From: Candidatus Sericytochromatia bacterium
GTDB lineage: Bacteria > Cyanobacteriota > Sericytochromatia > UBA7694 > JACMQJ01
Length of the DNA: 64,000 bases
NCBI GenBank assembly: GCA_046328075.1
Contig: JAXLXG010000016.1
Span: forward strand, 55,196 to 119,195
Direction of reading: 5' to 3'
Part shown: piece after piece, positions 1-64,000 of the stretch
How positions within the stretch are numbered: the first letter of the stretch is position 1
How the letters are laid out: every line of letters begins with the position of its first letter
Made by a program: the position numbers and the translations under genes
Notes under the pieces: generated by a model
Databases searched by the model: none
What the model was told of the DNA's origin: nothing
What the model saw: the letters and a program-made list of their open reading frames with translations, nothing else

Positions 1-612
1 ATTCCAATCTTCATCACTTCTAAAATCTTTTCTTGAAATGAATTTAGGGCTTACATCTTTTGAAGAAAAAATATCTCCTCTTAAAAATCGTAAAAAAATT
101 TCTGTAGCTTCATGAAAAACTTTTCCTTTAACTACAGCCCAAGAAACTTTTTCTATTTCATTTCTTGGTCTAATTCCATATGGAATGTTTGAAAAATTAA
201 ATCTTCCAGCAGCAAACCCAATATTTAATAATCTTTTTTCATAATCATTTAAATCATGTAGTGTTAAAAAGGTTTTTATTGCTTCTGCATGAGCTATGGG
301 GCCTCCATTACATAAAATATTTCTTATGGCAGAGCCAACATTTATATTTTTTGTTATTTGAAAAACTTTATGAGCTATTTGTAAAATATCTGTATTTAAG
401 CCTATTTCACCTTTAAAATCTGGTATAACTGGAAATAGGTTTTCTTTTTGTATTTGACAAGATAAATGTGTTTCAGCAACCCAAGCAGTTTGATAACCTA
501 ACTCATCTGCGAGTTTTACTTGATCAAAAAAATTAAGAAGCATTTGTTTTTCAGAAGGAATGAAATTATCAACTTCTGTTTGACAGATTGAAAAGAAAAT
601 ATCAAAAAACAT
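1..612 (-). CDS. LLM-class flavin-dependent oxidoreductase (luciferase-like monooxygenase), 3' end outside the window
   Basis: Manual translation of the minus strand gives MFFDIFFSICQTEVDNFIPSEKQMLLNFFDQVKLADELGYQTAWVAETHL.., the typical N-terminus of luciferase-like monooxygenases. Start ATG (rc) at 610-612. The ORF runs off the window start, so it is absent from the ORF track. Confidence 0.5.
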   Translation of the reverse strand, partial: MFFDIFFSICQTEVDNFIPSEKQMLLNFFDQVKLADELGYQTAWVAETHLSCQIQKENLFPVIPDFKGEIGLNTDILQIAHKVFQITKNINVGSAIRNILCNGGPIAHAEAIKTFLTLHDLNDYEKRLLNIGFAAGRFNFSNIPYGIRPRNEIEKVSWAVVKGKVFHEATEIFLRFLRGDIFSSKDVSPKFISRKDFRSDEDWN

Positions 613-828
613 AAAATTTATTTCTATACAAAAATATAATTATAAATTAAATAATGTTTTAGAAAAATTATCAAGAACTTTATATAAAATATATAGATTT
701 TTTCTATAGAAAATTATATATTGGTTCTATTAATAAAAAATATAAAGTATATTTATGAAACTTTTTAAATCATTATAAGAAATAAGTTATAATGATTTTT
801 ACTTTAATATTTAATAAAACATAGTAAG

Positions 829-1530
829 TTGAAAATTAAGTTACCTTTTTTAATATCTAATACAATAGAAGATATTTATTTATTTTATATCAATATAAAA
901 AATGCATTTTATAACTTTTTTCACTTTATAATTGAAGTTATAAGCTTTTATAGTGATCCTTTACTAAGAAAAGTTGATATACAGTTGTTTAAGACTTATG
1001 CAATAAGAGATCAATTTTCTATAGCTATTGAAGAAGGGCATTTATTATTTCCAGATTCAAAAGAAGAATTAACTTATGGTGAAGCAATATGGAAATCAAT
1101 TGATAAAGTTTTTAAATTTATAAATCCTAAGCCTGAACAAAAATTTTATGATCTTGGGTGTGGTATTGGTAGAATATGCTTTTTCGCAAATATAAAATAT
1201 AAACTAAATACAACAGGTATAGAATTAATACCAACCTTTGTAGATAATGCACAAAAAATAGTTTTTGATAATAATTTAAAAGAAATAAATTTTATAGAAG
1301 AAGATTGGCTTAATTATAATTTTGATGATGCTGATATTATTTATGTAGCAGCAACTTGTTTAGAAGCAGATACTTTAGAATTGCTAAATGAAAAGTTAAG
1401 CAAATTAAAAGTAGGTACTTATATAATAACTGTTTCTCATCCTATAAATTCAAATAGAGTAAAGTTAATAAAAAAAATGTATTTACCTTTTTCATGGGGT
1501 AAAGCTGATGTTTATATTTCTAAAATATAA
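829..1530 (+). CDS. Class I SAM-dependent methyltransferase (start uncertain; the track ORF begins at a TTG)
   Basis: YDLGCGIGRI glycine-rich SAM-binding motif (motif I) followed by an acidic motif II region. The 233-aa ORF is open. Confidence 0.5.
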   Translation: MKIKLPFLISNTIEDIYLFYINIKNAFYNFFHFIIEVISFYSDPLLRKVDIQLFKTYAIRDQFSIAIEEGHLLFPDSKEELTYGEAIWKSIDKVFKFINPKPEQKFYDLGCGIGRICFFANIKYKLNTTGIELIPTFVDNAQKIVFDNNLKEINFIEEDWLNYNFDDADIIYVAATCLEADTLELLNEKLSKLKVGTYIITVSHPINSNRVKLIKKMYLPFSWGKADVYISKI

Positions 1531-1578
1531 ATTATATGATATAAATCTAAAAATATTCTAAAAATTGAGGTTTAAGAC

Positions 1579-2007
1579 TTGAATATATCATTAAAAATTT
1601 ATGCTATATGTTGTGTGATATTATTTATAAAAATGTTTGCAATTGGTATTACACAAGGATTATTGAAAAAGAAATATAGTTCATTTGTTGTTGTAGAAGA
1701 TGCTAAAATGATGGGGTTAGAACCAGCTACAAGTGAACCCTTACCATTAGTTAGAGCTAATAATGCTTTTAGAAATGATTTAGAAAATATACCTATGTTT
1801 TTATTCTTGGCTTTAGTTTATGTAATGCTAAATTGCTGGGATAGGGGAAGTTTAATTTATTTTACTACATTTGTATTTGCAAGGATAATGCATAGTATTT
1901 TTTATATAAATGGTAAACAACCTTGGAGATCTATGTCTTATGGAATAGGATTATTAATGAGTTTTATTATAAGTGGTCATATAATTTATCAAGTTTTTAC
2001 AAAGTAA
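1579..2007 (+). CDS. MAPEG-family small integral membrane protein
   Basis: 142 aa with four hydrophobic segments. RANNAFRNDLENIPMFL and FARIMHSIFY...QPWRS resemble MAPEG/MGST signature regions. Confidence 0.55.
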   Translation: MNISLKIYAICCVILFIKMFAIGITQGLLKKKYSSFVVVEDAKMMGLEPATSEPLPLVRANNAFRNDLENIPMFLFLALVYVMLNCWDRGSLIYFTTFVFARIMHSIFYINGKQPWRSMSYGIGLLMSFIISGHIIYQVFTK

Positions 2008-2019
2008 ATATTTTTAGAC

Positions 2020-2736
2020 TTATTTTTTCAAACTTTTAATCCATTTTATTTCTTCATTAGTTAGAGATCTGTATTCTCCTGCTTTTAAATTATCAAGTTT
2101 AATATTACCAATTCTAATTCTTTTAAGCTTTGTTACCTCATAACCTAGTGCATCAAACATTCTTCTTATTTGTCTGTTCTTACCTTCATGTATAGTGACT
2201 TCTAAAATAGTTAGATTATTTTCTTCTCTTATAATTTCAACTTTAGCTGGAGCTGTATAACCATCTTCTAACCTTATTCCTTTTTCGAATTTTTCTAAAG
2301 CTCTATCAGGTATGAATCCTTGAATATATACAACATATACTTTCTCTACTTCATACTTAGGATGAATAAGATTATTTGTTATTTCACCATCATTCGTTAA
2401 TAAAATAAGACCACTACTATCATAATCAAGTCTACCTATTGGATATATATATTCATCAGTATTAATTAAATCAACTACTGTTTCTCTGTCTTTTTCATCT
2501 TTTCTAGAAGAAATGATTCCAAATGGTTTATTTAAAGCTATATAGATTTTAGGTTTATTCGTATCTATTTTTTTTCCATTAACTTTAATTATATCTTTAT
2601 CTGGATTTGCTTTAGTTCCAAGTTCAGAAACAGTTTTATTATTTACAGATACTCTTCCATCTAATATTAGCTCTTCTGCTTTTCTTCTTGATGCAATACC
2701 TGCTTCAGAAATTATTTTTTGTAGTCTTATTTCCAT
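2020..2736 (-). CDS. RNA pseudouridine synthase, RsuA/RluB family (S4 domain plus PseudoU_synth_2)
   Basis: N-terminal S4-like RLQKIISEAGIASRRKAEELILDGRVSVN and catalytic YPIGRLDYDSSGLILLTNDG motif. Its start overlaps the stop of the upstream gene (TAATG). Confidence 0.85.
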   Translation of the reverse strand: MEIRLQKIISEAGIASRRKAEELILDGRVSVNNKTVSELGTKANPDKDIIKVNGKKIDTNKPKIYIALNKPFGIISSRKDEKDRETVVDLINTDEYIYPIGRLDYDSSGLILLTNDGEITNNLIHPKYEVEKVYVVYIQGFIPDRALEKFEKGIRLEDGYTAPAKVEIIREENNLTILEVTIHEGKNRQIRRMFDALGYEVTKLKRIRIGNIKLDNLKAGEYRSLTNEEIKWIKSLKK

Positions 2737-5618
2737 TAATTACCTGTATTATTTCTTGTATTTATTAAGAATATTCCTGCTGCTACTGCTGTTTTATATG
2801 TAATATCGGCAATATCTTTAACAATAACCCAATAGTCAGTTTTTGAAGGTAATTGAGGTACAAGAATTGTATCTCCAGGTTCAATTATTTCATCTTTAAT
2901 ATCATAAAACCATTTATCTTCTGAAGATAAAACCGAACCATTAACTCTTACAAGGTTTATTCTACTATTATCACCATCATGTGTTATACCACCTGCTTGT
3001 GAAAGATAATAGCCTAATGTTTTACCTGGTTTAAATACAATAGCTGTTTGATTATAAACTTCACCTTGAACTGAAACAAAATCAGGTCTTTTGGGAATAA
3101 ATAAAGAATCCCCTGCTGAAATTTTTACATTGTTATCTGTATTCTTAAAATTTTGACTATATAGATCAATTATCATACGTCCTGTTGCTTGAGAACTTCT
3201 TAGCTTTTGTAACAGTTGTCTTCTATAATTTAGTCTTTGTTCTCTTAGCAATAGTTCTTCTTGTTTTAGCTTTTTTGATTCTTCATCTGTAAGCTGGGTT
3301 TCTTCAACTAAAATACTAGATTCTATATCTTCTATTAATTTATCTAATCTTGCTTTTTGAAGCTCCATTACGCTTTTTCTATTAAAAATAGCCCCCTTAA
3401 GATACGCATCATTTAAAAAACCACCTGCTCGTTGTATTACATCATATAATCTATCATTTGGTGATACTGCATATACTCCAGGATAACGAACTTGACCTTT
3501 TAATTCTATTGCAAGTCCAATATCTTCCCAATTAGGAATTTGTTTTATTAATAATCTATCCATATCTTGAAGTAAAATATTATGTGCTGTATTTCCTGCT
3601 ATAGCTTTTTGAAGATCTATATTTATAGTTTTAAACTTAACTTCTGCTCCATCATTTATATAACGAATTATTTCTGCTTCTCTTGTATATGCTGATTTAT
3701 TAAAGCTACCACCTAAATTCAGTAAGTCTTTAACTCTCATTCCTTTTCCAAGTGGGTAGGAACCTGCTTTGGTTATTTGACCTGCAATTTCGACTGTTTT
3801 AGATTGTGAAATATCATTATTACTATGGAAAATAATTAAATCTTCATCTTTTATTTCTATATTATTATTTTCATCACCACTTAAAGCATTTTTTAAGCTT
3901 ATTGATATATTCTTTTTATTTCCATATACATCATCTTTTCTAATAATTTCAACTCTATCAAGATAAGTATTTTTTGTGACTCCACCTGATAAAGATAAAA
4001 TATCTAGCAAACGAGTTCCTTTTACAATTTTATATTTTCCTGGCTTAAATATTTCTCCTGTAACTTCAATTTCTGGTACTCTTGTAAAATCCCATTTTGA
4101 ATAAATCATTACAGTATCAAAAGGTTGAAGTTCAATATCTTTTTTATGAGCAATAATATCATTTAAGTTAAACATTATTGTAAATGGTTTTAAATCGGGT
4201 TTCTGTAATCGTATAATTTGTGCATATTCTGTATAAGGCTCAGGTAACAAGTCACTATAAGATTTAATAATCTCTGATAACTTCATTTTATTTTTATATT
4301 GATAAGTACCTGGTCTAAATACATGACCATTAAGATAAACTGTTTGATTATTTACATTTAATATAGGGAAAATACTAATTAAATCTTTATCTTTAAGAGT
4401 AAGATTTGATAATTTAGATTTTGACGTTAAATCAACATTTAAAATTACCATTTCTTTATTAGCTTCAACTCTTTTTACTTGAACATTTTTTAAATATGAT
4501 GTTGCTAATGCACCACCAGAAAGATTTAATATATCAGCTAAGTTCTTTTCATTTTTTAGTTCATATATAGCTGGTCTATTTACAAGACCTTGTATTCCAA
4601 CTGTTTTACTTTTTAGATTGAAATATACAGTATCACCATTTTCAAGTTTAACATCAGCTGATTTGTCTCCTTTTAATATAAAATCATAAAGGTCGACTTT
4701 TTTTATTGTTTTGTTATTACGAATAATACTAATATTCCTTAAACTACCAATATCACTTGGACCCCCAGCCATAAATAAAACATTAAATAGTGTATTTACT
4801 GAACTTATTTCATATGCTCCAGGATTTTTAGCCTCACCAACAACATAAATTTTAAATTTTCTAAGTTTTGTAAGACTTACATCAACTGAAACATTATTAA
4901 AAATCTCACCTAATTTTTGTTTTATTTGTTCTTTTAGTACACCAAAACTACGTCCAGAAACAGTAAAAGTTCCAACTTCAGGTAGAACAATTTTTCCTTC
5001 TTTATCAACAGTTACATCTAGAGATGTATTAACTCCTCCCCAAATATTAATTTCAAGACTATCACCTGCACCAATAATATAATCATTACCAACAGGAGCA
5101 TCAAGTGTTGAGCTAATAACAGTAGAGTCTTGGTTAAATATTTCATAACCAAAAGGTTTTAATGCTTGATTTTCTTGTATTGTCTGTCCCTTAAATATAT
5201 TATTCATTGATGGTAGCCAAGGATATATATTTTGAGTTCCTGCTTCTTGAACTTTTTTATCTTCTTCTTGAACTTCTTTTACTTCTTCTTTTATTTCTTT
5301 TTTTGTTTTATTTTTTGTTTCAATATCACCAACTGTTTTTAGTGAATCATCTTTCTCAATTTTTAAGTCACCAGTTTTAGGTTTTGAATTTGATTTATCT
5401 GATTTTTTGATTGTTTGATTTGATTTAGCTTTTAATAGTTTTATTTCTTCTTCAAGTTCTTTAATTTTTGATTCACTAGATGTGTCTTTAGAACTAGATT
5501 TTATTTCTTTAATATCAATGCTTTTATCACTGACATCAGCAGAGTATACAGGTGTAATGCTTATAAAATTAATAGCAAGTAAAAGACTTAAGCCTTTTGT
5601 AATACTATTTTTCAACAC
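2736..5618 (-). CDS. Polysaccharide export outer-membrane protein, Wza-like (Poly_export domain plus multiple SLBB repeats), with signal peptide
   Basis: 960 aa. N-terminal signal peptide LLAINFISITPVYSA. Repeated SLBB-like units (GDxL.I.V, GEV..PG.Y) occur along the length. A Lys/Glu-rich linker follows the signal peptide. Confidence 0.7.
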   Translation of the reverse strand: MLKNSITKGLSLLLAINFISITPVYSADVSDKSIDIKEIKSSSKDTSSESKIKELEEEIKLLKAKSNQTIKKSDKSNSKPKTGDLKIEKDDSLKTVGDIETKNKTKKEIKEEVKEVQEEDKKVQEAGTQNIYPWLPSMNNIFKGQTIQENQALKPFGYEIFNQDSTVISSTLDAPVGNDYIIGAGDSLEINIWGGVNTSLDVTVDKEGKIVLPEVGTFTVSGRSFGVLKEQIKQKLGEIFNNVSVDVSLTKLRKFKIYVVGEAKNPGAYEISSVNTLFNVLFMAGGPSDIGSLRNISIIRNNKTIKKVDLYDFILKGDKSADVKLENGDTVYFNLKSKTVGIQGLVNRPAIYELKNEKNLADILNLSGGALATSYLKNVQVKRVEANKEMVILNVDLTSKSKLSNLTLKDKDLISIFPILNVNNQTVYLNGHVFRPGTYQYKNKMKLSEIIKSYSDLLPEPYTEYAQIIRLQKPDLKPFTIMFNLNDIIAHKKDIELQPFDTVMIYSKWDFTRVPEIEVTGEIFKPGKYKIVKGTRLLDILSLSGGVTKNTYLDRVEIIRKDDVYGNKKNISISLKNALSGDENNNIEIKDEDLIIFHSNNDISQSKTVEIAGQITKAGSYPLGKGMRVKDLLNLGGSFNKSAYTREAEIIRYINDGAEVKFKTINIDLQKAIAGNTAHNILLQDMDRLLIKQIPNWEDIGLAIELKGQVRYPGVYAVSPNDRLYDVIQRAGGFLNDAYLKGAIFNRKSVMELQKARLDKLIEDIESSILVEETQLTDEESKKLKQEELLLREQRLNYRRQLLQKLRSSQATGRMIIDLYSQNFKNTDNNVKISAGDSLFIPKRPDFVSVQGEVYNQTAIVFKPGKTLGYYLSQAGGITHDGDNSRINLVRVNGSVLSSEDKWFYDIKDEIIEPGDTILVPQLPSKTDYWVIVKDIADITYKTAVAAGIFLINTRNNTGN

Positions 5619-5789
5619 GTAAATTTTTCTCCATTAAATACAAAGTTCACCAATAAATATAACAAAATTTTTTATATTGAATATTATCTAAAAACAATAA
5701 TAATTCATAATAACAGTAAACAAATATTTATACAAAGCACTGATATAATATAATTTATTATTTTTTGTATAAGATTTCATAAGCTAATA

Positions 5790-7559
5790 ATGAAAAAAAC
5801 ATTTTTGAATGGTAGTAAAGCTGTTGTTGAAGGTTCTATTTACTCAGGTTGTAGATATTATTATGGGGCTACTAGACCTTTTAACAAAGATATTTTGAAT
5901 TATTCTTCTTATAGGTTTTCAGAAGTGAATGGTATTTTTACTCAAACTGAAAATGAAAGAGCAGCAATAGGAATGGTGATTGGTTCTTCTATTAGTGGAG
6001 CGAGAGTCCTAACAAGCTCAACAACTGAAGGAATATTTGCCCTTGATGAAGGCTTCTCATATCTTTGTGGAATGGAAATTTCTTGTGTTATTACCAATAT
6101 AATGTCTGGTAAATTAGGATTAAGAAATTATGAACCTACACAATCAGGATATGGACAGGCAGTAAGAGGTGGAACTTCAGGAGACTATAAGTTTATTGTT
6201 TTAGCTCCTTCCACTGTTCAAGAAACTTATGATTTAACAATTAAAGCTTTTGATTTATCTGATAAGTATAGAAATCCTGTAATGTTATTACTTGATAGTG
6301 CTTTATCACAAAATTATCAAAATATTGATATTAATGAGAATTTATTATCACCAGATTATTTTGAAAATAAAAACTGGAAATTAGATGGAGCAGAAAATAG
6401 AGAACATAGAACTTACAAAGTTTATCATGATAATGATTACAAATATAAAAAGTTTTCTGATAAATTTAAAATGATAGAAAATGAAGTTATCTTTGAAGAG
6501 TTTATGACTGAAGATGCTGAACACTTATATATAGCATTTGGATTGTCAGAACTAGTTAAGAGAATATTATTAAACAAAGGAAAAGGTATTAAAATCAGGT
6601 TTATTTAGACCTATAAGCTTAGTTCCATTCCTAAAAATAGATTTATGAATTATCTAAAAAAGTTAACAAAATTACTGTTATAGAGTCAAATTCAGGTTTA
6701 ATGCTTTTCTTAACTGATATTTTGAATATAGTTGAAGATAAAAATAAGGTAGATTTTTTTGGTGATTTTGATTATCATCAAGCTTTAGGAAAAATAGGCT
6801 CAGACTTAGAAAAAGGACTTATTTAATGCAAAAAAATTAAAAACTTATAAAGACATAGAAACTATATATTGTTCTGGCTGTTTTCATGGCACTATTAATA
6901 GAGTCATTGCAGAAGCAATTGATAACTTAAATCTTAGAGAAAAGACTATTGGAGTCAACTCTCAAGGTTGTGGTTCTTTTGTGTCTGACTATATGAATTT
7001 AGATTTTGTTGAGGCACCATTAGGTTTAGCAATACCTGTTGCTGTTGGAATTAAAAATGTTCAGCCTGAAAAGAATGTCATCACATATCAAGGTGATGGT
7101 GATATTTTATCATTTGGCTTAAATGAGTTAATTCATTCTGCATCTAGAGGAGATAAAATAACAGTTATTATGATTAATAACCTAGTTATGGCACAAAGTG
7201 GAGGTCAAATGTCATCAACATCTCTTTTGGGACAAGTAACAGATACAACTCCTTATGGAAGATCAGAAGAGAGACAAGGAAAGCAAATAAAAATAGCTGA
7301 AATCTTAGCTAAATTATCTGGTTGTGCTTATGTTAATAGAGTTACAGTTGATACTTCAGAAAATGTGAACTTAGCTATAAAAGCAGTAGAAGAAGCAATA
7401 TCATATCAGATTGAAGGTAAAGGTTTTAGTTTTATTGAATTTATATCTACTTGTCCTACATTCTGGAATAAGAGTCCAATAGAGTCAAGAAAATGGTTAC
7501 AAGAGATAGTTACTGATTCTTATCCTTTAGGATTAATTAAGAGGACTGTTAGTCGTTAA
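5790..7559 (+). pseudogene. korAB: Decayed 2-oxoacid:ferredoxin oxidoreductase alpha/beta (korA-korB-like) locus
   Basis: The 5790-6608 product aligns to the KorA N-terminus (GSKAVVEGSIYSGCRYYYG..., LAPSTVQETYDLTIKAF), but conserved YPITPS, GPG and GPSTG motifs are substituted. The 6609-6980 stretch contains stops, yet it translates in pieces to KorA C-terminal (RPISLVPF) and KorB N-terminal (SGCFHGTINRVIAEAIDNLNL..KTIGV) residues. The 6981-7559 product matches the KorB TPP domain (YQGDGD...) with the catalytic motif altered. Confidence 0.6.
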
Positions 7560-7665
7560 AAAGTCATTAAAAAAATAGATAGAATATATAAAAAAATATT
7601 TGTAATAATTATACTGACTTGAAGTAAAATATATTTAATTAATTAAAAAATGGAAGAAATTATCT

Positions 7666-8532
7666 GTGCGAATAAATGATGGTAAAATCCCTTTTTATTG
7701 TAATACTTGTGAGTGTTACTTTTATAATGATGCAGATGAATCTTCTAGATGCCCACAATGCAATAAAATTACTATTCCATATAAGAACTCTTTAGACAGG
7801 CATAGAGAAAACTGTGATTCATGTAAAATGAATTTTGAGGTTGTAAAAAAATCTCCCTATGATAATAGTCATTATTTAAATTGTGATAATTGTATGAGTG
7901 TTTTAAAAATTAGTTATAGTGACTCTATATTACAAAAATATATCAACAAAATAAACATAACCACAAAAATAGGTGACACTCAGATAAAAAATTATTGGAA
8001 TGAAATTGAGAATCACCTTAATCCTTGTTTATGTGGAGGAAATTTTAAACATTCAAATCCTAAAAAATGTCCTTTTTGCTTAGCTTCAGTAAAGGAAATT
8101 GAAGATGAGTATATAATTTTAAGTAACTATAGAGATAGAATAGCAATTCCTCTTATTACTAATCATATTTGGATAAATGAGAATGAAGAAGTAAGAAGTA
8201 ATAGACTTACAGATAATACAGAAAACCCTGTATTAAAAACTCTTCTTTCATATATGAAAACGGTTAAGTATTTTCAAGAAAGCTATTATAATAAAAAACA
8301 GGTTTGGGCTGACTCTTACGATGATTTAAAAATATATATAAAAGTTGAGAATCTTATTAACCATTATTCATTTATAGAAAAAGATAAAATGTTAAGTAAA
8401 TATTTTAAGTTTTCATTAGAAACCTTTCCTGATACTTATCATTTTATTGCTTTACCAAAGACAAAAGAGATTTTAAACTCATATTTATTACAAGGAAAAA
8501 CAGGTGAAATAGAGATACACCCTGTTAACTGA
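7666..8532 (+). CDS. Cys-rich zinc-ribbon protein, hypothetical
   Basis: At least four CxxC pairs (CNTCECYF..CPQCNK, CDSCKM, CDNCMS, CLCGG..CPFC). 288-aa open ORF. Confidence 0.4.
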   Translation: MRINDGKIPFYCNTCECYFYNDADESSRCPQCNKITIPYKNSLDRHRENCDSCKMNFEVVKKSPYDNSHYLNCDNCMSVLKISYSDSILQKYINKINITTKIGDTQIKNYWNEIENHLNPCLCGGNFKHSNPKKCPFCLASVKEIEDEYIILSNYRDRIAIPLITNHIWINENEEVRSNRLTDNTENPVLKTLLSYMKTVKYFQESYYNKKQVWADSYDDLKIYIKVENLINHYSFIEKDKMLSKYFKFSLETFPDTYHFIALPKTKEILNSYLLQGKTGEIEIHPVN

Positions 8533-10299
8533 TATTTTTATCATTAGTAAAAAATCTTATCTTATCATGTAAATTTTCAGATTTGAAAGGTTTAGTTATA
8601 TATTCATTAAATCCTGAATTTAAACATTTTTCCCTTTCTTCTGAAACAGTATTAGCAGTAAGAGCTATTATAGGAATGGTTTTATCAAGTTTTCTTATTT
8701 CTTGTGTTGCTGTATATCCATCCATTTCAGGCATTTGTAAGTCCATGAGAATAAGATCAAATTTATTCTTTTGAAACTTTTGAGTTGCAATTAAACCATT
8801 TTCAGCAACTTCATATGTCATATTCCATTTATCTAAAAATTTTGTTGCTACCATAACATTTACTTTATTATCTTCAACTATTAATATATGAGGATTAAAT
8901 GAGTTAATTTTTTCAGGCTGATATGATACATCTAAAACTTTATTTGAATTTTCTAATTCTAAATAAAAGAAGAATTTAGAGCCTACACCTATTTTACTCT
9001 CCACCTCTATTCTACTACCCATACGCTCGATTAGTTTCTTAATAATAGATAAACCTAAACCAGAACCACCATATCTTCTAGTTATAGTTAAATTCTCTTG
9101 AGTAAACTTCTCAGAAATACAGACTCAATCTTATCTTGAGAAATTCCAATACCATTATCTTTTATCTCAAAATATATTTTGCTTTTATTATCATTCTTTT
9201 CAATAAGTTTGATATTAAAATCTATAAAACCATTCTCTGTAAATTTTATTGCATTTGAAATTAGGTTTATAAATATTTGCCCTAATCTTAGAGGATCTCC
9301 TAAAAAGAAATACGATTCAAAACCTTCAAAATTCACATTAAGAGTATTCTTTTTTTCTATAGCTTGAGCTTTATGAACATTAACTATAGATTCTATAATA
9401 TCTTTTAAATTGAAGTTAATTTCTTCTAACTGAACTTCTCCAGATTCTATTTTACTAAAGTCTAATATATTAGATACTAAAGCTAAGAGATTTTCTGAAG
9501 AGTCTTTTAAAGTCTTTATTAGTGTATCTTCTTTATAAACTTCATTCTTTTCTAAAAGTTGTATTATCGAGATGATAGCATTTAACGGAGTTCTTATTTC
9601 GTGGCTCATAACAGATAAAAACTCTTTTTTTGCGTTGTTAGCATCTTCTGCTTTTTCTTTTTCAATATATGCTTTTTTTTCAGAAATAATCAACTCTTTA
9701 TTTTTACTATCAATACTAAACAGGAGTTTTTCATATGTTGTCTTAAAGAAATTATTAGTTAAAGCTATAATAAGAGAAACTAAAAAGAATCCAGATATTA
9801 AATCAGTATGTTTTGCTTCTATATTAGGATAAGGTATTAACAAACTAGGATATTTTTGTTCTAAAAAGAATAAAATAAATAAATTAATTATAAATACTAC
9901 AAATACTATAAATTGTGATACTTTACGATTTTTTATCGACAAATTTAGCATTAAAAATGTAATTATAAAGATATATGTTATTGAGCTATCTAAACCTCCA
10001 CTAAGGAAATATGAAATATCAAGAAGAATAATAAGTCCCACAAAAAAGATATTTTTTACTATATCAAATATTTTATCAATTTTAGATAAAAAATAACATG
10101 AAATACAAAATACTACATATACTAGAGAGAATAATTGCAAATATATACTTAGATTAGTTGTAACATTTTGAATAAAAGATAAAAATGCTAAAACAGCTGT
10201 ATAAAATGAAGAATATCTAAAGAACCTTTTTTCAAGTTCTAATTCACTTCCAAAATATGGTAAAAATCTTTTTATCAATGTTAAAATTATGCAATACAA
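8525..10299 (-). pseudogene. Hybrid sensor histidine kinase / response regulator, split by a frameshift near 9115-9124
   Basis: 9088-10299 encodes a multi-TM sensor, a HisKA domain (EFLSVMSHEIRTPLNAI) and the start of an HATPase_c domain (IFINLISNAIKFT). The minus strand in an alternate frame then reads SEKFTQENLTITRRYGGSGLGLSIIKKLIERMGSRIEVES (G-box), continuing into a REC domain (HILIVEDNKVN...DLILMDLQMPEMDG). The frame change lies within the codons for ESVF. Confidence 0.6.
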
Positions 10300-10419
10300 A
10301 TAATATTAAATAATAAAAATTATCATTATTAAAGCAACCTATAGAATATAAAACAATTCCATTTGTTTTACATAAATTATATTATAAGAAACTTTAAAAA
10401 CTTAAATATGTAATGATAA

Positions 10420-12054
10420 TTAAAGAAAGGTTTCTACAAGCTCCTTAAGAGATTTATGTTGAGTAAATATTATTCTAAAAGTCATATGAAATTGAATAGC
10501 AGATATATCATCTATATCAACTTGATAACCTAGAGAATTTAAGCTTGGACTATAATCATTACTAAAAATTTTATTTAAAATATTTTCTGCTTTAATATTT
10601 AATTTTTGATACTTTCTTATTATTAGTTCTTCTAATAGATTTTTTGTATCATTAAGAATATTAGGGAAAAATTCTCTTAGATAGGCAATAGCTAAATTAT
10701 TTGCTACCCATTCTTCATACCATGAATCTTTTGTGATTCTACCAGATTGATTTCGCCAGTAGTGAAATATTTCATGAGCCATTACAAATGTAGATTCATC
10801 AATAAGTACCTTTTCTAATTTATCTAAGTCCTCCATTCCTAGAACTTTAGATTGTATAGGTAGAATATCTTCTTTAAATCCTTCTAAATCTGAATAATAT
10901 ATTATATTTCTTTTACTCTCATACATCCATTGTGGTAAGTGCCAAGGAATTAAAGAAGGCTGTTCAGGAGGTTTAAATTCAACCATATTAATAAAAAATG
11001 TATTTACTAAATTCTTTATAAATAGATCATAATCACGATTTGGATGAATAATAGAACTAGTTTCCTCTATTTCCTTAACTTTATAAATAGAGTTAGATAA
11101 ATAGTCAATTAAATAAAGAACTGCTCTCATACTAGGGGTATTTAAATTTAATTGTGAAATGTTATTATGCACATTTACTCTAAATACTTCTATAGTTTCA
11201 GCAGATTTTTTAATAGCACCGATACTATATATTAACTCTCTAATACCTTTAAGAGAATCTGGTAATTGAGCTTTTAAATTATTTAATTTATCAAGTTCTT
11301 CATTATTTGCCATTTCTAAAAAGCAAGATATTGGGTAGGTTACTTTATTAGTGAGTAAATCTGGACTAATTTTTTTCCCATAGATATCTTTTATATCATC
11401 AACTATTTGAAAAATGATAACCATTTCTTCAGCGATATTTTTTATTTTTTGTATAGTTTCATTATCACAGTCTGAATAAATAGCTGCACAGACAGCTATA
11501 AGCGAAAAGCTTGAGGATTTTTCTTTTTGCATATTTATAACATCTTGTGGGGTTTTAGTTGAGTCAATCCCTATTAAATCTTTATGTTGCCCTTTTACTG
11601 CTAATAATGATGCTTGATTAAAAACTTTTAAATATAATATTTTTTTATCTATATTTTCTTCAATTGTAATAACTTGCCTTAAAAAGTCTAAGCTTAAGAA
11701 TAATAAGGTTATAGCATTATTAACTGCTATAGGTACTCCAACTTTTTCATGAGGTTTACCTACCAAATCATTATCTTGAATATCATCAAAAAGATCTAGT
11801 GAAACTATATACAAAGTACAAAAAGCTCCTAATAATATAGACTTTTCGTCAAGATTTTTATTAAAGCTTTTTGTAATTAAATAAAAAATAGAAATGGATG
11901 TGGTAAAAAGATCTGTTTCTGATTTATTTTGATATATATCAAAAGTTTGTTCTAAAAGATTTAACTGTAACTCATCAAAATTATTTTCATTAAATGAGAG
12001 AAGGACTTTATCTTTTATATCAGAAAAAAATTCAGCTAAGCTTTTATTTTTCAA
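10420..12054 (-). CDS. Fusion protein: trans-polyprenyl diphosphate synthase-like N-domain plus C-terminal HExxH putative metallopeptidase-like domain
   Basis: First Asp-rich motif LDLFDDIQDNDLVGKPH (compare LHDDxxDxxxxRRGKP) and second motif FQIVDDIKD (compare FQIxDDxxD). The C-terminal region carries VMAHEIFHYW, an HExxH motif. Confidence 0.55.
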   Translation of the reverse strand: MKNKSLAEFFSDIKDKVLLSFNENNFDELQLNLLEQTFDIYQNKSETDLFTTSISIFYLITKSFNKNLDEKSILLGAFCTLYIVSLDLFDDIQDNDLVGKPHEKVGVPIAVNNAITLLFLSLDFLRQVITIEENIDKKILYLKVFNQASLLAVKGQHKDLIGIDSTKTPQDVINMQKEKSSSFSLIAVCAAIYSDCDNETIQKIKNIAEEMVIIFQIVDDIKDIYGKKISPDLLTNKVTYPISCFLEMANNEELDKLNNLKAQLPDSLKGIRELIYSIGAIKKSAETIEVFRVNVHNNISQLNLNTPSMRAVLYLIDYLSNSIYKVKEIEETSSIIHPNRDYDLFIKNLVNTFFINMVEFKPPEQPSLIPWHLPQWMYESKRNIIYYSDLEGFKEDILPIQSKVLGMEDLDKLEKVLIDESTFVMAHEIFHYWRNQSGRITKDSWYEEWVANNLAIAYLREFFPNILNDTKNLLEELIIRKYQKLNIKAENILNKIFSNDYSPSLNSLGYQVDIDDISAIQFHMTFRIIFTQHKSLKELVETFL

Positions 12055-12424
12055 AAGATAAAGTCCTTTGTAATATCAATAATAAATATTAGGTATATAA
12101 TAATCCTTTTGATTCTTCAACATCTAAATTTTGTTCAATTTCTTCAACTGTGTGTAATTCTAATTCCATTTTTACTTACCTCATTAAATAAAATGATTGA
12201 TATTTCTATCATATATTGAATGTGTCAGAAAACACAATATAAACATTCGTTAATTAACTGAAATTTAACTGAGTTAAAATTAAATTATCTATAACTTAAT
12301 TACTATTAAAATGAAAAAGTTTACATTTTTATAAATTATTTAACTCAATAATTCTTTTGATATTAGCAACTTTTTTTAGTTTTTCACAATAATTTATATA
12401 TAGTATTTTAAGGAAAAGTTTTTT

Positions 12425-15400
12425 ATGACAGGTATTGATCCAAGAAGAATAAGTTTTGGAAATGATGTAAAACTAGGTAAAACAAATAACACACCTACTC
12501 AGGACAAGACTATTGATTTAACTTTATTAAGTAAAGATGAAGATTTAGAGTCTATAAATAAATTTATTGCAGATATTGAAAAATCTGATGATAAAAGTGT
12601 TGATATAAAAAGTTGGAATATTAAAGTTTCGGATCAATATATTGATCTATCGTCTAACCCTAAAGAAGCTCTTAAGATAATGAAAGACCTTAAAAAGTCC
12701 ATAGAAAATAGTGATACTAAATTCAAGGGTGATATAAAACTAAATGGGAAAGACCCTTTAGAAATATTTTTTAAGCAAGTAAATATTAATACATCTTTTA
12801 CAAATCAAAAGTTTGGAGAGCATGATACTGATGGTTATACATTAAACCCTGTAGATAATACAATATTAAATGTATTCACAGAAGACTCGGATAGAGTAAA
12901 TGATATTGTAGTTGGTTCACCACTTAATGTTTTTAGTAGTGTTACTGATGCTGAAAACTTTGCAAAAAAAGAAAAAGGAACAGAGATAATTTTAAAAAAT
13001 AAAGACAATTTATATGTTGTTTATCAAGTAAATAGAAAAGAAAATAGTAGGGAATATAAATCTTCTGATAACTCATCAATAACAGCAGATAATTTTACAG
13101 AAAATCACTCAAGATTTAATAAAGATTTCTTAAAAAATGTTCAAGCTTCAAAAGGTTTTATGATTACTGATGATAATAAAACTCTTGAAATAGCTGGTCA
13201 AACAGGTGTTGAAGTTGATAAAGCTGATTATTCGGTTGTTAAAGCTGATATGCAGTTAAGAATGGTTGATATTAATGGTATTCAAAATACAAATGGTTTA
13301 TATGATTGGCAAGGTACTCTTAATGGAGTTGTTTCAATTGACGTAAAAGCTAAAATGGAAGAAGTTTTAAATAAATTAGATCTACCAAAAGGAACAAGAG
13401 TAAATGTTGATTATGATGAAAAAGATAAATCTTTCCTTGTTAAGCTAAACTATGAAATTGTCAGTGAAAGAATTGGAGAATTAACAGCTCTAAAAATCAA
13501 ACCTAATGAAAATGGAAGTCTTAGTATAAGTTCATTTGGAGTTCTAAATGCAAATCTAAATCTTACAGATGGTGTTGCTGTTAGTGCAGGTGTAGATTTA
13601 CCATTTTTACCTGCTGTAAATGCTAATGGTTCTGTATCAATGAAAGAAAATGATAAAATATCAGCTAATGCAGGAGTAAGTGTTACAACAACGCCTCTTA
13701 TACCATTTAACCCTGTTGGCTTTAACTTTGGTGCTAAGTTTAACCCTGATATGACAAAAGGTGAAAATAATAAATATCAAGTTAATCCAAATTTAGGTTC
13801 TGATAAAAATGTATTTATCCCTATAGAAACAAAAGGTATTTTAATTCCTGATTTTGTAGAAGATAAAACAGCAGAATGGGAAAACTCAGCACATAAAACT
13901 ATAGCAAGTTCTATTATAAGTGTTGCAGAAAGTATGGAGAAAGCAGGTTTTATAGTACCTAAAGAATTAAAAGATGTAAAATCAAGAATATCTAGTTGGG
14001 GAACTAATCCAGCACAAGATAAAAAAGATAAACAAGTTATAAATGATTTTGTTAATGGAAAAATAAAACTTGAATATGATTTATCAAAACAAATGAATCT
14101 TAAGGGTTTTCCAAATGCAAGTATCAATCAATTTGATCCTAATATTAAATTTGATACAGATGGGAAAAAGCTAAATATTGTTTTTGATAATTCAAAATTA
14201 ATTGCAAGTTCTGATGGTTTAGCAAAAGAAAAAGCTGTAACAGATACTCCTGATGGATTATCTGTAAATGCTTCTGTAAATTTAAATAACACAACTGCTT
14301 CTGTTAAATCAGACGCACATTTAGAGCTTAATGTAAGCGAAAAAGAAAGAAAAGATTTTTCAAATAAATTAGAAGAAATGGGCTTTAACCCTAGTAAAGC
14401 TGATATTTCAGGTAAATTAACTGTTGATGCTAAGTTAAACTCTAAACTTGAAAATACAAATGATTTAAGTAAAATAAATGCTCAAGCAACTATTGATGTT
14501 AAAGCAAATGATGTAAATATATATGTTCCAAATACAGAGACAAGAATTACTCTTAATAAAGCAGATGCAAAAGGTAATTTAGAAGTTGTTCAAGATGGTA
14601 AAAATACTTCCCTTAAAGCAGGAACAGAGGTTTCTTTATCAGGTTTTAAAGTGTCACAAAAAAATGAAAATTTAGTTTCACTTCAAGGAGCAAAGTTTAA
14701 AGGTAATTTATCATATAAAGCAATTGAAACCATTAATGAAGATAAACAAAAATCAACCAAGACTCAAGTAATAGTGCAAGGTAGACTAGATGTTAATAAG
14801 GGTAAATACGATAACTTTACTGCCGAAAAATTAGCAGTTGATGGTCTTGTTGCTTATACAGAAAGAGAAGGTGTAAGTTTTTCAGGAGCAACAACAGAAG
14901 CAGCATTAAAGGTATCAGGTCATATAAAAAACCCTGACATGAAAACAGATTTACATATAAAAAATATAACAGGTTATGGAAAAATTGATGTTGATCAGAA
15001 TGGTAATATTAAAAATGCTGAAATAAAAGCTGGTGGTTATAAAGGTTCTACTTTTAGTGTTAGTGGAAAAGTTAATGATAAAGAACTTATAGTTGATGCT
15101 GATCTAAAATTAAAAGGTAGTATAAAAGTAAACCAAGATGGAGAAAAAATAAGCCTAAATGTAAATGGCAGTATCAATCAATTAAAACTAGGTGATATTA
15201 ACTTAGAAAATGTAAATAATATAAACTCAAGTTTAGTTTATGATTCAAAAACTAATACTGTTACTATTACGTCAAAAAATGATAAAGACTTAGATATTAG
15301 TGGAAAAATAAATGGTGAAGACTTTGTCTTTAAAGGTGATAAAACAATAACTTTCCAATTTGATAAAACAACAGGAAAATTATCATTTATACCAACAGCT

Positions 15401-17746
15401 AAGGTTGAATTATTAAAAGTTGGTACGTTTGAATTAAAAGAGGCTGAATTAAGTGGCTCTAAACTATCCATAATACCTACTGATAATAATAGTAAAATAA
15501 CTCTTGAATCTGTTGAGGGGCAGGATATACAGTTAAAAGGTAAGTTTATAAATGCTAAACAAGAAACACCTGTAGATATTAAAGGTAAAGGTTCTATTGA
15601 AATAAACACAGAAAAAATAAACAATAAAAATGTTTATTCTGTAACTTCAAATACAAGTTTTGAAAAGTTTCAAATAGGTGATACTTTTTTTAAAGATGCT
15701 TCTTTAGAAGGAAAAGTTACTTATGATGGACAAAATATCACTCTTTCTAGTGCCGACAATAATGGTTATCTAAAATTAAAAGCAACTCAAGTTAATGTTC
15801 ATACAAATAAAGAAAATATTTTAGACTTTGAAGCTAAAGGTAATTTAAGTTTAGTTCCAGATAAAGATAATAAATCAGGATTTAGTTTATCTTGTAAAGA
15901 AGTTGAGTTGAAAAAAGGAGTAATCAACAACTATTTAATTGAAGATGGAAAATTAAATGGAAAAATTGTTTATGCAAGAGATGAAGAAGAAAGAAGTTTA
16001 AAATTTGAAGGTTTGGATGATAAAAATCCACAACTAAATTTATCAGGAAAATTAACAAAAACTTATCAAGAAAATGGGGAAGATAAAAAATATGTAGCTC
16101 AAATTTCAGATCTTGGGATTAATGGTGGAATAGTATTTGAACAAAATAAATTAAAATTTACAGATATTAAAACAGATGTAAAAGGTTCAATTAATGGAGT
16201 TGATATAAATAATGTTTTAGTTACAAATACAAACCCTGATGGTTCTACAGATATTACTTTAACTGGTGATACTGATGGTTTAAATTTTGGTGGTTCAATT
16301 AAATTTAAACAAGATGAAAAAGGTAATATGATAATAACTTCTGCTGCTGAGAAAGGAAGTCTTAAAATGGGCTTTGGCAGTAAAGATGATATTATTAAAA
16401 TCCTTGATGATTTAGTTAAGATAAATTCTATAAAATCTTCAGCCCAATTAACTAGAGATATTGATAATATTAAACAACAACTTGCAGCATTCTCTACTCT
16501 TAATGTATCAGCAGATCTTCAAAAATTTAATATAGTTTATGATCCAAAATCAAAGCACTTAAATTTAACATCTGATCTTGAAGGTAAAATGGGTTCAAAG
16601 ATATTAATTGATAATAAAAATACAGATATTGATGTTAAGAGTGTTGATATACAAGGTAAATTAGTTGCAGATACAGAAACAAAACAATTACAAATAAATG
16701 AAGGTATCATGAAAGGAACGACTTCTAATATAGAAGAAATGGTTTTAGAGTCTCTTAGTAATGCTGGTGTAATACCTAAAGATTATAAAATAGATGATAA
16801 AAATAAAGTTGTTTTTAATCAAGGAAAAAATCAAGTAAATATAGACTTAGATAAAACAGGTATAGGTGATGATAGTAGAATAACAATGAAAACAGGTGTA
16901 AAAGTTGCTGGTGTTAATGTAAATATGAGATTATCAACAAAAATAACTGTTGAAAATATTGCTCCTGAAGGTCAGCCTCCTAAAAATGTTCTAAAAGTCC
17001 ATATAGATAAAAGCAGAGCAGGTGGAATAATAAATAGTATAGACTTAAATGGTAAAGCAAAATTATTTGGTTTTATTCCTTTAAACCTTAATAAGTCTAT
17101 TCATGGAAATAAGACCCCTTATCTTGATTATATAGAAACTCTAGATATTTCTAAAGAAAATAGTAAAGATGGATATGAACAAGTTAAAAAACAAAAAATA
17201 GAAGAGTTTTCAAAAACTTTAGCTCCAAATTTAAACGAAACTGAAAGAAATAAAAAAGTCAATAAATATCTAAAAGAAAACAATTTACAATCTTTTGATG
17301 AATATCAGAAGCATTATGGAGTTGTTCAATTACAAGATAATAAAACAGTTTTATTTGACTTATCAGAATATCTCAAAATAAAAACAGGTGGTCAGGTTAA
17401 TTTTGAAATAGAGCCAAGTCAAAACATTTTATCAGGAGATGAGAATGAAGATCATTTTCAATTAGGTTTTAAAGTTGTAGTTAATGATTTAGGTAATCCT
17501 GTAGCAGATTTACCAAAAGATGATAACGCTGCTAAAAATCTTGGTAATACACTTGAACAAATACCTGATATTTTAGAACAAACTACAAATGTATTTGAGC
17601 AAACTAATAATATTGCTACAGGTATTAATAAGACAACAAATAATACAGTAGAACAAACAATTAAACAAACAGATAATACTTTAAAGCAAATGAAAGGCAT
17701 AAATAATCAAGTAAAAAGTACAATTAATCAAGTTAAACCTAAGTAA
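12425..17746 (+). CDS. Giant repetitive beta-rich protein (1773 aa), probable surface, adhesin or effector-like; no obvious N-terminal signal peptide
   Basis: Single open ORF. Degenerate repeats of about 25-30 aa recur many times (G.I.V.QDG..S..G.., KGNL.., NGK..). Composition is Lys/Asn/Asp/Thr-rich. The C-terminal tail is Gln/Thr/Asn-rich (NTLEQIPDILEQTTNVFEQTNN...). Confidence 0.6.
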   Translation: MTGIDPRRISFGNDVKLGKTNNTPTQDKTIDLTLLSKDEDLESINKFIADIEKSDDKSVDIKSWNIKVSDQYIDLSSNPKEALKIMKDLKKSIENSDTKFKGDIKLNGKDPLEIFFKQVNINTSFTNQKFGEHDTDGYTLNPVDNTILNVFTEDSDRVNDIVVGSPLNVFSSVTDAENFAKKEKGTEIILKNKDNLYVVYQVNRKENSREYKSSDNSSITADNFTENHSRFNKDFLKNVQASKGFMITDDNKTLEIAGQTGVEVDKADYSVVKADMQLRMVDINGIQNTNGLYDWQGTLNGVVSIDVKAKMEEVLNKLDLPKGTRVNVDYDEKDKSFLVKLNYEIVSERIGELTALKIKPNENGSLSISSFGVLNANLNLTDGVAVSAGVDLPFLPAVNANGSVSMKENDKISANAGVSVTTTPLIPFNPVGFNFGAKFNPDMTKGENNKYQVNPNLGSDKNVFIPIETKGILIPDFVEDKTAEWENSAHKTIASSIISVAESMEKAGFIVPKELKDVKSRISSWGTNPAQDKKDKQVINDFVNGKIKLEYDLSKQMNLKGFPNASINQFDPNIKFDTDGKKLNIVFDNSKLIASSDGLAKEKAVTDTPDGLSVNASVNLNNTTASVKSDAHLELNVSEKERKDFSNKLEEMGFNPSKADISGKLTVDAKLNSKLENTNDLSKINAQATIDVKANDVNIYVPNTETRITLNKADAKGNLEVVQDGKNTSLKAGTEVSLSGFKVSQKNENLVSLQGAKFKGNLSYKAIETINEDKQKSTKTQVIVQGRLDVNKGKYDNFTAEKLAVDGLVAYTEREGVSFSGATTEAALKVSGHIKNPDMKTDLHIKNITGYGKIDVDQNGNIKNAEIKAGGYKGSTFSVSGKVNDKELIVDADLKLKGSIKVNQDGEKISLNVNGSINQLKLGDINLENVNNINSSLVYDSKTNTVTITSKNDKDLDISGKINGEDFVFKGDKTITFQFDKTTGKLSFIPTAKVELLKVGTFELKEAELSGSKLSIIPTDNNSKITLESVEGQDIQLKGKFINAKQETPVDIKGKGSIEINTEKINNKNVYSVTSNTSFEKFQIGDTFFKDASLEGKVTYDGQNITLSSADNNGYLKLKATQVNVHTNKENILDFEAKGNLSLVPDKDNKSGFSLSCKEVELKKGVINNYLIEDGKLNGKIVYARDEEERSLKFEGLDDKNPQLNLSGKLTKTYQENGEDKKYVAQISDLGINGGIVFEQNKLKFTDIKTDVKGSINGVDINNVLVTNTNPDGSTDITLTGDTDGLNFGGSIKFKQDEKGNMIITSAAEKGSLKMGFGSKDDIIKILDDLVKINSIKSSAQLTRDIDNIKQQLAAFSTLNVSADLQKFNIVYDPKSKHLNLTSDLEGKMGSKILIDNKNTDIDVKSVDIQGKLVADTETKQLQINEGIMKGTTSNIEEMVLESLSNAGVIPKDYKIDDKNKVVFNQGKNQVNIDLDKTGIGDDSRITMKTGVKVAGVNVNMRLSTKITVENIAPEGQPPKNVLKVHIDKSRAGGIINSIDLNGKAKLFGFIPLNLNKSIHGNKTPYLDYIETLDISKENSKDGYEQVKKQKIEEFSKTLAPNLNETERNKKVNKYLKENNLQSFDEYQKHYGVVQLQDNKTVLFDLSEYLKIKTGGQVNFEIEPSQNILSGDENEDHFQLGFKVVVNDLGNPVADLPKDDNAAKNLGNTLEQIPDILEQTTNVFEQTNNIATGINKTTNNTVEQTIKQTDNTLKQMKGINNQVKSTINQVKPK

Positions 17747-17761
17747 GAAAAATGATAAAAA

Positions 17762-19423
17762 TTAGTAATAAATAAATGTTTTAGGGAGTATTTGTTTTAT
17801 TCTTTCTTTTTCACTTTCATTATAAAGGTTAATGCTACCAATATTAAAAAGATGTAATTTTTTAAGGTTCTTTAGTTTTTTAAATGAATCTGGAATCCTA
17901 ATATAATTCTTTGTAACAATAAAAATTTCTTCAAGATTTGATAAATTAGAAATTTCTTCAGGTAAAAACCTTAAATTATCATTATTAATTTCTAAGTATT
18001 TTAGAGATTTTAATAAACCTATATCTCTAGGAATATTAAAATCGTAATAATGTGACGAACTGAGTCCAAAATCTATCCCTATTCTTAAACTTTCCAAATA
18101 TTTTAATTCAAGAAGTTTTGTAAAAAACTCTTTATCATTTACTGGTTTACTTAATGAAGTTGTTACTGATACATCAAGTTTTTTCAAATTAGATAATTCA
18201 TTAATAAAAATTGGAAATGAAGAATATGAGCCATTTATTTTTAATGATTCTAAATTTTTTAATTCTTTTATATTTGAAACATCTTTTTCTGTAGAATTAA
18301 AAATTGATAATTCTTTTATTTGTTTCAATAAAGAAATTTCTTTTGGATATTTTAATAAATAGTTAAATAAAACTAACTTCCTTAAATTGCTTAATTTACT
18401 TAGATTTATAAAAGAAGATGAGTTATCAAAGTCTACATTATTAAAATGACTATACCCTAAACTCAAATTTAAAGAAGATAAATTCTTCATATTTTGTATT
18501 TTTTCAGAAATTTCTACTTGCCTGTTTATATTTAAGTTAAGAGTATTTAAAGATTTTAAATTATATAAATTATCTAAACTATTCTTTAACTCAGAATCAT
18601 CAGAATTGTTTAGTTGTATAGTAATCTCTTTTAATGACTCTAAATTCTTAATATCTGTTGGAATATTTTCAATTGGATTTCTAGAAAGATCTAACGTTTC
18701 TAAGTTTTTAAGAGTAAAAATACTAAAAGGAATTTTTGTTAAATAATACTTTTCATTATCATATTGATATTCTAAAGATAACTCTTTTAAATTAATAAGT
18801 TTAGATATAGAGTCTGGTAAATCAGTAATTTTATTATAGGATAAATCTAGAGATTCCAAGCTAGTTAAATTACTTATACTTTTATCTACATTAATAATAT
18901 TATTCATCTTAAAACTAAGCGTTTTTAAATCTTTTAAATCATAAACATAGAACAAAGAAGAAATATCATTTAATTTACATCTTAAAACCTCTAAAGATCT
19001 AAGTTTTTTATAATTATTAATATTTGGTAAACTATAAATATTTTTATCTCTAACACTAATACCAACTACTTGATAAGGAGGGCTATAATTATTATCAAAT
19101 GAATAACTCAATATATCATAAATACTAATATATTCAGTCTTTTTATTATCTTTAATATTTTCAATCTTATTTTTAGGGAATATTATATCTTTCTTTATAG
19201 TGTTAAATTTATTTAAATCAACTTCATTAGGTGAATTTTTTTTTAGTTTATCTAGATAAAAGTTATTTTTTAAATGATTATTTTCTTTAATAGAATCTTT
19301 AATCTTTTTCTTAAGTTTTTCTTTAGAGTATAAAGTGTCATTATTTATAGTTATAATTTCTTCTGAATAACTATAAGATGTATTTAATAATAATGGAACA
19401 ATAATAATTATTATTTTTCTCAT
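17762..19423 (-). CDS. Secreted leucine-rich repeat (LRR) protein
   Basis: Signal peptide MRKIIIIIVPLLLNTSYSYS. About 20 tandem LRR units of 22-24 aa (L..L..L.L..N.I..IP..I..L). Confidence 0.75.
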   Translation of the reverse strand: MRKIIIIIVPLLLNTSYSYSEEIITINNDTLYSKEKLKKKIKDSIKENNHLKNNFYLDKLKKNSPNEVDLNKFNTIKKDIIFPKNKIENIKDNKKTEYISIYDILSYSFDNNYSPPYQVVGISVRDKNIYSLPNINNYKKLRSLEVLRCKLNDISSLFYVYDLKDLKTLSFKMNNIINVDKSISNLTSLESLDLSYNKITDLPDSISKLINLKELSLEYQYDNEKYYLTKIPFSIFTLKNLETLDLSRNPIENIPTDIKNLESLKEITIQLNNSDDSELKNSLDNLYNLKSLNTLNLNINRQVEISEKIQNMKNLSSLNLSLGYSHFNNVDFDNSSSFINLSKLSNLRKLVLFNYLLKYPKEISLLKQIKELSIFNSTEKDVSNIKELKNLESLKINGSYSSFPIFINELSNLKKLDVSVTTSLSKPVNDKEFFTKLLELKYLESLRIGIDFGLSSSHYYDFNIPRDIGLLKSLKYLEINNDNLRFLPEEISNLSNLEEIFIVTKNYIRIPDSFKKLKNLKKLHLFNIGSINLYNESEKERIKQILPKTFIYY

Positions 19424-19633
19424 TTATTTAATTTCTCCAAAAATTAATTTCTTTATTACAATACCTTAGATACTTTTTATAACATATGCCTGAAACCTAG
19501 ATTCTATGATAAATTATTTTAAAATATATAAATGTAAATACTAGGTTTCAAGAATTATGTCTAAGGTATTGTTATTATAAAACAAATATTAAAAGATCAC
19601 ACTAATAATTTAAAGGTTATATATAATACCGCC

Positions 19634-19649
19634 TATAGTATATACTATA
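19634..19649. promoter_or_regulatory. Perfect 16-bp palindrome TATAGTATATACTATA about 35 bp upstream of the csoR-like gene; candidate operator
   Basis: The sequence is its own reverse complement. It sits in the divergent intergenic region between the LRR gene and the CsoR/RcnR-family repressor gene. Confidence 0.35.
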
Positions 19650-19685
19650 ATTAATAGTTATAGTTTAGAAAATAGATGGTATTTT

Positions 19686-19976
19686 ATGAAAGATAAAAAA
19701 ATTACTGAAATTGAAGAAACTAATAATAAAGAGTTAGTTCATAGACTTAATAGAATTATTGGACAGCTAGAATCTATTAAAAGAGGATTACAAGTTAATG
19801 AAGAAATGGATTGTATTCAAACAATAAGGCTATTAAAAGCAGCTAATAATGCTATAAAAAAATTTGGTGAAGCTTATGTTGGAGAACATCTTACTACTTG
19901 TATTAATAAAGGTGTTTCACCAAAAGAAATTGAAAAAGGTCTAAAAGATGTTATTGGTTCTGCATTTAATATGTAG
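19686..19976 (+). CDS. CsoR/RcnR/FrmR-family metal-sensing transcriptional repressor (DUF156)
   Basis: 96 aa with the family pattern LV.RLNRI.GQ..SI.R......C......L.A...A........HL..C. Conserved Cys/His positions are present (C-43, H-68, C-72). Confidence 0.7.
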   Translation: MKDKKITEIEETNNKELVHRLNRIIGQLESIKRGLQVNEEMDCIQTIRLLKAANNAIKKFGEAYVGEHLTTCINKGVSPKEIEKGLKDVIGSAFNM

Positions 19977-20101
19977 GTATATTTAGTAGAACAATGATTA
20001 AAGAAAAATCAAAATAGACAAATAAAACTTTACTAATTTTGTAGTATAGTTTATACAATACATAATAAATATTTTTTGATAAAGTAGCATCTGAATAAAT
20101 T

Positions 20102-21064
20102 ATGAATATTGCCATTAATGTTGAAAATCTTGTAAAAATATATAAGGTTGGATTTTGGGCTAAAAAAGTTAGAGTTCTTGATGGAGTTAGCTTTAATGTT
20201 GAAAAAGGAAGTACCTTTGGTTTACTTGGTCCAAATGGAGCCGGAAAAACAACTACCTTAAAAGCTCTTGTCGGTTTAACAAGCCCAACTAAGGGAAAAG
20301 TACAAGTTCTTGGTAAATCTCCTAAAGATATTAAAAATCATAAAAGAGTTGGGTATTTACCAGAAAGCCCATATATTTATAATTATCTTACAGGTAATGA
20401 GTTTTTAAATTTTTGTGGTGCATTACATCAAATGCAAGGTAAAGCTCTAAACTCAAGAATTATAGAAATGTTAGATTTAGTAGGACTAGATAAAAGCTCT
20501 GCTAATAAACAACTTAAAACATATTCAAAAGGTATGCTTCAAAGAATTGGAATTGCTCAATCTCTAATTAATGATCCAGAATTAGTTTTTTTTGATGAGC
20601 CAATGTCAGGTTTAGATCCAATCGGTCGCCATGAAGTAAAAGAAATAATGAAATTATTAAAAAAACAAAATAAAACAGTATTTTTTAATACTCATATACT
20701 TTCAGATGTTGAAGAACTTTGTGACAATATTGCTATTATGGTTAAGGGAAAGATTGTGAAGCAAGGCACTATTGAACAAATTCTTACTCAAACAGATAAT
20801 TTACTTAATTTAAGAATAAAAGGTCTTAATACAATGGGAAAAACCAATGTAAAAAGAATATCTCTAAAGTTACAAAAAACAGAGAATGAAGATGAAATTA
20901 TAGCAATTTTTAATGATATAGATTCTGTTATGAAGGGAATGACTATTGCAAAACAATCTGGTGGCACTATTGTTTCAATGAATCCTTCTAAATCAAGCTT
21001 AGAACAAATATTTGTACAATTAGTTAATGAAAATTCTGCAAAAGTTGAAGTAAAAAAAGGATAA
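20102..21064 (+). CDS. ABC transporter ATP-binding protein (ABC-2 exporter type)
   Basis: Walker A GPNGAGKTT, ABC signature YSKGMLQR, Walker B LVFFDEP, H-loop. Confidence 0.85.
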   Translation: MNIAINVENLVKIYKVGFWAKKVRVLDGVSFNVEKGSTFGLLGPNGAGKTTTLKALVGLTSPTKGKVQVLGKSPKDIKNHKRVGYLPESPYIYNYLTGNEFLNFCGALHQMQGKALNSRIIEMLDLVGLDKSSANKQLKTYSKGMLQRIGIAQSLINDPELVFFDEPMSGLDPIGRHEVKEIMKLLKKQNKTVFFNTHILSDVEELCDNIAIMVKGKIVKQGTIEQILTQTDNLLNLRIKGLNTMGKTNVKRISLKLQKTENEDEIIAIFNDIDSVMKGMTIAKQSGGTIVSMNPSKSSLEQIFVQLVNENSAKVEVKKG

Positions 21065-21067
21065 ATT

Positions 21068-21832
21068 ATGAGTTTATTACCCATAGCTTTTAATACATAT
21101 AAAGAAGCAATAAGAGATAAGGTTTTATATATAATACTTGTTTTTTCTGTTGTTATGATAGCAGGTAGCCTTATCTTATCAGCTTTAAGTTTAGGACAAA
21201 ATGATAAAATTGTAATAGATTTAGGTTTAGCTTCTATTAGTATTTTTGGGGTTCTTATTACCTTATTTGTTGGAACAAATCTTTTAAATAAAGAAATTGA
21301 TAAGAAAACTATATATTTATTACTTACAAAACCCTTAACAAAATCTGGCTTTATAATTGGTAAGCATATAGGCTTATCACTGACTCTCTTTGTAATAATT
21401 TCTTTAATGACACTTTTCTTTTATGGTTTAGTTTATTTTGTAACAGGTGAATTTAATCCTATATATCTTCAGGCTATATTTCTCACATATATAGAGCTTA
21501 TACTTTTAATAGCTATTGCAATATTTTTTTCAACTATAGCCCCTCCAACAATGAGTGCAATTTATACTTTAGCTATATATATAATTGGTCATTTTAGTAG
21601 AGATTTATTAAATTTTGGTGAATTATCTCAAAATCAACTATTTATGAATGTAACTAGAGCTATTTACTATATTTTACCTGACTTAGAGAAATTGAATATT
21701 AAAAACTTAGTGACATATAATTCTAACAATTTAAGTACTGAAATTTTTACAGGTGGTTTAACTTATGGTTTATTATATACAGCAATTGTAATAACTTTAG
21801 CTGTACTTTCATTTGAATTTAAAGAGTTTTAG
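21068..21832 (+). CDS. ABC-2 family transporter permease
   Basis: 254 aa with about six hydrophobic TM segments. Starts 4 nt after the ATPase stop. Confidence 0.65.
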   Translation: MSLLPIAFNTYKEAIRDKVLYIILVFSVVMIAGSLILSALSLGQNDKIVIDLGLASISIFGVLITLFVGTNLLNKEIDKKTIYLLLTKPLTKSGFIIGKHIGLSLTLFVIISLMTLFFYGLVYFVTGEFNPIYLQAIFLTYIELILLIAIAIFFSTIAPPTMSAIYTLAIYIIGHFSRDLLNFGELSQNQLFMNVTRAIYYILPDLEKLNIKNLVTYNSNNLSTEIFTGGLTYGLLYTAIVITLAVLSFEFKEF

Positions 21833-21835
21833 ATT

Positions 21836-22771
21836 ATGAATAAAGCTGCTTTAGCATTTTTACTAGTTGTTTTAACTCCACTAACTCATTTAGCTCATGT
21901 TTTTACTAATAATGCCTATAAAAAAGAAAATATTAAATCACAAGTAAAATTTAATTTACCTTCATCTGATGTATTAAAAGCAGCAACAATTGGTTATGAT
22001 CATTTTGTTGCAGATCTCTTATGGCTTCAACTTATTCAATATATTGGGACATCGACTGAGATGTCAACATTTTTACCAGAAAATTATTCATTAATAGATT
22101 CCATTACAACTTTAGACCCACAGTTTATTGATGCATATATTTTTGGTTCTTATGCTCTTACAGATAATAAAGAATTTGATAAAGCAATTGCAGTTCTTGA
22201 AAAAGGTATTAGAAATAATCCTAAAGAGTGGTATTTATTATATCAAATAGGTTTTCTCTACTATATAAATAAAAAAAATAAAGTTGTAGCAGCTAGATAT
22301 TTAAGTAAAGCAGGAGATATAGAAGGTGCACCAGCAATGCCAAAAAGACTTGCAGCAATGTTGGCATCGAATGTAATAGAAGATCTAGATGTAAAAATAG
22401 CTTTATGGCAATCTGCTTATGAAAAAGCAGATCAAGAAAAAGATAAAGTCAATAAAGAAAAAGCTTATAAAAAACTTGTTGAATTTAAAATCGAAAAAGA
22501 TATAAAGTATTTAAATTCTATTGTTGAAAAATATAACTCTAAAAATAAAGTTGATGAAAGAACTATTGTTCCAGATAATCTAAAAAAGAATGAACCAACT
22601 TTAACAGCTGATATAATAAAACCAGAAAAGTTAAAAGAGTTTAGGCAATTAGTAGAACAAAAATACATAAAAGAAGTTCCACTTGATCCTTTAGGTAGAC
22701 CTTATATGCTTAATCCTGATACGCAAGAAATAAAAGCATTTCCTCTACCTTGGAATACAAACAATAAATAG
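21836..22771 (+). CDS. Hypothetical secreted or periplasmic helical protein co-operonic with the ABC-2 exporter
   Basis: N-terminal signal-like MNKAALAFLLVVLTPLTHLAHVF. Starts 4 nt after the permease stop. Confidence 0.4.
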   Translation: MNKAALAFLLVVLTPLTHLAHVFTNNAYKKENIKSQVKFNLPSSDVLKAATIGYDHFVADLLWLQLIQYIGTSTEMSTFLPENYSLIDSITTLDPQFIDAYIFGSYALTDNKEFDKAIAVLEKGIRNNPKEWYLLYQIGFLYYINKKNKVVAARYLSKAGDIEGAPAMPKRLAAMLASNVIEDLDVKIALWQSAYEKADQEKDKVNKEKAYKKLVEFKIEKDIKYLNSIVEKYNSKNKVDERTIVPDNLKKNEPTLTADIIKPEKLKEFRQLVEQKYIKEVPLDPLGRPYMLNPDTQEIKAFPLPWNTNNK

Positions 22772-22885
22772 TTTTAATTAATTCATATAAAATTTTTGTA
22801 AAATTAAATAATAATTAAACTTAACTTTCTCTTAACCTAGTTGATATAAGAGTATAATTAAACTTATATATTTTTTTGTAGTGTA

Positions 22886-25168
22886 ATGATGGAAGATAAA
22901 AAAGATTTCTTTAGAAACCTTGGTGAAACTGTAATAAAAAATAGAATCCTTATAATTATTTTTTGGATAATTATTACTTTAATTTCATCTATAGGAGCTT
23001 TACATATTCATGATGTTTTAACAGGTGAAGGTTCATATGTTAAGAGTAGTGAATCTTATGAGCAAAATGTTTTATTAATAAAAAACTTTCCAAGACAATA
23101 TCCTAAAAACGTAATAATTACTTTTGAAAGTGAGAATTTAACTGTTGATTCTCCAATTTACCAAGAAGCAATGAATAAAGTAAAAGATTCTTTAAAAGGT
23201 AATAAAGATGTAGGTGAAATATATGGTTATGAATTAGATCCATCTTTTATAAGTAAAGACAAAAAATCTACATTTTTATTAATTGGTCTTACAGATAAAA
23301 GTGTTGAGGTTTCAAGTGAATCAGGAGATAGAGTTGCTAATAAGTTAAGAACTCTTAAATTTCCAAATGAGATTAGGACACACATAACAGGTAGCCAAGT
23401 AATTGTTGGTGATATGACAAGATTAAGTGAGTCTGATGGGGCAAAGGCTGAACAGAAAATATTACCAATAGCTATAATAATTTTAATATTAGTATTTGGT
23501 GCTTTAGTATCAGCTTTATTACCTATTTTCATCGCTTTGTTAAGCATAGTAATAACTTTAGGTTGTTTATATGTAATAGGTCATTTTTTTGAATTAACAA
23601 TGTTCTGTAAAGCGATAACATCTATGATGGGTTTAGGTGTTGGTTTAGATTATTGCTTATTTATGATTAGCAGATTTAGAGAAGAAATGGAAAAAGGAAC
23701 TGAACCTAAAGAAGCAGCAATTTTATCAACAGTAACAGCAGGTAAAGCAGTTTGTTATTCTGGTTTAGCTGTTTCTATAGGAATGGGAGCTTTACTTATA
23801 CCTGATTTGCCTCTTACAAGATCAATAGGTTTTAGTGGTGTATTAGTCGTACTTATAGCAATAATGTTATCTTTAACTTTATTACCTGTAATATTCTCAT
23901 TCTTAGGAGAGAGGATAAATTCTCCTAGAAAGTTTCATAGACTTCTTAAATATACTTCAGGTCGTAAAAACTTTTGGCTTAATTGGTCAAAAACTGTAAT
24001 GAAAGCACCTAAATTATTTTTAACTCTAGGACTTTTGCTTCTCCTATTTATAAGTTATTTTGCTTTAGAGATGAAACTTTGGAATTCAAGTGTTTTACTG
24101 ATGCCAAAAGAGCTTGATTCTAGAAAAGGTTTTGAAACAATGTTGAGTATAGATCCTAGTCGTAAATTTTCACCAATTGGTGTAAGTTTTGAAACAAAAG
24201 ACGGTTCTAGTATATATGAAAGAAAAAATCTTCAAGATATATATAATTTTGCCAAAGAAGTTTTAAATGTTCCTGAAGTTGATAGAGTTTTGGGTTTAGT
24301 GAACCCTGCAACTGGCTCTAGTTTAGAAGAGTATGAGAGTTTATATGCAAATACATTAACATTACAAGCATTTGGTATGGGACAACAAAATAACCCATTT
24401 GTTTCTATGGATAATCAAAAATCAATCCTTTGGGCAATTCATAAAGATTCTAGTATTGAGATTGCAGACTGGAATACAGTAACAAAATTACGTGAAATAA
24501 GAGATAAATTTAATTCTTCAAACTTAAAAATTATGATAGGTGGAGGTGGCTCTAATAATGTTGATTTTCAAAATGCTGTTTATGAGTATTTTCCTCTTAT
24601 TATCGTCTTAATACTTGTAGCAACATATATAATTATGTTTTGGCTCTTAGGCTCAATAATACTACCAATAAAAGCAATTGTTATGAATTTACTTTCTGTT
24701 AGTGCTAGTTATGGTTGGTTGGTTTTAGTTTTTCAATATGGAGTAGGTTCAAAAATTTTAGGTTTAGAAAGAATCCCTGGGGCTTTATTAATAATTACAC
24801 CACTTGTTCTTTTTTGCATAATATTTGGTCTAAGTATGGATTATGAAATATTTATGATGAGTAGAATAAAAGAAGAATATGATAGTTCTCAAGATACTGA
24901 TTATGCTGTGTCTGTTGGTTTACAACGTAGTGGAAGTATAGTTACAAGTGCCGCCTTAATTATGATAATAGTATTTTCTGCTTTCTCATTCTCTGATGTT
25001 ATTTTAGTTCAAGAAATGGGACTAGGATTATCAACAGCTGTTCTAATTGATGCAACTATTATAAGAGTAATGCTTGTTCCATCAATATTAAAAATCTTAG
25101 ATAAGAATGCTTGGTGGCTCCCAGAAAGTTGGAAAGATAAAGTAAAAGTTGTTAAATTAGAACATTAG
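22886..25168 (+). CDS. MMPL/RND-superfamily membrane transporter (two 6-TM bundles with periplasmic loops)
   Basis: 760 aa. Two hydrophobic blocks (about aa 195-340 and 575-740) separated by soluble domains. Typical MMPL/SSD architecture. Confidence 0.7.
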   Translation: MMEDKKDFFRNLGETVIKNRILIIIFWIIITLISSIGALHIHDVLTGEGSYVKSSESYEQNVLLIKNFPRQYPKNVIITFESENLTVDSPIYQEAMNKVKDSLKGNKDVGEIYGYELDPSFISKDKKSTFLLIGLTDKSVEVSSESGDRVANKLRTLKFPNEIRTHITGSQVIVGDMTRLSESDGAKAEQKILPIAIIILILVFGALVSALLPIFIALLSIVITLGCLYVIGHFFELTMFCKAITSMMGLGVGLDYCLFMISRFREEMEKGTEPKEAAILSTVTAGKAVCYSGLAVSIGMGALLIPDLPLTRSIGFSGVLVVLIAIMLSLTLLPVIFSFLGERINSPRKFHRLLKYTSGRKNFWLNWSKTVMKAPKLFLTLGLLLLLFISYFALEMKLWNSSVLLMPKELDSRKGFETMLSIDPSRKFSPIGVSFETKDGSSIYERKNLQDIYNFAKEVLNVPEVDRVLGLVNPATGSSLEEYESLYANTLTLQAFGMGQQNNPFVSMDNQKSILWAIHKDSSIEIADWNTVTKLREIRDKFNSSNLKIMIGGGGSNNVDFQNAVYEYFPLIIVLILVATYIIMFWLLGSIILPIKAIVMNLLSVSASYGWLVLVFQYGVGSKILGLERIPGALLIITPLVLFCIIFGLSMDYEIFMMSRIKEEYDSSQDTDYAVSVGLQRSGSIVTSAALIMIIVFSAFSFSDVILVQEMGLGLSTAVLIDATIIRVMLVPSILKILDKNAWWLPESWKDKVKVVKLEH

Positions 25169-25268
25169 TTTTTACAAGTTTGGTTAATTAATTTAGCAAA
25201 GACTTAACCATTTTATCTAAAACTACTATAATATATTAGAAAGTATTTAAAAGCATTCTGAAATTCTG

Positions 25269-26069
25269 ATGGCTAAAAAAAATAAGCAAGTTACCTCAAG
25301 AGGTGGAAATAGTTTTTTAACTGTTAAGTCAGGTGAAGATGCTCCTGCACAAAAAGAAGTTCACCCATTACTTAGAGATGATGATGATGAAAGTTTAATC
25401 AGAGCAGAAGAAGAAAAAATAGAAGAATTTGCAGACAATGTAGCAAAATTTCTTGATAAAATAGATAATCTTAAATCAATATTCAAATCCTTTTTTGAAA
25501 AAAAGTATATAGGTGGTCTTGAGAATCTTAAAATGATGGTTCTTAAAGGAAAACTTAAATTCTTAAAACCTGCTTTACCATTGATAATTGTTGTTCAAAA
25601 AGTTAGTGAAAGATGGGGTAAAAGAGGACAAGAAGAATTTGAAGAAGAAATCGAAGAAGATAAAGATGAAAAAGATAATAAAGAGCCAAAGAAGCCATTA
25701 ACATTTTTAGAATTAGCAGAAAAGAATATTATTTTTACAGATAATAAAAAAGTTCCATTATACACTATTGAAATGCTAAAAGGTAAAAGTGGTTATGTTG
25801 CAAGTGAATCAGTTATAGCACCAATGGTAATGGAAAATATAATTAATGCTTTTCAAGAGGTTGCACCAAAAGCTAAAGGAATTCCAACCCCTGAATCTGG
25901 TAAATATGCAAATATCCCTATGGCTCAAGTAATGGAAGAAATAAGTGAAATTGATATACTTGAATTTTTAGAATATGTAAGAAATTTTCCTAGAGGTTAT
26001 GTAGGTAAGAATTATCGTATTACGGAGTCTTTTGCAGGTTGGGCAGTTAGTGGAACTCCAGATGATTAA
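25269..26069 (+). CDS. Hypothetical acidic protein
   Basis: 266-aa open ORF, Glu/Asp/Lys-rich. No motif recognised. Confidence 0.3.
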   Translation: MAKKNKQVTSRGGNSFLTVKSGEDAPAQKEVHPLLRDDDDESLIRAEEEKIEEFADNVAKFLDKIDNLKSIFKSFFEKKYIGGLENLKMMVLKGKLKFLKPALPLIIVVQKVSERWGKRGQEEFEEEIEEDKDEKDNKEPKKPLTFLELAEKNIIFTDNKKVPLYTIEMLKGKSGYVASESVIAPMVMENIINAFQEVAPKAKGIPTPESGKYANIPMAQVMEEISEIDILEFLEYVRNFPRGYVGKNYRITESFAGWAVSGTPDD

Positions 26070-26375
26070 TAAATAAATTTGGATAAAAACTATAGTTTTT
26101 GTCCAGATAATAATTTTGATTTCATATGGTTGTAAATATTATAAATAAAGAATTACCATACAATTTTCCCAAAATTCTCTATTGCCCCTGTATGGAAGTT
26201 TCTAAATCCTTGTCTATAACCCTATCATAGAATTATTATGGTCTATTTAGCGACTATGTGTGAAAATGACCAACTTGGACTTTTAACCAAATCTTTAGGG
26301 TATTTTTTTCATAACTAAATTTAACCCTACATTTTTTATGTTAAATTCTTTTCAAACAGCGTCTAAAGTAGATGA

Positions 26376-27806
26376 TTATTGGGGAATAAAATTTGATATT
26401 TTCTTTATAAATAATTGATATGAATTTGTACTTCCAATATCTTTAGACCACATTATAAATCCATCACCATTATCATCAATATTAAGTATTGGATTGTAAC
26501 ATAAAAATGGTGGTTCTTCACACATTATATTATATATTTTATCTTCCTTGAAGTTTTTTATTGATTTATAAACTAAATTACCTTCAATTGGTCTATAAGT
26601 TGTTTTATCATCTTCAAATCCTTTAACATCAAATATTGCACCATTAGAATTTTTAAATAAAACAAAGTTAACAAATTTTGAATAACTACTGCTTACATTT
26701 AATAACTCATTATTATTAATGCTGTTATCAAAAGTAAAAATGCTTATTTTATCATCTACATAATCCAACCAACTAGGTAATTTATTTAATTTATCTAATT
26801 CATTTGTATAAAAATAACTAAAATTACTTGATAAATCAGATTTAGTCTCTATATCTTTGAATGAATAATTATTATTCTCTTTTGTTATTAACTGAATTGA
26901 TGGCTCATTATTAATATGTTTTATTGTTTCAATATTTAAATCATAGTTTTTTATTTCAATAAAATATAATTTAGGTAAATTTAATTGACTAGGAATATCA
27001 GTAGTAGATACTTTAGAAAAAATAATAAACCCATCACCTTTTTCATCTAATTCAATGTTGGGTTTATAATTAACAGCAGATTTGCCAATTACAATTTCAT
27101 TATTATCAATTTTATAATTGTTGACTTTATGAGAAACAAGATAATTACTATCCCTAGAAAAAATAATAATACCATTACCTTTTTTATCTATATTAACACT
27201 TTCTATTCTTATTATTTCTTGCCCATGTTTCAAAGTTTTTTCAATAGAGTTTTTACTAAACAACTCAAAATTTGAAAATTGTAATAAATTAAATTTACGC
27301 TCTTCATATGTTATAACAAAGCCATTTCCTGATTCATTTATCTCTACAATATTTGTTTTATCTATTCTCAAAACATTATCAATTACTATATCTTTACTAT
27401 CAATCTTATAATTAATTATTCTAGATATTAAACTTGAGTTACTATGTAAAAGTCTTGAAAATACGGCAATTCCATTTCCATTATTATCTAATTTAATGTT
27501 TACTAATTTTAGAGAATCTATAGGTATATCTTTTGTAAATGTATTAATCTCTGATACAAGGAAATTTTTTATTGTGGCAAGACTGAAATTTTTCCCATCT
27601 TGTTTATTAACAATAATTCCATTTCCTTGGGTGTTTATTGAATATAAATTTTCACTATTGTCTAATAAATATATATTATTAGAATAAGATTTTATATAAT
27701 TTTTACCAATAACACTATCTTTTTCAGAGATATTATTATAATTACATGACAAAGTAAATAAAAATAAACATAAAAAAATGGTGTTTTTTATTATTTTATT
27801 AATCAT
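26376..27806 (-). CDS. Repeat-containing lipoprotein (beta-propeller-like GNG/GDG repeats)
   Basis: Lipoprotein-like signal FLCLFLFTLSC. Recurrent motifs NGNGIAVFSR, KGNGIIIFSR, GNGFVITYEE, KGDGFIIFSK, NGDGFIMWSK spaced about 50-90 aa apart. Confidence 0.5.
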   Translation of the reverse strand: MINKIIKNTIFLCLFLFTLSCNYNNISEKDSVIGKNYIKSYSNNIYLLDNSENLYSINTQGNGIIVNKQDGKNFSLATIKNFLVSEINTFTKDIPIDSLKLVNIKLDNNGNGIAVFSRLLHSNSSLISRIINYKIDSKDIVIDNVLRIDKTNIVEINESGNGFVITYEERKFNLLQFSNFELFSKNSIEKTLKHGQEIIRIESVNIDKKGNGIIIFSRDSNYLVSHKVNNYKIDNNEIVIGKSAVNYKPNIELDEKGDGFIIFSKVSTTDIPSQLNLPKLYFIEIKNYDLNIETIKHINNEPSIQLITKENNNYSFKDIETKSDLSSNFSYFYTNELDKLNKLPSWLDYVDDKISIFTFDNSINNNELLNVSSSYSKFVNFVLFKNSNGAIFDVKGFEDDKTTYRPIEGNLVYKSIKNFKEDKIYNIMCEEPPFLCYNPILNIDDNGDGFIMWSKDIGSTNSYQLFIKKISNFIPQ

Positions 27807-28377
27807 TATTGATAAAGATATTCTCTATCGCCATGATACATATTTGTTGATTGCTCATCATTATTTGCACCAAGCCCCCCACTAACACCTGCTATATTTT
27901 CACATAAATATAAATCAGCTAAAGATGTAGAATCTTTATAAATATAAAATATTGATATAATATTCTCATAGACTAAGTTTTTTGTGTATATTTAAACTGT
28001 CCGCAGTATTGAATATTACAAAACAGAATCATCTATGTCTAAAATATTATAATATTTATTCTTTGGTTTAATAATATTAAATCCTATTTCTTTATTATCA
28101 ATTATCTTAATATCATTATTTTCAGATCCAATCTATTATTAGAAATATTTTCAAAAGAGTTATTTTGTATAGAGTCAAACTTAGATTTAAAAATAGTTTT
28201 TAGACGCTCAAAATCTAATATTAGAGCTTCTGTTTCAATACCTAAAAGTTGTTTAATACCATCACCAAAATCACCACCACCTGCATTAAGCCATTTAGTT
28301 AATTTAGTTTGGTCTGCTGGGCTTGTTATAGGTATTTGGTCTGTAACATGAGGTAATTCTTCTTTTGAGGAGTACAT
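27807..28377 (-). pseudogene. Possible decayed gene remnant between the lipoprotein gene and cysS
   Basis: A 91-aa ORF (28102-28377, ..LNAGGGDFGDGIKQL..) is followed on the same strand by coding-like fragments interrupted by stops (..IYKDSTSLADLYLCENIAGVSGGLGANNDEQ.. ending at 27807). Confidence 0.25.
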
Positions 28378-28430
28378 AAATTAAAAATATAGTTTCTATT
28401 TTTAATTCATTCATGTTTTAGTTATTCAAA

Positions 28431-29858
28431 TTATCCTAAAGGTACAATCTCATAACCTTGTTTACTATCTTTAACTTCAAAACCTAGAGCATGAATTTCA
28501 TTTCTTAATCTATCAGACTCTTTAAAATCTTTAGCTAATCGAACACTCCATCTTTCCTCAGCTAATTTTTTGACATTATCAGGAATCTCAAAATTAAGTT
28601 CTGGAAGATCACTAAAATCATTTAAATTTAAAGATAATATTTGATCATATTTACTTATTATTTCTAGCTTTTCTTTAGAACCTATTTCATTATCTTGTAC
28701 TAATTCCCAAATAAATCCAATAGCTTTTGGAACATTCATATCATCTAATAATGCATCAATAATTTTTTCATCAAAAACTGTAGCTTTTTCTAAACCTTTT
28801 GAATCATTCTTTTCACTTATATTTTTTATATGTCTTTTAAGATTAAAATAAGCTGTTTGTGCTGATTTTAATATATCAGGTGAAAATGTTAAAAAACTCC
28901 TATAATGTGAAGTTAAATTTAAATATCTATAAGCAATAGGAGAAAAATTTTCCTCTAATAATTCTTTAAGACCTATAAAATTACCTTCTGATTTTGACAT
29001 TTTCATATTCTTATCTAAAACTAAAAATGCACCATGTAACCAGTAATTAACAAATTTTTCACCACTTGCACCTTCTGATTGGGCAATTTCATTTGTATGA
29101 TGTACTGGTATATGATCAGTCCCACCTGTATGTATATCAATATGTTGACCTAATTCTGCAAAAATCATTGCACTACATTCTATATGCCAACCTGGGAAAC
29201 CTTTACCCCAAGGACTTTCCCACTCCATTTGTCTTTGTTGATCTTTAGGACTTAGTTTCCAAAGAGCAAAATCTGTTTTATTTCTTTTTTCTTTAAAATC
29301 AACTCTTGTTCCTTCATCTAAACCCTCAACATCAAGTTTTGCCATTTTTCCATAATCTTGAAACTTAGAAGTATCATAATAAACACCATCAGAAGTATTA
29401 TAAGTTAAACCTTTTTCTTCTAAAGTTTTAACCATATTAATTTGTTCTTCTATATATTTTGTTGCATAAGTAAATTTACTCGGAAAAGTAATATTTAAAG
29501 CTTCAATATCTTTTTTAAAAACTTGTGCATAAAATTCCGAAATTTCCCAAGCTGATTTACCTGTTTCTGCAGCAGCTTTTTCAATTTTATCTGCTCCTTC
29601 ATCTGCATCGGAAACTAAATGCCCAACATCAGTAAAGTTTATAATTTGTTTTACTTCATAACCTATAAAAGTTAAAAGTTTTTTTAAAATATCAGGAAAT
29701 ATATAAGATCTTAAGTTACCTATATGAGCATAATTATATACTGTAGGTCCACAAGTATACATTTTTATAAAATTATCATTAATAGGTTTAAATACTTCTT
29801 TTGTTCTAGTTAAAGTATTATATAATCTTAACCCTTTATTCATTTTATAAATAATCAA
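28431..29858 (-). CDS. cysS: Cysteine--tRNA ligase
   Basis: HIGH-type motif CGPTVYNYAHIGNLR, KMSKS motif, zinc-binding Cys/His residues. 475 aa. Confidence 0.95.
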   Translation of the reverse strand: MIIYKMNKGLRLYNTLTRTKEVFKPINDNFIKMYTCGPTVYNYAHIGNLRSYIFPDILKKLLTFIGYEVKQIINFTDVGHLVSDADEGADKIEKAAAETGKSAWEISEFYAQVFKKDIEALNITFPSKFTYATKYIEEQINMVKTLEEKGLTYNTSDGVYYDTSKFQDYGKMAKLDVEGLDEGTRVDFKEKRNKTDFALWKLSPKDQQRQMEWESPWGKGFPGWHIECSAMIFAELGQHIDIHTGGTDHIPVHHTNEIAQSEGASGEKFVNYWLHGAFLVLDKNMKMSKSEGNFIGLKELLEENFSPIAYRYLNLTSHYRSFLTFSPDILKSAQTAYFNLKRHIKNISEKNDSKGLEKATVFDEKIIDALLDDMNVPKAIGFIWELVQDNEIGSKEKLEIISKYDQILSLNLNDFSDLPELNFEIPDNVKKLAEERWSVRLAKDFKESDRLRNEIHALGFEVKDSKQGYEIVPLG

Positions 29859-29864
29859 ATCTTT

Positions 29865-30569
29865 CTAGTTAGCTAAGTCTTTTTCTTCTATTTCTACAAC
29901 GACTACAGTTACATTATCAGAACCGCCTCTATGAAGAGCCATTGTAATTAGATTTTTAGTTGTATCTTCAGGATTTTTTGAGGCTTTAACAATATCGTAT
30001 ATATCATCATCTTCTAAATGATTTGTAAGACCATCTGTACACATAACAAAAATGTCATTTACGACTAAATCAACTAACATTGTATCAATTTCAACTTCAA
30101 AATGAGTACCAATAGTTCTTGATAACATATGTCTTAATGGATGATTTTTTGCTTGTTCCTCAGTAATTAAACCAGCTCTTAATGACTCCATTACTGGTGT
30201 GTGATCATCTGTGATAGGATAAATTTTATCATCTCTTACTAAATAAATTCTGCTATCACCTACATGAGCAATATTGGCTTTATTATCATAAATGAGCATG
30301 GCTGAAATTGTTGTTGCCATGTCATTTCCAAGTTCTTTTGCTTTTGTATAAACATTATGATTTGCTTCTGCTATACCTTGTGCAAGGTCATCAAGAGTTT
30401 TTGGTTTATTTCCAGAGACGTGTTTAACAGTCATTTCACTAGCAACTTCACCAGCCGAATGACCACCTAAGCCATCAGCTACAATGAAAATATTTTCATT
30501 ACCACAATAAAAGTTATCTTCGTTATTCTGTCTTACTTTTCCGACATCTGACAATCCATTAGCTTTCAA
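29865..30569 (-). CDS. PP2C-family Ser/Thr protein phosphatase
   Basis: FIVADGLGGHSAGEVAS and DGLTNHL metal-binding motifs. 234 aa. Confidence 0.85.
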   Translation of the reverse strand: MKANGLSDVGKVRQNNEDNFYCGNENIFIVADGLGGHSAGEVASEMTVKHVSGNKPKTLDDLAQGIAEANHNVYTKAKELGNDMATTISAMLIYDNKANIAHVGDSRIYLVRDDKIYPITDDHTPVMESLRAGLITEEQAKNHPLRHMLSRTIGTHFEVEIDTMLVDLVVNDIFVMCTDGLTNHLEDDDIYDIVKASKNPEDTTKNLITMALHRGGSDNVTVVVVEIEEKDLAN

Positions 30570-30620
30570 TTTTGTTCATCCTTTTGCTTAATTTCTAGTT
30601 ATTTAATAAATTTTAAATTA

Positions 30621-30983
30621 TTACTTTAAAACTTTTGTTAATGCATCAATAACACGATCTTCTTGAAATGGTTTTACTACGAAATCCCTAGCACCTGCTT
30701 GAATAGCTTCTAAAACCATTGCTTGTTGTCCCATCGCACTACACATAATAATTTTAGCAGAAGGATCTATTTTTATAATTTCTTTTACAGCACTAATACC
30801 ATCCATTTCTGGCATTGTAATATCCATTGTTACAATATCTGGTTTTAATTCTTGATATTTAAGTGTAGCTTCACTGCCGTTTGATGCTTCTCCAACAACC
30901 ATAAAACCATTCTTTATAAGAATATCTTTTAACATCATTCTCATAAAAGCAGCATCATCAACCACTAAAACTTTTGTCATCAT
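30621..30983 (-). CDS. Single-domain response regulator receiver (CheY-like)
   Basis: VLVVDDAAFMR, phospho-acceptor DIVTMDITMPEMDG, conserved K in VVKPF. 120 aa. Confidence 0.85.
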   Translation of the reverse strand: MMTKVLVVDDAAFMRMMLKDILIKNGFMVVGEASNGSEATLKYQELKPDIVTMDITMPEMDGISAVKEIIKIDPSAKIIMCSAMGQQAMVLEAIQAGARDFVVKPFQEDRVIDALTKVLK

Positions 30984-31063
30984 TTACTATATATATCCTC
31001 CGCCTCTTTAGTTTAATTTTAGGATAAAAAACATATTCTTAACTATTATATTGTATTTTTGCT

Positions 31064-32344
31064 TTAAGTAAAACTCTCATTTATTTGTTTTAGTCGTTTT
31101 ACCCATTCATCGAGACCTGCAATATTATCAGGATAACTCATATAATGCATTTTTAATTCTTTAGATTTATTCATACAAGACTCCATTCTTAAGAGTATAC
31201 TTGGTCTTCTTATTCCTCTTAATGCTCTCTGAGCTTTATCAAGTGTACTTACATTTGCTATATCTCCAGTAATAGAGTCAAGTACATCTTTATTTGTTAT
31301 AACATCTTGTTTAAAAGCAAAATCTATATCATCAGGTGATAGACCTATTAAGCCACGTCTTAACATATCCATATAAGCTAAAATAGCTCCCTGAGATTTA
31401 TTATATTTTACATTAAATTTCCATAAACTTGATTGAGAAAAATCACCTTTTTCAAGTGATTCAATTATAACATCAGCTGCTATTTTTGCTCCAATCATAG
31501 ATGTAGTAGCTCCTGCTCCTTCCATTGGACTTATCATACAAGCTGCATCTCCTACAACAAGATAACCTTCTCCCACCATATTATATAAGTTTTGCCTTAA
31601 TGGTATTTTACCTTTAAGGCTTTTATCTGGGTTTCTTCTAGCTGTTGGAGCGTGTTCATCCAAAAATTTATAAAGAGTTTCTTTTAAGTTAATATTAGGG
31701 TTAATAGAACCAAAACCTATTTCTGTTGCGGTTCTCCAAACATATCCATCTGAAACAGCTAAATATGAATCAAGTGAACTTGTGTCATCAGGTGTATCAA
31801 ATTCTTCAAGATAAGCATTTGCAATATATTTAGGATCTAAATCTTTTTCTACTTTATAACCATCTGGTAATTGTTTTTTTGCAATACTATCAATTCCACT
31901 TGCATCAATAACAATTTTAGAGTCAAATGACTCACCACTTGAAGTTGTTATACCAACAACTTTATTATCTTGAATATTTAAATATTTAAATTCTGTACCA
32001 CCTTTAACTATTACACCTTTTTCTTTTGCATATCCTAATAATCTTTGATTCATAAGATGTCTATCAACAATTATAGATGTATGATCAACAACTTTTTTTG
32101 TTTTTCCAGTAGGAGAATAAATATTAAAGTTATCAATAAAGCTTATTAACTCATCACCTTGTGCTCTTGGAAATCCTGTTTCTGAAAAGGTATGAGTTTT
32201 TAGAACTCCACAACCTCTCATTTTGCCTATTGCGTCTTCTTCTGTTTTATCTATTATAAGAACACTTTTTCCAGATTTTGCAATATGAAAACCTGCTGTT
32301 ACTCCAGCAGGCCCTGCACCAAGAATTATTACATCAAAACTCAT
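31064..32344 (-). CDS. FAD-dependent oxidoreductase, geranylgeranyl-reductase-like family
   Basis: N-terminal Rossmann FDVIILGAGPAGVTAG.....GKSVLIIDK. 426 aa. Confidence 0.65.
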   Translation of the reverse strand: MSFDVIILGAGPAGVTAGFHIAKSGKSVLIIDKTEEDAIGKMRGCGVLKTHTFSETGFPRAQGDELISFIDNFNIYSPTGKTKKVVDHTSIIVDRHLMNQRLLGYAKEKGVIVKGGTEFKYLNIQDNKVVGITTSSGESFDSKIVIDASGIDSIAKKQLPDGYKVEKDLDPKYIANAYLEEFDTPDDTSSLDSYLAVSDGYVWRTATEIGFGSINPNINLKETLYKFLDEHAPTARRNPDKSLKGKIPLRQNLYNMVGEGYLVVGDAACMISPMEGAGATTSMIGAKIAADVIIESLEKGDFSQSSLWKFNVKYNKSQGAILAYMDMLRRGLIGLSPDDIDFAFKQDVITNKDVLDSITGDIANVSTLDKAQRALRGIRRPSILLRMESCMNKSKELKMHYMSYPDNIAGLDEWVKRLKQINESFT

Positions 32345-32772
32345 TTATTCACCTTTAATATTTTTGCTAATTTATAGGCATAAAAAATATGTAGAACTCA
32401 TAAAGTATCACATATTTTTTACAAGTATTTAATAAATATTTTAAAAAAGTTCAAATAGAATTTTTTTTCTAAACAAGAAAGAAATTAGTAAGCAAGAGTA
32501 GAAGAATTAGTAATCTCAATAATTTTGCAAGATTAACTTTCTCAAAACAATTTTATTTAAGTATAATATCACTTAATTATCAAGTTAAATGATTATATTT
32601 TTACTCATATTTGATATTTATAATTGATATTATTAATTTTTAGTTTCATATGTCTTACAATTTAAAAGAATTGATAAAACTTCTATTCCTTTAGTTTATT
32701 ATTTACAAATCTAGACATATAATTAAGCTTTAGTATTTGTAATAAGAAAAAATAATTAGGTTTTAATTTTTT

Positions 32773-33219
32773 ATGAAAATTGTTCTACAAAGAGTTAGCT
32801 ATGGTAGTGTAAAGGTTGATAATACTATTGTTGGAGAAATCTCAAAAGGTTTTGTAATTCTATTTGGTGTTGGACAAGAAGATACAGAAAAAAATGCAGA
32901 TTTTTTAGCAGATAAATGTTTAAATTTAAGAATATTTGAAGATGAACAAGGTAAAATGAATTTATCAATTAATGATATAAAAGGTGAAATACTTGTTGTT
33001 TCTCAATTCACTTTATATGGTGATACAAAAAAAGGACGTAGACCAAGTTTTGTTAATGCAGGTTCTCCTGAAAAAGCAGAAGAATTATATAATTACTTTG
33101 TAAAAAAATTAAGAGAAAGCAAATTAAAGGTTGAAACTGGAATATTTAGAGCAGATATGAAAGTCGAAATACATAATTCAGGACCAGTTACATTTATTTT
33201 AGATACAAAAGATTATTAA
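32773..33219 (+). CDS. dtd: D-aminoacyl-tRNA deacylase
   Basis: 148 aa. MKIVLQRV...[14 protein letters not shown] and C-terminal NSGPVT motif are typical of Dtd. Confidence 0.9.
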
Positions 33220-33463
33220 TATTAAAAATACACTTAAACAAAATTGCACTAAGAAAATTAATCTAATTGAAAGTATTGAAACTTCTACCTCTTTTCTTAT
33301 TGTCTTTTTACTTCTTCTCTTTTTATCTCCTAATTAGTTAACTTAAGGTAAAGCTTAATATAAATATCGTTAAAGTATATAGATTTTCCTTAACAGTATA
33401 AAATATAATAGTTTTAAATAAAATTTATTAATAAGCTAAGTTTTTATTAAGTTAGGAGGAATT

Positions 33464-34087
33464 ATGAATATTTTTGGGACAAATAATGTATCTACAATTA
33501 ATCCTTATTCCCCACAATCAGCTCCTAATGCAGCTTATACAAATAAAAGCGTTCAACCTACAAATGTATATAGTAGTGACTCAGTAAGTATATTAGCTAG
33601 AAGTGCAGCACAAACAGCTATCTTTGTTTCAGGTGGAGTTACAGGTTATAAATATCATGATGAAATAGCAGGTGTTGGTAAAAACTTTGGTAATGCAATA
33701 AAGTCGGGTTCAGCTAATGAAATAATGGATTCAGTTACCAATGGAACCAAAACAATGTTCACTACAACAGCAAGTGCAGCTGGAATTGGTGCCTTAATAT
33801 CAGGTGGAACATCTTTAATTTCAAATACATTATCTTTTGCTCAAGGAAGAACAGATACAGCAAATGCTACAGCAAATGTTGCAACAGATACAATAAAAGG
33901 TGCTGTATCTGGTATTGGTGGTGCACTTGGTGGTGGTCTTACACATATAGGTATGGGTATAATAGGTTTTACAGGAACACCCCTAGTAGTTGCAAGTGTT
34001 ATAGGTGGTGCAGTTGGAGCGGCTTTACTTGGTAGCACAATAAATACAGATTCTTTAAGATATAAAATCAGAAATGCAATAGGCTAA
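33464..34087 (+). CDS. Gly/Ala/Thr-rich protein with C-terminal glycine-zipper hydrophobic segment (bacteriocin- or pore-former-like candidate)
   Basis: 207 aa, Cys-free. N-terminal polar region, then GxxxG-rich tracts (GAVSGIGGALGGGLTHIGMGIIGFTG...VIGGAVGAALLGS). Preceded by an AGGAGG RBS. Confidence 0.4.
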   Translation: MNIFGTNNVSTINPYSPQSAPNAAYTNKSVQPTNVYSSDSVSILARSAAQTAIFVSGGVTGYKYHDEIAGVGKNFGNAIKSGSANEIMDSVTNGTKTMFTTTASAAGIGALISGGTSLISNTLSFAQGRTDTANATANVATDTIKGAVSGIGGALGGGLTHIGMGIIGFTGTPLVVASVIGGAVGAALLGSTINTDSLRYKIRNAIG

Positions 34088-34195
34088 AGAAATTAGAGAG
34101 TAAAAAGAAAAAAGTGAAAAGATAAAATCAAGAATATTCAATAACTTTAATTACTTAATTTTATCAAATCATTTTTGTTTAAGAATACAATTAAT

Positions 34196-36256
34196 TTATA
34201 AAGAATCGATTATTTTTTCCTTTATTTGAGTAATTTTTTCATTTTCTATTCTATTACTACCTGTAAATTCGACACCTAGTTTTTCACTCAAAATTAAGGT
34301 AATTAAAGTTTCTAATGCATTTGTTCCATTTTGTTTGTCACCACCCATTGAAACAACGGTTTTAGGGACTATATCAATTCCCCCCTCTTTAATTGCATCA
34401 GTGAATTTTGACATAACCTCTTGTAGTATTTGGAATTTAGCTCCACCATAAGCATTAACTTGTTCTTGCATAGCAATAGCTTTACCTATACCAACTTTAG
34501 CTTCTTTTTCAGCTTCAGCTTCAGCTATTTTTTTAATTTTTTCAGCTTCACCATCAGCTAGTATCTTTATTTTTTGAGAATCACCATCAGCAAGCATTTT
34601 TACCTTTTCAGATTCGGCTTTTGCTAATACTTTAATCTTTTCAGCTTCTTGTAAGGCTTTTCTAAAATCAGCTTTACCTTTATTTTCTTGTACTTCAATA
34701 TCAATAGATGAAGATGTTAAGTCTTTTTGTTGTTCTGCCCTTGCCTCTGATTCTCTTAAAACTTTCTCTTTTTCTGCAGCTCTTTGTTGTACCTCATAAG
34801 TTTTTACTTTTTCTTCTGCAATTTGTCTTTCTCTTAATTGAGTTAAAATAGTTTCAATTCTTGTATCATTAGAACCACCATTTGGAGTTCCTATTAAAAC
34901 TTCTTCTAAATCAAGATTATATCTTCTAAATTTTTCAGACATTTCTTGATTAGCTCTATCTTGAATCTCGTTTCTATTATGTATAAGCTCAATTAAAGTC
35001 TTTGTTTGACCAATATTTTTAAAATATGAACTAATCATTGGGTCAAGGGATTGTTCTACTAATTTTTTTATATCACCAAATCTTTGTATTACCAAAGGAG
35101 CCTTTTTATAATCTATATGTATAACTATACTTAGGGGTAATAAAGGTTCAAAAGCATCTTTTGTAATTAAAGAAACTTCTTTTAAATTCTCATCATATTT
35201 ATGTAAACCAATTTGAGAGCTAATCCATTTTAAAATAATATTAGTGGTTGGAACTTGAATTATCTTACCTGCATAGGTATTAAATGCGTATTTACCAGGC
35301 ATTAATGGTTCTTTCCAAACACCACTATAACCCTTTTCTACAAGCTCACCATGTGTATAATCATCACCACTTGTATCTGTACCTTTTTCTCCTGTATAAG
35401 AAACAACAACCCCAACATTTCCAACTTCTATAATTGTTTTTGGTATTAATTCTATTGTAGCAAAAAGCCTATTTATATAATATGTCCCGTCGACTAAAAC
35501 TTGGTGTTGACGTCCTCTATAACCTCCTGCTTTTAAAAATTTCTCTATATCTTGGAAATTATTATGATAAGTATTAATCTCATTCGGATTTTCACCAAGA
35601 ACAGGAGCTATTATATGTCCACTCGGTAATGATTTACCATCATGAACAGTAACAACACCAAGCATATCTTCTATACCTTTTATTATTACAGGTGTAAATG
35701 AATTTCTATCAAGTAATTTCTTGTGCATTTCTTTTATTGAAGCATCTTCTTCTTTATTATAATCAAGTGGTAAATAATAAATTTGATTAAAAGTAAAAAC
35801 AATAAACTGAGCAAGATTAATGGCATAAGTTCCCTCTCTTAAAATCTCTCTTTGAGGTCCTTTTTGCCCTCCATTTTCTAAAAAAGCTCTAACATTTTGA
35901 AATTTATTAGAATCTATAATAGTTTTTCCTAATGTTTGTACAGGTTCAAGAGAAGCTCCATCACGAGCAAATACGTATCCTATTTGACCTTGAGGGATAG
36001 TAACTAGTGGTAGTTTATGAATTCTATAAACAAAATGAGATCTAAAGTGTATACCACCTCTTAATAATTCAGGTTGAAATCCAGATTCATCATTTAAAGC
36101 TATTAATTTTTCATGTAAAGCACCTTTTGTTGACCATAATTTTTCTACAACGCCTACTTTATTATTAGGAACAATTCTTAAGCCTAAAATAAGTATTAAA
36201 ATAACTAGAATAAAAAATAAAATTGATAATATTATCAAAATTGTAAATGGAGTCAT
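34196..36256 (-). CDS. SPFH/Band-7 (flotillin-like) membrane protein with long EA-rich coiled-coil C-terminus
   Basis: N-terminal TM helix, SPFH domain, then KxxAEAEAEKEA-type repeats as in flotillins. 686 aa. Confidence 0.75.
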   Translation of the reverse strand: MTPFTILIILSILFFILVILILILGLRIVPNNKVGVVEKLWSTKGALHEKLIALNDESGFQPELLRGGIHFRSHFVYRIHKLPLVTIPQGQIGYVFARDGASLEPVQTLGKTIIDSNKFQNVRAFLENGGQKGPQREILREGTYAINLAQFIVFTFNQIYYLPLDYNKEEDASIKEMHKKLLDRNSFTPVIIKGIEDMLGVVTVHDGKSLPSGHIIAPVLGENPNEINTYHNNFQDIEKFLKAGGYRGRQHQVLVDGTYYINRLFATIELIPKTIIEVGNVGVVVSYTGEKGTDTSGDDYTHGELVEKGYSGVWKEPLMPGKYAFNTYAGKIIQVPTTNIILKWISSQIGLHKYDENLKEVSLITKDAFEPLLPLSIVIHIDYKKAPLVIQRFGDIKKLVEQSLDPMISSYFKNIGQTKTLIELIHNRNEIQDRANQEMSEKFRRYNLDLEEVLIGTPNGGSNDTRIETILTQLRERQIAEEKVKTYEVQQRAAEKEKVLRESEARAEQQKDLTSSSIDIEVQENKGKADFRKALQEAEKIKVLAKAESEKVKMLADGDSQKIKILADGEAEKIKKIAEAEAEKEAKVGIGKAIAMQEQVNAYGGAKFQILQEVMSKFTDAIKEGGIDIVPKTVVSMGGDKQNGTNALETLITLILSEKLGVEFTGSNRIENEKITQIKEKIIDSL

Positions 36257-36401
36257 AATCTTTTTCCTTTAAAAATATACATAAAAAATAGAATCAATAA
36301 AATTGATTAAAAAATATTTAGAGACTGTGTTTTATTTATCGCAGGTATTCATGGAATAAAAGATTATACTCAAACAATAAGAGCATTTTTTTCATAAATT
36401 T

Positions 36402-36491
36402 TCCTTTCGCCTACGAGGTTAGCTGACGGACTCAGGTTAGGAAATTACCTTACTCCTCTTTAGAAGATTCGCCCCAAATTTTGGTTCCCCC
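36402..36491 (-). promoter_or_regulatory. GC-rich structured element within a long 5' leader of the flotillin gene (candidate cis-regulatory RNA; function unknown)
   Basis: About 90 nt at roughly 50% GC inside AT-rich intergenic DNA (cctttcgcctacgaggttagctgacggactcaggttagg...gattcgccccaaattttggttcccccg). An extended -10 (TGTATAAT) lies on the minus strand at about 36533-36540. A 19-codon uORF (MKKMLLLFEYNLLFHEYLR) lies immediately downstream on the minus strand. Confidence 0.25.
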
Positions 36492-36574
36492 GTTTTTCAT
36501 ATAGAAAACTCGGCAAATTTTATATAGTTATATTATACAATATCCTGTTAATTTTATCTATATTTTTTTATAAG

Positions 36575-37795
36575 CTAAGCTGTTTGTTGAATTTTTTCTT
36601 TATCTTGTTCTTTAATCTGATTTATAAACTTTTTTAGTACTTTTGTACCAGATTCATACCCTTGTTGTATATACATTTCCAATAAAAATCTTCTATCATT
36701 TCTATAGATTGCAGAAAAAGGATCTCCCTCTAAAGGTTTCTCTGGTTCTATAAAGTAGATTTCAACACATCTTTTTGATAAGAAATCTTCAACTCCTTTA
36801 AAACCAGCTAATAAGCATAAATTTGTATTATACTCATTATTTATTACTTTTCCATTCTCATCTCTTACAAGTATTTTTGAAAGTAATTTTATTTTCTCAT
36901 TAATTTGTACAACCTTACGATAATCATTCGCAATATCTTTAGTTACAATTATTTCATAAACTTGCCCAACAATACTTGGAAAATCTTTAACTTCATTAAT
37001 TATAGGTTTTGTTATTGGTGCTGTAGTTACAATAAAAATATATTCAATTTCTGGATCAAGTTTTATCGCTCTTCCAAAAGGAGCATTTTTGGTTATACCA
37101 CCATCAACATATAATTTATTTTTTCCTTTTATATTTAGTTCTACAGGTGAGAACATTCCAGGTAAACAAGATGATGCTTGAACCACATTTTTTAAATGTT
37201 TAAATTTTTCTTTTAAATTTTCTTCTTGATTTTTCTTAAATTCAAAAGTTACAAATTCGCCATAATTATTTATTGGTTGACCTTTTATATACTCTGTATG
37301 TGCCAGTAAATCTGTTAATGAAACTGCACAAATAATATCATCAACAACCCTATCAGGTGTTCTTATATTTCTTTCTAATATATCAGAAATACCTGTATTA
37401 TTAAAGATTGAAAAGAAAGACATAGAGACTAGAGATCTAAGTCTTTGCCAAACATCCATTTGTAAATTTGCAAGTCTTTTTATTATTAAAAAAGGGTTTT
37501 TATCAATATCACCAAAAATATTTCTTATAGAGTCTTTTTTAGTAATGTCTCCTTTACCCCATAATTGATAAATTGATGTTTCATAAATCCAAGGTTGTAT
37601 AACACCTTTTTCTACAGATTGAGAAGTAAAATTTCCTTCAGCAACTAATTTAGTTACCATCCCAGCATTTAAAGCACCAGCAGAAGCACCAACAACAACA
37701 CTAGGTTTGATTCCTTGTTCTGCAAAACTCTTTATAACCCCAGCTTGAAATGCACCTTTGGCAATTCCACCAGTCATAACTAAAGCACATTTCAT
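36575..37795 (-). CDS. Patatin-like phospholipase
   Basis: Oxyanion GGIAKGAFQAG, GxSxG nucleophile GASAGALN, catalytic DGG (YVDGGITKN). 406 aa. Confidence 0.8.
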   Translation of the reverse strand: MKCALVMTGGIAKGAFQAGVIKSFAEQGIKPSVVVGASAGALNAGMVTKLVAEGNFTSQSVEKGVIQPWIYETSIYQLWGKGDITKKDSIRNIFGDIDKNPFLIIKRLANLQMDVWQRLRSLVSMSFFSIFNNTGISDILERNIRTPDRVVDDIICAVSLTDLLAHTEYIKGQPINNYGEFVTFEFKKNQEENLKEKFKHLKNVVQASSCLPGMFSPVELNIKGKNKLYVDGGITKNAPFGRAIKLDPEIEYIFIVTTAPITKPIINEVKDFPSIVGQVYEIIVTKDIANDYRKVVQINEKIKLLSKILVRDENGKVINNEYNTNLCLLAGFKGVEDFLSKRCVEIYFIEPEKPLEGDPFSAIYRNDRRFLLEMYIQQGYESGTKVLKKFINQIKEQDKEKIQQTA

Positions 37796-37897
37796 AACCT
37801 TAACCTCATTGTTAATTTAAGAAATTAATATCAACTATTATCATACTATATTTAGCTATTATAAGATTATTTTATTACAAAGAACTTAGTAATTTTT

Positions 37898-38891
37898 TTA
37901 CTTATTATATAATCTCCACCAATTCACAAAATCATCAACAGCTTCCATATTTGTTTGTTTTGGGATATACCCTAATAAGTCCTTTGCTTTTGAAATATTC
38001 ATTGTCATAGATTTTGCTAAAACACCCACACTATAACAAGTAATTACAGGTTCTTTATAATCAGGTGTAAATTTAGCCATTGTTTCTAAAAACCTTTGCT
38101 AAGTTATAGGCAATTTTAAAGGGAACTGTTTTTTTATTTAATTGAAAACCTAGTTTATTTAAAGTAGTTTCAACTAATTCCCACATAAGTATAGGCTCAC
38201 CATTTGTTATATTGTAATGTTGTCCTAAAGCTTTTTTTTCTGCATTTATAGATAATAAAACAGCATCAACAACATTTTTTACACTTGTTACATCAACAAT
38301 ATTTTTTCCATCACCTATAATTTTTAATCTTCCTGTATTATGAGCTTTTAAAAGTCTAGGCATTATAGTTGTGTCACCCTCACCAACAATTGCTCTAGGT
38401 CTTAATGAAACTGTTTCAATACCATCTTCAAAAGCTTTGTCTATAATCTTTTCAGCTTCATACTTTGTTGAAGCATAATAATTAACAAACTCTTTTGGAA
38501 GGAAATCTTCTTTCACATTAAATCTATCATTATAGTCAAAATAAATACTTGGTGTAGAGATATGAACTATTCTTTTTATCTCATTTTTTTTACAAGCTTT
38601 TACTATATTATCTGTAGCTAAGATATTTGCTCTATAAAACTCATCATATTTTCCCCAAGGAGAGGATAAAGCGGCTGAATGAATTATTATTTCTGCATCT
38701 TTTGTTAAGTTAAATAAAAAGTCTTTATCTTCTAAGCTTCCAACTTGAGTTTTTATACCTTGATTTTCTAAAATTTCAGCTTTCTTTTTATCTCTACCTG
38801 TAGCAACTACATCAAATCTATTATCTTTAGATAAAGTTTCAGCTATTTTACCACCCAAAAAGCCTGTTGCACCTGTTACTATTACTTTCAT
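37898..38891 (-). CDS. NAD-dependent epimerase/dehydratase (3beta-HSD family), interrupted by a frameshift at an A5/T5 run near 38084-38088
   Basis: GATGFLGGKIAE Rossmann motif and YASTK catalytic motif in the 272-aa ORF. The 60-aa downstream ORF (MAKFTPDYKEPVITCYSVGVLAKSMTMNISKAK) is the family C-terminus in another frame. Confidence 0.65.
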
Positions 38892-40028
38892 TTAATTACC
38901 ATTCCATTCAATATCATACATAATAGCCTCAGTTAAGCTAATATTATTTTTTCTAGCTATCTTTGCATAATGGTTTAAAGATTTAAACTGAGATATAAAA
39001 GGTTTCATATCCCCAACTCTAAAAACCACATCTTTAGATTTATAAAAATCTCTAAAAAATTCTTTACTATCATCTATATTTCTTATAGTTGGTAATTCAT
39101 ATATAAGCATAGCTAATGCAACCATTCTAGGGTTTTCAAGATCAGGATAAATTACTTTTCCATTTGTTTCATTTAAAAAAGCTTTTGATAATTTTTTTGA
39201 GAAAAGGTGGGTTCCGCTTGTTCCTCTTGGATTACATTCTATAGGATAGTAAATATTATCTTCTTTAGATTGAATAAAATCAAATGATATTTGTCCTGTA
39301 TAATCAAAGTTTTTAACGATTTTAGTTACAATCTCTTCAATTTCAGACACTTTAACAGATTTAAAATGAATTGTTGCTTTACCAGCACAATAGATACTTG
39401 GGTAAACACCATGAGCAAGTAATTTACCATTTTGAGCAACACTATAAGAACAAAAGGCATTACCATCTATAAACTCTTGTAATACCCAAGGATATTCTTT
39501 ATTAATTTTTATATTATCAATATTTTTATCATTTATAAAAACAGTTGATGCAAAACGTGAAAACTCTGGTTTTAAAACAAATTTTTCCTTATATTGAAGT
39601 CTATTTTTTAAAACATTTATATCTGACACTCTTTCACTTTTTGGATGTTTTATATCTAGTTTATTTAATATACCAATAAACTTATATTTACTATGTAACT
39701 GTTCTAATACACTTATATCTGAAACAAAAACCTTACAAAATTTCTCCAATTTTTTTAAGTACTTACCTACATAAAAAACTTCTTCACAAGTTGGTATTAG
39801 TAAATCTATTTTATACTCAATAATTATGTCTATCAGATCTTGTATAAAATCTTCTGTTTTAAGAGCCGGAGAGGCTAATAAGATATTTTTTTTAGCATAT
39901 TTTGAATTACCAGACATATTATCTTTAAATGTATCAGCAATATAAACATTAAAGCCACTAGTAGCGAATAAACGAGTTAAATCTAGTGTAAAAGGTGACC
40001 TTCCACCTGTAAATAATACATTTTTCAT
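38892..40028 (-). CDS. ATP-grasp domain protein
   Basis: 378 aa. Matches ATP-grasp-like ligase architecture (NVYIAD...LIPTCEEV..., central glycine-rich loop, C-terminal EcNPRG-like motif IECNPRG). Directly abuts the epimerase gene. Confidence 0.5.
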   Translation of the reverse strand: MKNVLFTGGRSPFTLDLTRLFATSGFNVYIADTFKDNMSGNSKYAKKNILLASPALKTEDFIQDLIDIIIEYKIDLLIPTCEEVFYVGKYLKKLEKFCKVFVSDISVLEQLHSKYKFIGILNKLDIKHPKSERVSDINVLKNRLQYKEKFVLKPEFSRFASTVFINDKNIDNIKINKEYPWVLQEFIDGNAFCSYSVAQNGKLLAHGVYPSIYCAGKATIHFKSVKVSEIEEIVTKIVKNFDYTGQISFDFIQSKEDNIYYPIECNPRGTSGTHLFSKKLSKAFLNETNGKVIYPDLENPRMVALAMLIYELPTIRNIDDSKEFFRDFYKSKDVVFRVGDMKPFISQFKSLNHYAKIARKNNISLTEAIMYDIEWNGN

Positions 40029-40177
40029 TAAAAGTCATAGGGATTAATAATAATACTTTGATAATTTTATCATTATAATTTGAGCTTAAGTTTGGAAAAA
40101 TTAAAAAGAAATTTAAAGTTTTTGCTTATGTAAAATTGTATTATCTTCTTATTTTTTACATTTTACTTTTTAGTCAC

Positions 40178-42595
40178 TTAATATAAGCTAGACATAAAAT
40201 CTAAAACAGTTTCATTATCTATTATTAGTTTTTTATCTTTATCAATCTTTCTATTAAAAAATGAGTTTCTTTTTAAAGAGTCTGTAAATGATTTAACACC
40301 TGCAATACTAGATTTACTATCATTAGGAAATTTATCAAAATAATCAAGCATTTTATCATAAGTATCATGTGTTATTTTATTTTCAATTTTTTCTTTACCA
40401 CTAATTTTATCTGTTTCTTTTAAAAATGTTCTGATTAAATCAAATGTATCAGAACGTGTAGGATTATCAATTCTTATTTTTTTATCAAAACGTCCTTCTC
40501 TTATAGTCGCTTCGTCTAGATATTCTTTATAATTTGTTGCTGCAACTAAAATTAAGTTTGGAATATCTCTAGATTTAATAATAAGATCTAGAATTGTTGC
40601 TCTTAAGTTTAAATTACTACTTTTTGCTGCAATTCCATCAAACTCATCAAAGAAGAGAACACAACCACCTTTGCTTAAACGTGCTATTTTAAACGCAGAA
40701 TCAAATATATCTGATAGTTTTTTAGAATCTTCAGAATAAAAATGACTTGCTATATCTTTTCCTATTACTTTAATAAAATCTAAATTAAATTCCCCAGCAA
40801 TACACTGTGCTATAAAGCTTTTACCATTCCCAGGAGGTCCTTCAAGTAAAATACCTCTTTCAGAATTTATATTATAATATTTGAGTTCATCTGCTCTTAT
40901 TACTGATATAATAGAATTTCTTATTTCTTTTTTTATTGAATGATAACCAATAACAGAACTGAAATTATATCTATTTTTTTTAGTAGAAATATATTCAAAC
41001 TTATCTTTATTAGTAGAAATAACTTTTTCTTTAAAAATTTCCAGAGCAATATCAAATATATCTTTACCCGATGATTTTTTATCTAATTCATAAAGTCTTG
41101 TTTTAATAGTATTTGAAATATCTTTAATATCTCTACCAGATAAACCTTCTGTTTTATCTAAAAATATGTATTTATTAATTCTAGTCCAATTATTTTGTTT
41201 TAGATAAGGAATATATAACTCAAATAATTTTTCTCTTTCATTTCTTTTGGGTAAAGGTATAGTTTGCATATCAAAACGACTAACAACAGCACTATCTAAA
41301 ACTTCAGGAATATTTGTCGCACCTATAATGAAAATTCGTTGGAAATTATTATCAACACCGTCTACTTGAGCTATAAACTCATTTGTAATATCTTTTGCAA
41401 AACTATCTGTTAGTGCATTATCACGTTTTGGAAAAACAGCATCCATTTCATCAATAAAAATAATGGTAGGTTCTAAAGTTCTTGCTTTTTCAAAAATCTT
41501 TTTAACCTCTGCTCCAGAATGTCCTACATATAATTGCTTTAAGTCTGATAATTTAAGAGGCATAAAGTTAAAACCTCCCATATTTGCGACTGCTTTTGCA
41601 ATCATTGTTTTACCCGTACCTGGTGAACCTGTTAAAATAATTCCTTTTTTTGCTTCAGGTTTATTTAATATAAAATTATTAAACTCTTTCTTTATTCTGT
41701 CTTTAACATATTCATCTAAAATCAAATCTTTATCAAAATCTATTTTTTCTTCAATTGGTGTATGAAAATACTTATTAAAAACAGGATAAATTTCAGAAAA
41801 AGGTGCATCTTCAGCTTTATTTAATTCTGTAGCAAAAACATGACAAGCATCTTTTAATAAATAGCTATTTGTTTTAAAAGTTGTTGCTAAACTCTCAAGC
41901 TTTTCAAATGGTATTGATAAATTTGTATTTAGATATAAGAATCTATACATAGAATCAAAATATTCATCTATTCTAGCCCCTGGGATAGTTATAAAGTTAT
42001 CTCCTTGAGTATCAAAATAATAATTATCTAATAACTCAAAACTTTTTAAGCTAATAACAACATATAAATCTTTTACCTGATTATTTATTAAACGATTTAT
42101 AAACCTTATTATTTCTAAATTATGCATATGATAATTAAATAAATCAGACATCCATTCAAAACCTTCAATATATAAAAACTTTTTACCTTCTTGTACAGAA
42201 AAAAACTTTTCTATCTGATAAAGCCTCTCTATTAAATTTGAAGATAAAGATTTTTTACCTCTTTTTTGAAATTCATTATGTCTTAGAATATCTAATTCAA
42301 AATTTCCTGAGCTTTGACTATTATCAGTTAAGATATTTTCTTCTGGATTAAAAAATTTTTCTAATGCATTATAGGTTTTTTTATTAAAACAGCTAAGATT
42401 TAAATTTATGTCAAAGTATAATGAAATATCACATTTATATTCACGCCTATAAAAATAGTATATAGAATCTTTTAGAGGTAAAGTGCCATAGTAAAAATCA
42501 TTATAAAAGACATCATTTATATTTGAACCACCTAAAAAAACAGTTTTATTTGTTTTATTTAGGGCTTTTTTTATACTTTCTGCAATTCTAAACAT
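40178..42595 (-). CDS. Tandem AAA+ ATPase (two classical AAA domains) with a roughly 300-aa N-terminal domain of unknown function
   Basis: Walker A GSPGTGKT and GPPGNGKS. Walker B IIFIDEMD and VLFFDEFD. Second-region-of-homology residues present. 805 aa. Confidence 0.8.
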   Translation of the reverse strand: MFRIAESIKKALNKTNKTVFLGGSNINDVFYNDFYYGTLPLKDSIYYFYRREYKCDISLYFDINLNLSCFNKKTYNALEKFFNPEENILTDNSQSSGNFELDILRHNEFQKRGKKSLSSNLIERLYQIEKFFSVQEGKKFLYIEGFEWMSDLFNYHMHNLEIIRFINRLINNQVKDLYVVISLKSFELLDNYYFDTQGDNFITIPGARIDEYFDSMYRFLYLNTNLSIPFEKLESLATTFKTNSYLLKDACHVFATELNKAEDAPFSEIYPVFNKYFHTPIEEKIDFDKDLILDEYVKDRIKKEFNNFILNKPEAKKGIILTGSPGTGKTMIAKAVANMGGFNFMPLKLSDLKQLYVGHSGAEVKKIFEKARTLEPTIIFIDEMDAVFPKRDNALTDSFAKDITNEFIAQVDGVDNNFQRIFIIGATNIPEVLDSAVVSRFDMQTIPLPKRNEREKLFELYIPYLKQNNWTRINKYIFLDKTEGLSGRDIKDISNTIKTRLYELDKKSSGKDIFDIALEIFKEKVISTNKDKFEYISTKKNRYNFSSVIGYHSIKKEIRNSIISVIRADELKYYNINSERGILLEGPPGNGKSFIAQCIAGEFNLDFIKVIGKDIASHFYSEDSKKLSDIFDSAFKIARLSKGGCVLFFDEFDGIAAKSSNLNLRATILDLIIKSRDIPNLILVAATNYKEYLDEATIREGRFDKKIRIDNPTRSDTFDLIRTFLKETDKISGKEKIENKITHDTYDKMLDYFDKFPNDSKSSIAGVKSFTDSLKRNSFFNRKIDKDKKLIIDNETVLDFMSSLY

Positions 42596-42597
42596 AT

Positions 42598-43308
42598 TTA
42601 ATTATGAATTTGTCTATCTGAATAATCTCTAGGTAAATTTAAATCTTGAATAATATCTCTACATTTTGTAAGTCTATCTTTAAGATCAGAATGTTTGGCT
42701 AATTCATTAATATCATTTTTGACTTTATCAAGATGCCTAGACATTTCACTTTTTTCTTGTCTTAATTCATCCAATTTTTTCTGTTTATTAATAATATCAT
42801 CTTTTAAGTTATCAATATTTGTATTTTCTAGATCTTTAATATCTTTTGATAGCTTATCATCTTTTTCTTTTAGCTCTATTACTTCTTTCTTTAATTTTGA
42901 TATTCTATTAAACTTAGCTTGGTTAATTTCAATAACACTTTGAATACTCTGAATCATGTCTAGTGACTTATCGATTTTAGAGTCAAAATCGATATTAAGC
43001 CCCTTAAATTCATCATAAAATTGATTATTAATATAATTAATAGTATCTATACTTATTTCGCTTCCTAAAGAATATTTTTTATCTTTTAATATTTCCATTA
43101 AAAATTTATCGCTTAGTGGATATAAACCTAAAAGGAATTGTGTTATTTGTTCTTGTTCATTTTCTGTACAATTATTAAATGCTAAAAAGAAATCACGTAT
43201 GTTTCTTTTATAATAAAAAAAGTTTTCAAAAAAGTTATCGATATTATTTTCCAAGATATCTGTTTGATAACCCTTTTTTAATAAGTTTATGAATTGATTT
43301 ATTTCCAT
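42598..43308 (-). CDS. Coiled-coil protein, translationally coupled to the downstream double AAA+ ATPase
   Basis: 236 aa. The C-terminal half is heptad-rich (KLKKEVIELKEKDDKLSKDIKDLEN...). Its stop lies 3 nt before the ATPase start. Confidence 0.4.
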   Translation of the reverse strand: MEINQFINLLKKGYQTDILENNIDNFFENFFYYKRNIRDFFLAFNNCTENEQEQITQFLLGLYPLSDKFLMEILKDKKYSLGSEISIDTINYINNQFYDEFKGLNIDFDSKIDKSLDMIQSIQSVIEINQAKFNRISKLKKEVIELKEKDDKLSKDIKDLENTNIDNLKDDIINKQKKLDELRQEKSEMSRHLDKVKNDINELAKHSDLKDRLTKCRDIIQDLNLPRDYSDRQIHN

Positions 43309-43463
43309 TATTATTTATTATTTTATAATTTAATTACATTCTTAAAATTACACATGAAACAAGTCTATTAAATAAATTACTTTTAACCTATTTGGAAATA
43401 TATTATAAACTTTTTATAAAGATTAAATATTTAACTTTTATTTAAAAAATATTATGTTAAAAG

Positions 43464-43895
43464 TTATTCACATTTTTTAGTTAAATCTATTGTTTGATTT
43501 TTATCAATAAAAAATATATCTGCAAATCTACAATATGTTACTAAATCAAATACTTCGATCTTATTTCTCCCACCTTTTAACTTGTATAATACAGGTGTAT
43601 TAAGTATTTCACCATCATTAACTCTAACACGTCCTAATCTTGTATTAAAAATTATATTTATGTCAAAAGTATAATCCTCAATATTAGGAATATCTGTTTT
43701 TATTGGGTCTGGTAGCTCATCGCTAAGATTCCCTGAAGGAGGGATAAATTTACTAGCTATAGCACTTGGAGAACTAGACTTAATAATATCAGAAACTTCT
43801 GGATTTTTTCTAGTTGTGTTATTTATATTCTGTCCACAACCTATTAATATTAAACTTAATAAGGTAAGGTATTTTTTTTTCACTAGCTTAAACAT
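43464..43895 (-). CDS. Small lipoprotein
   Basis: Lipobox LILIGC after a positively charged N-terminus. 143 aa. Confidence 0.45.
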   Translation of the reverse strand: MFKLVKKKYLTLLSLILIGCGQNINNTTRKNPEVSDIIKSSSPSAIASKFIPPSGNLSDELPDPIKTDIPNIEDYTFDINIIFNTRLGRVRVNDGEILNTPVLYKLKGGRNKIEVFDLVTYCRFADIFFIDKNQTIDLTKKCE

Positions 43896-44332
43896 TTTAT
43901 ATTAAATATATTTATTAAATAATAACTTAAAAGTAAAATATATAATAAATTTCTTTAAAACCTTATAATAAAATTAAAATTTATTCTTTATAGTTTAAGA
44001 GTAAAAGTATGTTTTAAAAAATTAAGTTGAAGGGAAATTATCATTTTCAATTTAAACCTAGAACTCTTGTCTTACAATAAAAAAGAAGCTTTAGTTGTTT
44101 TTTAGTCATCAATTACTTAGTTATAAACTAATATAAGCTACGAATAATGTTTAAGCTTAAGACATAGAAAAATAATAAAGATTTAGTATATTGTAATAAC
44201 TTTTTTTTACTTTAAATTACAATAAAAGTTTGTTAATTCTTTATTATATTGCTCAACTAAATTACCTAAAGATAGTATTATTGTAAGTAATTGTTATAAA
44301 AGTTGTTAATTTTACTTCGGAGGAATTTTAAA

Positions 44333-44812
44333 ATGGGATTCGCAAACGTAGCTCAATCATCAGGTGGCTATCAACGTTCAGTTGCAGAATTTAATCTCTT
44401 GAAAAAAGAGAATCAAAACCAAATGCGTGTTAATAATTCACTTGCAAATGCTCGTGCTCAAGAGCTTGATGGAAGATCACAAGAAGCAGTAGAAACAACA
44501 AGAAAATATGTTGATACTTATTTACAAATGAAAGCTGCAGATAAAGCATATGATGCAGCTAAGTGGGGCTTTATTGGTTCACTAGTTAACTTAGCTGGTA
44601 AGTTGGCATCAAATATTGCTGGTGATGGTGGTGGATGGCAAATTGCAACAGACCTTGTAGGAGATAGTTTTGCTGCATTAGGTGCTTATTTTGCAATGAG
44701 AGGTGCAGGAGATGAGCTTAAACTATTAAAACAACAATTTGGTGATATGTCTGAAGCAACTAAAGAAGATCAAAATTATGTTAGAGCATTAGATGGAAAT
44801 CCTGCTGTATAA
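44333..44812 (+). CDS. Island protein A (159 aa), Cys-free Ala/Gly-rich hypothetical
   Basis: ATG at 44333 preceded by GGAGGA. The track ORF starts earlier at a TTG. No Cys and no signal peptide. Higher GC than the flanks. Confidence 0.5.
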   Translation: MGFANVAQSSGGYQRSVAEFNLLKKENQNQMRVNNSLANARAQELDGRSQEAVETTRKYVDTYLQMKAADKAYDAAKWGFIGSLVNLAGKLASNIAGDGGGWQIATDLVGDSFAALGAYFAMRGAGDELKLLKQQFGDMSEATKEDQNYVRALDGNPAV

Positions 44813-44841
44813 TTTTTTTTCATAATTATTAGGAGAAGCAT

Positions 44842-45492
44842 ATGGGAAGTATTCAAGCATTAAGATCTTGGGCTTTATCTTCTAGAGCAAATGAAGATAC
44901 AGATGTACAGATATCAGGTTTTTTAGGTAATGTTAATAAAGCTCTAGGTAAACAAATTGTAAGTATTTTAGATCAATTACAAGGTGTAGTTGGTGAAAGA
45001 ACTAAAGCTTATAATAACCTAGTTTCAAGTATTAACAGAACAATAGATGGTAAAGGTGGTATCGCAGAAAAAGCAATTCTTGGTAGTTTTGCTGGTATGA
45101 AAACTATATTTATGATACCTAAAATTGTTATGGGAAAATTTACAGCTTCAGATCTTATTAATTTTGCAACATCTGCTATAAGTAATGGTCTTAAAAAAGC
45201 AGAAATTGATGCTTCTATTGGAGGTGCTATATATGATTATGAAAAAATGGCAAGTCAATTAGGATATGCAACATTTCGTGTAACAAGTGGATCAATAAAT
45301 TCAGATGCAAGTAGTGAGCTTGGTCCTGGTATGCTAGAACAGTCAGGATTAATTACAGGGGCATCAAGATTTTTAGATATGAGGGATGCATTAATGCCTA
45401 GATATAATTACCAACAAACAAATCTAGCATCACCTGGTTCTTATGCTTATCATAGTAAAAAAGGTTTTGTTGGAACCTTAAGAAGAAATTAA
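44842..45492 (+). CDS. Island protein B (216 aa), Cys-free hypothetical
   Basis: AGGAGA RBS. No Cys and no signal peptide. Gly/Ser/Ala/Thr-rich. Confidence 0.5.
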   Translation: MGSIQALRSWALSSRANEDTDVQISGFLGNVNKALGKQIVSILDQLQGVVGERTKAYNNLVSSINRTIDGKGGIAEKAILGSFAGMKTIFMIPKIVMGKFTASDLINFATSAISNGLKKAEIDASIGGAIYDYEKMASQLGYATFRVTSGSINSDASSELGPGMLEQSGLITGASRFLDMRDALMPRYNYQQTNLASPGSYAYHSKKGFVGTLRRN

Positions 45493-45514
45493 TTTTTAGA
45501 GGTAATTTAACTAT

Positions 45515-48500
45515 ATGAATCTATCAACTTCTGGAATGGTAGCGAATTTTAGACAAGATATTGTAGGTCGTCAACTTTCAGTATCTGCTAATTCTGGGGC
45601 AAGTATTTATTATCCTACATCATCTGCTATAAAATCAAATCATGAAACTGATAAACAGGCAGAAGAAAATGCTACATGGTTTTTTGAGTATAAAGCACTT
45701 TTGAATTCAAAATTAACAACTTTAACAACTGCTTTAACAAGTGCTTATACTGCAGATTTAGACGCAAGTATGACTAGTCAAGGAGCTCCTGATAATACAG
45801 CACCAAATAATCAATGATATTAGGTGGTAAAAAATGCTATGCAGGTGAAACCGGAGAAATGGTAGATTTATATCCCGCTCCTGCTGGAGATGGGACTAAA
45901 GGAACTCATTACTAGACCCAGGTGCTGGTAGAACTACAGTTGCATACTTCCGTTCTTTTGGATTTACATTTGCACCTACTGGTGCAACAATGACTGATGT
46001 ACTTGGTACAGGGACACTACTGTGATCCAGTAAGTTTCTAAACTTGATGCTCGGTCACAAATTCTAATATTACAAATTATACTACAGGACTTCTCTTAGG
46101 TACTTCAAGGAACGCACCTGTTTCACAAACAAGTATTCAGGGACAACAACATTCTTAAGTGGCGCGGTAGTTCTGCAGGTAATACTACTAATTCTTGATA
46201 GACTTTATGTTGATCTTGCTGATATCCGCATCAATGATGTGCCTAATAATAAAATAGTGAACCTCAATATTTACCTTCTCCTCCCTAACCCTCCAAATAC
46301 ACCTAATCCTAATTGCTAAGACAATAGAGCAGTGAGCCACTTATCAACAGTATTAGGCAGAAAAAACATTGGTAATAATTTAGAGTTAACTCTTTATAAA
46401 TTTTTCTCCTAAACCTGAGAATTATGATCAATAAGATTTGGTTTAATGGATGTATTGTTGGAACATCTTCATTGGCTTTAGTGGTCAAAGTACAAGTATA
46501 TCTTAAGATATACTTCTTGAACACTCTGGTAATCCTGTTCAGAACTCTTATATAGAGATGAAACAAGAAAAGACTGTTAGCATTTTTATCATTATAAAGT
46601 TAATTTCATATTTTTTATAATTATGAGGGAAAGTAATATATGTCAATAGGCTTTATAAAGTGCTGGTACATCAAGCAGAACTGTAGATATTTATAGTGGT
46701 GGCAGGAGAAATAGAAGTTAGACATGTTACAAAAATTATTAAATGAGATATGATAAGTCAAAACAGATCTTGATAGATTAATGATTCTGATCAGACTTTT
46801 AAAGGCACATCTGATATAACTTCAAGGCAACAGAAATTACTCAATTCAACTATAATAAGAGTCTGTTAATGGTTGGTCAGAAAATTGGTATGCTGAATAT
46901 ATCTAGAGCAGTTCTTGCTCTTAGAGCTGATCTTTTACAAAAAAAATTTTAGTCTTCTAACACAATAGAGTATTAGAAAAGTGCTGTGGATGTGGAATCC
47001 TGATAGACAATCTGTATTTGCTCCTTACTCTAATAGAACATTTAAAGATGATATTAATAATACTGATATATTAAATAATAAAATGCGTATAATAAATATT
47101 ATGATGGTTGTTAAAGAGTTAACTTCATCTGGACCTCCAAATCCTATACCACCAGGTTATACTCCGTTATGGAATACATGGCAATACAAAACTATCTTAG
47201 TAATGTTGATGGAACAGGTTTCTCTGGTAGAACTGGTTTAACTAGTTATACAACCTATGCTGCAAATAGTGTTTATCATTCATATAGTGAATATACAAGT
47301 GCAATAGCTGTTCCAACTCCCAAGTGAGCAAAGGCTGATATGCAGAGATTGGAGATGTTAAACGGAAATACTCCTGCAATATCATTTCCCTTATAGTTCA
47401 AGGTAATCTATCCAAATGAGTAATGATAATCCTGGCTCTGTGGATATGCTTCTAGTAATGTAACCAAAAGACAAGCTCAAAGAAATAAAGCACTTCAAGC
47501 AATAAATGATGCATTAGCAACACTTGGTGACATCTGCACCAACAACAGAGCCAGAGTTATCTGAATACAATGAAATAAGGATGATGCAGTTGAAGCTGGT
47601 TTACAAGTTATGGATAACTTATGGAAAGGTTCTATGGCACTGGTAGTAAATTCAAGTGGTAGTAATGATACAGATTCAGATGATTATAGAGATTTTCTTG
47701 ATGAAACTAATGTACAAAGTAATCTATAAACCTATATACAATCCCAGTTGCAGGTTAAAACATAATTCAAACATCAACAGCACTGAAATTTTTCACCTAC
47801 TACAATACCTTTGTTCTAGGTGATTATCCTAGCATTGAGTCATTAATGCGAAGCATATGCAAATCCTAATAGTATTACCATGGTAGTGGAACTTTTGACT
47901 ATCAAAATATCAAGGTTTAGATGGAACAGGTTTTAAAGTTAAAAAGTGCCTGAGTTTGGAATGAATTGAATTATATAATTTGTTACAAATGTATTCCTAC
48001 GATGTAAAATGCAATGAACAACAACAGATGGTTTAACTCACCTGCAATAAATCAGATAGTTCACGTCTCATTATTAGGTATACAATACAACTAATATCTA
48101 TAAAGGTAATTATTATGATGCTAAACCAATGGCTTCCTCATTTGGTATTTATGGATGTCATTATTATAGCATATTATTTTCAGTAATGGCAGATGCAGAT
48201 AAAATTACCCTAGGAAGTTCAGTGTAAACACGAGGCTTTGGGTTTTGCACATACACACAGGTATACAAAGTGATGAGTCTACATCTCAAATAGTTATTCC
48301 ATTAACACCTCCACCGCTAGTATTGATATCGATTTTTTTTTTTTTTTAAATTTTCAGCAATTGGTGGGCATATACTATGGTCAGGCATCTGCTATTTCCA
48401 TTCTCTTCTCTGAGGTTAGTTATAGTTGAAGTTCTTGGGAAGTGTAAGATTACCAACTATAGGTTTAAGTGCTTCTGTTGCTGTGGTATTGGTGAATTAT

Positions 48501-50656
48501 TGGTTTCCTATAGCTTGATTATTTGCATTATAAATGTAGGTTTTTCATATGATATATTAGCTCAAGCTTTTAAAAATACTTACAAAGTTAAAAGCATTTT
48601 TGTAGTTGAAACGATAATGATAAACTCTTATGCTACATCAGAAGTGGTATAGCAATGGATAGTTATGCAGCAAGAGCAGTATCACTTCATATTAGTTTTC
48701 TTGAAACAGTTAATATAACTTTGATATACCTGTTCTTGTTATACAAATTCATTCCTTTAGGAGATTTAATGGAAACATTTATGACAAATGGTTACCTTCT
48801 CTGTTTCTATTTTAACAAGTATACTTGGTTTAGGAATGTTAGATAACTAATGATGACAGACATATGTAAATGATCAAGAACTTAGAGAAAGACTATTTTA
48901 AGTATAAACATGCAGTTCAAGAGGCAGAATCTAGAGAAACAGAAACAGGTGCATTTTTGCAACAAATGCTTTCTTAGGATATTGAAATGTCAGATATGTC
49001 ATCTGAATACCTGGATAAGGAACTCAACAAAATGAAGAAATCAATAAATATGGACTTAGCAAAGGCATTTACATGGCAGGACCAAAATAATTCAAAACTC
49101 TTTAGCAACTGCTTCTGCAGTATCAAATAAAAGTAGAAAATAATTTGCTGGTTAACTGGTGCATTAAAAGCTGTATTTGATGGTCAAAAAGATAAAAAGA
49201 TTACTAAATATTATGTATGACTTAATGTATAGAGATCAGCTTGGTAAGGTGGTGCAAAAGGTGATATTGGTAATGCTGTTGGACAATTAGATATAGTTAG
49301 TGGTTTCACTGGTGGAAAGTGGAACTATGGAGCAGACTAGAATCCTTCTTAAGAAAATCATCATTACTTCTGAAGCATATGATTATATAGAAAATGATCA
49401 TAAACCTTATGAGGAGATAGTGACTTTAACTATAAATCAGGGGTATTTTAAGTGGTGTTCTAGTTGGTGGTATATTCCAAGCTTCTTTGAAGCTAATACT
49501 GACTTTATATTAGAAGGTATGGCAAATACAAGAAGATTTGCAAAAGTGATTGGGATGACATATTATAACATTATGCTCTAGTAACCATCTTTATATAATA
49601 ATCAAGATGCAGAAACAGGTTTGGACACAAAATTATAAACTAGGTAGAGGATATTTACAATATAATAATAGACAAATTCTAGTATAGTTAGTCATATCCA
49701 AGATGGTATTCTTGTATAAAAAGGTTGGGATGATGCAGATTTTATTTAAATTATGATATAAATGAGGTTTATACTGCTACAAGAAAGAGTTAAGTTTGTA
49801 ATCTAACTTTTATAAGGTTGACAGTGGTAAGGAGACTTAACTGAAATCAAATAACTGGTTCAAATCAGTTACCAAATATTAATAGTGATTTAGGAGCAAC
49901 TAGACAAACCGCAACAAAGTAAAAAGAATATGTAGGTTCAGTTAAAATACTTGAAAATGTGATGGTGCTAATGCTGTAAAAATCATGAGACCTTTACTGC
50001 TGGTATATATAAGGAGATAATAAAAGTATTTTGATAGGCAGACTAGCAATTCATATAGTTTAGCTTTTAAAACTACTGCTGATGGAAATCAATATAATCT
50101 ATTTGGTTCTCAAACTTTAAACCCACAATGGAATTCTTAAAAATATCTAATAGATAAAAATAAAACAGATGAAGCTTTAATTGAACATAATAAGAAGTGA
50201 GAATGATGACTTATAAAAGCAAAATTAAGTGGAATGGGTGCTGCTACAAGAAAAGATGTTCAAATTTTGGAAATTACTGTATGAAATTGACCTAAACAGA
50301 AGTTAATACATACTATGACATTTACACGTAAGATCAGATGGACAGAAATCTCTCAATAACAGTTAAAAAGAATAAAAAGGATATGTTTTGAAACAGGTTT
50401 AATGAGTAGTATATTCTTAAGTGGTCAAACATATCATCAAAGTGGTGGTGGTATAACTTCTTCAATTGAGATAAGATATGACCCAACTCAAGGTAAATCT
50501 AGTTTACAAACAGATACTAGAGAGAACTTTAACCAAAGTAATGTTAACTTTGACCCATACAATACTCCATTCTTAACAAGAAGTAGAGGACAAGCAACAA
50601 CATATTTAAATAGTTACTTTGCTTATAAAAAACGCTCTACTAATAATAAGACCTAA
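45515..50656 (+). pseudogene. Decayed tandem paralog of the 1035-aa island protein. The N-terminal 100 codons and C-terminal 84 codons are intact; the roughly 4.6-kb middle is disrupted
   Basis: The 45515-45817 product (MNLSTSGMVANFRQDIVGRQLS...YKALLNSKLTTLTTALTSAYTA) aligns with the N-terminus of the 50683 protein (MTFSNVNVFRNTVVGLRASE...YQALMQNRLNRLKQDLTNAYKA). The 50402-50656 product (GGGITSSIEIRYDPTQGKSS) aligns with its C-terminus (GGSVNATMDIQYDPTSNKFI). Between them lies coding-like + strand sequence with in-frame TAG/TGA/TAA codons and frame changes. The longest ORF there is 93 aa. Confidence 0.5.
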
Positions 50657-50682
50657 TTAAATTTTAAGAGGTAAGATAATAA

Positions 50683-53600
50683 ATGACTTTTTCTAATGTT
50701 AATGTTTTCAGAAATACTGTTGTTGGTTTAAGAGCCAGTGAACCAGGAGCAACAGCTGATAAAATTGTAAGAGGTGGAGCATTTGCCCCTGATACAAAAG
50801 AAGCTGTTTCAATGATGCGTTCGGATCTTGATAATCAATGGGAAAATAGTTATATAGTAAAATATCAAGCTTTAATGCAAAATAGATTAAATAGATTAAA
50901 GCAGGATTTAACAAATGCTTATAAAGCTATATTGGAGGTATCCTCTGTCCAACAGATAAGAGAAAATGGTTTAACTACTGCAAATTCTGCTGTTACTGAT
51001 GTATATGGCAAAATGATCAATAATGCAGGTGAAGCATTTAAAAGGTTAAAGTACTATAATAACGAAAGTGAATTTACTGGGGATGATGCTAATGATGGTA
51101 GTTCTTCTGATGGTACACCTAGTTATTTATTAGATATGAATTTAAAACAATTAGGTAGTTCAGGCGATGGGACAGGAACTAATGCAAGTAGAGCAGGAAA
51201 AATAGAGATGAGGAAACTCTATGTTACAGGTCCAGCTTTACAAGTTAGCAATTCTATGAAAGTTGCTCTAAGAACTGAAGAAGTACCACCTGAATATAAA
51301 AACCCTCAAATACCTCTTATTGGGGCTCTTTTACCTGGTGAAAAAGGCTTTACTCCTGCACAAAAAATAGCAGAGTATAGTGCAGATGTTAAATCTGGTG
51401 GATTCTGGACAACTTTAAATTATCTTTATAATTTTGCTCCAAGAGAAATGAAATATAGCTACCCTACAGCATATAGTACAAACTCAGAAGAAGCTGGTTC
51501 TAGACAAATTGCTGCTGGAACAGCAAATCAAAGACAAGCAACCATATTTAATGGTGAAGTAACTGATGCTAGAGATGTTTTTGCTCCATCTGGTGGTTTT
51601 CTTAGTTTTGGTGATTATAAGGCAGGGGGGCAATTCGAAGATAGTTCAATACCTAGCTATACTTCAAATAATGGAGATAAACCACCTACTGGTGCTAGAA
51701 TAAAATGGCAAGAAACTGATGCTAATAGTGGATATCAAACAGAAAGAAGCCCAATTATAATTCAAAGAGATAATAATCAAAATACTTATAATAGCAGTGT
51801 TCTATCAAGAATATATTCGCCTCTTGATTCAAGGGTAATAACTAGAAGAGAGTCAGATAATGATAATAACTTCGATTTAAATAAGATTAGACTTGCTGAT
51901 GCCACAATAAAAACATTTACTGATTATCCTAATGGTAATCCTAATAAACTTACTTATTACGGAACAGAAGATTCTTTTGGTTCTACAGTAGGTATGGATG
52001 ATCGTATTAAGTGGGAATACAATCATGATGGAGTTGGAGCAGCAGATTTTGACCAAAATGGTATTGATGGTGGCGATGTCCATGTAGCTAAAAGTATATT
52101 TTTAAACCATTATACAGTACAAACCCAAGAGATTGAACTTAATTCAAGCTCTTTATCTTCTGGTAAAGTCAAAGCATTAGACTATGATAGTGTAACTAAT
52201 GACAATGATTATCAACAAATGACTTTGAGATCAGCAGGTTTAGACGGATCAATTGAGCACGTCTGGAATGATGAAGATAAAGATAAAAGAGTTGACAATA
52301 ACAAAGATGAAAAAGTTATGGTTGGTGGATCTAGCAAAATATCTAAAAATTTTGATGGTAAATTTGTTAGTGATCTCTATAAACTCAATAGTTTCAATGG
52401 TCAGAATATAGCAACAGAAAGTGCTAATGTTAATATAACTACAAAAAATGATTCTGATAAAGTTGTAATTGCAGAATATGAAGGATTTAAAAGAGCTCAA
52501 ACCATGAATGCAGGTCTAGCTGAAGATTTATTCTCATCAGTAAATAATACTCCTAGAACTGAACAAGATGCAAAAAGATTAGCTAAAAAACTGGAAACAG
52601 AAATTAATGCGACTACAATGGTTGATACAGATTGGCATTATGCAGAACATAAAACTAATAGTAGTGTTATGTTTAGATTTATTGATAAAGTATCATTTAA
52701 AACACCATCAGGTGGCTCAGATAGTGTTAATGTTCTTTACCGTTCTGATATGATTGAGGGTGGTGCTGGTGGAAATTTTAATAATGTAACTGTAGGTTTT
52801 AGAAAAACATTTAAGTTAGAACCTAGAGACTTCCAAAAAGCTGTATATGCTCCACCAACTAATGCAGATATATATATTAATACTCCTAGCTATGTTGATC
52901 AAGATGTTTGGGTTGATGCAATAACAACAAACTCAAGTACTGGAACTGGAGATGGTTTAGGTGGTGCCAGTGATGCTGGGGGCTTAGTTGTAAATGGAAA
53001 AATTGTAACTGGAACAAATATGGGTGGGGGTAGATTTAGATATAATTTAAAGGGTTTCTTACAATCTGGAGATAATGTTATTGGTGCCCAAGTTAAATTT
53101 GATATTGCTGGAACAAATGATAGTTTCAAGTTAGAACCAGTTACAGGCTTAAACACAACTGCTATAAATAACTGGATAAATGGTAGAGTTTCTACAGATA
53201 GACTTCAAAACGGTGATTCAGATCCGACATTAACTAAGCTAAATGATCCTACTTTACCTAATAACTTATCATCATGGCAAACAAAAATGATGGTCAGAAA
53301 AGCTGGTGACTTTACTATTGCAGATATTATTCCTAATATAGATACAAATGGTGATGGTATTCCTGATCCTGTAGATGCGAATGGCACTGGTGGACCTGAT
53401 ATAGCAGAATTTAATGCAGCTTTTGCAAATCCTAAAAAACCAACAGGAGCAGAGCTTAATGCAGCAAACCCTCTAATGCTAGATTATTTATCAAGATTTC
53501 AAAAAAAGTACAAAGAAGAACTTGACTCATTAGCTTCTGTTGATACAGTTACTAAAGTTAAAGATAACAATACATTTGCTAATATGTTAACCAAATCTTT

Positions 53601-53790
53601 GAATAAAAAAGACTATCAAGATATATTTAATTTAGGATTATTAAATACTGAGCTTGGAAAGACAATGGTTATTAAAGCTCAAGTTAGTGCTCCAACTGGT
53701 GGTTCAGTTAATGCAACAATGGATATACAATATGATCCAACTAGTAATAAATTTATTTTAGTACAAAATAAATTTGATGCTATGGGTTAA
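50683..53790 (+). CDS. Large Cys-free Thr/Asn/Gly/Asp-rich structural-type protein (1035 aa); candidate S-layer, surface-array or capsid-like subunit; no signal peptide
   Basis: Zero cysteines in 1035 aa. No hydrophobic N-terminus. Gly/Asp clusters resemble Ca-binding loops (DTNGDGIPDPVDANGTGGPD, GGAGGNFNN, GDGLGGASDAGG). AGAGG RBS. Elevated GC. Confidence 0.7.
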   Translation: MTFSNVNVFRNTVVGLRASEPGATADKIVRGGAFAPDTKEAVSMMRSDLDNQWENSYIVKYQALMQNRLNRLKQDLTNAYKAILEVSSVQQIRENGLTTANSAVTDVYGKMINNAGEAFKRLKYYNNESEFTGDDANDGSSSDGTPSYLLDMNLKQLGSSGDGTGTNASRAGKIEMRKLYVTGPALQVSNSMKVALRTEEVPPEYKNPQIPLIGALLPGEKGFTPAQKIAEYSADVKSGGFWTTLNYLYNFAPREMKYSYPTAYSTNSEEAGSRQIAAGTANQRQATIFNGEVTDARDVFAPSGGFLSFGDYKAGGQFEDSSIPSYTSNNGDKPPTGARIKWQETDANSGYQTERSPIIIQRDNNQNTYNSSVLSRIYSPLDSRVITRRESDNDNNFDLNKIRLADATIKTFTDYPNGNPNKLTYYGTEDSFGSTVGMDDRIKWEYNHDGVGAADFDQNGIDGGDVHVAKSIFLNHYTVQTQEIELNSSSLSSGKVKALDYDSVTNDNDYQQMTLRSAGLDGSIEHVWNDEDKDKRVDNNKDEKVMVGGSSKISKNFDGKFVSDLYKLNSFNGQNIATESANVNITTKNDSDKVVIAEYEGFKRAQTMNAGLAEDLFSSVNNTPRTEQDAKRLAKKLETEINATTMVDTDWHYAEHKTNSSVMFRFIDKVSFKTPSGGSDSVNVLYRSDMIEGGAGGNFNNVTVGFRKTFKLEPRDFQKAVYAPPTNADIYINTPSYVDQDVWVDAITTNSSTGTGDGLGGASDAGGLVVNGKIVTGTNMGGGRFRYNLKGFLQSGDNVIGAQVKFDIAGTNDSFKLEPVTGLNTTAINNWINGRVSTDRLQNGDSDPTLTKLNDPTLPNNLSSWQTKMMVRKAGDFTIADIIPNIDTNGDGIPDPVDANGTGGPDIAEFNAAFANPKKPTGAELNAANPLMLDYLSRFQKKYKEELDSLASVDTVTKVKDNNTFANMLTKSLNKKDYQDIFNLGLLNTELGKTMVIKAQVSAPTGGSVNATMDIQYDPTSNKFILVQNKFDAMG

Positions 53791-53829
53791 TTATGATTAA
53801 AATATTTTTATAAAGGAAGGTAATTATAT

Positions 53830-54384
53830 ATGGGCATAGAATTAGTAAAAAATCAAAACTTAGCTCAATATGCAAGTTTATTAGCTAACCCTCAGTTTTT
53901 AAATGCTATAAAATCAGCTACAAAGAATGATAAAACAGGCAAATACAGTTCTTTACTTGAAAATCTAGAAAAACTTAGCAGTTCTTTAGAGGAAAGTAAT
54001 TCTGATACAAAAACAACTGAAACGGATTCAGGTGAAAGTTTAAGCTTACTAAAATCTGTTATGCCTCAATCTAGTGTAGGTTCAACAAATAAATCAGGTC
54101 AACAAAGTTTAGCTATGGATGATTCTATTAGAGAGGCAATAAATCAACTTATAGCAAATGCAGAGATGATGGAAGATATGTTAGATCTTGAGGTTACACC
54201 ATCAGGTGATGAGTTTACAAATCTTTTAGCAAAATTCCGTGAAATAATTACTAAACTTGATCAAGAAACCAGAAAAATACACGATGAAGTTAAGGAAAAG
54301 AAAACTAAAGAAGAATTTAAACTTACTCCATCAAGTAATTCAAAAAGTGGTTTTAATGAATCAATAACTTTATTAGCTAAGTAA
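53830..54384 (+). CDS. Acidic Cys-free helical protein (184 aa); chaperone- or scaffold-like candidate
   Basis: AAGGAAGG RBS. Ser/Glu/Leu-rich and predicted helical. Its stop abuts the TPR gene start (TAAATG). Confidence 0.5.
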   Translation: MGIELVKNQNLAQYASLLANPQFLNAIKSATKNDKTGKYSSLLENLEKLSSSLEESNSDTKTTETDSGESLSLLKSVMPQSSVGSTNKSGQQSLAMDDSIREAINQLIANAEMMEDMLDLEVTPSGDEFTNLLAKFREIITKLDQETRKIHDEVKEKKTKEEFKLTPSSNSKSGFNESITLLAK

Positions 54385-55284
54385 ATGTCAAAAACTAAAA
54401 TAGAAGAACTTATAAATAAAGGTACTAAGTATATAAAAGATAAAGAATATGACAAGGCCGAAGCAACTTTTAATGAAATAATAAAAATTGATTCAACCTT
54501 ATCTTTACCTTTTATAAATCTTGGAATGGTTAGACTCTTAAATCAACAAGTAGATTCTGCAATAGACTTATTTAATAAGGCTTTAGAACTTGATCCTAGA
54601 AGCTTAGAATCTTACCAGAATTTGGGAAGTTGTTATTTTTATAAAGAAGATATTGAAAAAGCTGAATCTATGTATATTAAAGCTTTACAGATAGATCCTT
54701 CAAATTTTAATACATATCATAATTTAGCTTTTTTATATATTAATTCTCAACAATGGAATAAAGCTAAAAATCCTTTAGAAAAAATAATTCAAATTGATGA
54801 GAATAATATTCAAGCATCATTTTATTTAGCAATGATTTATTTAAATTCTAAAGAATACTATCCAGCAATAGCGAACTTTTTATATACTCTTAGTATTAAT
54901 CCTAATTATAGTAGTGCTAGAATTGGATTATCTGATTGTTATTATAAAATAGGTCGTTATAAATCTGCTTTATCTGAGTTAAATAAGATAATTGAAGCAA
55001 TTCCTGATTTTGTTACACCTTATGTTAAATCAGCTTTGATACATATAGAAATAGGTGAAAAAGATAATGCAATACCTCTCCTTGAAAAAGCTGTTGAATT
55101 AAATGAAAATAATCTTGATATATCAGAAATATTAGCAGTTATATATGAGGAAAAGGGTGAGAGGGAAAAAGCTGAACAACTTTATCAACATATTTTAATT
55201 AAAGATTCAGAAAATAAAAGTGCTTATGAAGCTCTAGAAAGAATAAAAGAAGTTTCTGCAAAACTTTCTGAGCAGAATAGTTAA
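54385..55284 (+). CDS. Tetratricopeptide repeat protein
   Basis: About seven 34-aa TPR units (A..YN.G......A...Y..AL..DP). 299 aa. Confidence 0.7.
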   Translation: MSKTKIEELINKGTKYIKDKEYDKAEATFNEIIKIDSTLSLPFINLGMVRLLNQQVDSAIDLFNKALELDPRSLESYQNLGSCYFYKEDIEKAESMYIKALQIDPSNFNTYHNLAFLYINSQQWNKAKNPLEKIIQIDENNIQASFYLAMIYLNSKEYYPAIANFLYTLSINPNYSSARIGLSDCYYKIGRYKSALSELNKIIEAIPDFVTPYVKSALIHIEIGEKDNAIPLLEKAVELNENNLDISEILAVIYEEKGEREKAEQLYQHILIKDSENKSAYEALERIKEVSAKLSEQNS

Positions 55285-55401
55285 GCATTGTTGTTTATTT
55301 ATTAAATGATTGTAAATTGTTTATTGTTATATGTATCTAAAAGAATTTATTAAATTATAATAGTTTTAGATCCTATCAGATTTTATTTGGAGATTTTTTT
55401 A

Positions 55402-56076
55402 ATGGGAAGTTTGTCTATAAATAACCTTATAGTAAGTATTGGTGTTGCTTTTGATGCTCAACTTAAAGCAGCAGATAATCTATTTTTCTCAGCAGCAGTT
55501 GATTTTACTGATCCTACTAGACCAATGTTTGGTGGTGCTCTTGGTACAGCATCTGGAGCTTCAACAACTTTATATAATGCTGCTCAACCAGGTGTTGGTT
55601 ATTCTAGTGCCAATAATGCTATTTCAGGAGATCCTGTTACAGTTAGACAAACAGTAACAGCTGAGGGTCCTAGATACCAAGTAACAGATGGCAATGGTAG
55701 AGAAATAAAAATAGAAGCTCAATCAACTGCAGGTCCATATAGAAATATTCCAAGATATATGGTTAAATCTGATGGTATAGTTTATGATGTGTTATCACCT
55801 ACCACTACAGCTGGTACAGGACAATTTGGTATTTGTGACAATACTAAAGCAAATGGTTCACCTGGTTTAACTTCATTTGCTCCTGGTGCTAATGGTATAA
55901 CAATTGCAGAATTTGCAAGACCTGTTGGAAGAATCACATTTAAAGCAAAAGAAGGTGCAACTCTTGCACGTGCACAAGATGACTTACAAAGAGTTGGAAG
56001 TATAGTTCAATTATTAACTAGATTATTAGAATCAGTTCAAGATGAATCTAAAGGTTTTAGTAGTTTAATAAGATAA
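55402..56076 (+). CDS. Island protein (224 aa), Gly/Thr/Ala-rich hypothetical
   Basis: ATG at 55402 with an upstream GGAGA. The track ORF starts at a TTG at 55387. One Cys. No signal peptide. Confidence 0.5.
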   Translation: MGSLSINNLIVSIGVAFDAQLKAADNLFFSAAVDFTDPTRPMFGGALGTASGASTTLYNAAQPGVGYSSANNAISGDPVTVRQTVTAEGPRYQVTDGNGREIKIEAQSTAGPYRNIPRYMVKSDGIVYDVLSPTTTAGTGQFGICDNTKANGSPGLTSFAPGANGITIAEFARPVGRITFKAKEGATLARAQDDLQRVGSIVQLLTRLLESVQDESKGFSSLIR

Positions 56077-56146
56077 CATTTTAATAACATAAAAAGAGCT
56101 TTAAGTAAAACTTAAAGCTCTTTTTATTATTTTTACTAAACAATAT

Positions 56147-56698
56147 TTATTTCTTTTTAAAAAAAATTTTATATATACCAAATCCAATTAATGATAATGA
56201 AATAGCCATTATACTACTTTTTACAATAGGTGACTTTAAAAGTTCTTGTGGATTTTCTGGTATGCTATTTGACACTTTTTCAGAGATTTTTTCTATTGTT
56301 TCATTAATAGGCTCTTCTAAAGCTGAGTATATTTCACTTATTGCGTCATCTGCTACTTTAACAGTTTCATCAATAGCTTTTACTGCATCAGTAACCGCTT
56401 TAACTGTTTCTGTAGCTGAATCTATTGTTTTCTGAATATTTTTTGTTGCCTCATCTACTTTTTTAGATAAATCTTTTTTATCATCTGTAACAGAACTTAT
56501 AATATTTGATGCTGATTTGATTGTTTCACTTGCTGAAGTTACTACATCACTAATAACCTTAACTGTATTTCCTGCAACTTCCATAGTATTAGAAAATTTT
56601 TCACTTGATAGCTCTAATGATAAAGAATTTTCATCTTTATTTTCTTCTTTTGATATATCAATTTTTTCAATCTCATTACTCACATTTATATTTGTCAT
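56147..56698 (-). CDS. C-terminally anchored (tail-anchored) protein with amphipathic 11-mer-like repeats
   Basis: Repeats of T..K(A/S)V(T/S)DA.K.ID. A single C-terminal TM (IMAISLSLIGFGIYKIFF) is followed by KKK. Confidence 0.4.
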   Translation of the reverse strand: MTNINVSNEIEKIDISKEENKDENSLSLELSSEKFSNTMEVAGNTVKVISDVVTSASETIKSASNIISSVTDDKKDLSKKVDEATKNIQKTIDSATETVKAVTDAVKAIDETVKVADDAISEIYSALEEPINETIEKISEKVSNSIPENPQELLKSPIVKSSIMAISLSLIGFGIYKIFFKKK

Positions 56699-56850
56699 AA
56701 TTTTATCCTCTTACAATAATTTAACTTATTGCAATATATCTTAACATTACTTTACAGTTGTGTCAATTTAAATTAAGGTTTTTCTTAGTAATTATTTTTA
56801 CTTTAGTATATTATAATTACCTTGTTAAAAATTATTTTTTGAGGATAGAT

Positions 56851-58854
56851 ATGAAGTCTTTTAAAGAACAAATACTTGAAGGAATACCAAATACATTACC
56901 AGAGTTAAAGACATTAAGAGAAAATATAAATCATGCACCTAAGAGAAAAGATGTTTTAAATCAAGAAGAAAAAGTTTTAGCAATAAAGAATGCTCTAAGA
57001 TATTTTAAACCTGAATTTCATGAAGTATTAGCTAAGGAATTTTATCAAGAGTTAAAAGATTATGGTCATATTTATATGTATCGTTTTAAACCAGATTATG
57101 AGATATTACCAAAAAATATAGAAGAATACCCTTATAAGTCAAAACAAGCAGCTGCAATAATGCTTATGATTTCAAATAATCTCTGTGATGCTATAGCTCA
57201 ACATCCTGATGAATTAATAACTTATGGAAGTAATGGTGCTGTTTTTCAAAATTGGATTCAATATAGACTTGTAATGAAATATCTTGCAGAAATGACAGAT
57301 GAACAAACATTAGTTTTATATTCTGGTCATCCATTAGGAGTTTTTCCTTCTCATAAAGATGCTCCTAGAGTTGTTGTTACAAACGGTATGGTTATTCCAA
57401 ATTATTCTAAGCCTTTAGATTGGGAAAAATTTTATGCATTAGGAGTTTCTCAATATGGACAGATGACTGCTGGAAGTTTTATGTATATAGGGCCTCAAGG
57501 AATTGTACATGGAACAACAATAACAATTCTAAATGCTGGTAGAATAAAAATTAAATCAAAAGATGGATTAAAAGGAAAACTTTTTGTTACTTCTGGATTA
57601 GGTGGAATGAGTGGTGCTCAAGCAAAAGCAGGTGTTATTGCAGGAATTATAACAGTTGTTGCAGAAATTAATCCTAAGGTTGTACACACAAGATATTCAC
57701 AAGGTTGGGTAAATGAAGTTTTTACAGATTTAAAAGAATTAGTTAATAGAATAAAAAAAGCTAAAGAAAATCAAGAAGCAATTTCTCTTGCTTATCAAGG
57801 AAATATAGTTGATTTATGGGAGTTTTTCTTAAAAGAAGGTATTCATGTAGATTTAGGCTCAGATCAAACATCATTACATAATCCATATGCAGGTGGTTAT
57901 TATCCTGTAGGATTTAGTTATGAAGAATCTAATAAAATGATGGTAGAAAATCCAGAAGAGTTTAAAAACCAAGTACAAAAAACACTTGTAAGACATATAG
58001 AATCTGTAAATTCTTTATCAGAAAAGGGTATGTATTTTTGGGATTATGGAAACGCATTTTTATTAGAATCTTCAAGAGCAGGAGCTAATGTTTTAAAACC
58101 TAATGGTAGTTTTAAGTATCCTAGCTATGTTGAAGATATTATGGGGCCTCTTTGTTTTGATTACGGATTTGGGCCATTTAGATGGGTTTGCACTTCAAAT
58201 GACCCTAACGATCTAGATACTACAGATAAAATAGCAACTGAAGTTTTAGAAGAAATGATAAAAAATGCTCCTGAACAAATCAAGCAACAACTAGAAGATA
58301 ATTTACATTGGATAAAATCAGCAAAAGAAAATAAACTTGTTGTAGGTTCTCAAGCAAGAATTTTATATGCAAATACAGATGGAAGACTAAAAATTGCTCA
58401 AGCTTTTAATAAAGCAATAAAAGAAGGAAAAATATCTGCTCCTATTGTTTTAGGTAGAGATCATCATGATGTATCAGGAACAGACTCACCTTATAGAGAA
58501 ACAGCTAATATATATGATGGTTCAAGGTTTACAGCAGATATGGCAATTCATAATGTAATTGGAGATAGTTTTAGAGGGGCAACTTGGGTTTCAATTCATA
58601 ATGGAGGTGGTGTAGGTTGGGGAGAAGTTATTAATGGTGGTTTTGGATTAATGCTTGATGGTTCTGAAGATTCAGATAGGAGATTAAAATCAATGCTATT
58701 TTGGGATGTTAATAACGGTATAGCAAGAAGAAGTTGGGCAAGAAATGAAGGGGCTATATTTGCAATAAAAGAAGAAATGGAAAAAGAAGAAGGTTTAAAA
58801 GTTACAATTCCGTATATTGCAGATGATAGAATGTTAAAAGCTATTATAGATTAA
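56851..58854 (+). CDS. hutU: Urocanate hydratase, long form (about 667 aa)
   Basis: Conserved urocanase blocks (GSNGAVFQNW, MTAGSFMYIGPQGIVHGT, GLGGMSGAQ NAD-binding, C-terminal HNGGGVGWGE). ATG at 56851 with AGGA upstream is the likely start rather than the track start. Confidence 0.85.
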   Translation: MKSFKEQILEGIPNTLPELKTLRENINHAPKRKDVLNQEEKVLAIKNALRYFKPEFHEVLAKEFYQELKDYGHIYMYRFKPDYEILPKNIEEYPYKSKQAAAIMLMISNNLCDAIAQHPDELITYGSNGAVFQNWIQYRLVMKYLAEMTDEQTLVLYSGHPLGVFPSHKDAPRVVVTNGMVIPNYSKPLDWEKFYALGVSQYGQMTAGSFMYIGPQGIVHGTTITILNAGRIKIKSKDGLKGKLFVTSGLGGMSGAQAKAGVIAGIITVVAEINPKVVHTRYSQGWVNEVFTDLKELVNRIKKAKENQEAISLAYQGNIVDLWEFFLKEGIHVDLGSDQTSLHNPYAGGYYPVGFSYEESNKMMVENPEEFKNQVQKTLVRHIESVNSLSEKGMYFWDYGNAFLLESSRAGANVLKPNGSFKYPSYVEDIMGPLCFDYGFGPFRWVCTSNDPNDLDTTDKIATEVLEEMIKNAPEQIKQQLEDNLHWIKSAKENKLVVGSQARILYANTDGRLKIAQAFNKAIKEGKISAPIVLGRDHHDVSGTDSPYRETANIYDGSRFTADMAIHNVIGDSFRGATWVSIHNGGGVGWGEVINGGFGLMLDGSEDSDRRLKSMLFWDVNNGIARRSWARNEGAIFAIKEEMEKEEGLKVTIPYIADDRMLKAIID

Positions 58855-58896
58855 ATTATTTTACTTGAGTCAACAAATATATTTTTAATATAATCG

Positions 58897-58939
58897 CTAT
58901 ACTTGTGCTTACTAAGTATTTCACATAACAAGTATAGCT
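58897..58939. terminator. Inverted repeat between convergent hutU and the substrate-binding-protein gene
   Basis: GCTATACTTGT ... ACAAGTATAGC, an 11-bp stem, in the 112-bp convergent intergenic region. Confidence 0.35.
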
Positions 58940-58966
58940 GATTCCCATTCTTCAATACTTTTAGGA

Positions 58967-60694
58967 CTATATTTTTTTATCTATATCAACAATTTTCATT
59001 TCATTTTGAATTAGTGGATGTATTTGTTGACCTTTTACATAAGGTTGAACTATTTTATATTGAACTTCATTCTCTAAAAATATCCAAGGAGCATCGTCAA
59101 TAATAATTCTTTCTGCTTCATTATATAGTTTTTCTCTTTTTGACCAATCTGTTGTACTTCTTGCATCCTCTAAAAGTTTATCTACTACAGGGTTAGAGTA
59201 TCTTGTTGAATTATCTTGTCCAATATTTTTTGAGCTAAATAATGTCCATAAAAAATTATCTGGATCTGGAAAATCAGCAGACCATCCAAATCTAAAGAAT
59301 ATAGCCTCATTTTTTCTTACTTTTTCAATATATGAAGCCCATTGTAAAGATCTTACATCAACATCAATACCAACATCTCTTAAATCAGCTTGAACAGATG
59401 AACAAAGAGCAGCTAAGATTTCTCTTTGATTATGCCAAAGTGTTACTGTAAATTTTTGACCATTCTTATCTAAGAAACCATCATTATCTGTATCTTTCCA
59501 ACCAGCTTCTGCAAATAATTCTCTTGCTTTATCTGGGTCATAAGGATATGGAACTTCATTCTTTTCATTAAAACCAGGGAAGCCTGGAGGTAAAACACCT
59601 CTTGCAATTCCTCTTTTACCGTTATAAACCCTATCAACTATTTTCTGTTTATCTACAGAGTAATTAAAAGCTTTTCTAACCCTTTTGTCCTTAAATAACT
59701 CTGCTTCAACATTCATACCAAGATATTCAGTTACAAGAGCAGGTTTTTTCATTATTAAACTTTTTGAAAGATCTTCTAATTCTGGAATTTCACGTATTTT
59801 TTCTCCACCTAGAGGATTCCATCTTGGATCATTAATAATAGATTCAAATCTAGCAGCAGGTAAACTTGTATTATCAACAAAATCTAATTGATCATTTTCA
59901 AATCTACCTAGTCTTATAATGTCACTTGGAATAATCTCATACTCTAAAACATCTAAATAAGGTAAACCTTTTTCATAAAAATTAGGGTTTTTTACTAAAG
60001 TAACTTTTTTACCTCTTTTCCATTCTTTAAACATAAAAGGTCCAGTTCCAACAGGGTGAGTATTAAAATCTTTCCCCCATTTATCAACTTCTTCTTTTGG
60101 TACCACATAGTAATAAGTCATTGAAAGAACGTGTAAAACAAAAGGTATAAGTTTTTGTAATTGAAGCTGTACTTTATATTTATCTAAAACTTTAATTCCT
60201 TCAATACTTGCATCTTGTTTATTATTTTTTGCATCTTCTTGGAATTTTTCTAATCCAACTAATGGTAATGCTCCTAAAGTCCATAGACCCTTTGAAGCAT
60301 TTTTGGGATTAGCTAATCTTTCAATAGAGTACTTAACATCTTTGGCTTCAAATTCTCTACCATTATGAAACTTAACACCTTTTCTTAAATTAAAAGTATA
60401 AGTTTTACCATCTGGTGAAACTTCCCAATTTTCTGCAAGTGCAGGGACTATATCAATTAATTTTTGATTTGGTCCTGTTATATGAGAACGATATTCAACT
60501 AAGCCATTATATATATTATGTGCTACATCATGAGATGTTGTGTCACCTACATTTATTGAATCCAGAGATGGAACATCACTTTCAAATGCAGATCTAAAAA
60601 CTTTACCTTGATTTTCATCTCTTGTCTTACAAGAAACAGTGCTAAAAGTTAGTAATAATGAAAGACTAATAAGAGCTATTTTTTTTATTTTCAT
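58967..60694 (-). CDS. ABC transporter substrate-binding lipoprotein, family 5 (oligopeptide/dipeptide/nickel type)
   Basis: Lipoprotein signal LLLTFSTVSC. 575 aa with SBP_bac_5-like conserved blocks. No cognate permease or ATPase in the window. Confidence 0.8.
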   Translation of the reverse strand: MKIKKIALISLSLLLTFSTVSCKTRDENQGKVFRSAFESDVPSLDSINVGDTTSHDVAHNIYNGLVEYRSHITGPNQKLIDIVPALAENWEVSPDGKTYTFNLRKGVKFHNGREFEAKDVKYSIERLANPKNASKGLWTLGALPLVGLEKFQEDAKNNKQDASIEGIKVLDKYKVQLQLQKLIPFVLHVLSMTYYYVVPKEEVDKWGKDFNTHPVGTGPFMFKEWKRGKKVTLVKNPNFYEKGLPYLDVLEYEIIPSDIIRLGRFENDQLDFVDNTSLPAARFESIINDPRWNPLGGEKIREIPELEDLSKSLIMKKPALVTEYLGMNVEAELFKDKRVRKAFNYSVDKQKIVDRVYNGKRGIARGVLPPGFPGFNEKNEVPYPYDPDKARELFAEAGWKDTDNDGFLDKNGQKFTVTLWHNQREILAALCSSVQADLRDVGIDVDVRSLQWASYIEKVRKNEAIFFRFGWSADFPDPDNFLWTLFSSKNIGQDNSTRYSNPVVDKLLEDARSTTDWSKREKLYNEAERIIIDDAPWIFLENEVQYKIVQPYVKGQQIHPLIQNEMKIVDIDKKI

Positions 60695-60852
60695 ATTTTC
60701 CTGCGACTAGAATGAATCAACTATATTGACTACATTTTAGCATATAGGAGCATATAGGAAAGAACTTAAAAGATTTTTTTGAAAAAAATTTTGTGATCTA
60801 GGATATAAAAAGTATTGATTCTGTTAATTTTTTGTGATATTATAAATTCATT

Positions 60853-60910
60853 GGATCGAAGTTCTCTGATAAGCAAATTGCTCGAGATTTCGATCCTTTT
60901 TCGTTTTTTA
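60853..60910 (+). terminator. Orphan rho-independent terminator-like hairpin with T-run (possible 3' end of an sRNA)
   Basis: GGATCGAA...TTCGATCC, an 8-bp stem, followed by TTTTTCGTTTTTT. No + strand gene lies upstream. Confidence 0.35.
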
Positions 60911-61102
60911 ATTGTGGCTTTCTTCAGCAATTATTTCTTGTATAGAAGTTACAATTGCTTTATTATTTGACATTTCCATATTTGATTGAGCAGAGCCTTC
61001 AAGTATCTTTTTAGCTCTCTTTGCTACTGCATGAACCAACACATATCTATTATCAGCTTTTGCCATTATTTCACTAAGTTTATTAGTTGTTCTTCTTTGC
61101 AA
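60908..61102 (-). CDS. rpoZ: DNA-directed RNA polymerase subunit omega
   Basis: 64 aa. NRYVLVHAVAKRAKKI core motif. Immediately downstream of gmk. Confidence 0.85.
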   Translation of the reverse strand: MQRRTTNKLSEIMAKADNRYVLVHAVAKRAKKILEGSAQSNMEMSNNKAIVTSIQEIIAEESHN

Positions 61103-61104
61103 AA

Positions 61105-61746
61105 TTATCCATCCTTAAGATTTCTTTTAATACTACAATGCTCAGCTATTATTACAGATCTAACATATTCAACTGAGACATTAATTTCATCATTAACTAT
61201 AACATAATCATATTCTGATATATATTCGAATTCACGATTCGCAACAGCTAATCTATTGTGAATCGCCTCTGCATCTTCTGTATTTCTTTCTTTAAGTCTT
61301 CTCTCTAGTTCCTGAAATGTAGGAGGAAGTATAAATATAAAAATCCCACCTTTCCATTTACGCTTTATTTGTAAAGCTCCTTGTACATCAATTTCTAAAA
61401 TAACATCTCTACCTTTAGAAATCTGTTCTTCAACATATTTTCTAGGTGTTCCATATAATTTACCATCAAAAATACAAGCATATTCAATAAGCATATCTTT
61501 TTCGATAAGCTCACTAAAATCCTCTATAGATTTAAAAAAATAATCAGAACCATCAATTTCTGTAGGACGTGGTTTACGAGTAGTAACAGAAACAGACTTT
61601 ACTAAGCAATCAGGGTCTTGTTTGATTAGTTCTCTAACTATAGTTCCTTTACCAACTCCAGAAGGTCCAGAAACTACAATTAACATTCCTTTTTTAGGAG
61701 CTAGTTTCCAATTATTATTGTATTTACCCAGATTTTTTAATAACAT
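61105..61746 (-). CDS. gmk: Guanylate kinase
   Basis: P-loop GPSGVGKGT and guanylate kinase signature. 213 aa. Confidence 0.9.
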   Translation of the reverse strand: MLLKNLGKYNNNWKLAPKKGMLIVVSGPSGVGKGTIVRELIKQDPDCLVKSVSVTTRKPRPTEIDGSDYFFKSIEDFSELIEKDMLIEYACIFDGKLYGTPRKYVEEQISKGRDVILEIDVQGALQIKRKWKGGIFIFILPPTFQELERRLKERNTEDAEAIHNRLAVANREFEYISEYDYVIVNDEINVSVEYVRSVIIAEHCSIKRNLKDG

Positions 61747-61757
61747 TACTCAATAAC

Positions 61758-62063
61758 CTATTTACGATCTTCGTCTTCCATTAAATCTTCTGAAAGATCT
61801 ACTTTTGAACCAGATACTCTATTTACTATTGTTTCAGGTTGAAGAGAGGATAGATAAACTCTACTTGTATCAGTTATAATAACAGCCCTAGCTTTTCTAC
61901 CATTTGTATAATCAGTAATAGATTTATCATTTTTACTCTTTTCTTCTTTTGCTTTTTGAACCAATCTTTTAATTGGAGAAGAATCAGGGCTAACTATTGC
62001 TATTACTTCCTGAGATGGAATAATATTTCCAAAACCTACATTTAATAATCTTAATTGTTTCAT
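61758..62063 (-). CDS. remA: DUF370 / RemA-like protein
   Basis: 101 aa. LLNVGFGNIIP...RAVIITDTSRVYLSSLQPETIVNR matches DUF370. Conserved remA-gmk-rpoZ order. Confidence 0.75.
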   Translation of the reverse strand: MKQLRLLNVGFGNIIPSQEVIAIVSPDSSPIKRLVQKAKEEKSKNDKSITDYTNGRKARAVIITDTSRVYLSSLQPETIVNRVSGSKVDLSEDLMEDEDRK

Positions 62064-62188
62064 TTTTAATATGTTCCTCCACTTGTTACTGTATAAGCCT
62101 GATTATTCCTTATTAATAAATCAGATTTATCATCATAACCTAATAAATAATATTTTGTTGTACTTTACAAACTTATATAACTCTACCT

Positions 62189-62578
62189 CTATATAAACTT
62201 TTTATTAGAAGCAAAATCTGAATCACTAGGGTCTTTAAAATCTATTGCCCATATATTAGATGAACCAATCATTGCACTTTGCTGTGTATATGGATTAGTC
62301 ACGGATTTATTATACTTTTTACCATTTGCTTCAGTTGCTAATTCGGATAAATTTAAAGGATAAACTTGCCAATCTACATTATAGGTTTCAAGCATAATTT
62401 GTAATGTTCTAATATTTGTCACTAAAGATGCTTCTAATGCTCTTTTTTTAGCTGAAACAACATAATTTGAAACACCAATACCAACAAGAATCCCGATTAT
62501 TACAACAGCAGTCATTAACTCTATAAGAGTCATACCACTATTATGCTTTTTGGCTATGTACTTCATATTCCTCATCAA
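62189..62578 (-). CDS. Prepilin-type N-terminal cleavage/methylation-domain protein (type IV pilin or pseudopilin); true start probably an internal Met
   Basis: KKHNSGMTLIELMTAVVIIGILVGI is the class III signal/N-methylation motif (G|MTLIE). Overlaps the rsfS 3' end in another frame. Confidence 0.7.
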   Translation of the reverse strand: MMRNMKYIAKKHNSGMTLIELMTAVVIIGILVGIGVSNYVVSAKKRALEASLVTNIRTLQIMLETYNVDWQVYPLNLSELATEANGKKYNKSVTNPYTQQSAMIGSSNIWAIDFKDPSDSDFASNKKFI

Positions 62579-62909
62579 AATAAATTACTTTTCCATTATT
62601 CCAAAGTTTTTCAAGTGTATAGAAGTTTCTAACTGACTCTAACATAATATGGACTATTATATTTCCCAAATCTATTAAAACCCATTCTCCTGCACTTTTA
62701 CCATCTATGTTATATATTTTATAACCTTCTTCTTTAGCTTTTTCTAATATACTATTTGCAATACCTTGTATATGAGTTGTAGCTGCCCCTGTGCAAATCA
62801 TCATATAATCAGACATTAATGATACATCACTTATATCAATAACTACTGTTTTTATTGCTTTTTTATCAAGTGCTGCTTCTAAAACTAAATTACATAATTT
62901 GTCTTCCAA
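62541..62909 (-). CDS. rsfS: Ribosome silencing factor RsfS (Iojap family)
   Basis: 122 aa with the conserved SDYMMICTG..T.H..GIA core. Confidence 0.85.
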   Translation of the reverse strand: MEDKLCNLVLEAALDKKAIKTVVIDISDVSLMSDYMMICTGAATTHIQGIANSILEKAKEEGYKIYNIDGKSAGEWVLIDLGNIIVHIMLESVRNFYTLEKLWNNGKVIYFDEEYEVHSQKA

Positions 62910-62972
62910 TAAATTATCCCCTTAAAAATTATTTTCAAACTAAATAATATTATATTTTACATTATTTATTAA

Positions 62973-63563
62973 CTATATTTTATTTTCAGGTTTTAAACTT
63001 AAAATCATTTTATTTCTTGAATTAACTATCTGATTATTAATTAATTTACCTTCTTCAATAAAACCTTTTAAAAGTAAATCAAATGTCATCATTACAGATT
63101 TATCAATATCTTTAGTTGCAACTTCTTTTATTTCATTTACTTCATTAATATATTTACTATCAAATTTATAAATCTTACTTGCTACAAATAATATTTTTGT
63201 AAAAATTGTCATTTCATTTGCACCATAATTATGATGTTTTATAGAAGTTAATATCTCATTATCTTCAACAGCAAAAATTTCTTTAGCCAAATTAGAGCCT
63301 ATTATTCCATGTAAAATTTCTATTGGAGAGGTTAAAACCATTTCTGTTATAGGTATGTCAAAATCTTCTGCTTTGGATATTAGCTCATCAGAATTGTATA
63401 TTTTACCACATTCATGTAAAATACCTGCAACAGCTAATCTATCAGGATCACAGTCATGATATCTAGCAAGGTTATAACATAAGTCTCTAACCTTTAATGC
63501 ATTCTCAAAAATATCCTCAGGAAGCATATCCTTTAGCTTTAACTCAATTTGTTCAATGTGCAT
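62973..63563 (-). CDS. yqeK: HD-domain protein YqeK (putative bis(5'-nucleosyl)-tetraphosphatase)
   Basis: HD motifs (ILHECGK, HH) and position between nadD and rsfS. Confidence 0.75.
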   Translation of the reverse strand: MHIEQIELKLKDMLPEDIFENALKVRDLCYNLARYHDCDPDRLAVAGILHECGKIYNSDELISKAEDFDIPITEMVLTSPIEILHGIIGSNLAKEIFAVEDNEILTSIKHHNYGANEMTIFTKILFVASKIYKFDSKYINEVNEIKEVATKDIDKSVMMTFDLLLKGFIEEGKLINNQIVNSRNKMILSLKPENKI

Positions 63564-63636
63564 ATTAAATAAACCTTTAAGAGCTAAAAAATGATTAACA
63601 AATAATATTCCTATTATTTTAAAATAATAATGCTAT

Positions 63637-64000
63637 TTAGTATAAGTTTTCTTCATAAATATACTTAATTACTTTTTCAGGAAGCATATATTTTATTGAC
63701 TTATTATTAGAAATATTATTTCTAATTATTGTAGATGAAATTTCTAGCATAGGAAAATCAATTAAAATAAAGTTATCTAGACTTGATTTTAATTGATTTA
63801 CTATCCAATTTTTTAAAAAATCTTGTGTATTTTGACTATCTGGAATATTTTCTAAGACTCTTGGTAAAACTACTATTTTACACATTTTAATTAATTCTTC
63901 GTATCTATACCATTTATTTAAATTAACTAAAGAATCAGCCCCTATTATAAAATAAAGTTCATCTTTATATTCTTTTTTTAATTCTGTAATAGTATCATAT
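63637..64000 (-). CDS. nadD: Nicotinate-nucleotide adenylyltransferase, 5' end outside the window
   Basis: C-terminal ISSTIIR...YMLPEKVIKYI motif. The minus-strand reading frame continues upstream to the window edge (..ELYFIIGADSLVNLNKWYRYEELIKMCKIVVL..), so the track Met is internal. Confidence 0.85.
   Translation of the reverse strand, partial: YDTITELKKEYKDELYFIIGADSLVNLNKWYRYEELIKMCKIVVLPRVLENIPDSQNTQDFLKNWIVNQLKSSLDNFILIDFPMLEISSTIIRNNISNNKSIKYMLPEKVIKYIYEENLY

Follow-up and report, generated by a model that had tools for sequence, protein, structure and literature searches.

The S-layers of Caulobacter (RsaA) and Campylobacter fetus (SapA) are of the RTX type. Each is built from a single lattice protein of ~1000 aa that is acidic, free of cysteine and lacks an N-terminal leader, with occasional Asp/Gly motifs resembling Ca-binding loops. 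Flagellar axial proteins (FlgK, FlgL, FliD, flagellin and the rod and hook proteins) are also leaderless and Cys-free. These paralogs range widely in length; their termini are conserved but the middle parts vary, and their chaperones are of the FliS/FlgN type. Injectisome translocator and tip operons encode class II TPR chaperones (LcrH/SycD, IpgC) together with leaderless helical proteins. Type IV pilus minor-pilin/PilY1 operons combine several small genes with one or two encoding more than 1000 aa.

Here, we describe an operon that resembles each of these systems in part. It was found in a 64,000-nucleotide stretch of DNA, referred to below as the window, from a metagenome-assembled genome (MAG) of Sericytochromatia. 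This is an uncultured, non-photosynthetic sister class of the oxygenic cyanobacteria. We found no description of Sericytochromatia cell biology in the literature.

Organisation, composition and distribution of the operon

The + strand between positions 44333 and 56076 encodes eight genes, A to H (Table 1). As originally predicted, the ORF list places A, B, E, F, G and H consecutively on one strand, with the starts and ends first assigned. Genes are spaced by 0–39 nt; the sole exception is a gap of 117 nt before H. The non-coding block 5' of A is nearly invariant in five low-GC loci, the coding DNA of which differs by ~20–25% or more. This block gave no match in Rfam and no consensus RNA structure was found for it. 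Downstream of H, a hairpin acts as a bidirectional terminator and closes the unit. The operon comprises eight to nine genes, ~12 kb and more than 4000 codons.

Table 1. Features of the operon and its borders, in window coordinates
Feature	Coordinates	Strand	Description
Non-coding block 5' of A	44200..44332	+	Promoter and/or 5' leader; 3' end is a GGAGG ribosome-binding site
Gene A, 159 aa	44333..44812	+	ORF; helical, Ala/Gly-rich, no Cys, no leader
Gene B, 216 aa	44842..45492	+	ORF; no Cys; conserved N-terminus MGSIQALRS..; RDALMPR motif
Gene C	45515..46600	+	~330 aa in relatives; here first 100 codons open, remainder frameshifted
Gene D	46640..50656	+	ATG at 46640 (MSIGFI..); last 84 codons open; ~100 or more small indels between them
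Gene E, 1035 aa	50683..53790	+	ORF; acidic, no Cys, multi-domain
Galactose-binding-like beta-sandwich in E	52885..53142	+	~Residues 735-820; GH2_N / Bac_rhamnosid_N type
Gene F, 184 aa	53830..54384	+	ORF; acidic, Ser/Leu/Glu/Lys-rich
Gene G, 299 aa	54385..55284	+	Multiple TPR repeats; cytoplasmic
Gene H, 224 aa	55402..56076	+	Predicted N-helix 3-26, beta domain 29-179, C-helix 184-223
Terminator	56089..56127	+	Perfect 18-bp-stem hairpin, then T run; bidirectional; repeat I6

The proteins had been described as nearly free of cysteine and leaderless, and so they are. A, B, E and F contain no cysteine; two residues occur in G and one in H. Averaged over 19 residues, Kyte-Doolittle hydropathy stays below 1.8 throughout (the maximum for A and B is 1.2–1.65) and no N-terminus is leader-like. 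The same is true of the orthologues. Combined Thr, Gly, Ala and Asn content is 31–38% in A, B, the C fragment, E and H, compared with 16–29% in most other window proteins. The predicted enrichment does not extend to F (24%) and G (21%).

Higher GC content had also been claimed. The module does exceed the remaining window (0.319 versus 0.265) but modestly, and gene G itself, at 0.25, matches the genome. The excess is confined to codon positions 1 and 2; GC2 is 0.39–0.50 versus ~0.30. Conversely, GC3 is 0.07–0.15, as elsewhere in the window, so there is no signal of transfer. Hence, the GC excess is due to amino-acid composition, as the suggestion of Gly/Ala/Thr codon demand implied, and not to foreign codon usage or horizontal transfer.

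A synteny search, proposed with the original prediction, showed that the order A-B-C-(C2)-D-E-F-G(-H) recurs at ~20 loci of 27–52% GC. All are in MAGs of Sericytochromatia, Blackallbacteria or Cyanobacteriota, and module GC tracks host GC across this range. We conclude that the module is an operon of the chromosome, passed on by vertical inheritance and restricted to the class Sericytochromatia. The protein family is tiny, with 37 word-index matches. At E<=1e-3 there were 64 matches among 1.84 billion representatives, including C and D paralogs detected via their N- and C-terminal domains. Orthologues of A were found at 13 loci.

Breakage of genes C and D

The locus had been read as a duplicated ~1000-aa protein with one decayed copy. 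Instead, positions 45515-50656 contain what is left of two distinct genes, C (~330 aa) and D (~1300 aa), and D shares only its termini with E. The length of D is 1166–1677 aa across relatives and 1298–1331 aa in the closest. Both genes are intact in every relative; for D, this means relatives with full-length contigs. With intact C of loci L001 and L021 as the tblastn query, the match in the window switches between frames 2, 3 and 2 and contains in-frame stops. The alignment of D with L021 spans 2.75 kb and contains 109 gaps; for 96 gaps, the length is not a multiple of 3. The mismatch rate in D is unchanged, at 0.22. By codon position, mismatches are 0.19/0.15/0.32 for D and 0.18/0.12/0.36 for E. 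Hence, position 3 exceeds position 1 and position 1 exceeds position 2, as in the intact neighbours.

So many small indels, with a normal substitution rate and codon-position pattern, argue for an assembly artefact rather than old decay. A second genome bears on this. A contig assembled from short reads of a strain with 99.3% identity stops at window position 50620, at the 3' end of D. A break exactly at D is suggestive of heterogeneity in the population. Elsewhere, only 5 gaps separate the window from this contig over 13 kb. The six flanking module genes are all intact. On the basis of these alignments, the breakage is most likely an artefact of the consensus or of assembly, in a stretch that is hypervariable between strains. 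It looks technical or very recent.

Alternatively, C and D could be true pseudogenes, with the apparatus being lost in this strain. In-frame stops are indeed numerous in all frames. Furthermore, the NCBI record of the source MAG also annotates this C fragment of 100 aa, as U0354_11170, so the breakage belongs to the deposited assembly itself. Given the indel spectrum and the sister-strain contig, we consider genuine loss unlikely, though far from negligible. A dense run of frameshifts in an otherwise clean MAG can flag a strain-hypervariable surface locus, not a pseudogene.

Protein families and domains

Comparison of C with E by hhalign aligned their C-terminal domains with a probability of 96%. 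Consistent with this, the C profile matched both ends of E in hmmsearch (i-E 5.5e-6 at the N-terminus and 3.4e-4 at the C-terminus). Overlap between D and E is confined to ~100 N-terminal and ~80–100 C-terminal residues. Among close relatives, termini are 76–87% identical and centres 25–60%. By these profile comparisons, C, C2, D and E are four ancient paralogs that share a predicted N-terminal helical domain (~100 aa) and a small predicted C-terminal beta domain (~80 aa). Between these domains lie large cores that evolve faster. Since only terminal domains are shared, the duplication was not recent. The large globular cores of D and E hold many invariant charged or polar and aromatic residues, and the net charge of these proteins is -23 to -86. 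DxDxDG motifs, resembling Ca-binding loops, are sporadic and fall within variable inserts. D has no relative among PDB sequences.

An AF2 model of E (pLDDT 73, pTM 0.76) has residues 1-37 at pLDDT below 50, a helix at 38-89 and terminal beta strands at 995-1034. Profile, fold and intermediate-sequence comparisons all match residues ~735-820 to galactose-binding-like domains of the PF02837 / PF08531 type. These three lines of support are only partly independent, as one E profile underlies two of them and the third uses a model derived from the same alignment. From profile and model, E bears a galactose-binding-like module, for which sugar binding is predicted. Similar modules occur in GH2 and GH78 glycosidases and in lectins, and E resembles these proteins in this single domain only. 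No glycosidase catalytic domain was detected in E. No structural neighbour was found for most of E or for the beta domain of H, and fold is therefore uninformative about the function of either.

H is the most conserved protein of the set and is under very strong constraint. Its gene is appended to the module or unlinked; it is unlinked in the high-GC clade and monocistronic in some genomes. An upstream ATTAA[AG]YR motif, defined after looking at the data, is common to H and the module. Pairwise alignment of the two upstream regions was not significant (274/1000 shuffles scored at least as high).

The centre of A is Gly-rich and moderately hydrophobic. A had no match in Pfam, NCBIfam, PHROG, PADLOC or PDB sequences, B none among family models and PDB sequences, and F no significant match in a family search. 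F invariably lies directly 5' of G, and its stop abuts the start of G. We regard F as a putative chaperone or adaptor. G matches Pfam TPR_2 (E 5.9e-39). All matches of G to NCBIfam equivalogs were under the cutoff, including LcrH/SycD (TIGR02552; 73.5 bits versus 104.8). Hence, as was anticipated, the proteins cannot be placed. Apart from the TPR protein and one sugar-binding domain, none resembles anything characterised in Pfam, NCBIfam, PHROG and PDB-sequence searches. For this reason the operon probably encodes a hitherto undescribed multi-protein assembly, likely at the cell surface.

The run of gene sizes is like that of minor-pilin/PilY1 operons. In six high-GC loci, pilD-pilMNOPQ lies ~2–3 kb downstream of the module; this linkage is absent in the low-GC clade. 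Unlike type IV pilins, module proteins have neither a prepilin leader nor a hydrophobic alpha-1 N-terminus. Over the first 25 residues, hydropathy averages -0.5 to +0.5 in A to F and +0.8 in H (1.3 for a longer ORF), and H has no G/FxxxE cleavage motif.

Possible functions of the operon

An uncharacterised surface-array or particle system, as first proposed, is still the most plausible class of explanation and draws some support from the galactose-binding-like domain of E. In the version that we favour, tentatively, the module encodes a lineage-specific, leaderless, self-assembling and carbohydrate-binding surface structure with dedicated chaperones. The F/G pair, as chaperone or adaptor, would hold the leaderless, Cys-free, acidic subunits in the cytoplasm. 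Subunits would then be exported by a route that needs no Sec leader. The shared terminal domains would drive co-assembly into a surface-exposed multi-subunit structure, such as a fibre, an array or an adhesive organelle. In this structure, H may serve as the conserved core or as the repeating subunit, small helical parts associated with the envelope may be provided by A and B, and E would bind glycans. None of the loci has export machinery linked to the module, which counts against this reading. In addition, surface localisation is read from composition and from one lectin-like domain of a kind that intracellular enzymes have too.

The same data could describe a previously unrecognised type of cell-surface organelle, confined to Sericytochromatia. 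Its leaderless subunits would polymerise via shared N-helix and C-beta terminal domains unrelated to those of flagella, pili, S-layers or phage tails. They would leave the cell by a repurposed route or one not recognised so far; H would form the core polymer and E a lectin tip. We consider this more specific proposal doubtful.

Conversely, the proteins may lack leaders because they remain in the cytoplasm, as a cytoskeletal or scaffold structure or as an enzyme machine of an undescribed kind. Signal peptides, transmembrane segments and linked exporters are all absent, G is a cytoplasmic TPR scaffold and constraint on H resembles that on a housekeeping structural protein. The conserved globular cores of D and E, rich in invariant residues, would fit enzymes or an intracellular complex too. 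However, a Cys-free, strongly acidic make-up rich in Asn, Gly, Thr, Ser and Asp is typical of extracytoplasmic proteins. The same applies to the galactose-binding-like domain of E, to Ca-loop-like motifs that occur sporadically and to the strain-hypervariable centres of C and D, with the break in the sister-strain assembly. Hence, an intracellular complex seems rather unlikely.

Less probable still is a highly divergent set of late flagellar or type III secretion substrates. H would then be a flagellin- or rod-like axial protein, C, D and E would resemble hook-associated or cap proteins, F and G would be their export chaperones and a flagellar-type T3SS, encoded elsewhere, would export them all. 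Much is shared with such systems: leaderless, Cys-free proteins, N-termini predicted to be disordered (E 1-37), conserved paralog termini around variable centres, and terminal helices around the beta domain of a protein, H, that can be monocistronic. Small helical and TPR putative chaperones are co-encoded, and a TPR protein with a small acidic partner follows T3SS chaperone logic. As in translocator operons, G accompanies leaderless helical proteins (A and B) with moderately hydrophobic centres. On one Blackallbacteria contig, a PF22692 (hook/rod D1 domain) gene lies ~9 kb from H. However, A and B lack transmembrane-grade hairpins, G is double the length of LcrH/SycD and the module contains no injectisome genes. 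At their C-termini, C, D and E have a beta domain instead of the terminal helix that defines axial proteins. No Pfam or NCBIfam match to Flg_bb_rod, Flg_bbr_C, Flagellin_N/C, FliD, FlgK, FliS or FlgN was obtained at E<=1 or 0.1 in two clades, and every other phylum has recognisable canonical flagellar families. Fold comparison with solved rod, hook, junction and filament proteins revealed no similarity. T3SS gate genes are found at none of the ~20 loci.

The original prediction drew an analogy with RsaA and SapA, and with S-layer loci that undergo antigenic variation. An RTX-type S-layer secreted by a T1SS, with tandem paralogs for variation, would account for ~1000-aa, Cys-free, acidic proteins with Gly/Asp-rich loops and conserved termini. 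The analogy is now largely refuted, and such a system is very improbable. A regex search for GGxGxD nonapeptide arrays in 36 E and 13 D orthologues found none, with 0–1 isolated matches per protein. ABC transporter, membrane-fusion and TolC-like genes are absent from the Pfam-labelled genes of the window flanks and of loci L001, L003, L005 and L021, and from recurrent neighbour clusters elsewhere. Known T1SS signals are poorly conserved, unlike the C-terminal beta domain of the module paralogs. In place of one lattice protein there is a multi-protein operon. Its paralogs are ancient, unequal in size and intact in relatives, in an order fixed class-wide. Silent cassettes are lacking, and D and E share no DNA-level repeat, homology tract or inverted cassette. 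There was no S-layer match in the PDB.

As was noted at the outset, T1SS, phage and flagellar hallmark genes are not adjacent, and this holds at the ~20 related loci. A horizontally acquired island, or a phage-derived tail-fibre or particle module, is barely credible given genome-like GC3 and codon usage, class-wide presence with GC following that of the host, no significant PHROG match for A to F or H, no BFVD Foldseek match at E<=0.001, no tail or baseplate genes seen near the module in related loci, no integrase, other mobility gene, tRNA or flanking direct repeat in its surroundings, and variation at the centre of the proteins between two conserved termini, whereas in the receptor-binding proteins of phages it is typically the C-terminus that varies.

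If the module does build a surface appendage or adhesin, as we tentatively favour, it would represent a new assembly principle. It would also provide a lineage marker for Sericytochromatia, relevant to attachment, movement and interaction with other cells.

Layout and composition of the operon

The ORF listing bore out the co-directional run of plus-strand genes described in the original prediction. Intergenic spacers in the module are 0-39 nt, except for 117 nt 5' of H. GC content is 0.319 in the module and 0.265 in the remainder of the window. The excess derives wholly from codon positions 1 and 2: GC2 is 0.39-0.50 against ~0.30, while GC3 (0.07-0.15) equals the level of other window genes. 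Hence, the bias points to amino-acid demand, as had been partly suspected, with no evidence of transfer. The higher GC does not extend to the TPR gene G, which sits at genome level. No module protein, and no orthologue, has a leader-like or transmembrane-grade hydrophobic segment, so the proteins are leaderless as first described. The accompanying claim that they are Cys-free applies to A, B, E and F (no Cys) and not to H (one) or G (two).

Features of the operon and its surroundings (window positions)
Feature	Position	Strand	Basis or match
A, 159 aa	44333-44812	+	ORF listing
B, 216 aa	44842-45492	+	ORF listing
100-codon ORF (C fragment)	45515-45817	+	ORF listing
Stretch without long ORF, ~4.8 kb	between 100-codon ORF and E		ORF listing
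C, ~330 aa	45515 to ~46600		tblastn
D, ~1300 aa, ATG at 46640	46640-50656		tblastn
E, 1035 aa	50683-53790	+	ORF listing
F, 184 aa	53830-54384	+	ORF listing
G, 299 aa	54385-55284	+	ORF listing
H, 224 aa	55402-56076	+	ORF listing
Hairpin terminator 3' of H, perfect 18-bp stem	56089-56127		
Double AAA+ ATPase, 805 aa	40178-42595	-	PADLOC IetA, E 3.7e-56
236-aa protein after AAA+ ATPase	42598-43308	-	weak, SMC/MukB-like PADLOC models
Wza-like polysaccharide export protein, 960 aa	2736-5618	-	Poly_export, seven SLBB repeats
1773-aa ORF	12425-17746	+	
266-aa orphan	25269-26069	+	
207-aa orphan	33464-34087	+	
SPFH/Band-7 membrane protein, 686 aa	34196-36256	-	
c-di-AMP riboswitch	36394-36525	-	RF00379, 95.9 bits, E 2e-21
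Prepilin-like gene	62189-62578	-	

Two genes, broken in the record, within an ancient paralog set

The stretch between B and E had been read as a single decayed large paralog. By tblastn, querying with the unbroken genes found in relatives, we resolved 45515-50656 into two genes, C and D. Wherever a relative has a full-length contig, neither gene is broken. The breakage belongs to the record, since the 100-aa C fragment is annotated identically in the deposited NCBI MAG (U0354_11170); a homology search with this fragment returned only that annotation. Hence, C and D could have been genuinely and recently inactivated in this strain. To set against this are comparisons with L021, the closest relative (~75% DNA identity). 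In the aligned part of D there are 109 gaps over 2.75 kb, 96 of which are not multiples of three; for E the count is 25 over 3.1 kb. Mismatch rates are similar (0.22 for D, 0.21 for E). By orthologue codon position, mismatches are 0.19/0.15/0.32 in D and 0.18/0.12/0.36 in E. Thus, D has kept a coding pattern, which argues against neutral decay long enough for ~100 indels. Outside D, no more than 5 gaps over 13 kb separate the window from a short-read contig whose strain is 99.3% identical. That contig stops at window position 50620, the 3' end of D. We conclude that the frameshifts most likely stem from an error of consensus or assembly where strains are hypervariable, with genuine recent inactivation as the less likely alternative.

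C, D, E and C2 (an extra C-type paralog in the high-GC clade) have two domains in common: a helical one of ~100 aa at the N-terminus (..W/F.FEY+ALLNS/ALMQNRLN..) and a ~80-aa C-terminal domain (..N.F...L....Y.DIF.LGL.....SS/PTGGS.Q.S..I.Y.....I.....+..AF). Aligned by hhalign, the C-terminal domains of C and E match with 96% probability (E 1.2e-9). The C profile matches E at residues 9-126 (i-E 5.5e-6) and 936-1022 (i-E 3.4e-4), and D representatives match the E profile at both ends. H was considered as a relative of C; hhalign indicates that the two are unrelated. Among close relatives, identity is 76-87% at the termini and 25-60% in the centres. No DNA repeat is present between D and E, and only their termini are alike; the ~1000-aa protein is therefore not duplicated as proposed. 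Conserved ends, divergent centres and the lack of a D/E repeat identify the four, on sequence comparison, as ancient paralogs rather than products of recent duplication or parts of a cassette system.

Distribution, families and upstream elements

An exact-sequence look-up with E gave no match. A word-indexed search of 5.8 billion proteins found only 37 relatives, and a genome scan found 15 loci, every one in a Sericytochromatia, Blackallbacteria or Cyanobacteriota MAG. When the E profile was run exhaustively with HMMER against 1.84 billion representatives, 64 proteins scored at E<=1e-3, and 24 of these at E<=1e-30. Weaker matches were C- and D-type paralogs, detected at profile positions 32-158 (N-terminal domain) and 864-960 (C-terminal domain). 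For a few unrelated proteins the match was confined to 727-832.

Synteny in related genomes, put forward as a check on the original prediction, proved fixed: module order is kept in ~20 loci ranging from 27% to 52% GC. In the low-GC clade the genes run A-B-C-D-E-F-G-H; the high-GC clade has A-B-C-C2-D-E-F-G, and there H stands alone amid unrelated metabolic genes. Genes flanking the module differ between the clades. Six related high-GC loci (L003, L013-L016 and one other) carry pilD-pilMNOPQ ~2-3 kb downstream of the module. There, sucD and a methyltransferase come first, and pilD (A24 peptidase), pilM, pilN, pilO, a 241-aa gene and the pilQ secretin lie ~2-9 kb 3' of G. This linkage is not class-wide; the window has a prepilin-like gene.

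A protein from an NCBI 'Candidatus Sericytochromatia bacterium' MAG matches H with 100% identity. Three unrelated proteins (P0138, P0139 and P0140; L024 6001-6717) also contain short pieces almost exactly matching H. The piece 'VGRITFKAKEGATLAR' is present in P0139 and P0140, P0138 contains part of the H C-terminal helix, and all three have a C-terminal 'ESIQDE(S/A)KGFSSLIR'. One of these proteins represents the C-terminal tip of a fragmented RHS protein, which also contains the start of a cold-shock protein. The remaining two, each 295 aa long and with a Sec leader, are by eye about half identical to each other. The pieces could reflect either a portable H-derived motif or chimeric assemblies.

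Pfam, PHROGs, NCBIfam and PADLOC were searched with the module proteins and high-GC orthologues, adding the intact C and D of relatives for all but PHROGs. The sole match was TPR. Nothing significant was found for A, B, C, C2, D and F in Pfam, NCBIfam and PADLOC, or for A, B, F, the window's C fragment and the D C-terminal fragment in PHROGs. Pfam identifies G as a cytoplasmic multi-repeat TPR protein, and it scored below cutoff for all NCBIfam equivalogs, including LcrH/SycD, PilW and MamA. Against PDB sequences, the E profile gave a weak GH2_N match; those of A, B, C/C2, D and H gave none. The AF2 model of E (pLDDT 73, pTM 0.76) comprises a disordered segment (1-37), a 52-residue helix, several alpha/beta and beta domains, C-terminal helices and a final three-stranded sheet. 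It matched nothing in BFVD at E<=0.001. Only two family assignments hold: TPR for G and, in E, a distant galactose-binding-like domain. The proteins are otherwise as unplaceable as first reported.

Rfam searches of the whole window and of the leader upstream of A found no riboswitch for the module, and RNAalifold found no structure in the conserved leader of A. A c-di-AMP riboswitch lies just 5' of the SPFH/Band-7 gene. The motif ATTAA[AG]YR, defined post hoc after data inspection, is common to A and H upstream regions and recurs by position, at -77 to -119. Sites lie 77-90 nt upstream of A in high-GC genomes (L003, L011, L013-16 and L018), ~100-120 nt upstream of H in L022 and L023, and at 55300-55330, 5' of H, in the window. 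By eye, sigma-28-like spacing did not fit. The recurrence hints that unlinked H may be co-regulated with the operon. Pairwise alignment of A and H upstream regions from one genome was not significant. Hence, we keep the motif as a lead only.

Neighbouring loci and possible function

The double AAA+ ATPase was weighed as a possible EccA-like partner and dismissed, because it is not conserved beside the module elsewhere and its match is to the defence ATPase IetA. The 236-aa protein is likewise not conserved beside the module in other loci. The two are probably a defence gene pair unrelated to the module; no IetS-like protease was seen. Other orphans occur in the window. The 1773-aa product (0.1% Cys, no Pfam family) is unmatched by module A, B, C, E and H profiles. 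The 207-aa orphan, also without a Pfam family, has a module-like composition (Thr/Gly/Ala/Asn 46%; GC2 0.53, the window maximum) without detectable homology to the module. The C-terminal part of the 266-aa orphan is homologous to a 329-aa gene (31% identity, E 2.5e-16) that, in L001 and L005, directly precedes the module together with an Hpt phosphotransfer gene; here the orphan is 18 kb away. The Wza-like protein implies capsule or EPS export capacity.

Our descriptive account of the module carries high confidence. Tentatively, and at somewhat below even probability, we propose that the module forms a surface structure that self-assembles, binds carbohydrate and is exported without a Sec leader. 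Export is suggested by leaderless, Cys-free, strongly acidic proteins rich in Gly/Asn/Thr/Ser/Asp. An extracellular location is suggested by the lectin-like domain and by hypervariability between strains. Conversely, the module could form an intracellular complex, which we consider unlikely. A very divergent flagellar-type late-substrate set is more doubtful still. Tests for membership of the flagellar axial, RTX/T1SS, T3SS translocator-chaperone, phage tail, type IV pilin and genomic-island categories were negative. On the terminal helices of flagellar axial proteins the models give a mixed picture: that of H has helices at 3-26 and 184-223, and that of E has an N-terminal helix (38-89) but ends in beta strands (995-1034). 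A gene of >645 aa with a PF22692 flagellar hook/rod D1 domain (19047-20666) lies ~9 kb from the stand-alone H of a Blackallbacteria contig, L023; flagellar-type axial genes thus occur in at least some class members. The RTX S-layer and antigenic-variation likenesses drawn in the original prediction are highly improbable, since RTX arrays are absent from the module proteins, which have DxDxDG-type loops scattered in variable inserts, and the paralogs are ancient, not cassettes. Least probable is a phage or island origin, given normal GC3, no tRNAs in the window scan and no flanking repeats of the module.

In the proposed surface structure, H would be the conserved core subunit, and A and B small helical parts associated with the envelope. 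The paralogs' conserved ends and fast-evolving centres suggest assembly via the ends. F and G, which are invariably paired, would fit dedicated cytoplasmic chaperones or adaptors. Literature searches on Sericytochromatia, flagella and motility yielded no account of such a system. As far as our tests reach, the operon lies outside every characterised system, and a surface assembly is its proposed function.

What the first reader, a model, noticed from the sequence alone, without database searches (positions are those of the whole stretch)
50683..53790. 1035-aa cysteine-free protein with Gly/Asp loop clusters: RsaA/SapA-like S-layer candidate
The protein has zero Cys over 1035 residues and no signal peptide. 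Its N-terminus is conserved with the upstream paralog and with no recognised domain. Its C-terminal third is rich in D/G/N loops (NIDTNGDGIPDPVDANGTGGPDIAEF, GGAGGNFNNVTVG, GDGLGGASDAGGLVVNG) that resemble Ca-binding motifs of type-I-secreted surface proteins. It sits behind a strong RBS. Size, composition and paralog organisation match the few characterised T1SS S-layer systems, yet no transporter is nearby.
Basis: partly seen in the sequence, partly recalled or inferred. Interest (0 to 1): 0.6.

Follow-up and report, generated by a model that had tools for sequence, protein, structure and literature searches.

The report
Orphan cysteine-free surface-assembly operon subunit
The 1035-residue cysteine-free protein is a real, conserved gene, but it shows no sign of being an RsaA/SapA-type S-layer protein; it is one subunit of an eight-to-nine-gene operon of unknown function found only in Sericytochromatia (non-photosynthetic relatives of cyanobacteria), and it most likely helps build a sugar-binding structure outside the cell.

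Summary
The ORF (50683-53790, +) is real: 1035 aa, no Cys, no signal peptide, good RBS, under purifying selection (pN/pS 0.13 against a 99%-identical strain). It is NCBI MFN8577413.1 from a Candidatus Sericytochromatia MAG. It matches no Pfam, NCBIfam, PHROGs or PADLOC model. Only 64 relatives were found among 1.84 billion representative proteins, nearly all Sericytochromatia.

The gene sits in a conserved operon: 159 aa, 224 aa, 330 aa, ~1330-1680 aa, this protein, 184 aa, a TPR protein, and in some clades a 224-aa protein. The three large proteins share an N-terminal helix module and a C-terminal module. Six families are almost Cys-free (about 0.02%), while the TPR protein is normal (0.7%).

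Best reading (0.4): a Sec-independent extracellular assembly with the TPR protein as cytoplasmic chaperone. No T1SS genes occur in the window or in 24 related loci.

The upstream paralogs carry 74 single-base frameshifts in this window, probably a sequence-quality artefact.

The parts
44333..44812 (+). First operon gene, 159 aa, Cys-free. Orthologue of the 159-172-aa gene that opens the operon in related loci (the mechanical ORF starts at TTG 44303).
   Evidence: tblastn 57% identity to L001 g159. Synteny across loci. Family has 2 Cys in 1773 residues. No family or PDB match.
44842..45492 (+). Second operon gene, 216 aa, Cys-free, with a very conserved N-terminus (MGSIQALRS...) and a mildly hydrophobic middle.
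   Evidence: Family has 1 Cys in 3079 residues. No family or PDB match.
45515..46600 (+). Orthologue of the ~330-aa paralog, the smallest protein carrying both shared terminal modules. The first 100 codons are intact; 10 single-nt frameshifts follow from 45822.
   Evidence: N-terminal similarity to the 1035-aa protein, E 1e-6. C-terminal module, hhalign E 1e-9.
46640..50656 (+). Orthologue of the ~1315-1680-aa paralog. It carries 64 single-nt frameshifts (41 deletions, 23 insertions) and only 3 in-frame stops; the last 84 codons are intact. It is intact in related strains.
   Evidence: Frameshift-aware alignment gives 67% identity to the L019 1315-aa protein. Control genes show 0 frameshifts. 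Intact orthologues in L001, L019 and L020.
50666..50672 (+). Shine-Dalgarno-like AAGAGGT, 10 nt upstream of the ATG.
   Evidence: Read directly from the sequence.
50683..53790 (+). The finding itself: a 1035-aa Cys-free acidic protein (NCBI MFN8577413.1, Candidatus Sericytochromatia MAG).
50683..50793 (+). Residues 1-37. The sequence is conserved (M1, F3, G31, G32, F34, P36) but the model predicts disorder. Candidate export or assembly segment (inference).
   Evidence: pLDDT below 50. Invariant columns. N-termini aligned.
50794..50970 (+). Residues 38-96: long amphipathic helix. This is the N-terminal module shared with the 330-aa and ~1330-aa paralogs.
   Evidence: Helix 38-89 in the model. 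hhalign E 1.8e-9 against the 1331 family. BLASTP E 1e-6.
52780..53292 (+). Residues ~700-870: galactose-binding-domain-like (lectin/CBM-type) beta-sandwich.
53341..53367 (+). DTNGDGIPD (residues 887-895): a DxDxDG-type Ca-binding-loop motif inside a lineage-specific insert.
   Evidence: Regex match. Columns 876-900 are 85% gaps in the family. The motif class is enriched family-wide, 17 observed against 0.47 in shuffles.
53563..53787 (+). Residues 961-1035: the C-terminal module (two helices plus a three-stranded sheet, motif PTGG...I.YDP) shared with both paralog families.
   Evidence: hhalign E 1e-9 against the 330 family. BLASTP E 2e-5 against the 1331-aa protein. pLDDT 81-87.
53830..54384 (+). 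184-aa Cys-free protein with weak coiled-coil-type matches only. Candidate chaperone or adaptor (inference).
   Evidence: Conserved position in the operon. Only weak coiled-coil-type matches.
54385..55284 (+). 299-aa TPR protein with normal Cys content. Candidate cytoplasmic chaperone (inference).
   Evidence: TPR_1/2/8 hits, E down to 6e-39. Partial, below-cutoff similarity to PilW, LcrH/SycD and other models. Family has 21 Cys in 3004 residues. Start codon directly abuts the preceding stop codon.
55402..56076 (+). 224-aa protein, 79% identical to its L001 orthologue. Last gene of the transcription unit in the low-GC clade and in L003.
   Evidence: No family match.
56089..56127 (+). Intrinsic-terminator-like hairpin (18-bp stem plus T run) that closes the operon.

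Best explanation
The 1035-aa protein is one structural subunit of a multi-protein assembly specific to Sericytochromatia. The assembly is most likely located outside the cytoplasm, on the cell surface.

The operon encodes three or four large paralogs of about 330, (390), 1330-1680 and 1000-1180 aa. Each carries the same N-terminal segment (a conserved but disordered ~35 residues followed by a ~50-residue amphipathic helix) and the same C-terminal helix/sheet module. Between these lie different, fast-evolving inserts.

I infer that the shared termini are the handles by which the subunits are recognised for export and/or join one another. The inserts would be the exposed parts. In this protein they include a galactose-binding-like lectin domain and Ca-binding-type loops, so this subunit would act as a glycan-binding adhesin or outer-layer component.

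I infer that the TPR protein, which has normal Cys content, and perhaps the 184-aa coiled-coil-like protein stay in the cytoplasm as chaperones. Export would be Sec-independent, by a transporter encoded elsewhere (T1SS or other; not identified).

Shown: operon conservation, paralogy of the termini, Cys depletion, absence of a signal peptide, the lectin-like fold, and purifying selection.

Inferred: extracellular location, assembly through the termini, the chaperone roles, and adhesion.
For: - The operon is conserved in gene order in about 24 loci from two very different GC backgrounds.
- Terminal modules are shared among the three families. Shorter family members of 590-800 aa keep the N-terminal ~340-390 profile positions.
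- Conservation is high at residues 26-100, 176-275 and 951-1035. It is low and gap-rich in between.
- Six families are nearly Cys-free: 3/37,259, 7/4,195, 1/20,927, 2/1,773, 1/3,079 and 1/2,269. The co-transcribed TPR protein has 21/3,004 and the pooled ORFs of these loci (operon genes included) average about 0.5%.
- There is no signal peptide or TM segment in any of them.
- DxDxDG-type loops recur at non-homologous positions: 17 against 0.47 expected, and 8 against 0.2.
- The protein is acidic, with 130 D+E against 107 K+R.
- pTM 0.76 indicates a compact, defined multidomain body.
- pN/pS is 0.13.
- In three different genomic arrangements the operon lies next to taxis or pilus genes: MCP-CheW-CheX, PilD-PilMNOQ, or an Hpt protein. 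This is a weak hint of a surface or motility context.
Against: - No exporter is encoded in or near the operon in any locus, and no whole genome could be searched.
- Location is inferred only from composition and motifs. This genome is Cys-poor overall, and two unrelated large proteins in the window also lack Cys.
- The AF2 alignment is shallow (36 sequences), and residues 300-470 are modelled with low confidence.
- I could not inspect coordinates, so contact between the N- and C-terminal modules is not shown.
- Nothing demonstrates polymerisation or sugar binding.
- The pilus and chemotaxis neighbours are separated from the operon by sucD. They may simply reflect conserved genome backbone.
Confidence: 0.4

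Rival explanations
1. One reading: a type-I-secreted, Ca-stabilised S-layer protein of the RsaA/SapA kind. It would be exported through an ABC/MFP/TolC system by a C-terminal signal and crystallise on the outer membrane.
For: It is Cys-free, acidic, about 1000 aa and lacks a signal peptide. It has Ca-loop-type motifs. Its C-terminal ~75 residues are conserved. From my own knowledge, known cyanobacterial S-layer proteins (Sll1951, SwmA) are T1SS/RTX substrates.
Confidence: 0.15
2. A secreted multi-component toxin or attack complex, for example for predation or competition. The large paralogs would be delivered proteins and the TPR protein their chaperone, by analogy with T3SS translocator operons.
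For: The proteins are large, Sec-independent and Cys-free, with an adjacent TPR protein that partly resembles LcrH/SycD-class chaperones (73.5 bits, below the cutoff of 104.8). The N-termini are disordered. The lectin-like domain could target cell surfaces.
Confidence: 0.1
3. An intracellular structural or scaffold complex, such as a cytoskeletal or organelle-like assembly, that is never exported.
For: No protein has a signal peptide or TM segment, and no exporter lies nearby. The genome is Cys-poor overall, so Cys absence is weaker evidence than it looks.
Against: A roughly 25-fold Cys depletion is held across six families and across high- and low-GC lineages, while the co-transcribed TPR protein is normal. 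DxDxDG loops and a galactose-binding-like domain are typical of extracellular proteins. The surface-like pattern of variable, indel-rich inserts also argues against this reading.
Confidence: 0.12
4. A phage-derived structural module (tail fibre, tailocin or virion protein).
Against: There are no PHROGs hits for any operon protein. No significant BFVD match. No relative in 2.9 million IMG/VR contigs. No HK97 or double-jelly-roll fold. No phage genes lie in the window or the loci. The chromosomal position is fixed and syntenic next to sucD.
Confidence: 0.02

Closest known systems
RsaA (Caulobacter crescentus S-layer protein) and RTX-type cyanobacterial S-layer proteins (Sll1951, SwmA)
   Same: About 1000 aa, Cys-free, acidic, no N-terminal signal peptide, with Ca-binding-type loops. 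Presumed extracellular.
   Different: No RTX nonapeptides or beta-roll, and no sequence or fold similarity. No T1SS genes nearby. The gene is embedded in a multi-paralog operon. The conserved parts are an N-terminal helix module and a folded C-terminal module.
SapA/SapB family (Campylobacter fetus S-layer proteins)
   Same: Paralogs share a conserved N-terminus. The proteins are Cys-poor and Sec-independent.
   Different: Sap homologues are same-sized variable cassettes exchanged by recombination next to the sapCDEF T1SS (from my own knowledge). Here the paralogs range from 330 to about 1680 aa, each is orthologously conserved across a class, they share the C-terminus as well, and there is no transporter.
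Flagellar axial proteins (rod/hook/HAP/flagellin)
   Same: Functional analogy only. This is a set of Cys-free, signal-peptide-less paralogs of very different sizes that share N- and C-terminal modules around variable inserts. The N-terminus is disordered in the monomer, and chaperone-like genes lie in the operon.
   Different: No Flg_bb_rod, Flagellin_N/C or FlgK-type match. The C-terminus ends in a beta-sheet rather than a D0 helix. No flagellar genes lie nearby.
Lectin-tipped pilus operons (e.g. chaperone-usher FimH-type adhesins)
   Same: Analogy only. This is an operon of structural paralogs with shared assembly elements, one of which carries a lectin-like domain.
   Different: Those subunits have Sec signal peptides, Ig-like pilin folds, and an usher and chaperone. 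None of these is present here.
Galactose-binding domain-like / CBM beta-sandwiches of GH2 and GH78 enzymes and Pleurotus ostreatus lectin
   Different: No catalytic glycosidase domain accompanies it. Ligand-binding residues were not assessed.

Membership tests
RTX / T1SS-secreted S-layer proteins (RsaA type) | Tandem GGxGxDxUx nonapeptides that form a Ca-bound beta-roll | tested here: not met
RTX / T1SS-secreted S-layer proteins (RsaA type) | Sequence or fold homology to a characterised S-layer protein | tested here: not met
RTX / T1SS-secreted S-layer proteins (RsaA type) | Cognate ABC transporter, membrane-fusion protein and TolC-like outer-membrane factor | tested here: inconclusive
   None in the 64-kb window or within 10 kb in 24 related loci. 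Whole genomes could not be searched.
RTX / T1SS-secreted S-layer proteins (RsaA type) | Uncleaved C-terminal secretion signal that is necessary for export | not testable with these tools
   The C-terminal 75 residues are conserved but modelled as a folded helix/sheet module. The function needs an experiment.
SapA-type variable S-layer cassettes | Several similar-sized homologues with a conserved N-terminus and variable remainder, switched by recombination | tested here: not met
   The paralogs are about 330, 390, 1330-1680 and 1000-1180 aa. Each is conserved as an orthologous family in fixed order, and they also share the C-terminus.
SLH-anchored S-layer proteins | SLH domain(s) | tested here: not met
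   No SLH hit in Pfam at E <= 0.01.
Flagellar axial proteins | Flg_bb_rod / Flagellin_N / Flagellin_C terminal helices | tested here: not met
   No such Pfam or NCBIfam hit for the 1035-aa protein; the ~1330-aa family was scanned against Pfam and NCBIfam, the 330-aa paralog against NCBIfam only. The C-terminus is beta-stranded.
Galactose-binding domain-like (CBM/lectin) fold, residues ~700-870 only | Jelly-roll beta-sandwich superposable on GH2/GH78 sugar-binding domains or fungal lectin | tested here: met
Phage virion / tail proteins | HK97, double-jelly-roll or tail-protein homology, in a phage gene context | tested here: not met
   No PHROGs hits. No BFVD hit at E <= 1e-3. No relative in IMG/VR. 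No phage genes nearby.
Double-glycine-leader substrates of peptidase-domain ABC transporters | N-terminal leader ending in GG with the LSxxELxxIxGG-type pattern, plus a C39-ABC transporter | tested here: not met
   G31-G32 is invariant in this family, but the preceding residues do not fit the leader pattern. GG is replaced by AG or absent in the paralog families. No such transporter lies nearby. Cleavage was not testable.
DxDxDG-type calcium-binding loops (EF-hand-like / TSP3-like) | D-x-[DN]-x-[DN]-G-x-x-D motif | tested here: met
   DTNGDGIPD at 887-895. The motif class is enriched 36-fold over shuffles in the family, but at non-homologous, non-conserved positions. Ca binding was not tested.

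The most novel reading that the evidence does not exclude
The operon encodes a previously undescribed kind of extracellular appendage or adhesive fibre, confined to Sericytochromatia. It would be built from 'axial-type' paralogs that polymerise through shared N- and C-terminal modules and are exported by a Sec-independent route with a dedicated TPR chaperone. It would be functionally analogous to flagellar or pilus axial families without being homologous to them. It may be tied to taxis or motility, given the recurrent MCP-CheW-CheX, PilD-PilMNOQ and Hpt neighbours.
Probability: 0.18. Interest if true: 0.85.

Novelty: new variant of a known kind. Interest (0 to 1): 0.55.

Why it matters
Sericytochromatia are uncultured, non-photosynthetic relatives of oxygenic cyanobacteria, and almost nothing is known about their cell envelope or behaviour. 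This operon is among their most distinctive lineage-specific gene sets. It is about 12 kb long and fixed in gene order. Its proteins match no described family, and the one protein modelled here matches no solved fold apart from one lectin-like domain. If the proteins form a surface assembly, it would be a new, non-homologous solution to building an extracellular structure without the Sec pathway. It would also give a handle (lectin domain, Ca loops) for probing what these organisms attach to. If the proteins are instead ordinary T1SS cargo, the family still defines a new non-RTX class of such cargo.

Tried and rejected
1. RTX / beta-roll: regex, Pfam and fold searches were all negative.
2. Flagellar axial homology: the MSFS... 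N-terminus recalls FlgE, but no Flg or Flagellin model hits and the C-terminus is beta-stranded.
3. Double-glycine leader: the invariant GG at residues 31-32 looked promising. However, the leader pattern is absent, and the GG belongs to a shared G-(G)-F-x-x-P-T structural motif that is AG in some paralogs.
4. Phage origin: PHROGs, BFVD and IMG/VR were all negative.
5. Anti-phage defence system: PADLOC matched only generic TPR.
6. Profile searches of all six accessory and paralog families against PDB sequences gave nothing at E < 0.03.
7. Pfam on all 14 members of the ~1330-aa family gave nothing.
8. Looking for a conserved exporter in the flanks of L001, L003, L005, L008, L010, L012, L014 and L015 turned up only housekeeping, chemotaxis and type IV pilus genes.
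9. The AFDB fold library was unavailable.
10. Full-text literature searches on Sericytochromatia with motility, flagella, pili, secretion or chemotaxis found nothing describing this operon.
11. Natural pseudogenisation of the upstream genes was rejected in favour of sequence error. There are 74 single-nt indels but only 4 in-frame stops, and corrected identity (67%) is near that of the neighbouring genes (77-79%). No homopolymer bias was seen.
12. An alternative genetic code for the ORF-free 4.6 kb was rejected, because stops occur in all frames at about 8% and the matching frame changes roughly every 60 nt.
Full report

The ORF runs from 50683 to 53790 on the + strand and encodes 1035 residues. 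It has no cysteine; the commonest residues are N 9.2%, G 8.5%, D 8.2%, T 7.9% and S 7.9%. AAGAGGT lies at 50666-50672, 10 nt before the ATG.

No 19-residue window exceeds a Kyte-Doolittle mean of 0.76, so there is no signal peptide or membrane helix. All orthologues begin MTFSNV or MSFS, which confirms the start codon.

The exact protein is NCBI MFN8577413.1, 'hypothetical protein U0354_11190', from a Candidatus Sericytochromatia MAG. A strain that is 99.3% identical over 13 kb differs by 40 nt and 10 residues in this gene. That gives pN/pS = 0.13, so the gene is under purifying selection.

Zero Cys alone is less striking than it sounds. The window's long ORFs average 0.58% Cys, and a 960-aa Wza-like protein and a 686-aa SPFH protein also have none.

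**2. No known family, and very few relatives**

Pfam, NCBIfam, PHROGs and PADLOC give no hit. A word-indexed search of 5.8 billion proteins found 37 relatives, none with an informative name. An exhaustive HMM search of 1.84 billion cluster representatives found 64 hits at E <= 1e-3. The weaker hits match only the shared terminal modules or the beta-sandwich region (profile positions ~715-850).

GTDB species representatives gave 15 loci. Twelve are titled Candidatus Sericytochromatia, one Candidatus Blackallbacteria, and two are labelled only Cyanobacteriota/Cyanobacteria. JGI metagenomes (241 million records) gave 5 loci. IMG/VR gave none.

**3. Structure**

An AF2 model built from 36 sequences has mean pLDDT 73 and pTM 0.76. 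Its layout is:
- residues 1-37, disordered;
- residues 38-89, one long helix;
- residues ~100-300, a confident alpha/beta region;
- residues 300-470, a poorly modelled variable stretch;
- several beta-rich domains;
- residues 930-983, helices;
- residues 995-1034, a three-stranded sheet.

No beta-roll, Ig array, enzyme core, HK97 fold or double jelly roll was found. BFVD gave nothing significant.

**4. The Gly/Asp loops**

None of the 36 family members contains a GGxGxDxUx nonapeptide. The three flagged loops fall at residues 690-700, 751-775 and 876-925. These are the least conserved parts of the C-terminal third. Columns 876-900 are 85% gaps across the family, and 754-765 has pLDDT below 50.

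DTNGDGIPD (887-895) does fit the DxDxDG-type Ca-loop pattern. Such motifs occur 17 times in the family against 0.47 in composition-preserving shuffles. In the ~1330-aa paralog family they occur 8 times against 0.2. They sit at non-homologous positions, so Ca-type loops are repeatedly gained in variable regions. That fits proteins that live outside the cell but is not an RTX signature. Related sequences share some of these motifs, so the counts overstate the number of independent events.

**5. The gene is part of a conserved operon**

In the nearest relatives (L001, L019, L020, L021) and in distant high-GC Sericytochromatia (L003-L016, L022-L024) the gene order is fixed:
- a 159-172-aa gene;
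- a ~200-240-aa gene (399 and 509 aa in two loci);
- a ~300-335-aa gene;
- in some lineages, an extra ~180-530-aa paralog;
- a ~1170-1680-aa gene;
- this protein (~940-1190 aa);
- a ~165-205-aa gene;
- a ~290-320-aa TPR protein.

The low-GC clade and L003 add a highly conserved 224-aa gene. In the window the gaps between genes are 1-117 nt, and an 18-bp-stem terminator follows the last gene at 56089-56127.

None of the accessory proteins matches any family or PDB sequence. The exception is the TPR protein, which gives only generic TPR hits. Those include partial, below-threshold similarity to PilW, LcrH/SycD and MamA models.

**6. Paralogy**

The 330-aa, ~1330-aa and 1035-aa families share two modules:
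- An N-terminal module: G-(G)-F-x-x-P-T followed by an amphipathic helix with the motif Y-x-A-L-[ML]-x-[NS]-[RK]-L...L...A-Y. Support is hhalign E 1.8e-9, and BLASTP E 1e-6 within the window.
- A C-terminal module of about 70 residues: [DE]-Y-x-D-[IV]-F...G-L...P-T-G-[GS]...I-x-[YF]. Support is hhalign E 1e-9 and 5.8e-6, and BLASTP E 2e-5.

Some family members of 590-800 aa keep the N-terminal ~340-390 profile positions. So the design is conserved ends around a replaceable middle.

**7. Cysteine avoidance is an operon-wide, lineage-wide property**

Cys counts per total residues are:

| Family | Cys / residues |
|---|---|
| 1035-aa family | 3 / 37,259 |
| 330-aa family | 7 / 4,195 |
| ~1330-aa family | 1 / 20,927 |
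| 159-aa family | 2 / 1,773 |
| 224-aa family | 1 / 3,079 |
| 184-aa family | 1 / 2,269 |
| Co-transcribed TPR protein | 21 / 3,004 |

The pooled ORFs of the same loci (operon genes included) average about 0.5%. This internal contrast is the strongest argument that six of the products leave the reducing cytoplasm, or are exported unfolded, while the TPR protein stays behind. That is the pattern expected for cargo and chaperone.

**8. Export route and context**

No T1SS triad, injectisome, flagellar or other exporter gene lies in the 64-kb window or within 10 kb in the other loci. In the high-GC lineages, the annotated flanks hold the following:
- sucD immediately downstream of the operon;
- then MCP-CheW-CheX in L008, L014 and L016 (sucD and MCP only on the shorter L007 contig);
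- or PilD-PilM-PilN-PilO-secretin in L010-L013, L015 and L024.

In the low-GC clade, a single-domain Hpt protein sits just upstream (L001, L019, L020). Three different arrangements beside taxis or pilus genes are a lead, not proof. I could not search whole genomes.

**9. Mechanism proposed (confidence 0.4)**

I propose a Sec-independent, extracellular, multi-subunit assembly. The shared termini serve export and/or subunit joining. The variable inserts are exposed. In this subunit they carry a lectin-like domain and Ca loops, so it would be a glycan-binding adhesin or outer component. The TPR protein, and perhaps the 184-aa protein, act as cytoplasmic chaperones.

Shown: operon conservation, paralogy of the termini, Cys pattern, absence of a signal peptide, the lectin-like fold, and selection.

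Inferred: location, assembly, chaperoning and adhesion.

Rivals:
- T1SS S-layer protein (0.15);
- secreted toxin or attack complex (0.1);
- intracellular scaffold (0.12);
- phage-derived module (0.02).

**10. The upstream paralogs in this window**

Between 45818 and 50400 no ORF exceeds 93 aa in any frame. Even so, the DNA is collinear with the intact 328-aa and 1315-aa genes of the 73%-related strain L019.

A frameshift-aware protein-to-DNA alignment recovers 67% identity in both genes. It needs 10 + 64 single-nucleotide frameshifts (47 deletions, 27 insertions) and finds only 4 in-frame stops. The same method gives 0 frameshifts in three flanking control genes, which are 77-79% identical. 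The frameshift sites are not enriched in homopolymers.

About one indel per 60 nt with almost no nonsense substitutions is not what neutral decay produces. It looks like unpolished consensus error confined to this stretch.

The short-read contig of the 99%-identical strain (L018) ends 63 nt upstream of the 1035-aa gene, inside the last codons of the ~1330-aa gene. This suggests the region is hard to assemble, possibly because it varies between strains. I regard the genes as probably intact in the organism (about 0.8), but only read mapping can settle it.

**11. Comparison and novelty**

By sequence and fold the protein belongs to no described family.

- It resembles RsaA-type S-layer proteins in size, Cys absence, acidity and lack of a signal peptide. 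It fails their defining features (RTX/beta-roll, homology), and no T1SS gene lies nearby.
- It resembles SapA only in having a conserved N-terminus among paralogs.
- In design it is closer to flagellar axial proteins or pilus subunit sets, where paralogs of different sizes share terminal modules. It is not homologous to either.

I rate it a new variant of a known kind: a non-RTX, multi-paralog, Sec-independent surface-protein system. There is an 18% chance that it is a genuinely new type of appendage.

Interest is 0.55. The operon is robust, conserved and wholly uncharacterised, and it sits in an evolutionarily important, uncultured lineage. Its function is still inferred only from composition, motifs and one domain.

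Noticed in passing
window 45818-50400: A 4.6-kb stretch with no ORF longer than 93 aa in any frame. It is collinear with two intact operon genes of related strains but is interrupted by 74 single-nt frameshifts (47 deletions, 27 insertions) and only 4 in-frame stops. The flanking genes are perfect. It is most likely a sequence-quality artefact rather than natural pseudogenes.
   Followed up: yes
L018 position 1 (equivalent to window 50620): The short-read contig of a 99.3%-identical strain ends 63 nt upstream of the 1035-aa gene, exactly at the 3' end of the frameshift-ridden region. This hints that the ~1330-aa gene is strain-variable or otherwise hard to assemble.
   Followed up: partly
window 48333-48347: A run of 15 T, the only homopolymer of 10 or more (A/T) or 8 or more (G/C) bases in the 64-kb window. 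It lies inside the frameshifted region.
   Followed up: no
window 36394-36525 (-): A c-di-AMP (ydaO-type) riboswitch scoring 95.9 bits. It lies directly upstream of a 686-aa Cys-free SPFH/Band-7 membrane protein (34196-36256, -), which struck me as an unexpected gene for this riboswitch to control (judged from general knowledge, not checked).
   Followed up: no
window 12425-17746 (+): A 1773-aa ORF with a single Cys and no Pfam match. It is a second giant orphan protein in the window and shows no significant similarity to the operon family.
   Followed up: no
window 44001-54000 versus flanks: The operon is more GC-rich (0.31-0.33; individual operon genes 0.25-0.37, five of the seven intact ones at 0.30 or above) than most of the surrounding DNA (0.21-0.31).
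   Followed up: no
L008 15916-18742, L014, L016; L010-L013, L015, L024 ~17400-23400; L001 2884-3216, L019, L020: The operon lies near taxis or pilus genes in three different arrangements: MCP-CheW-CheX, PilD-PilM-PilN-PilO-secretin, or an Hpt protein.
   Followed up: partly
window 40178-43895 (-): Divergently transcribed from the operon are a lipoprotein-like 143-aa gene, a 236-aa orphan and an 805-aa protein with two AAA ATPase domains. This trio is not found next to the operon in L001 or L020.
   Followed up: partly
window 62189-62578 (-): A type IV pilin-like gene with the N-terminal methylation motif (PF07963, E 3e-7), about 6 kb downstream of the operon.
   Followed up: no
L003 2468-4447 (-): In this Sericytochromatia locus a TPR-GT41 (O-GlcNAc-transferase-like) glycosyltransferase is divergently adjacent to the operon. 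This raises the possibility that the exported proteins are glycosylated.
   Followed up: no
window 25269-26069 (+): A 266-aa Cys-free orphan. It is homologous to the 329-aa gene that sits beside the Hpt gene just upstream of the operon in L001 and L020, but here it lies 18 kb away.
   Followed up: no
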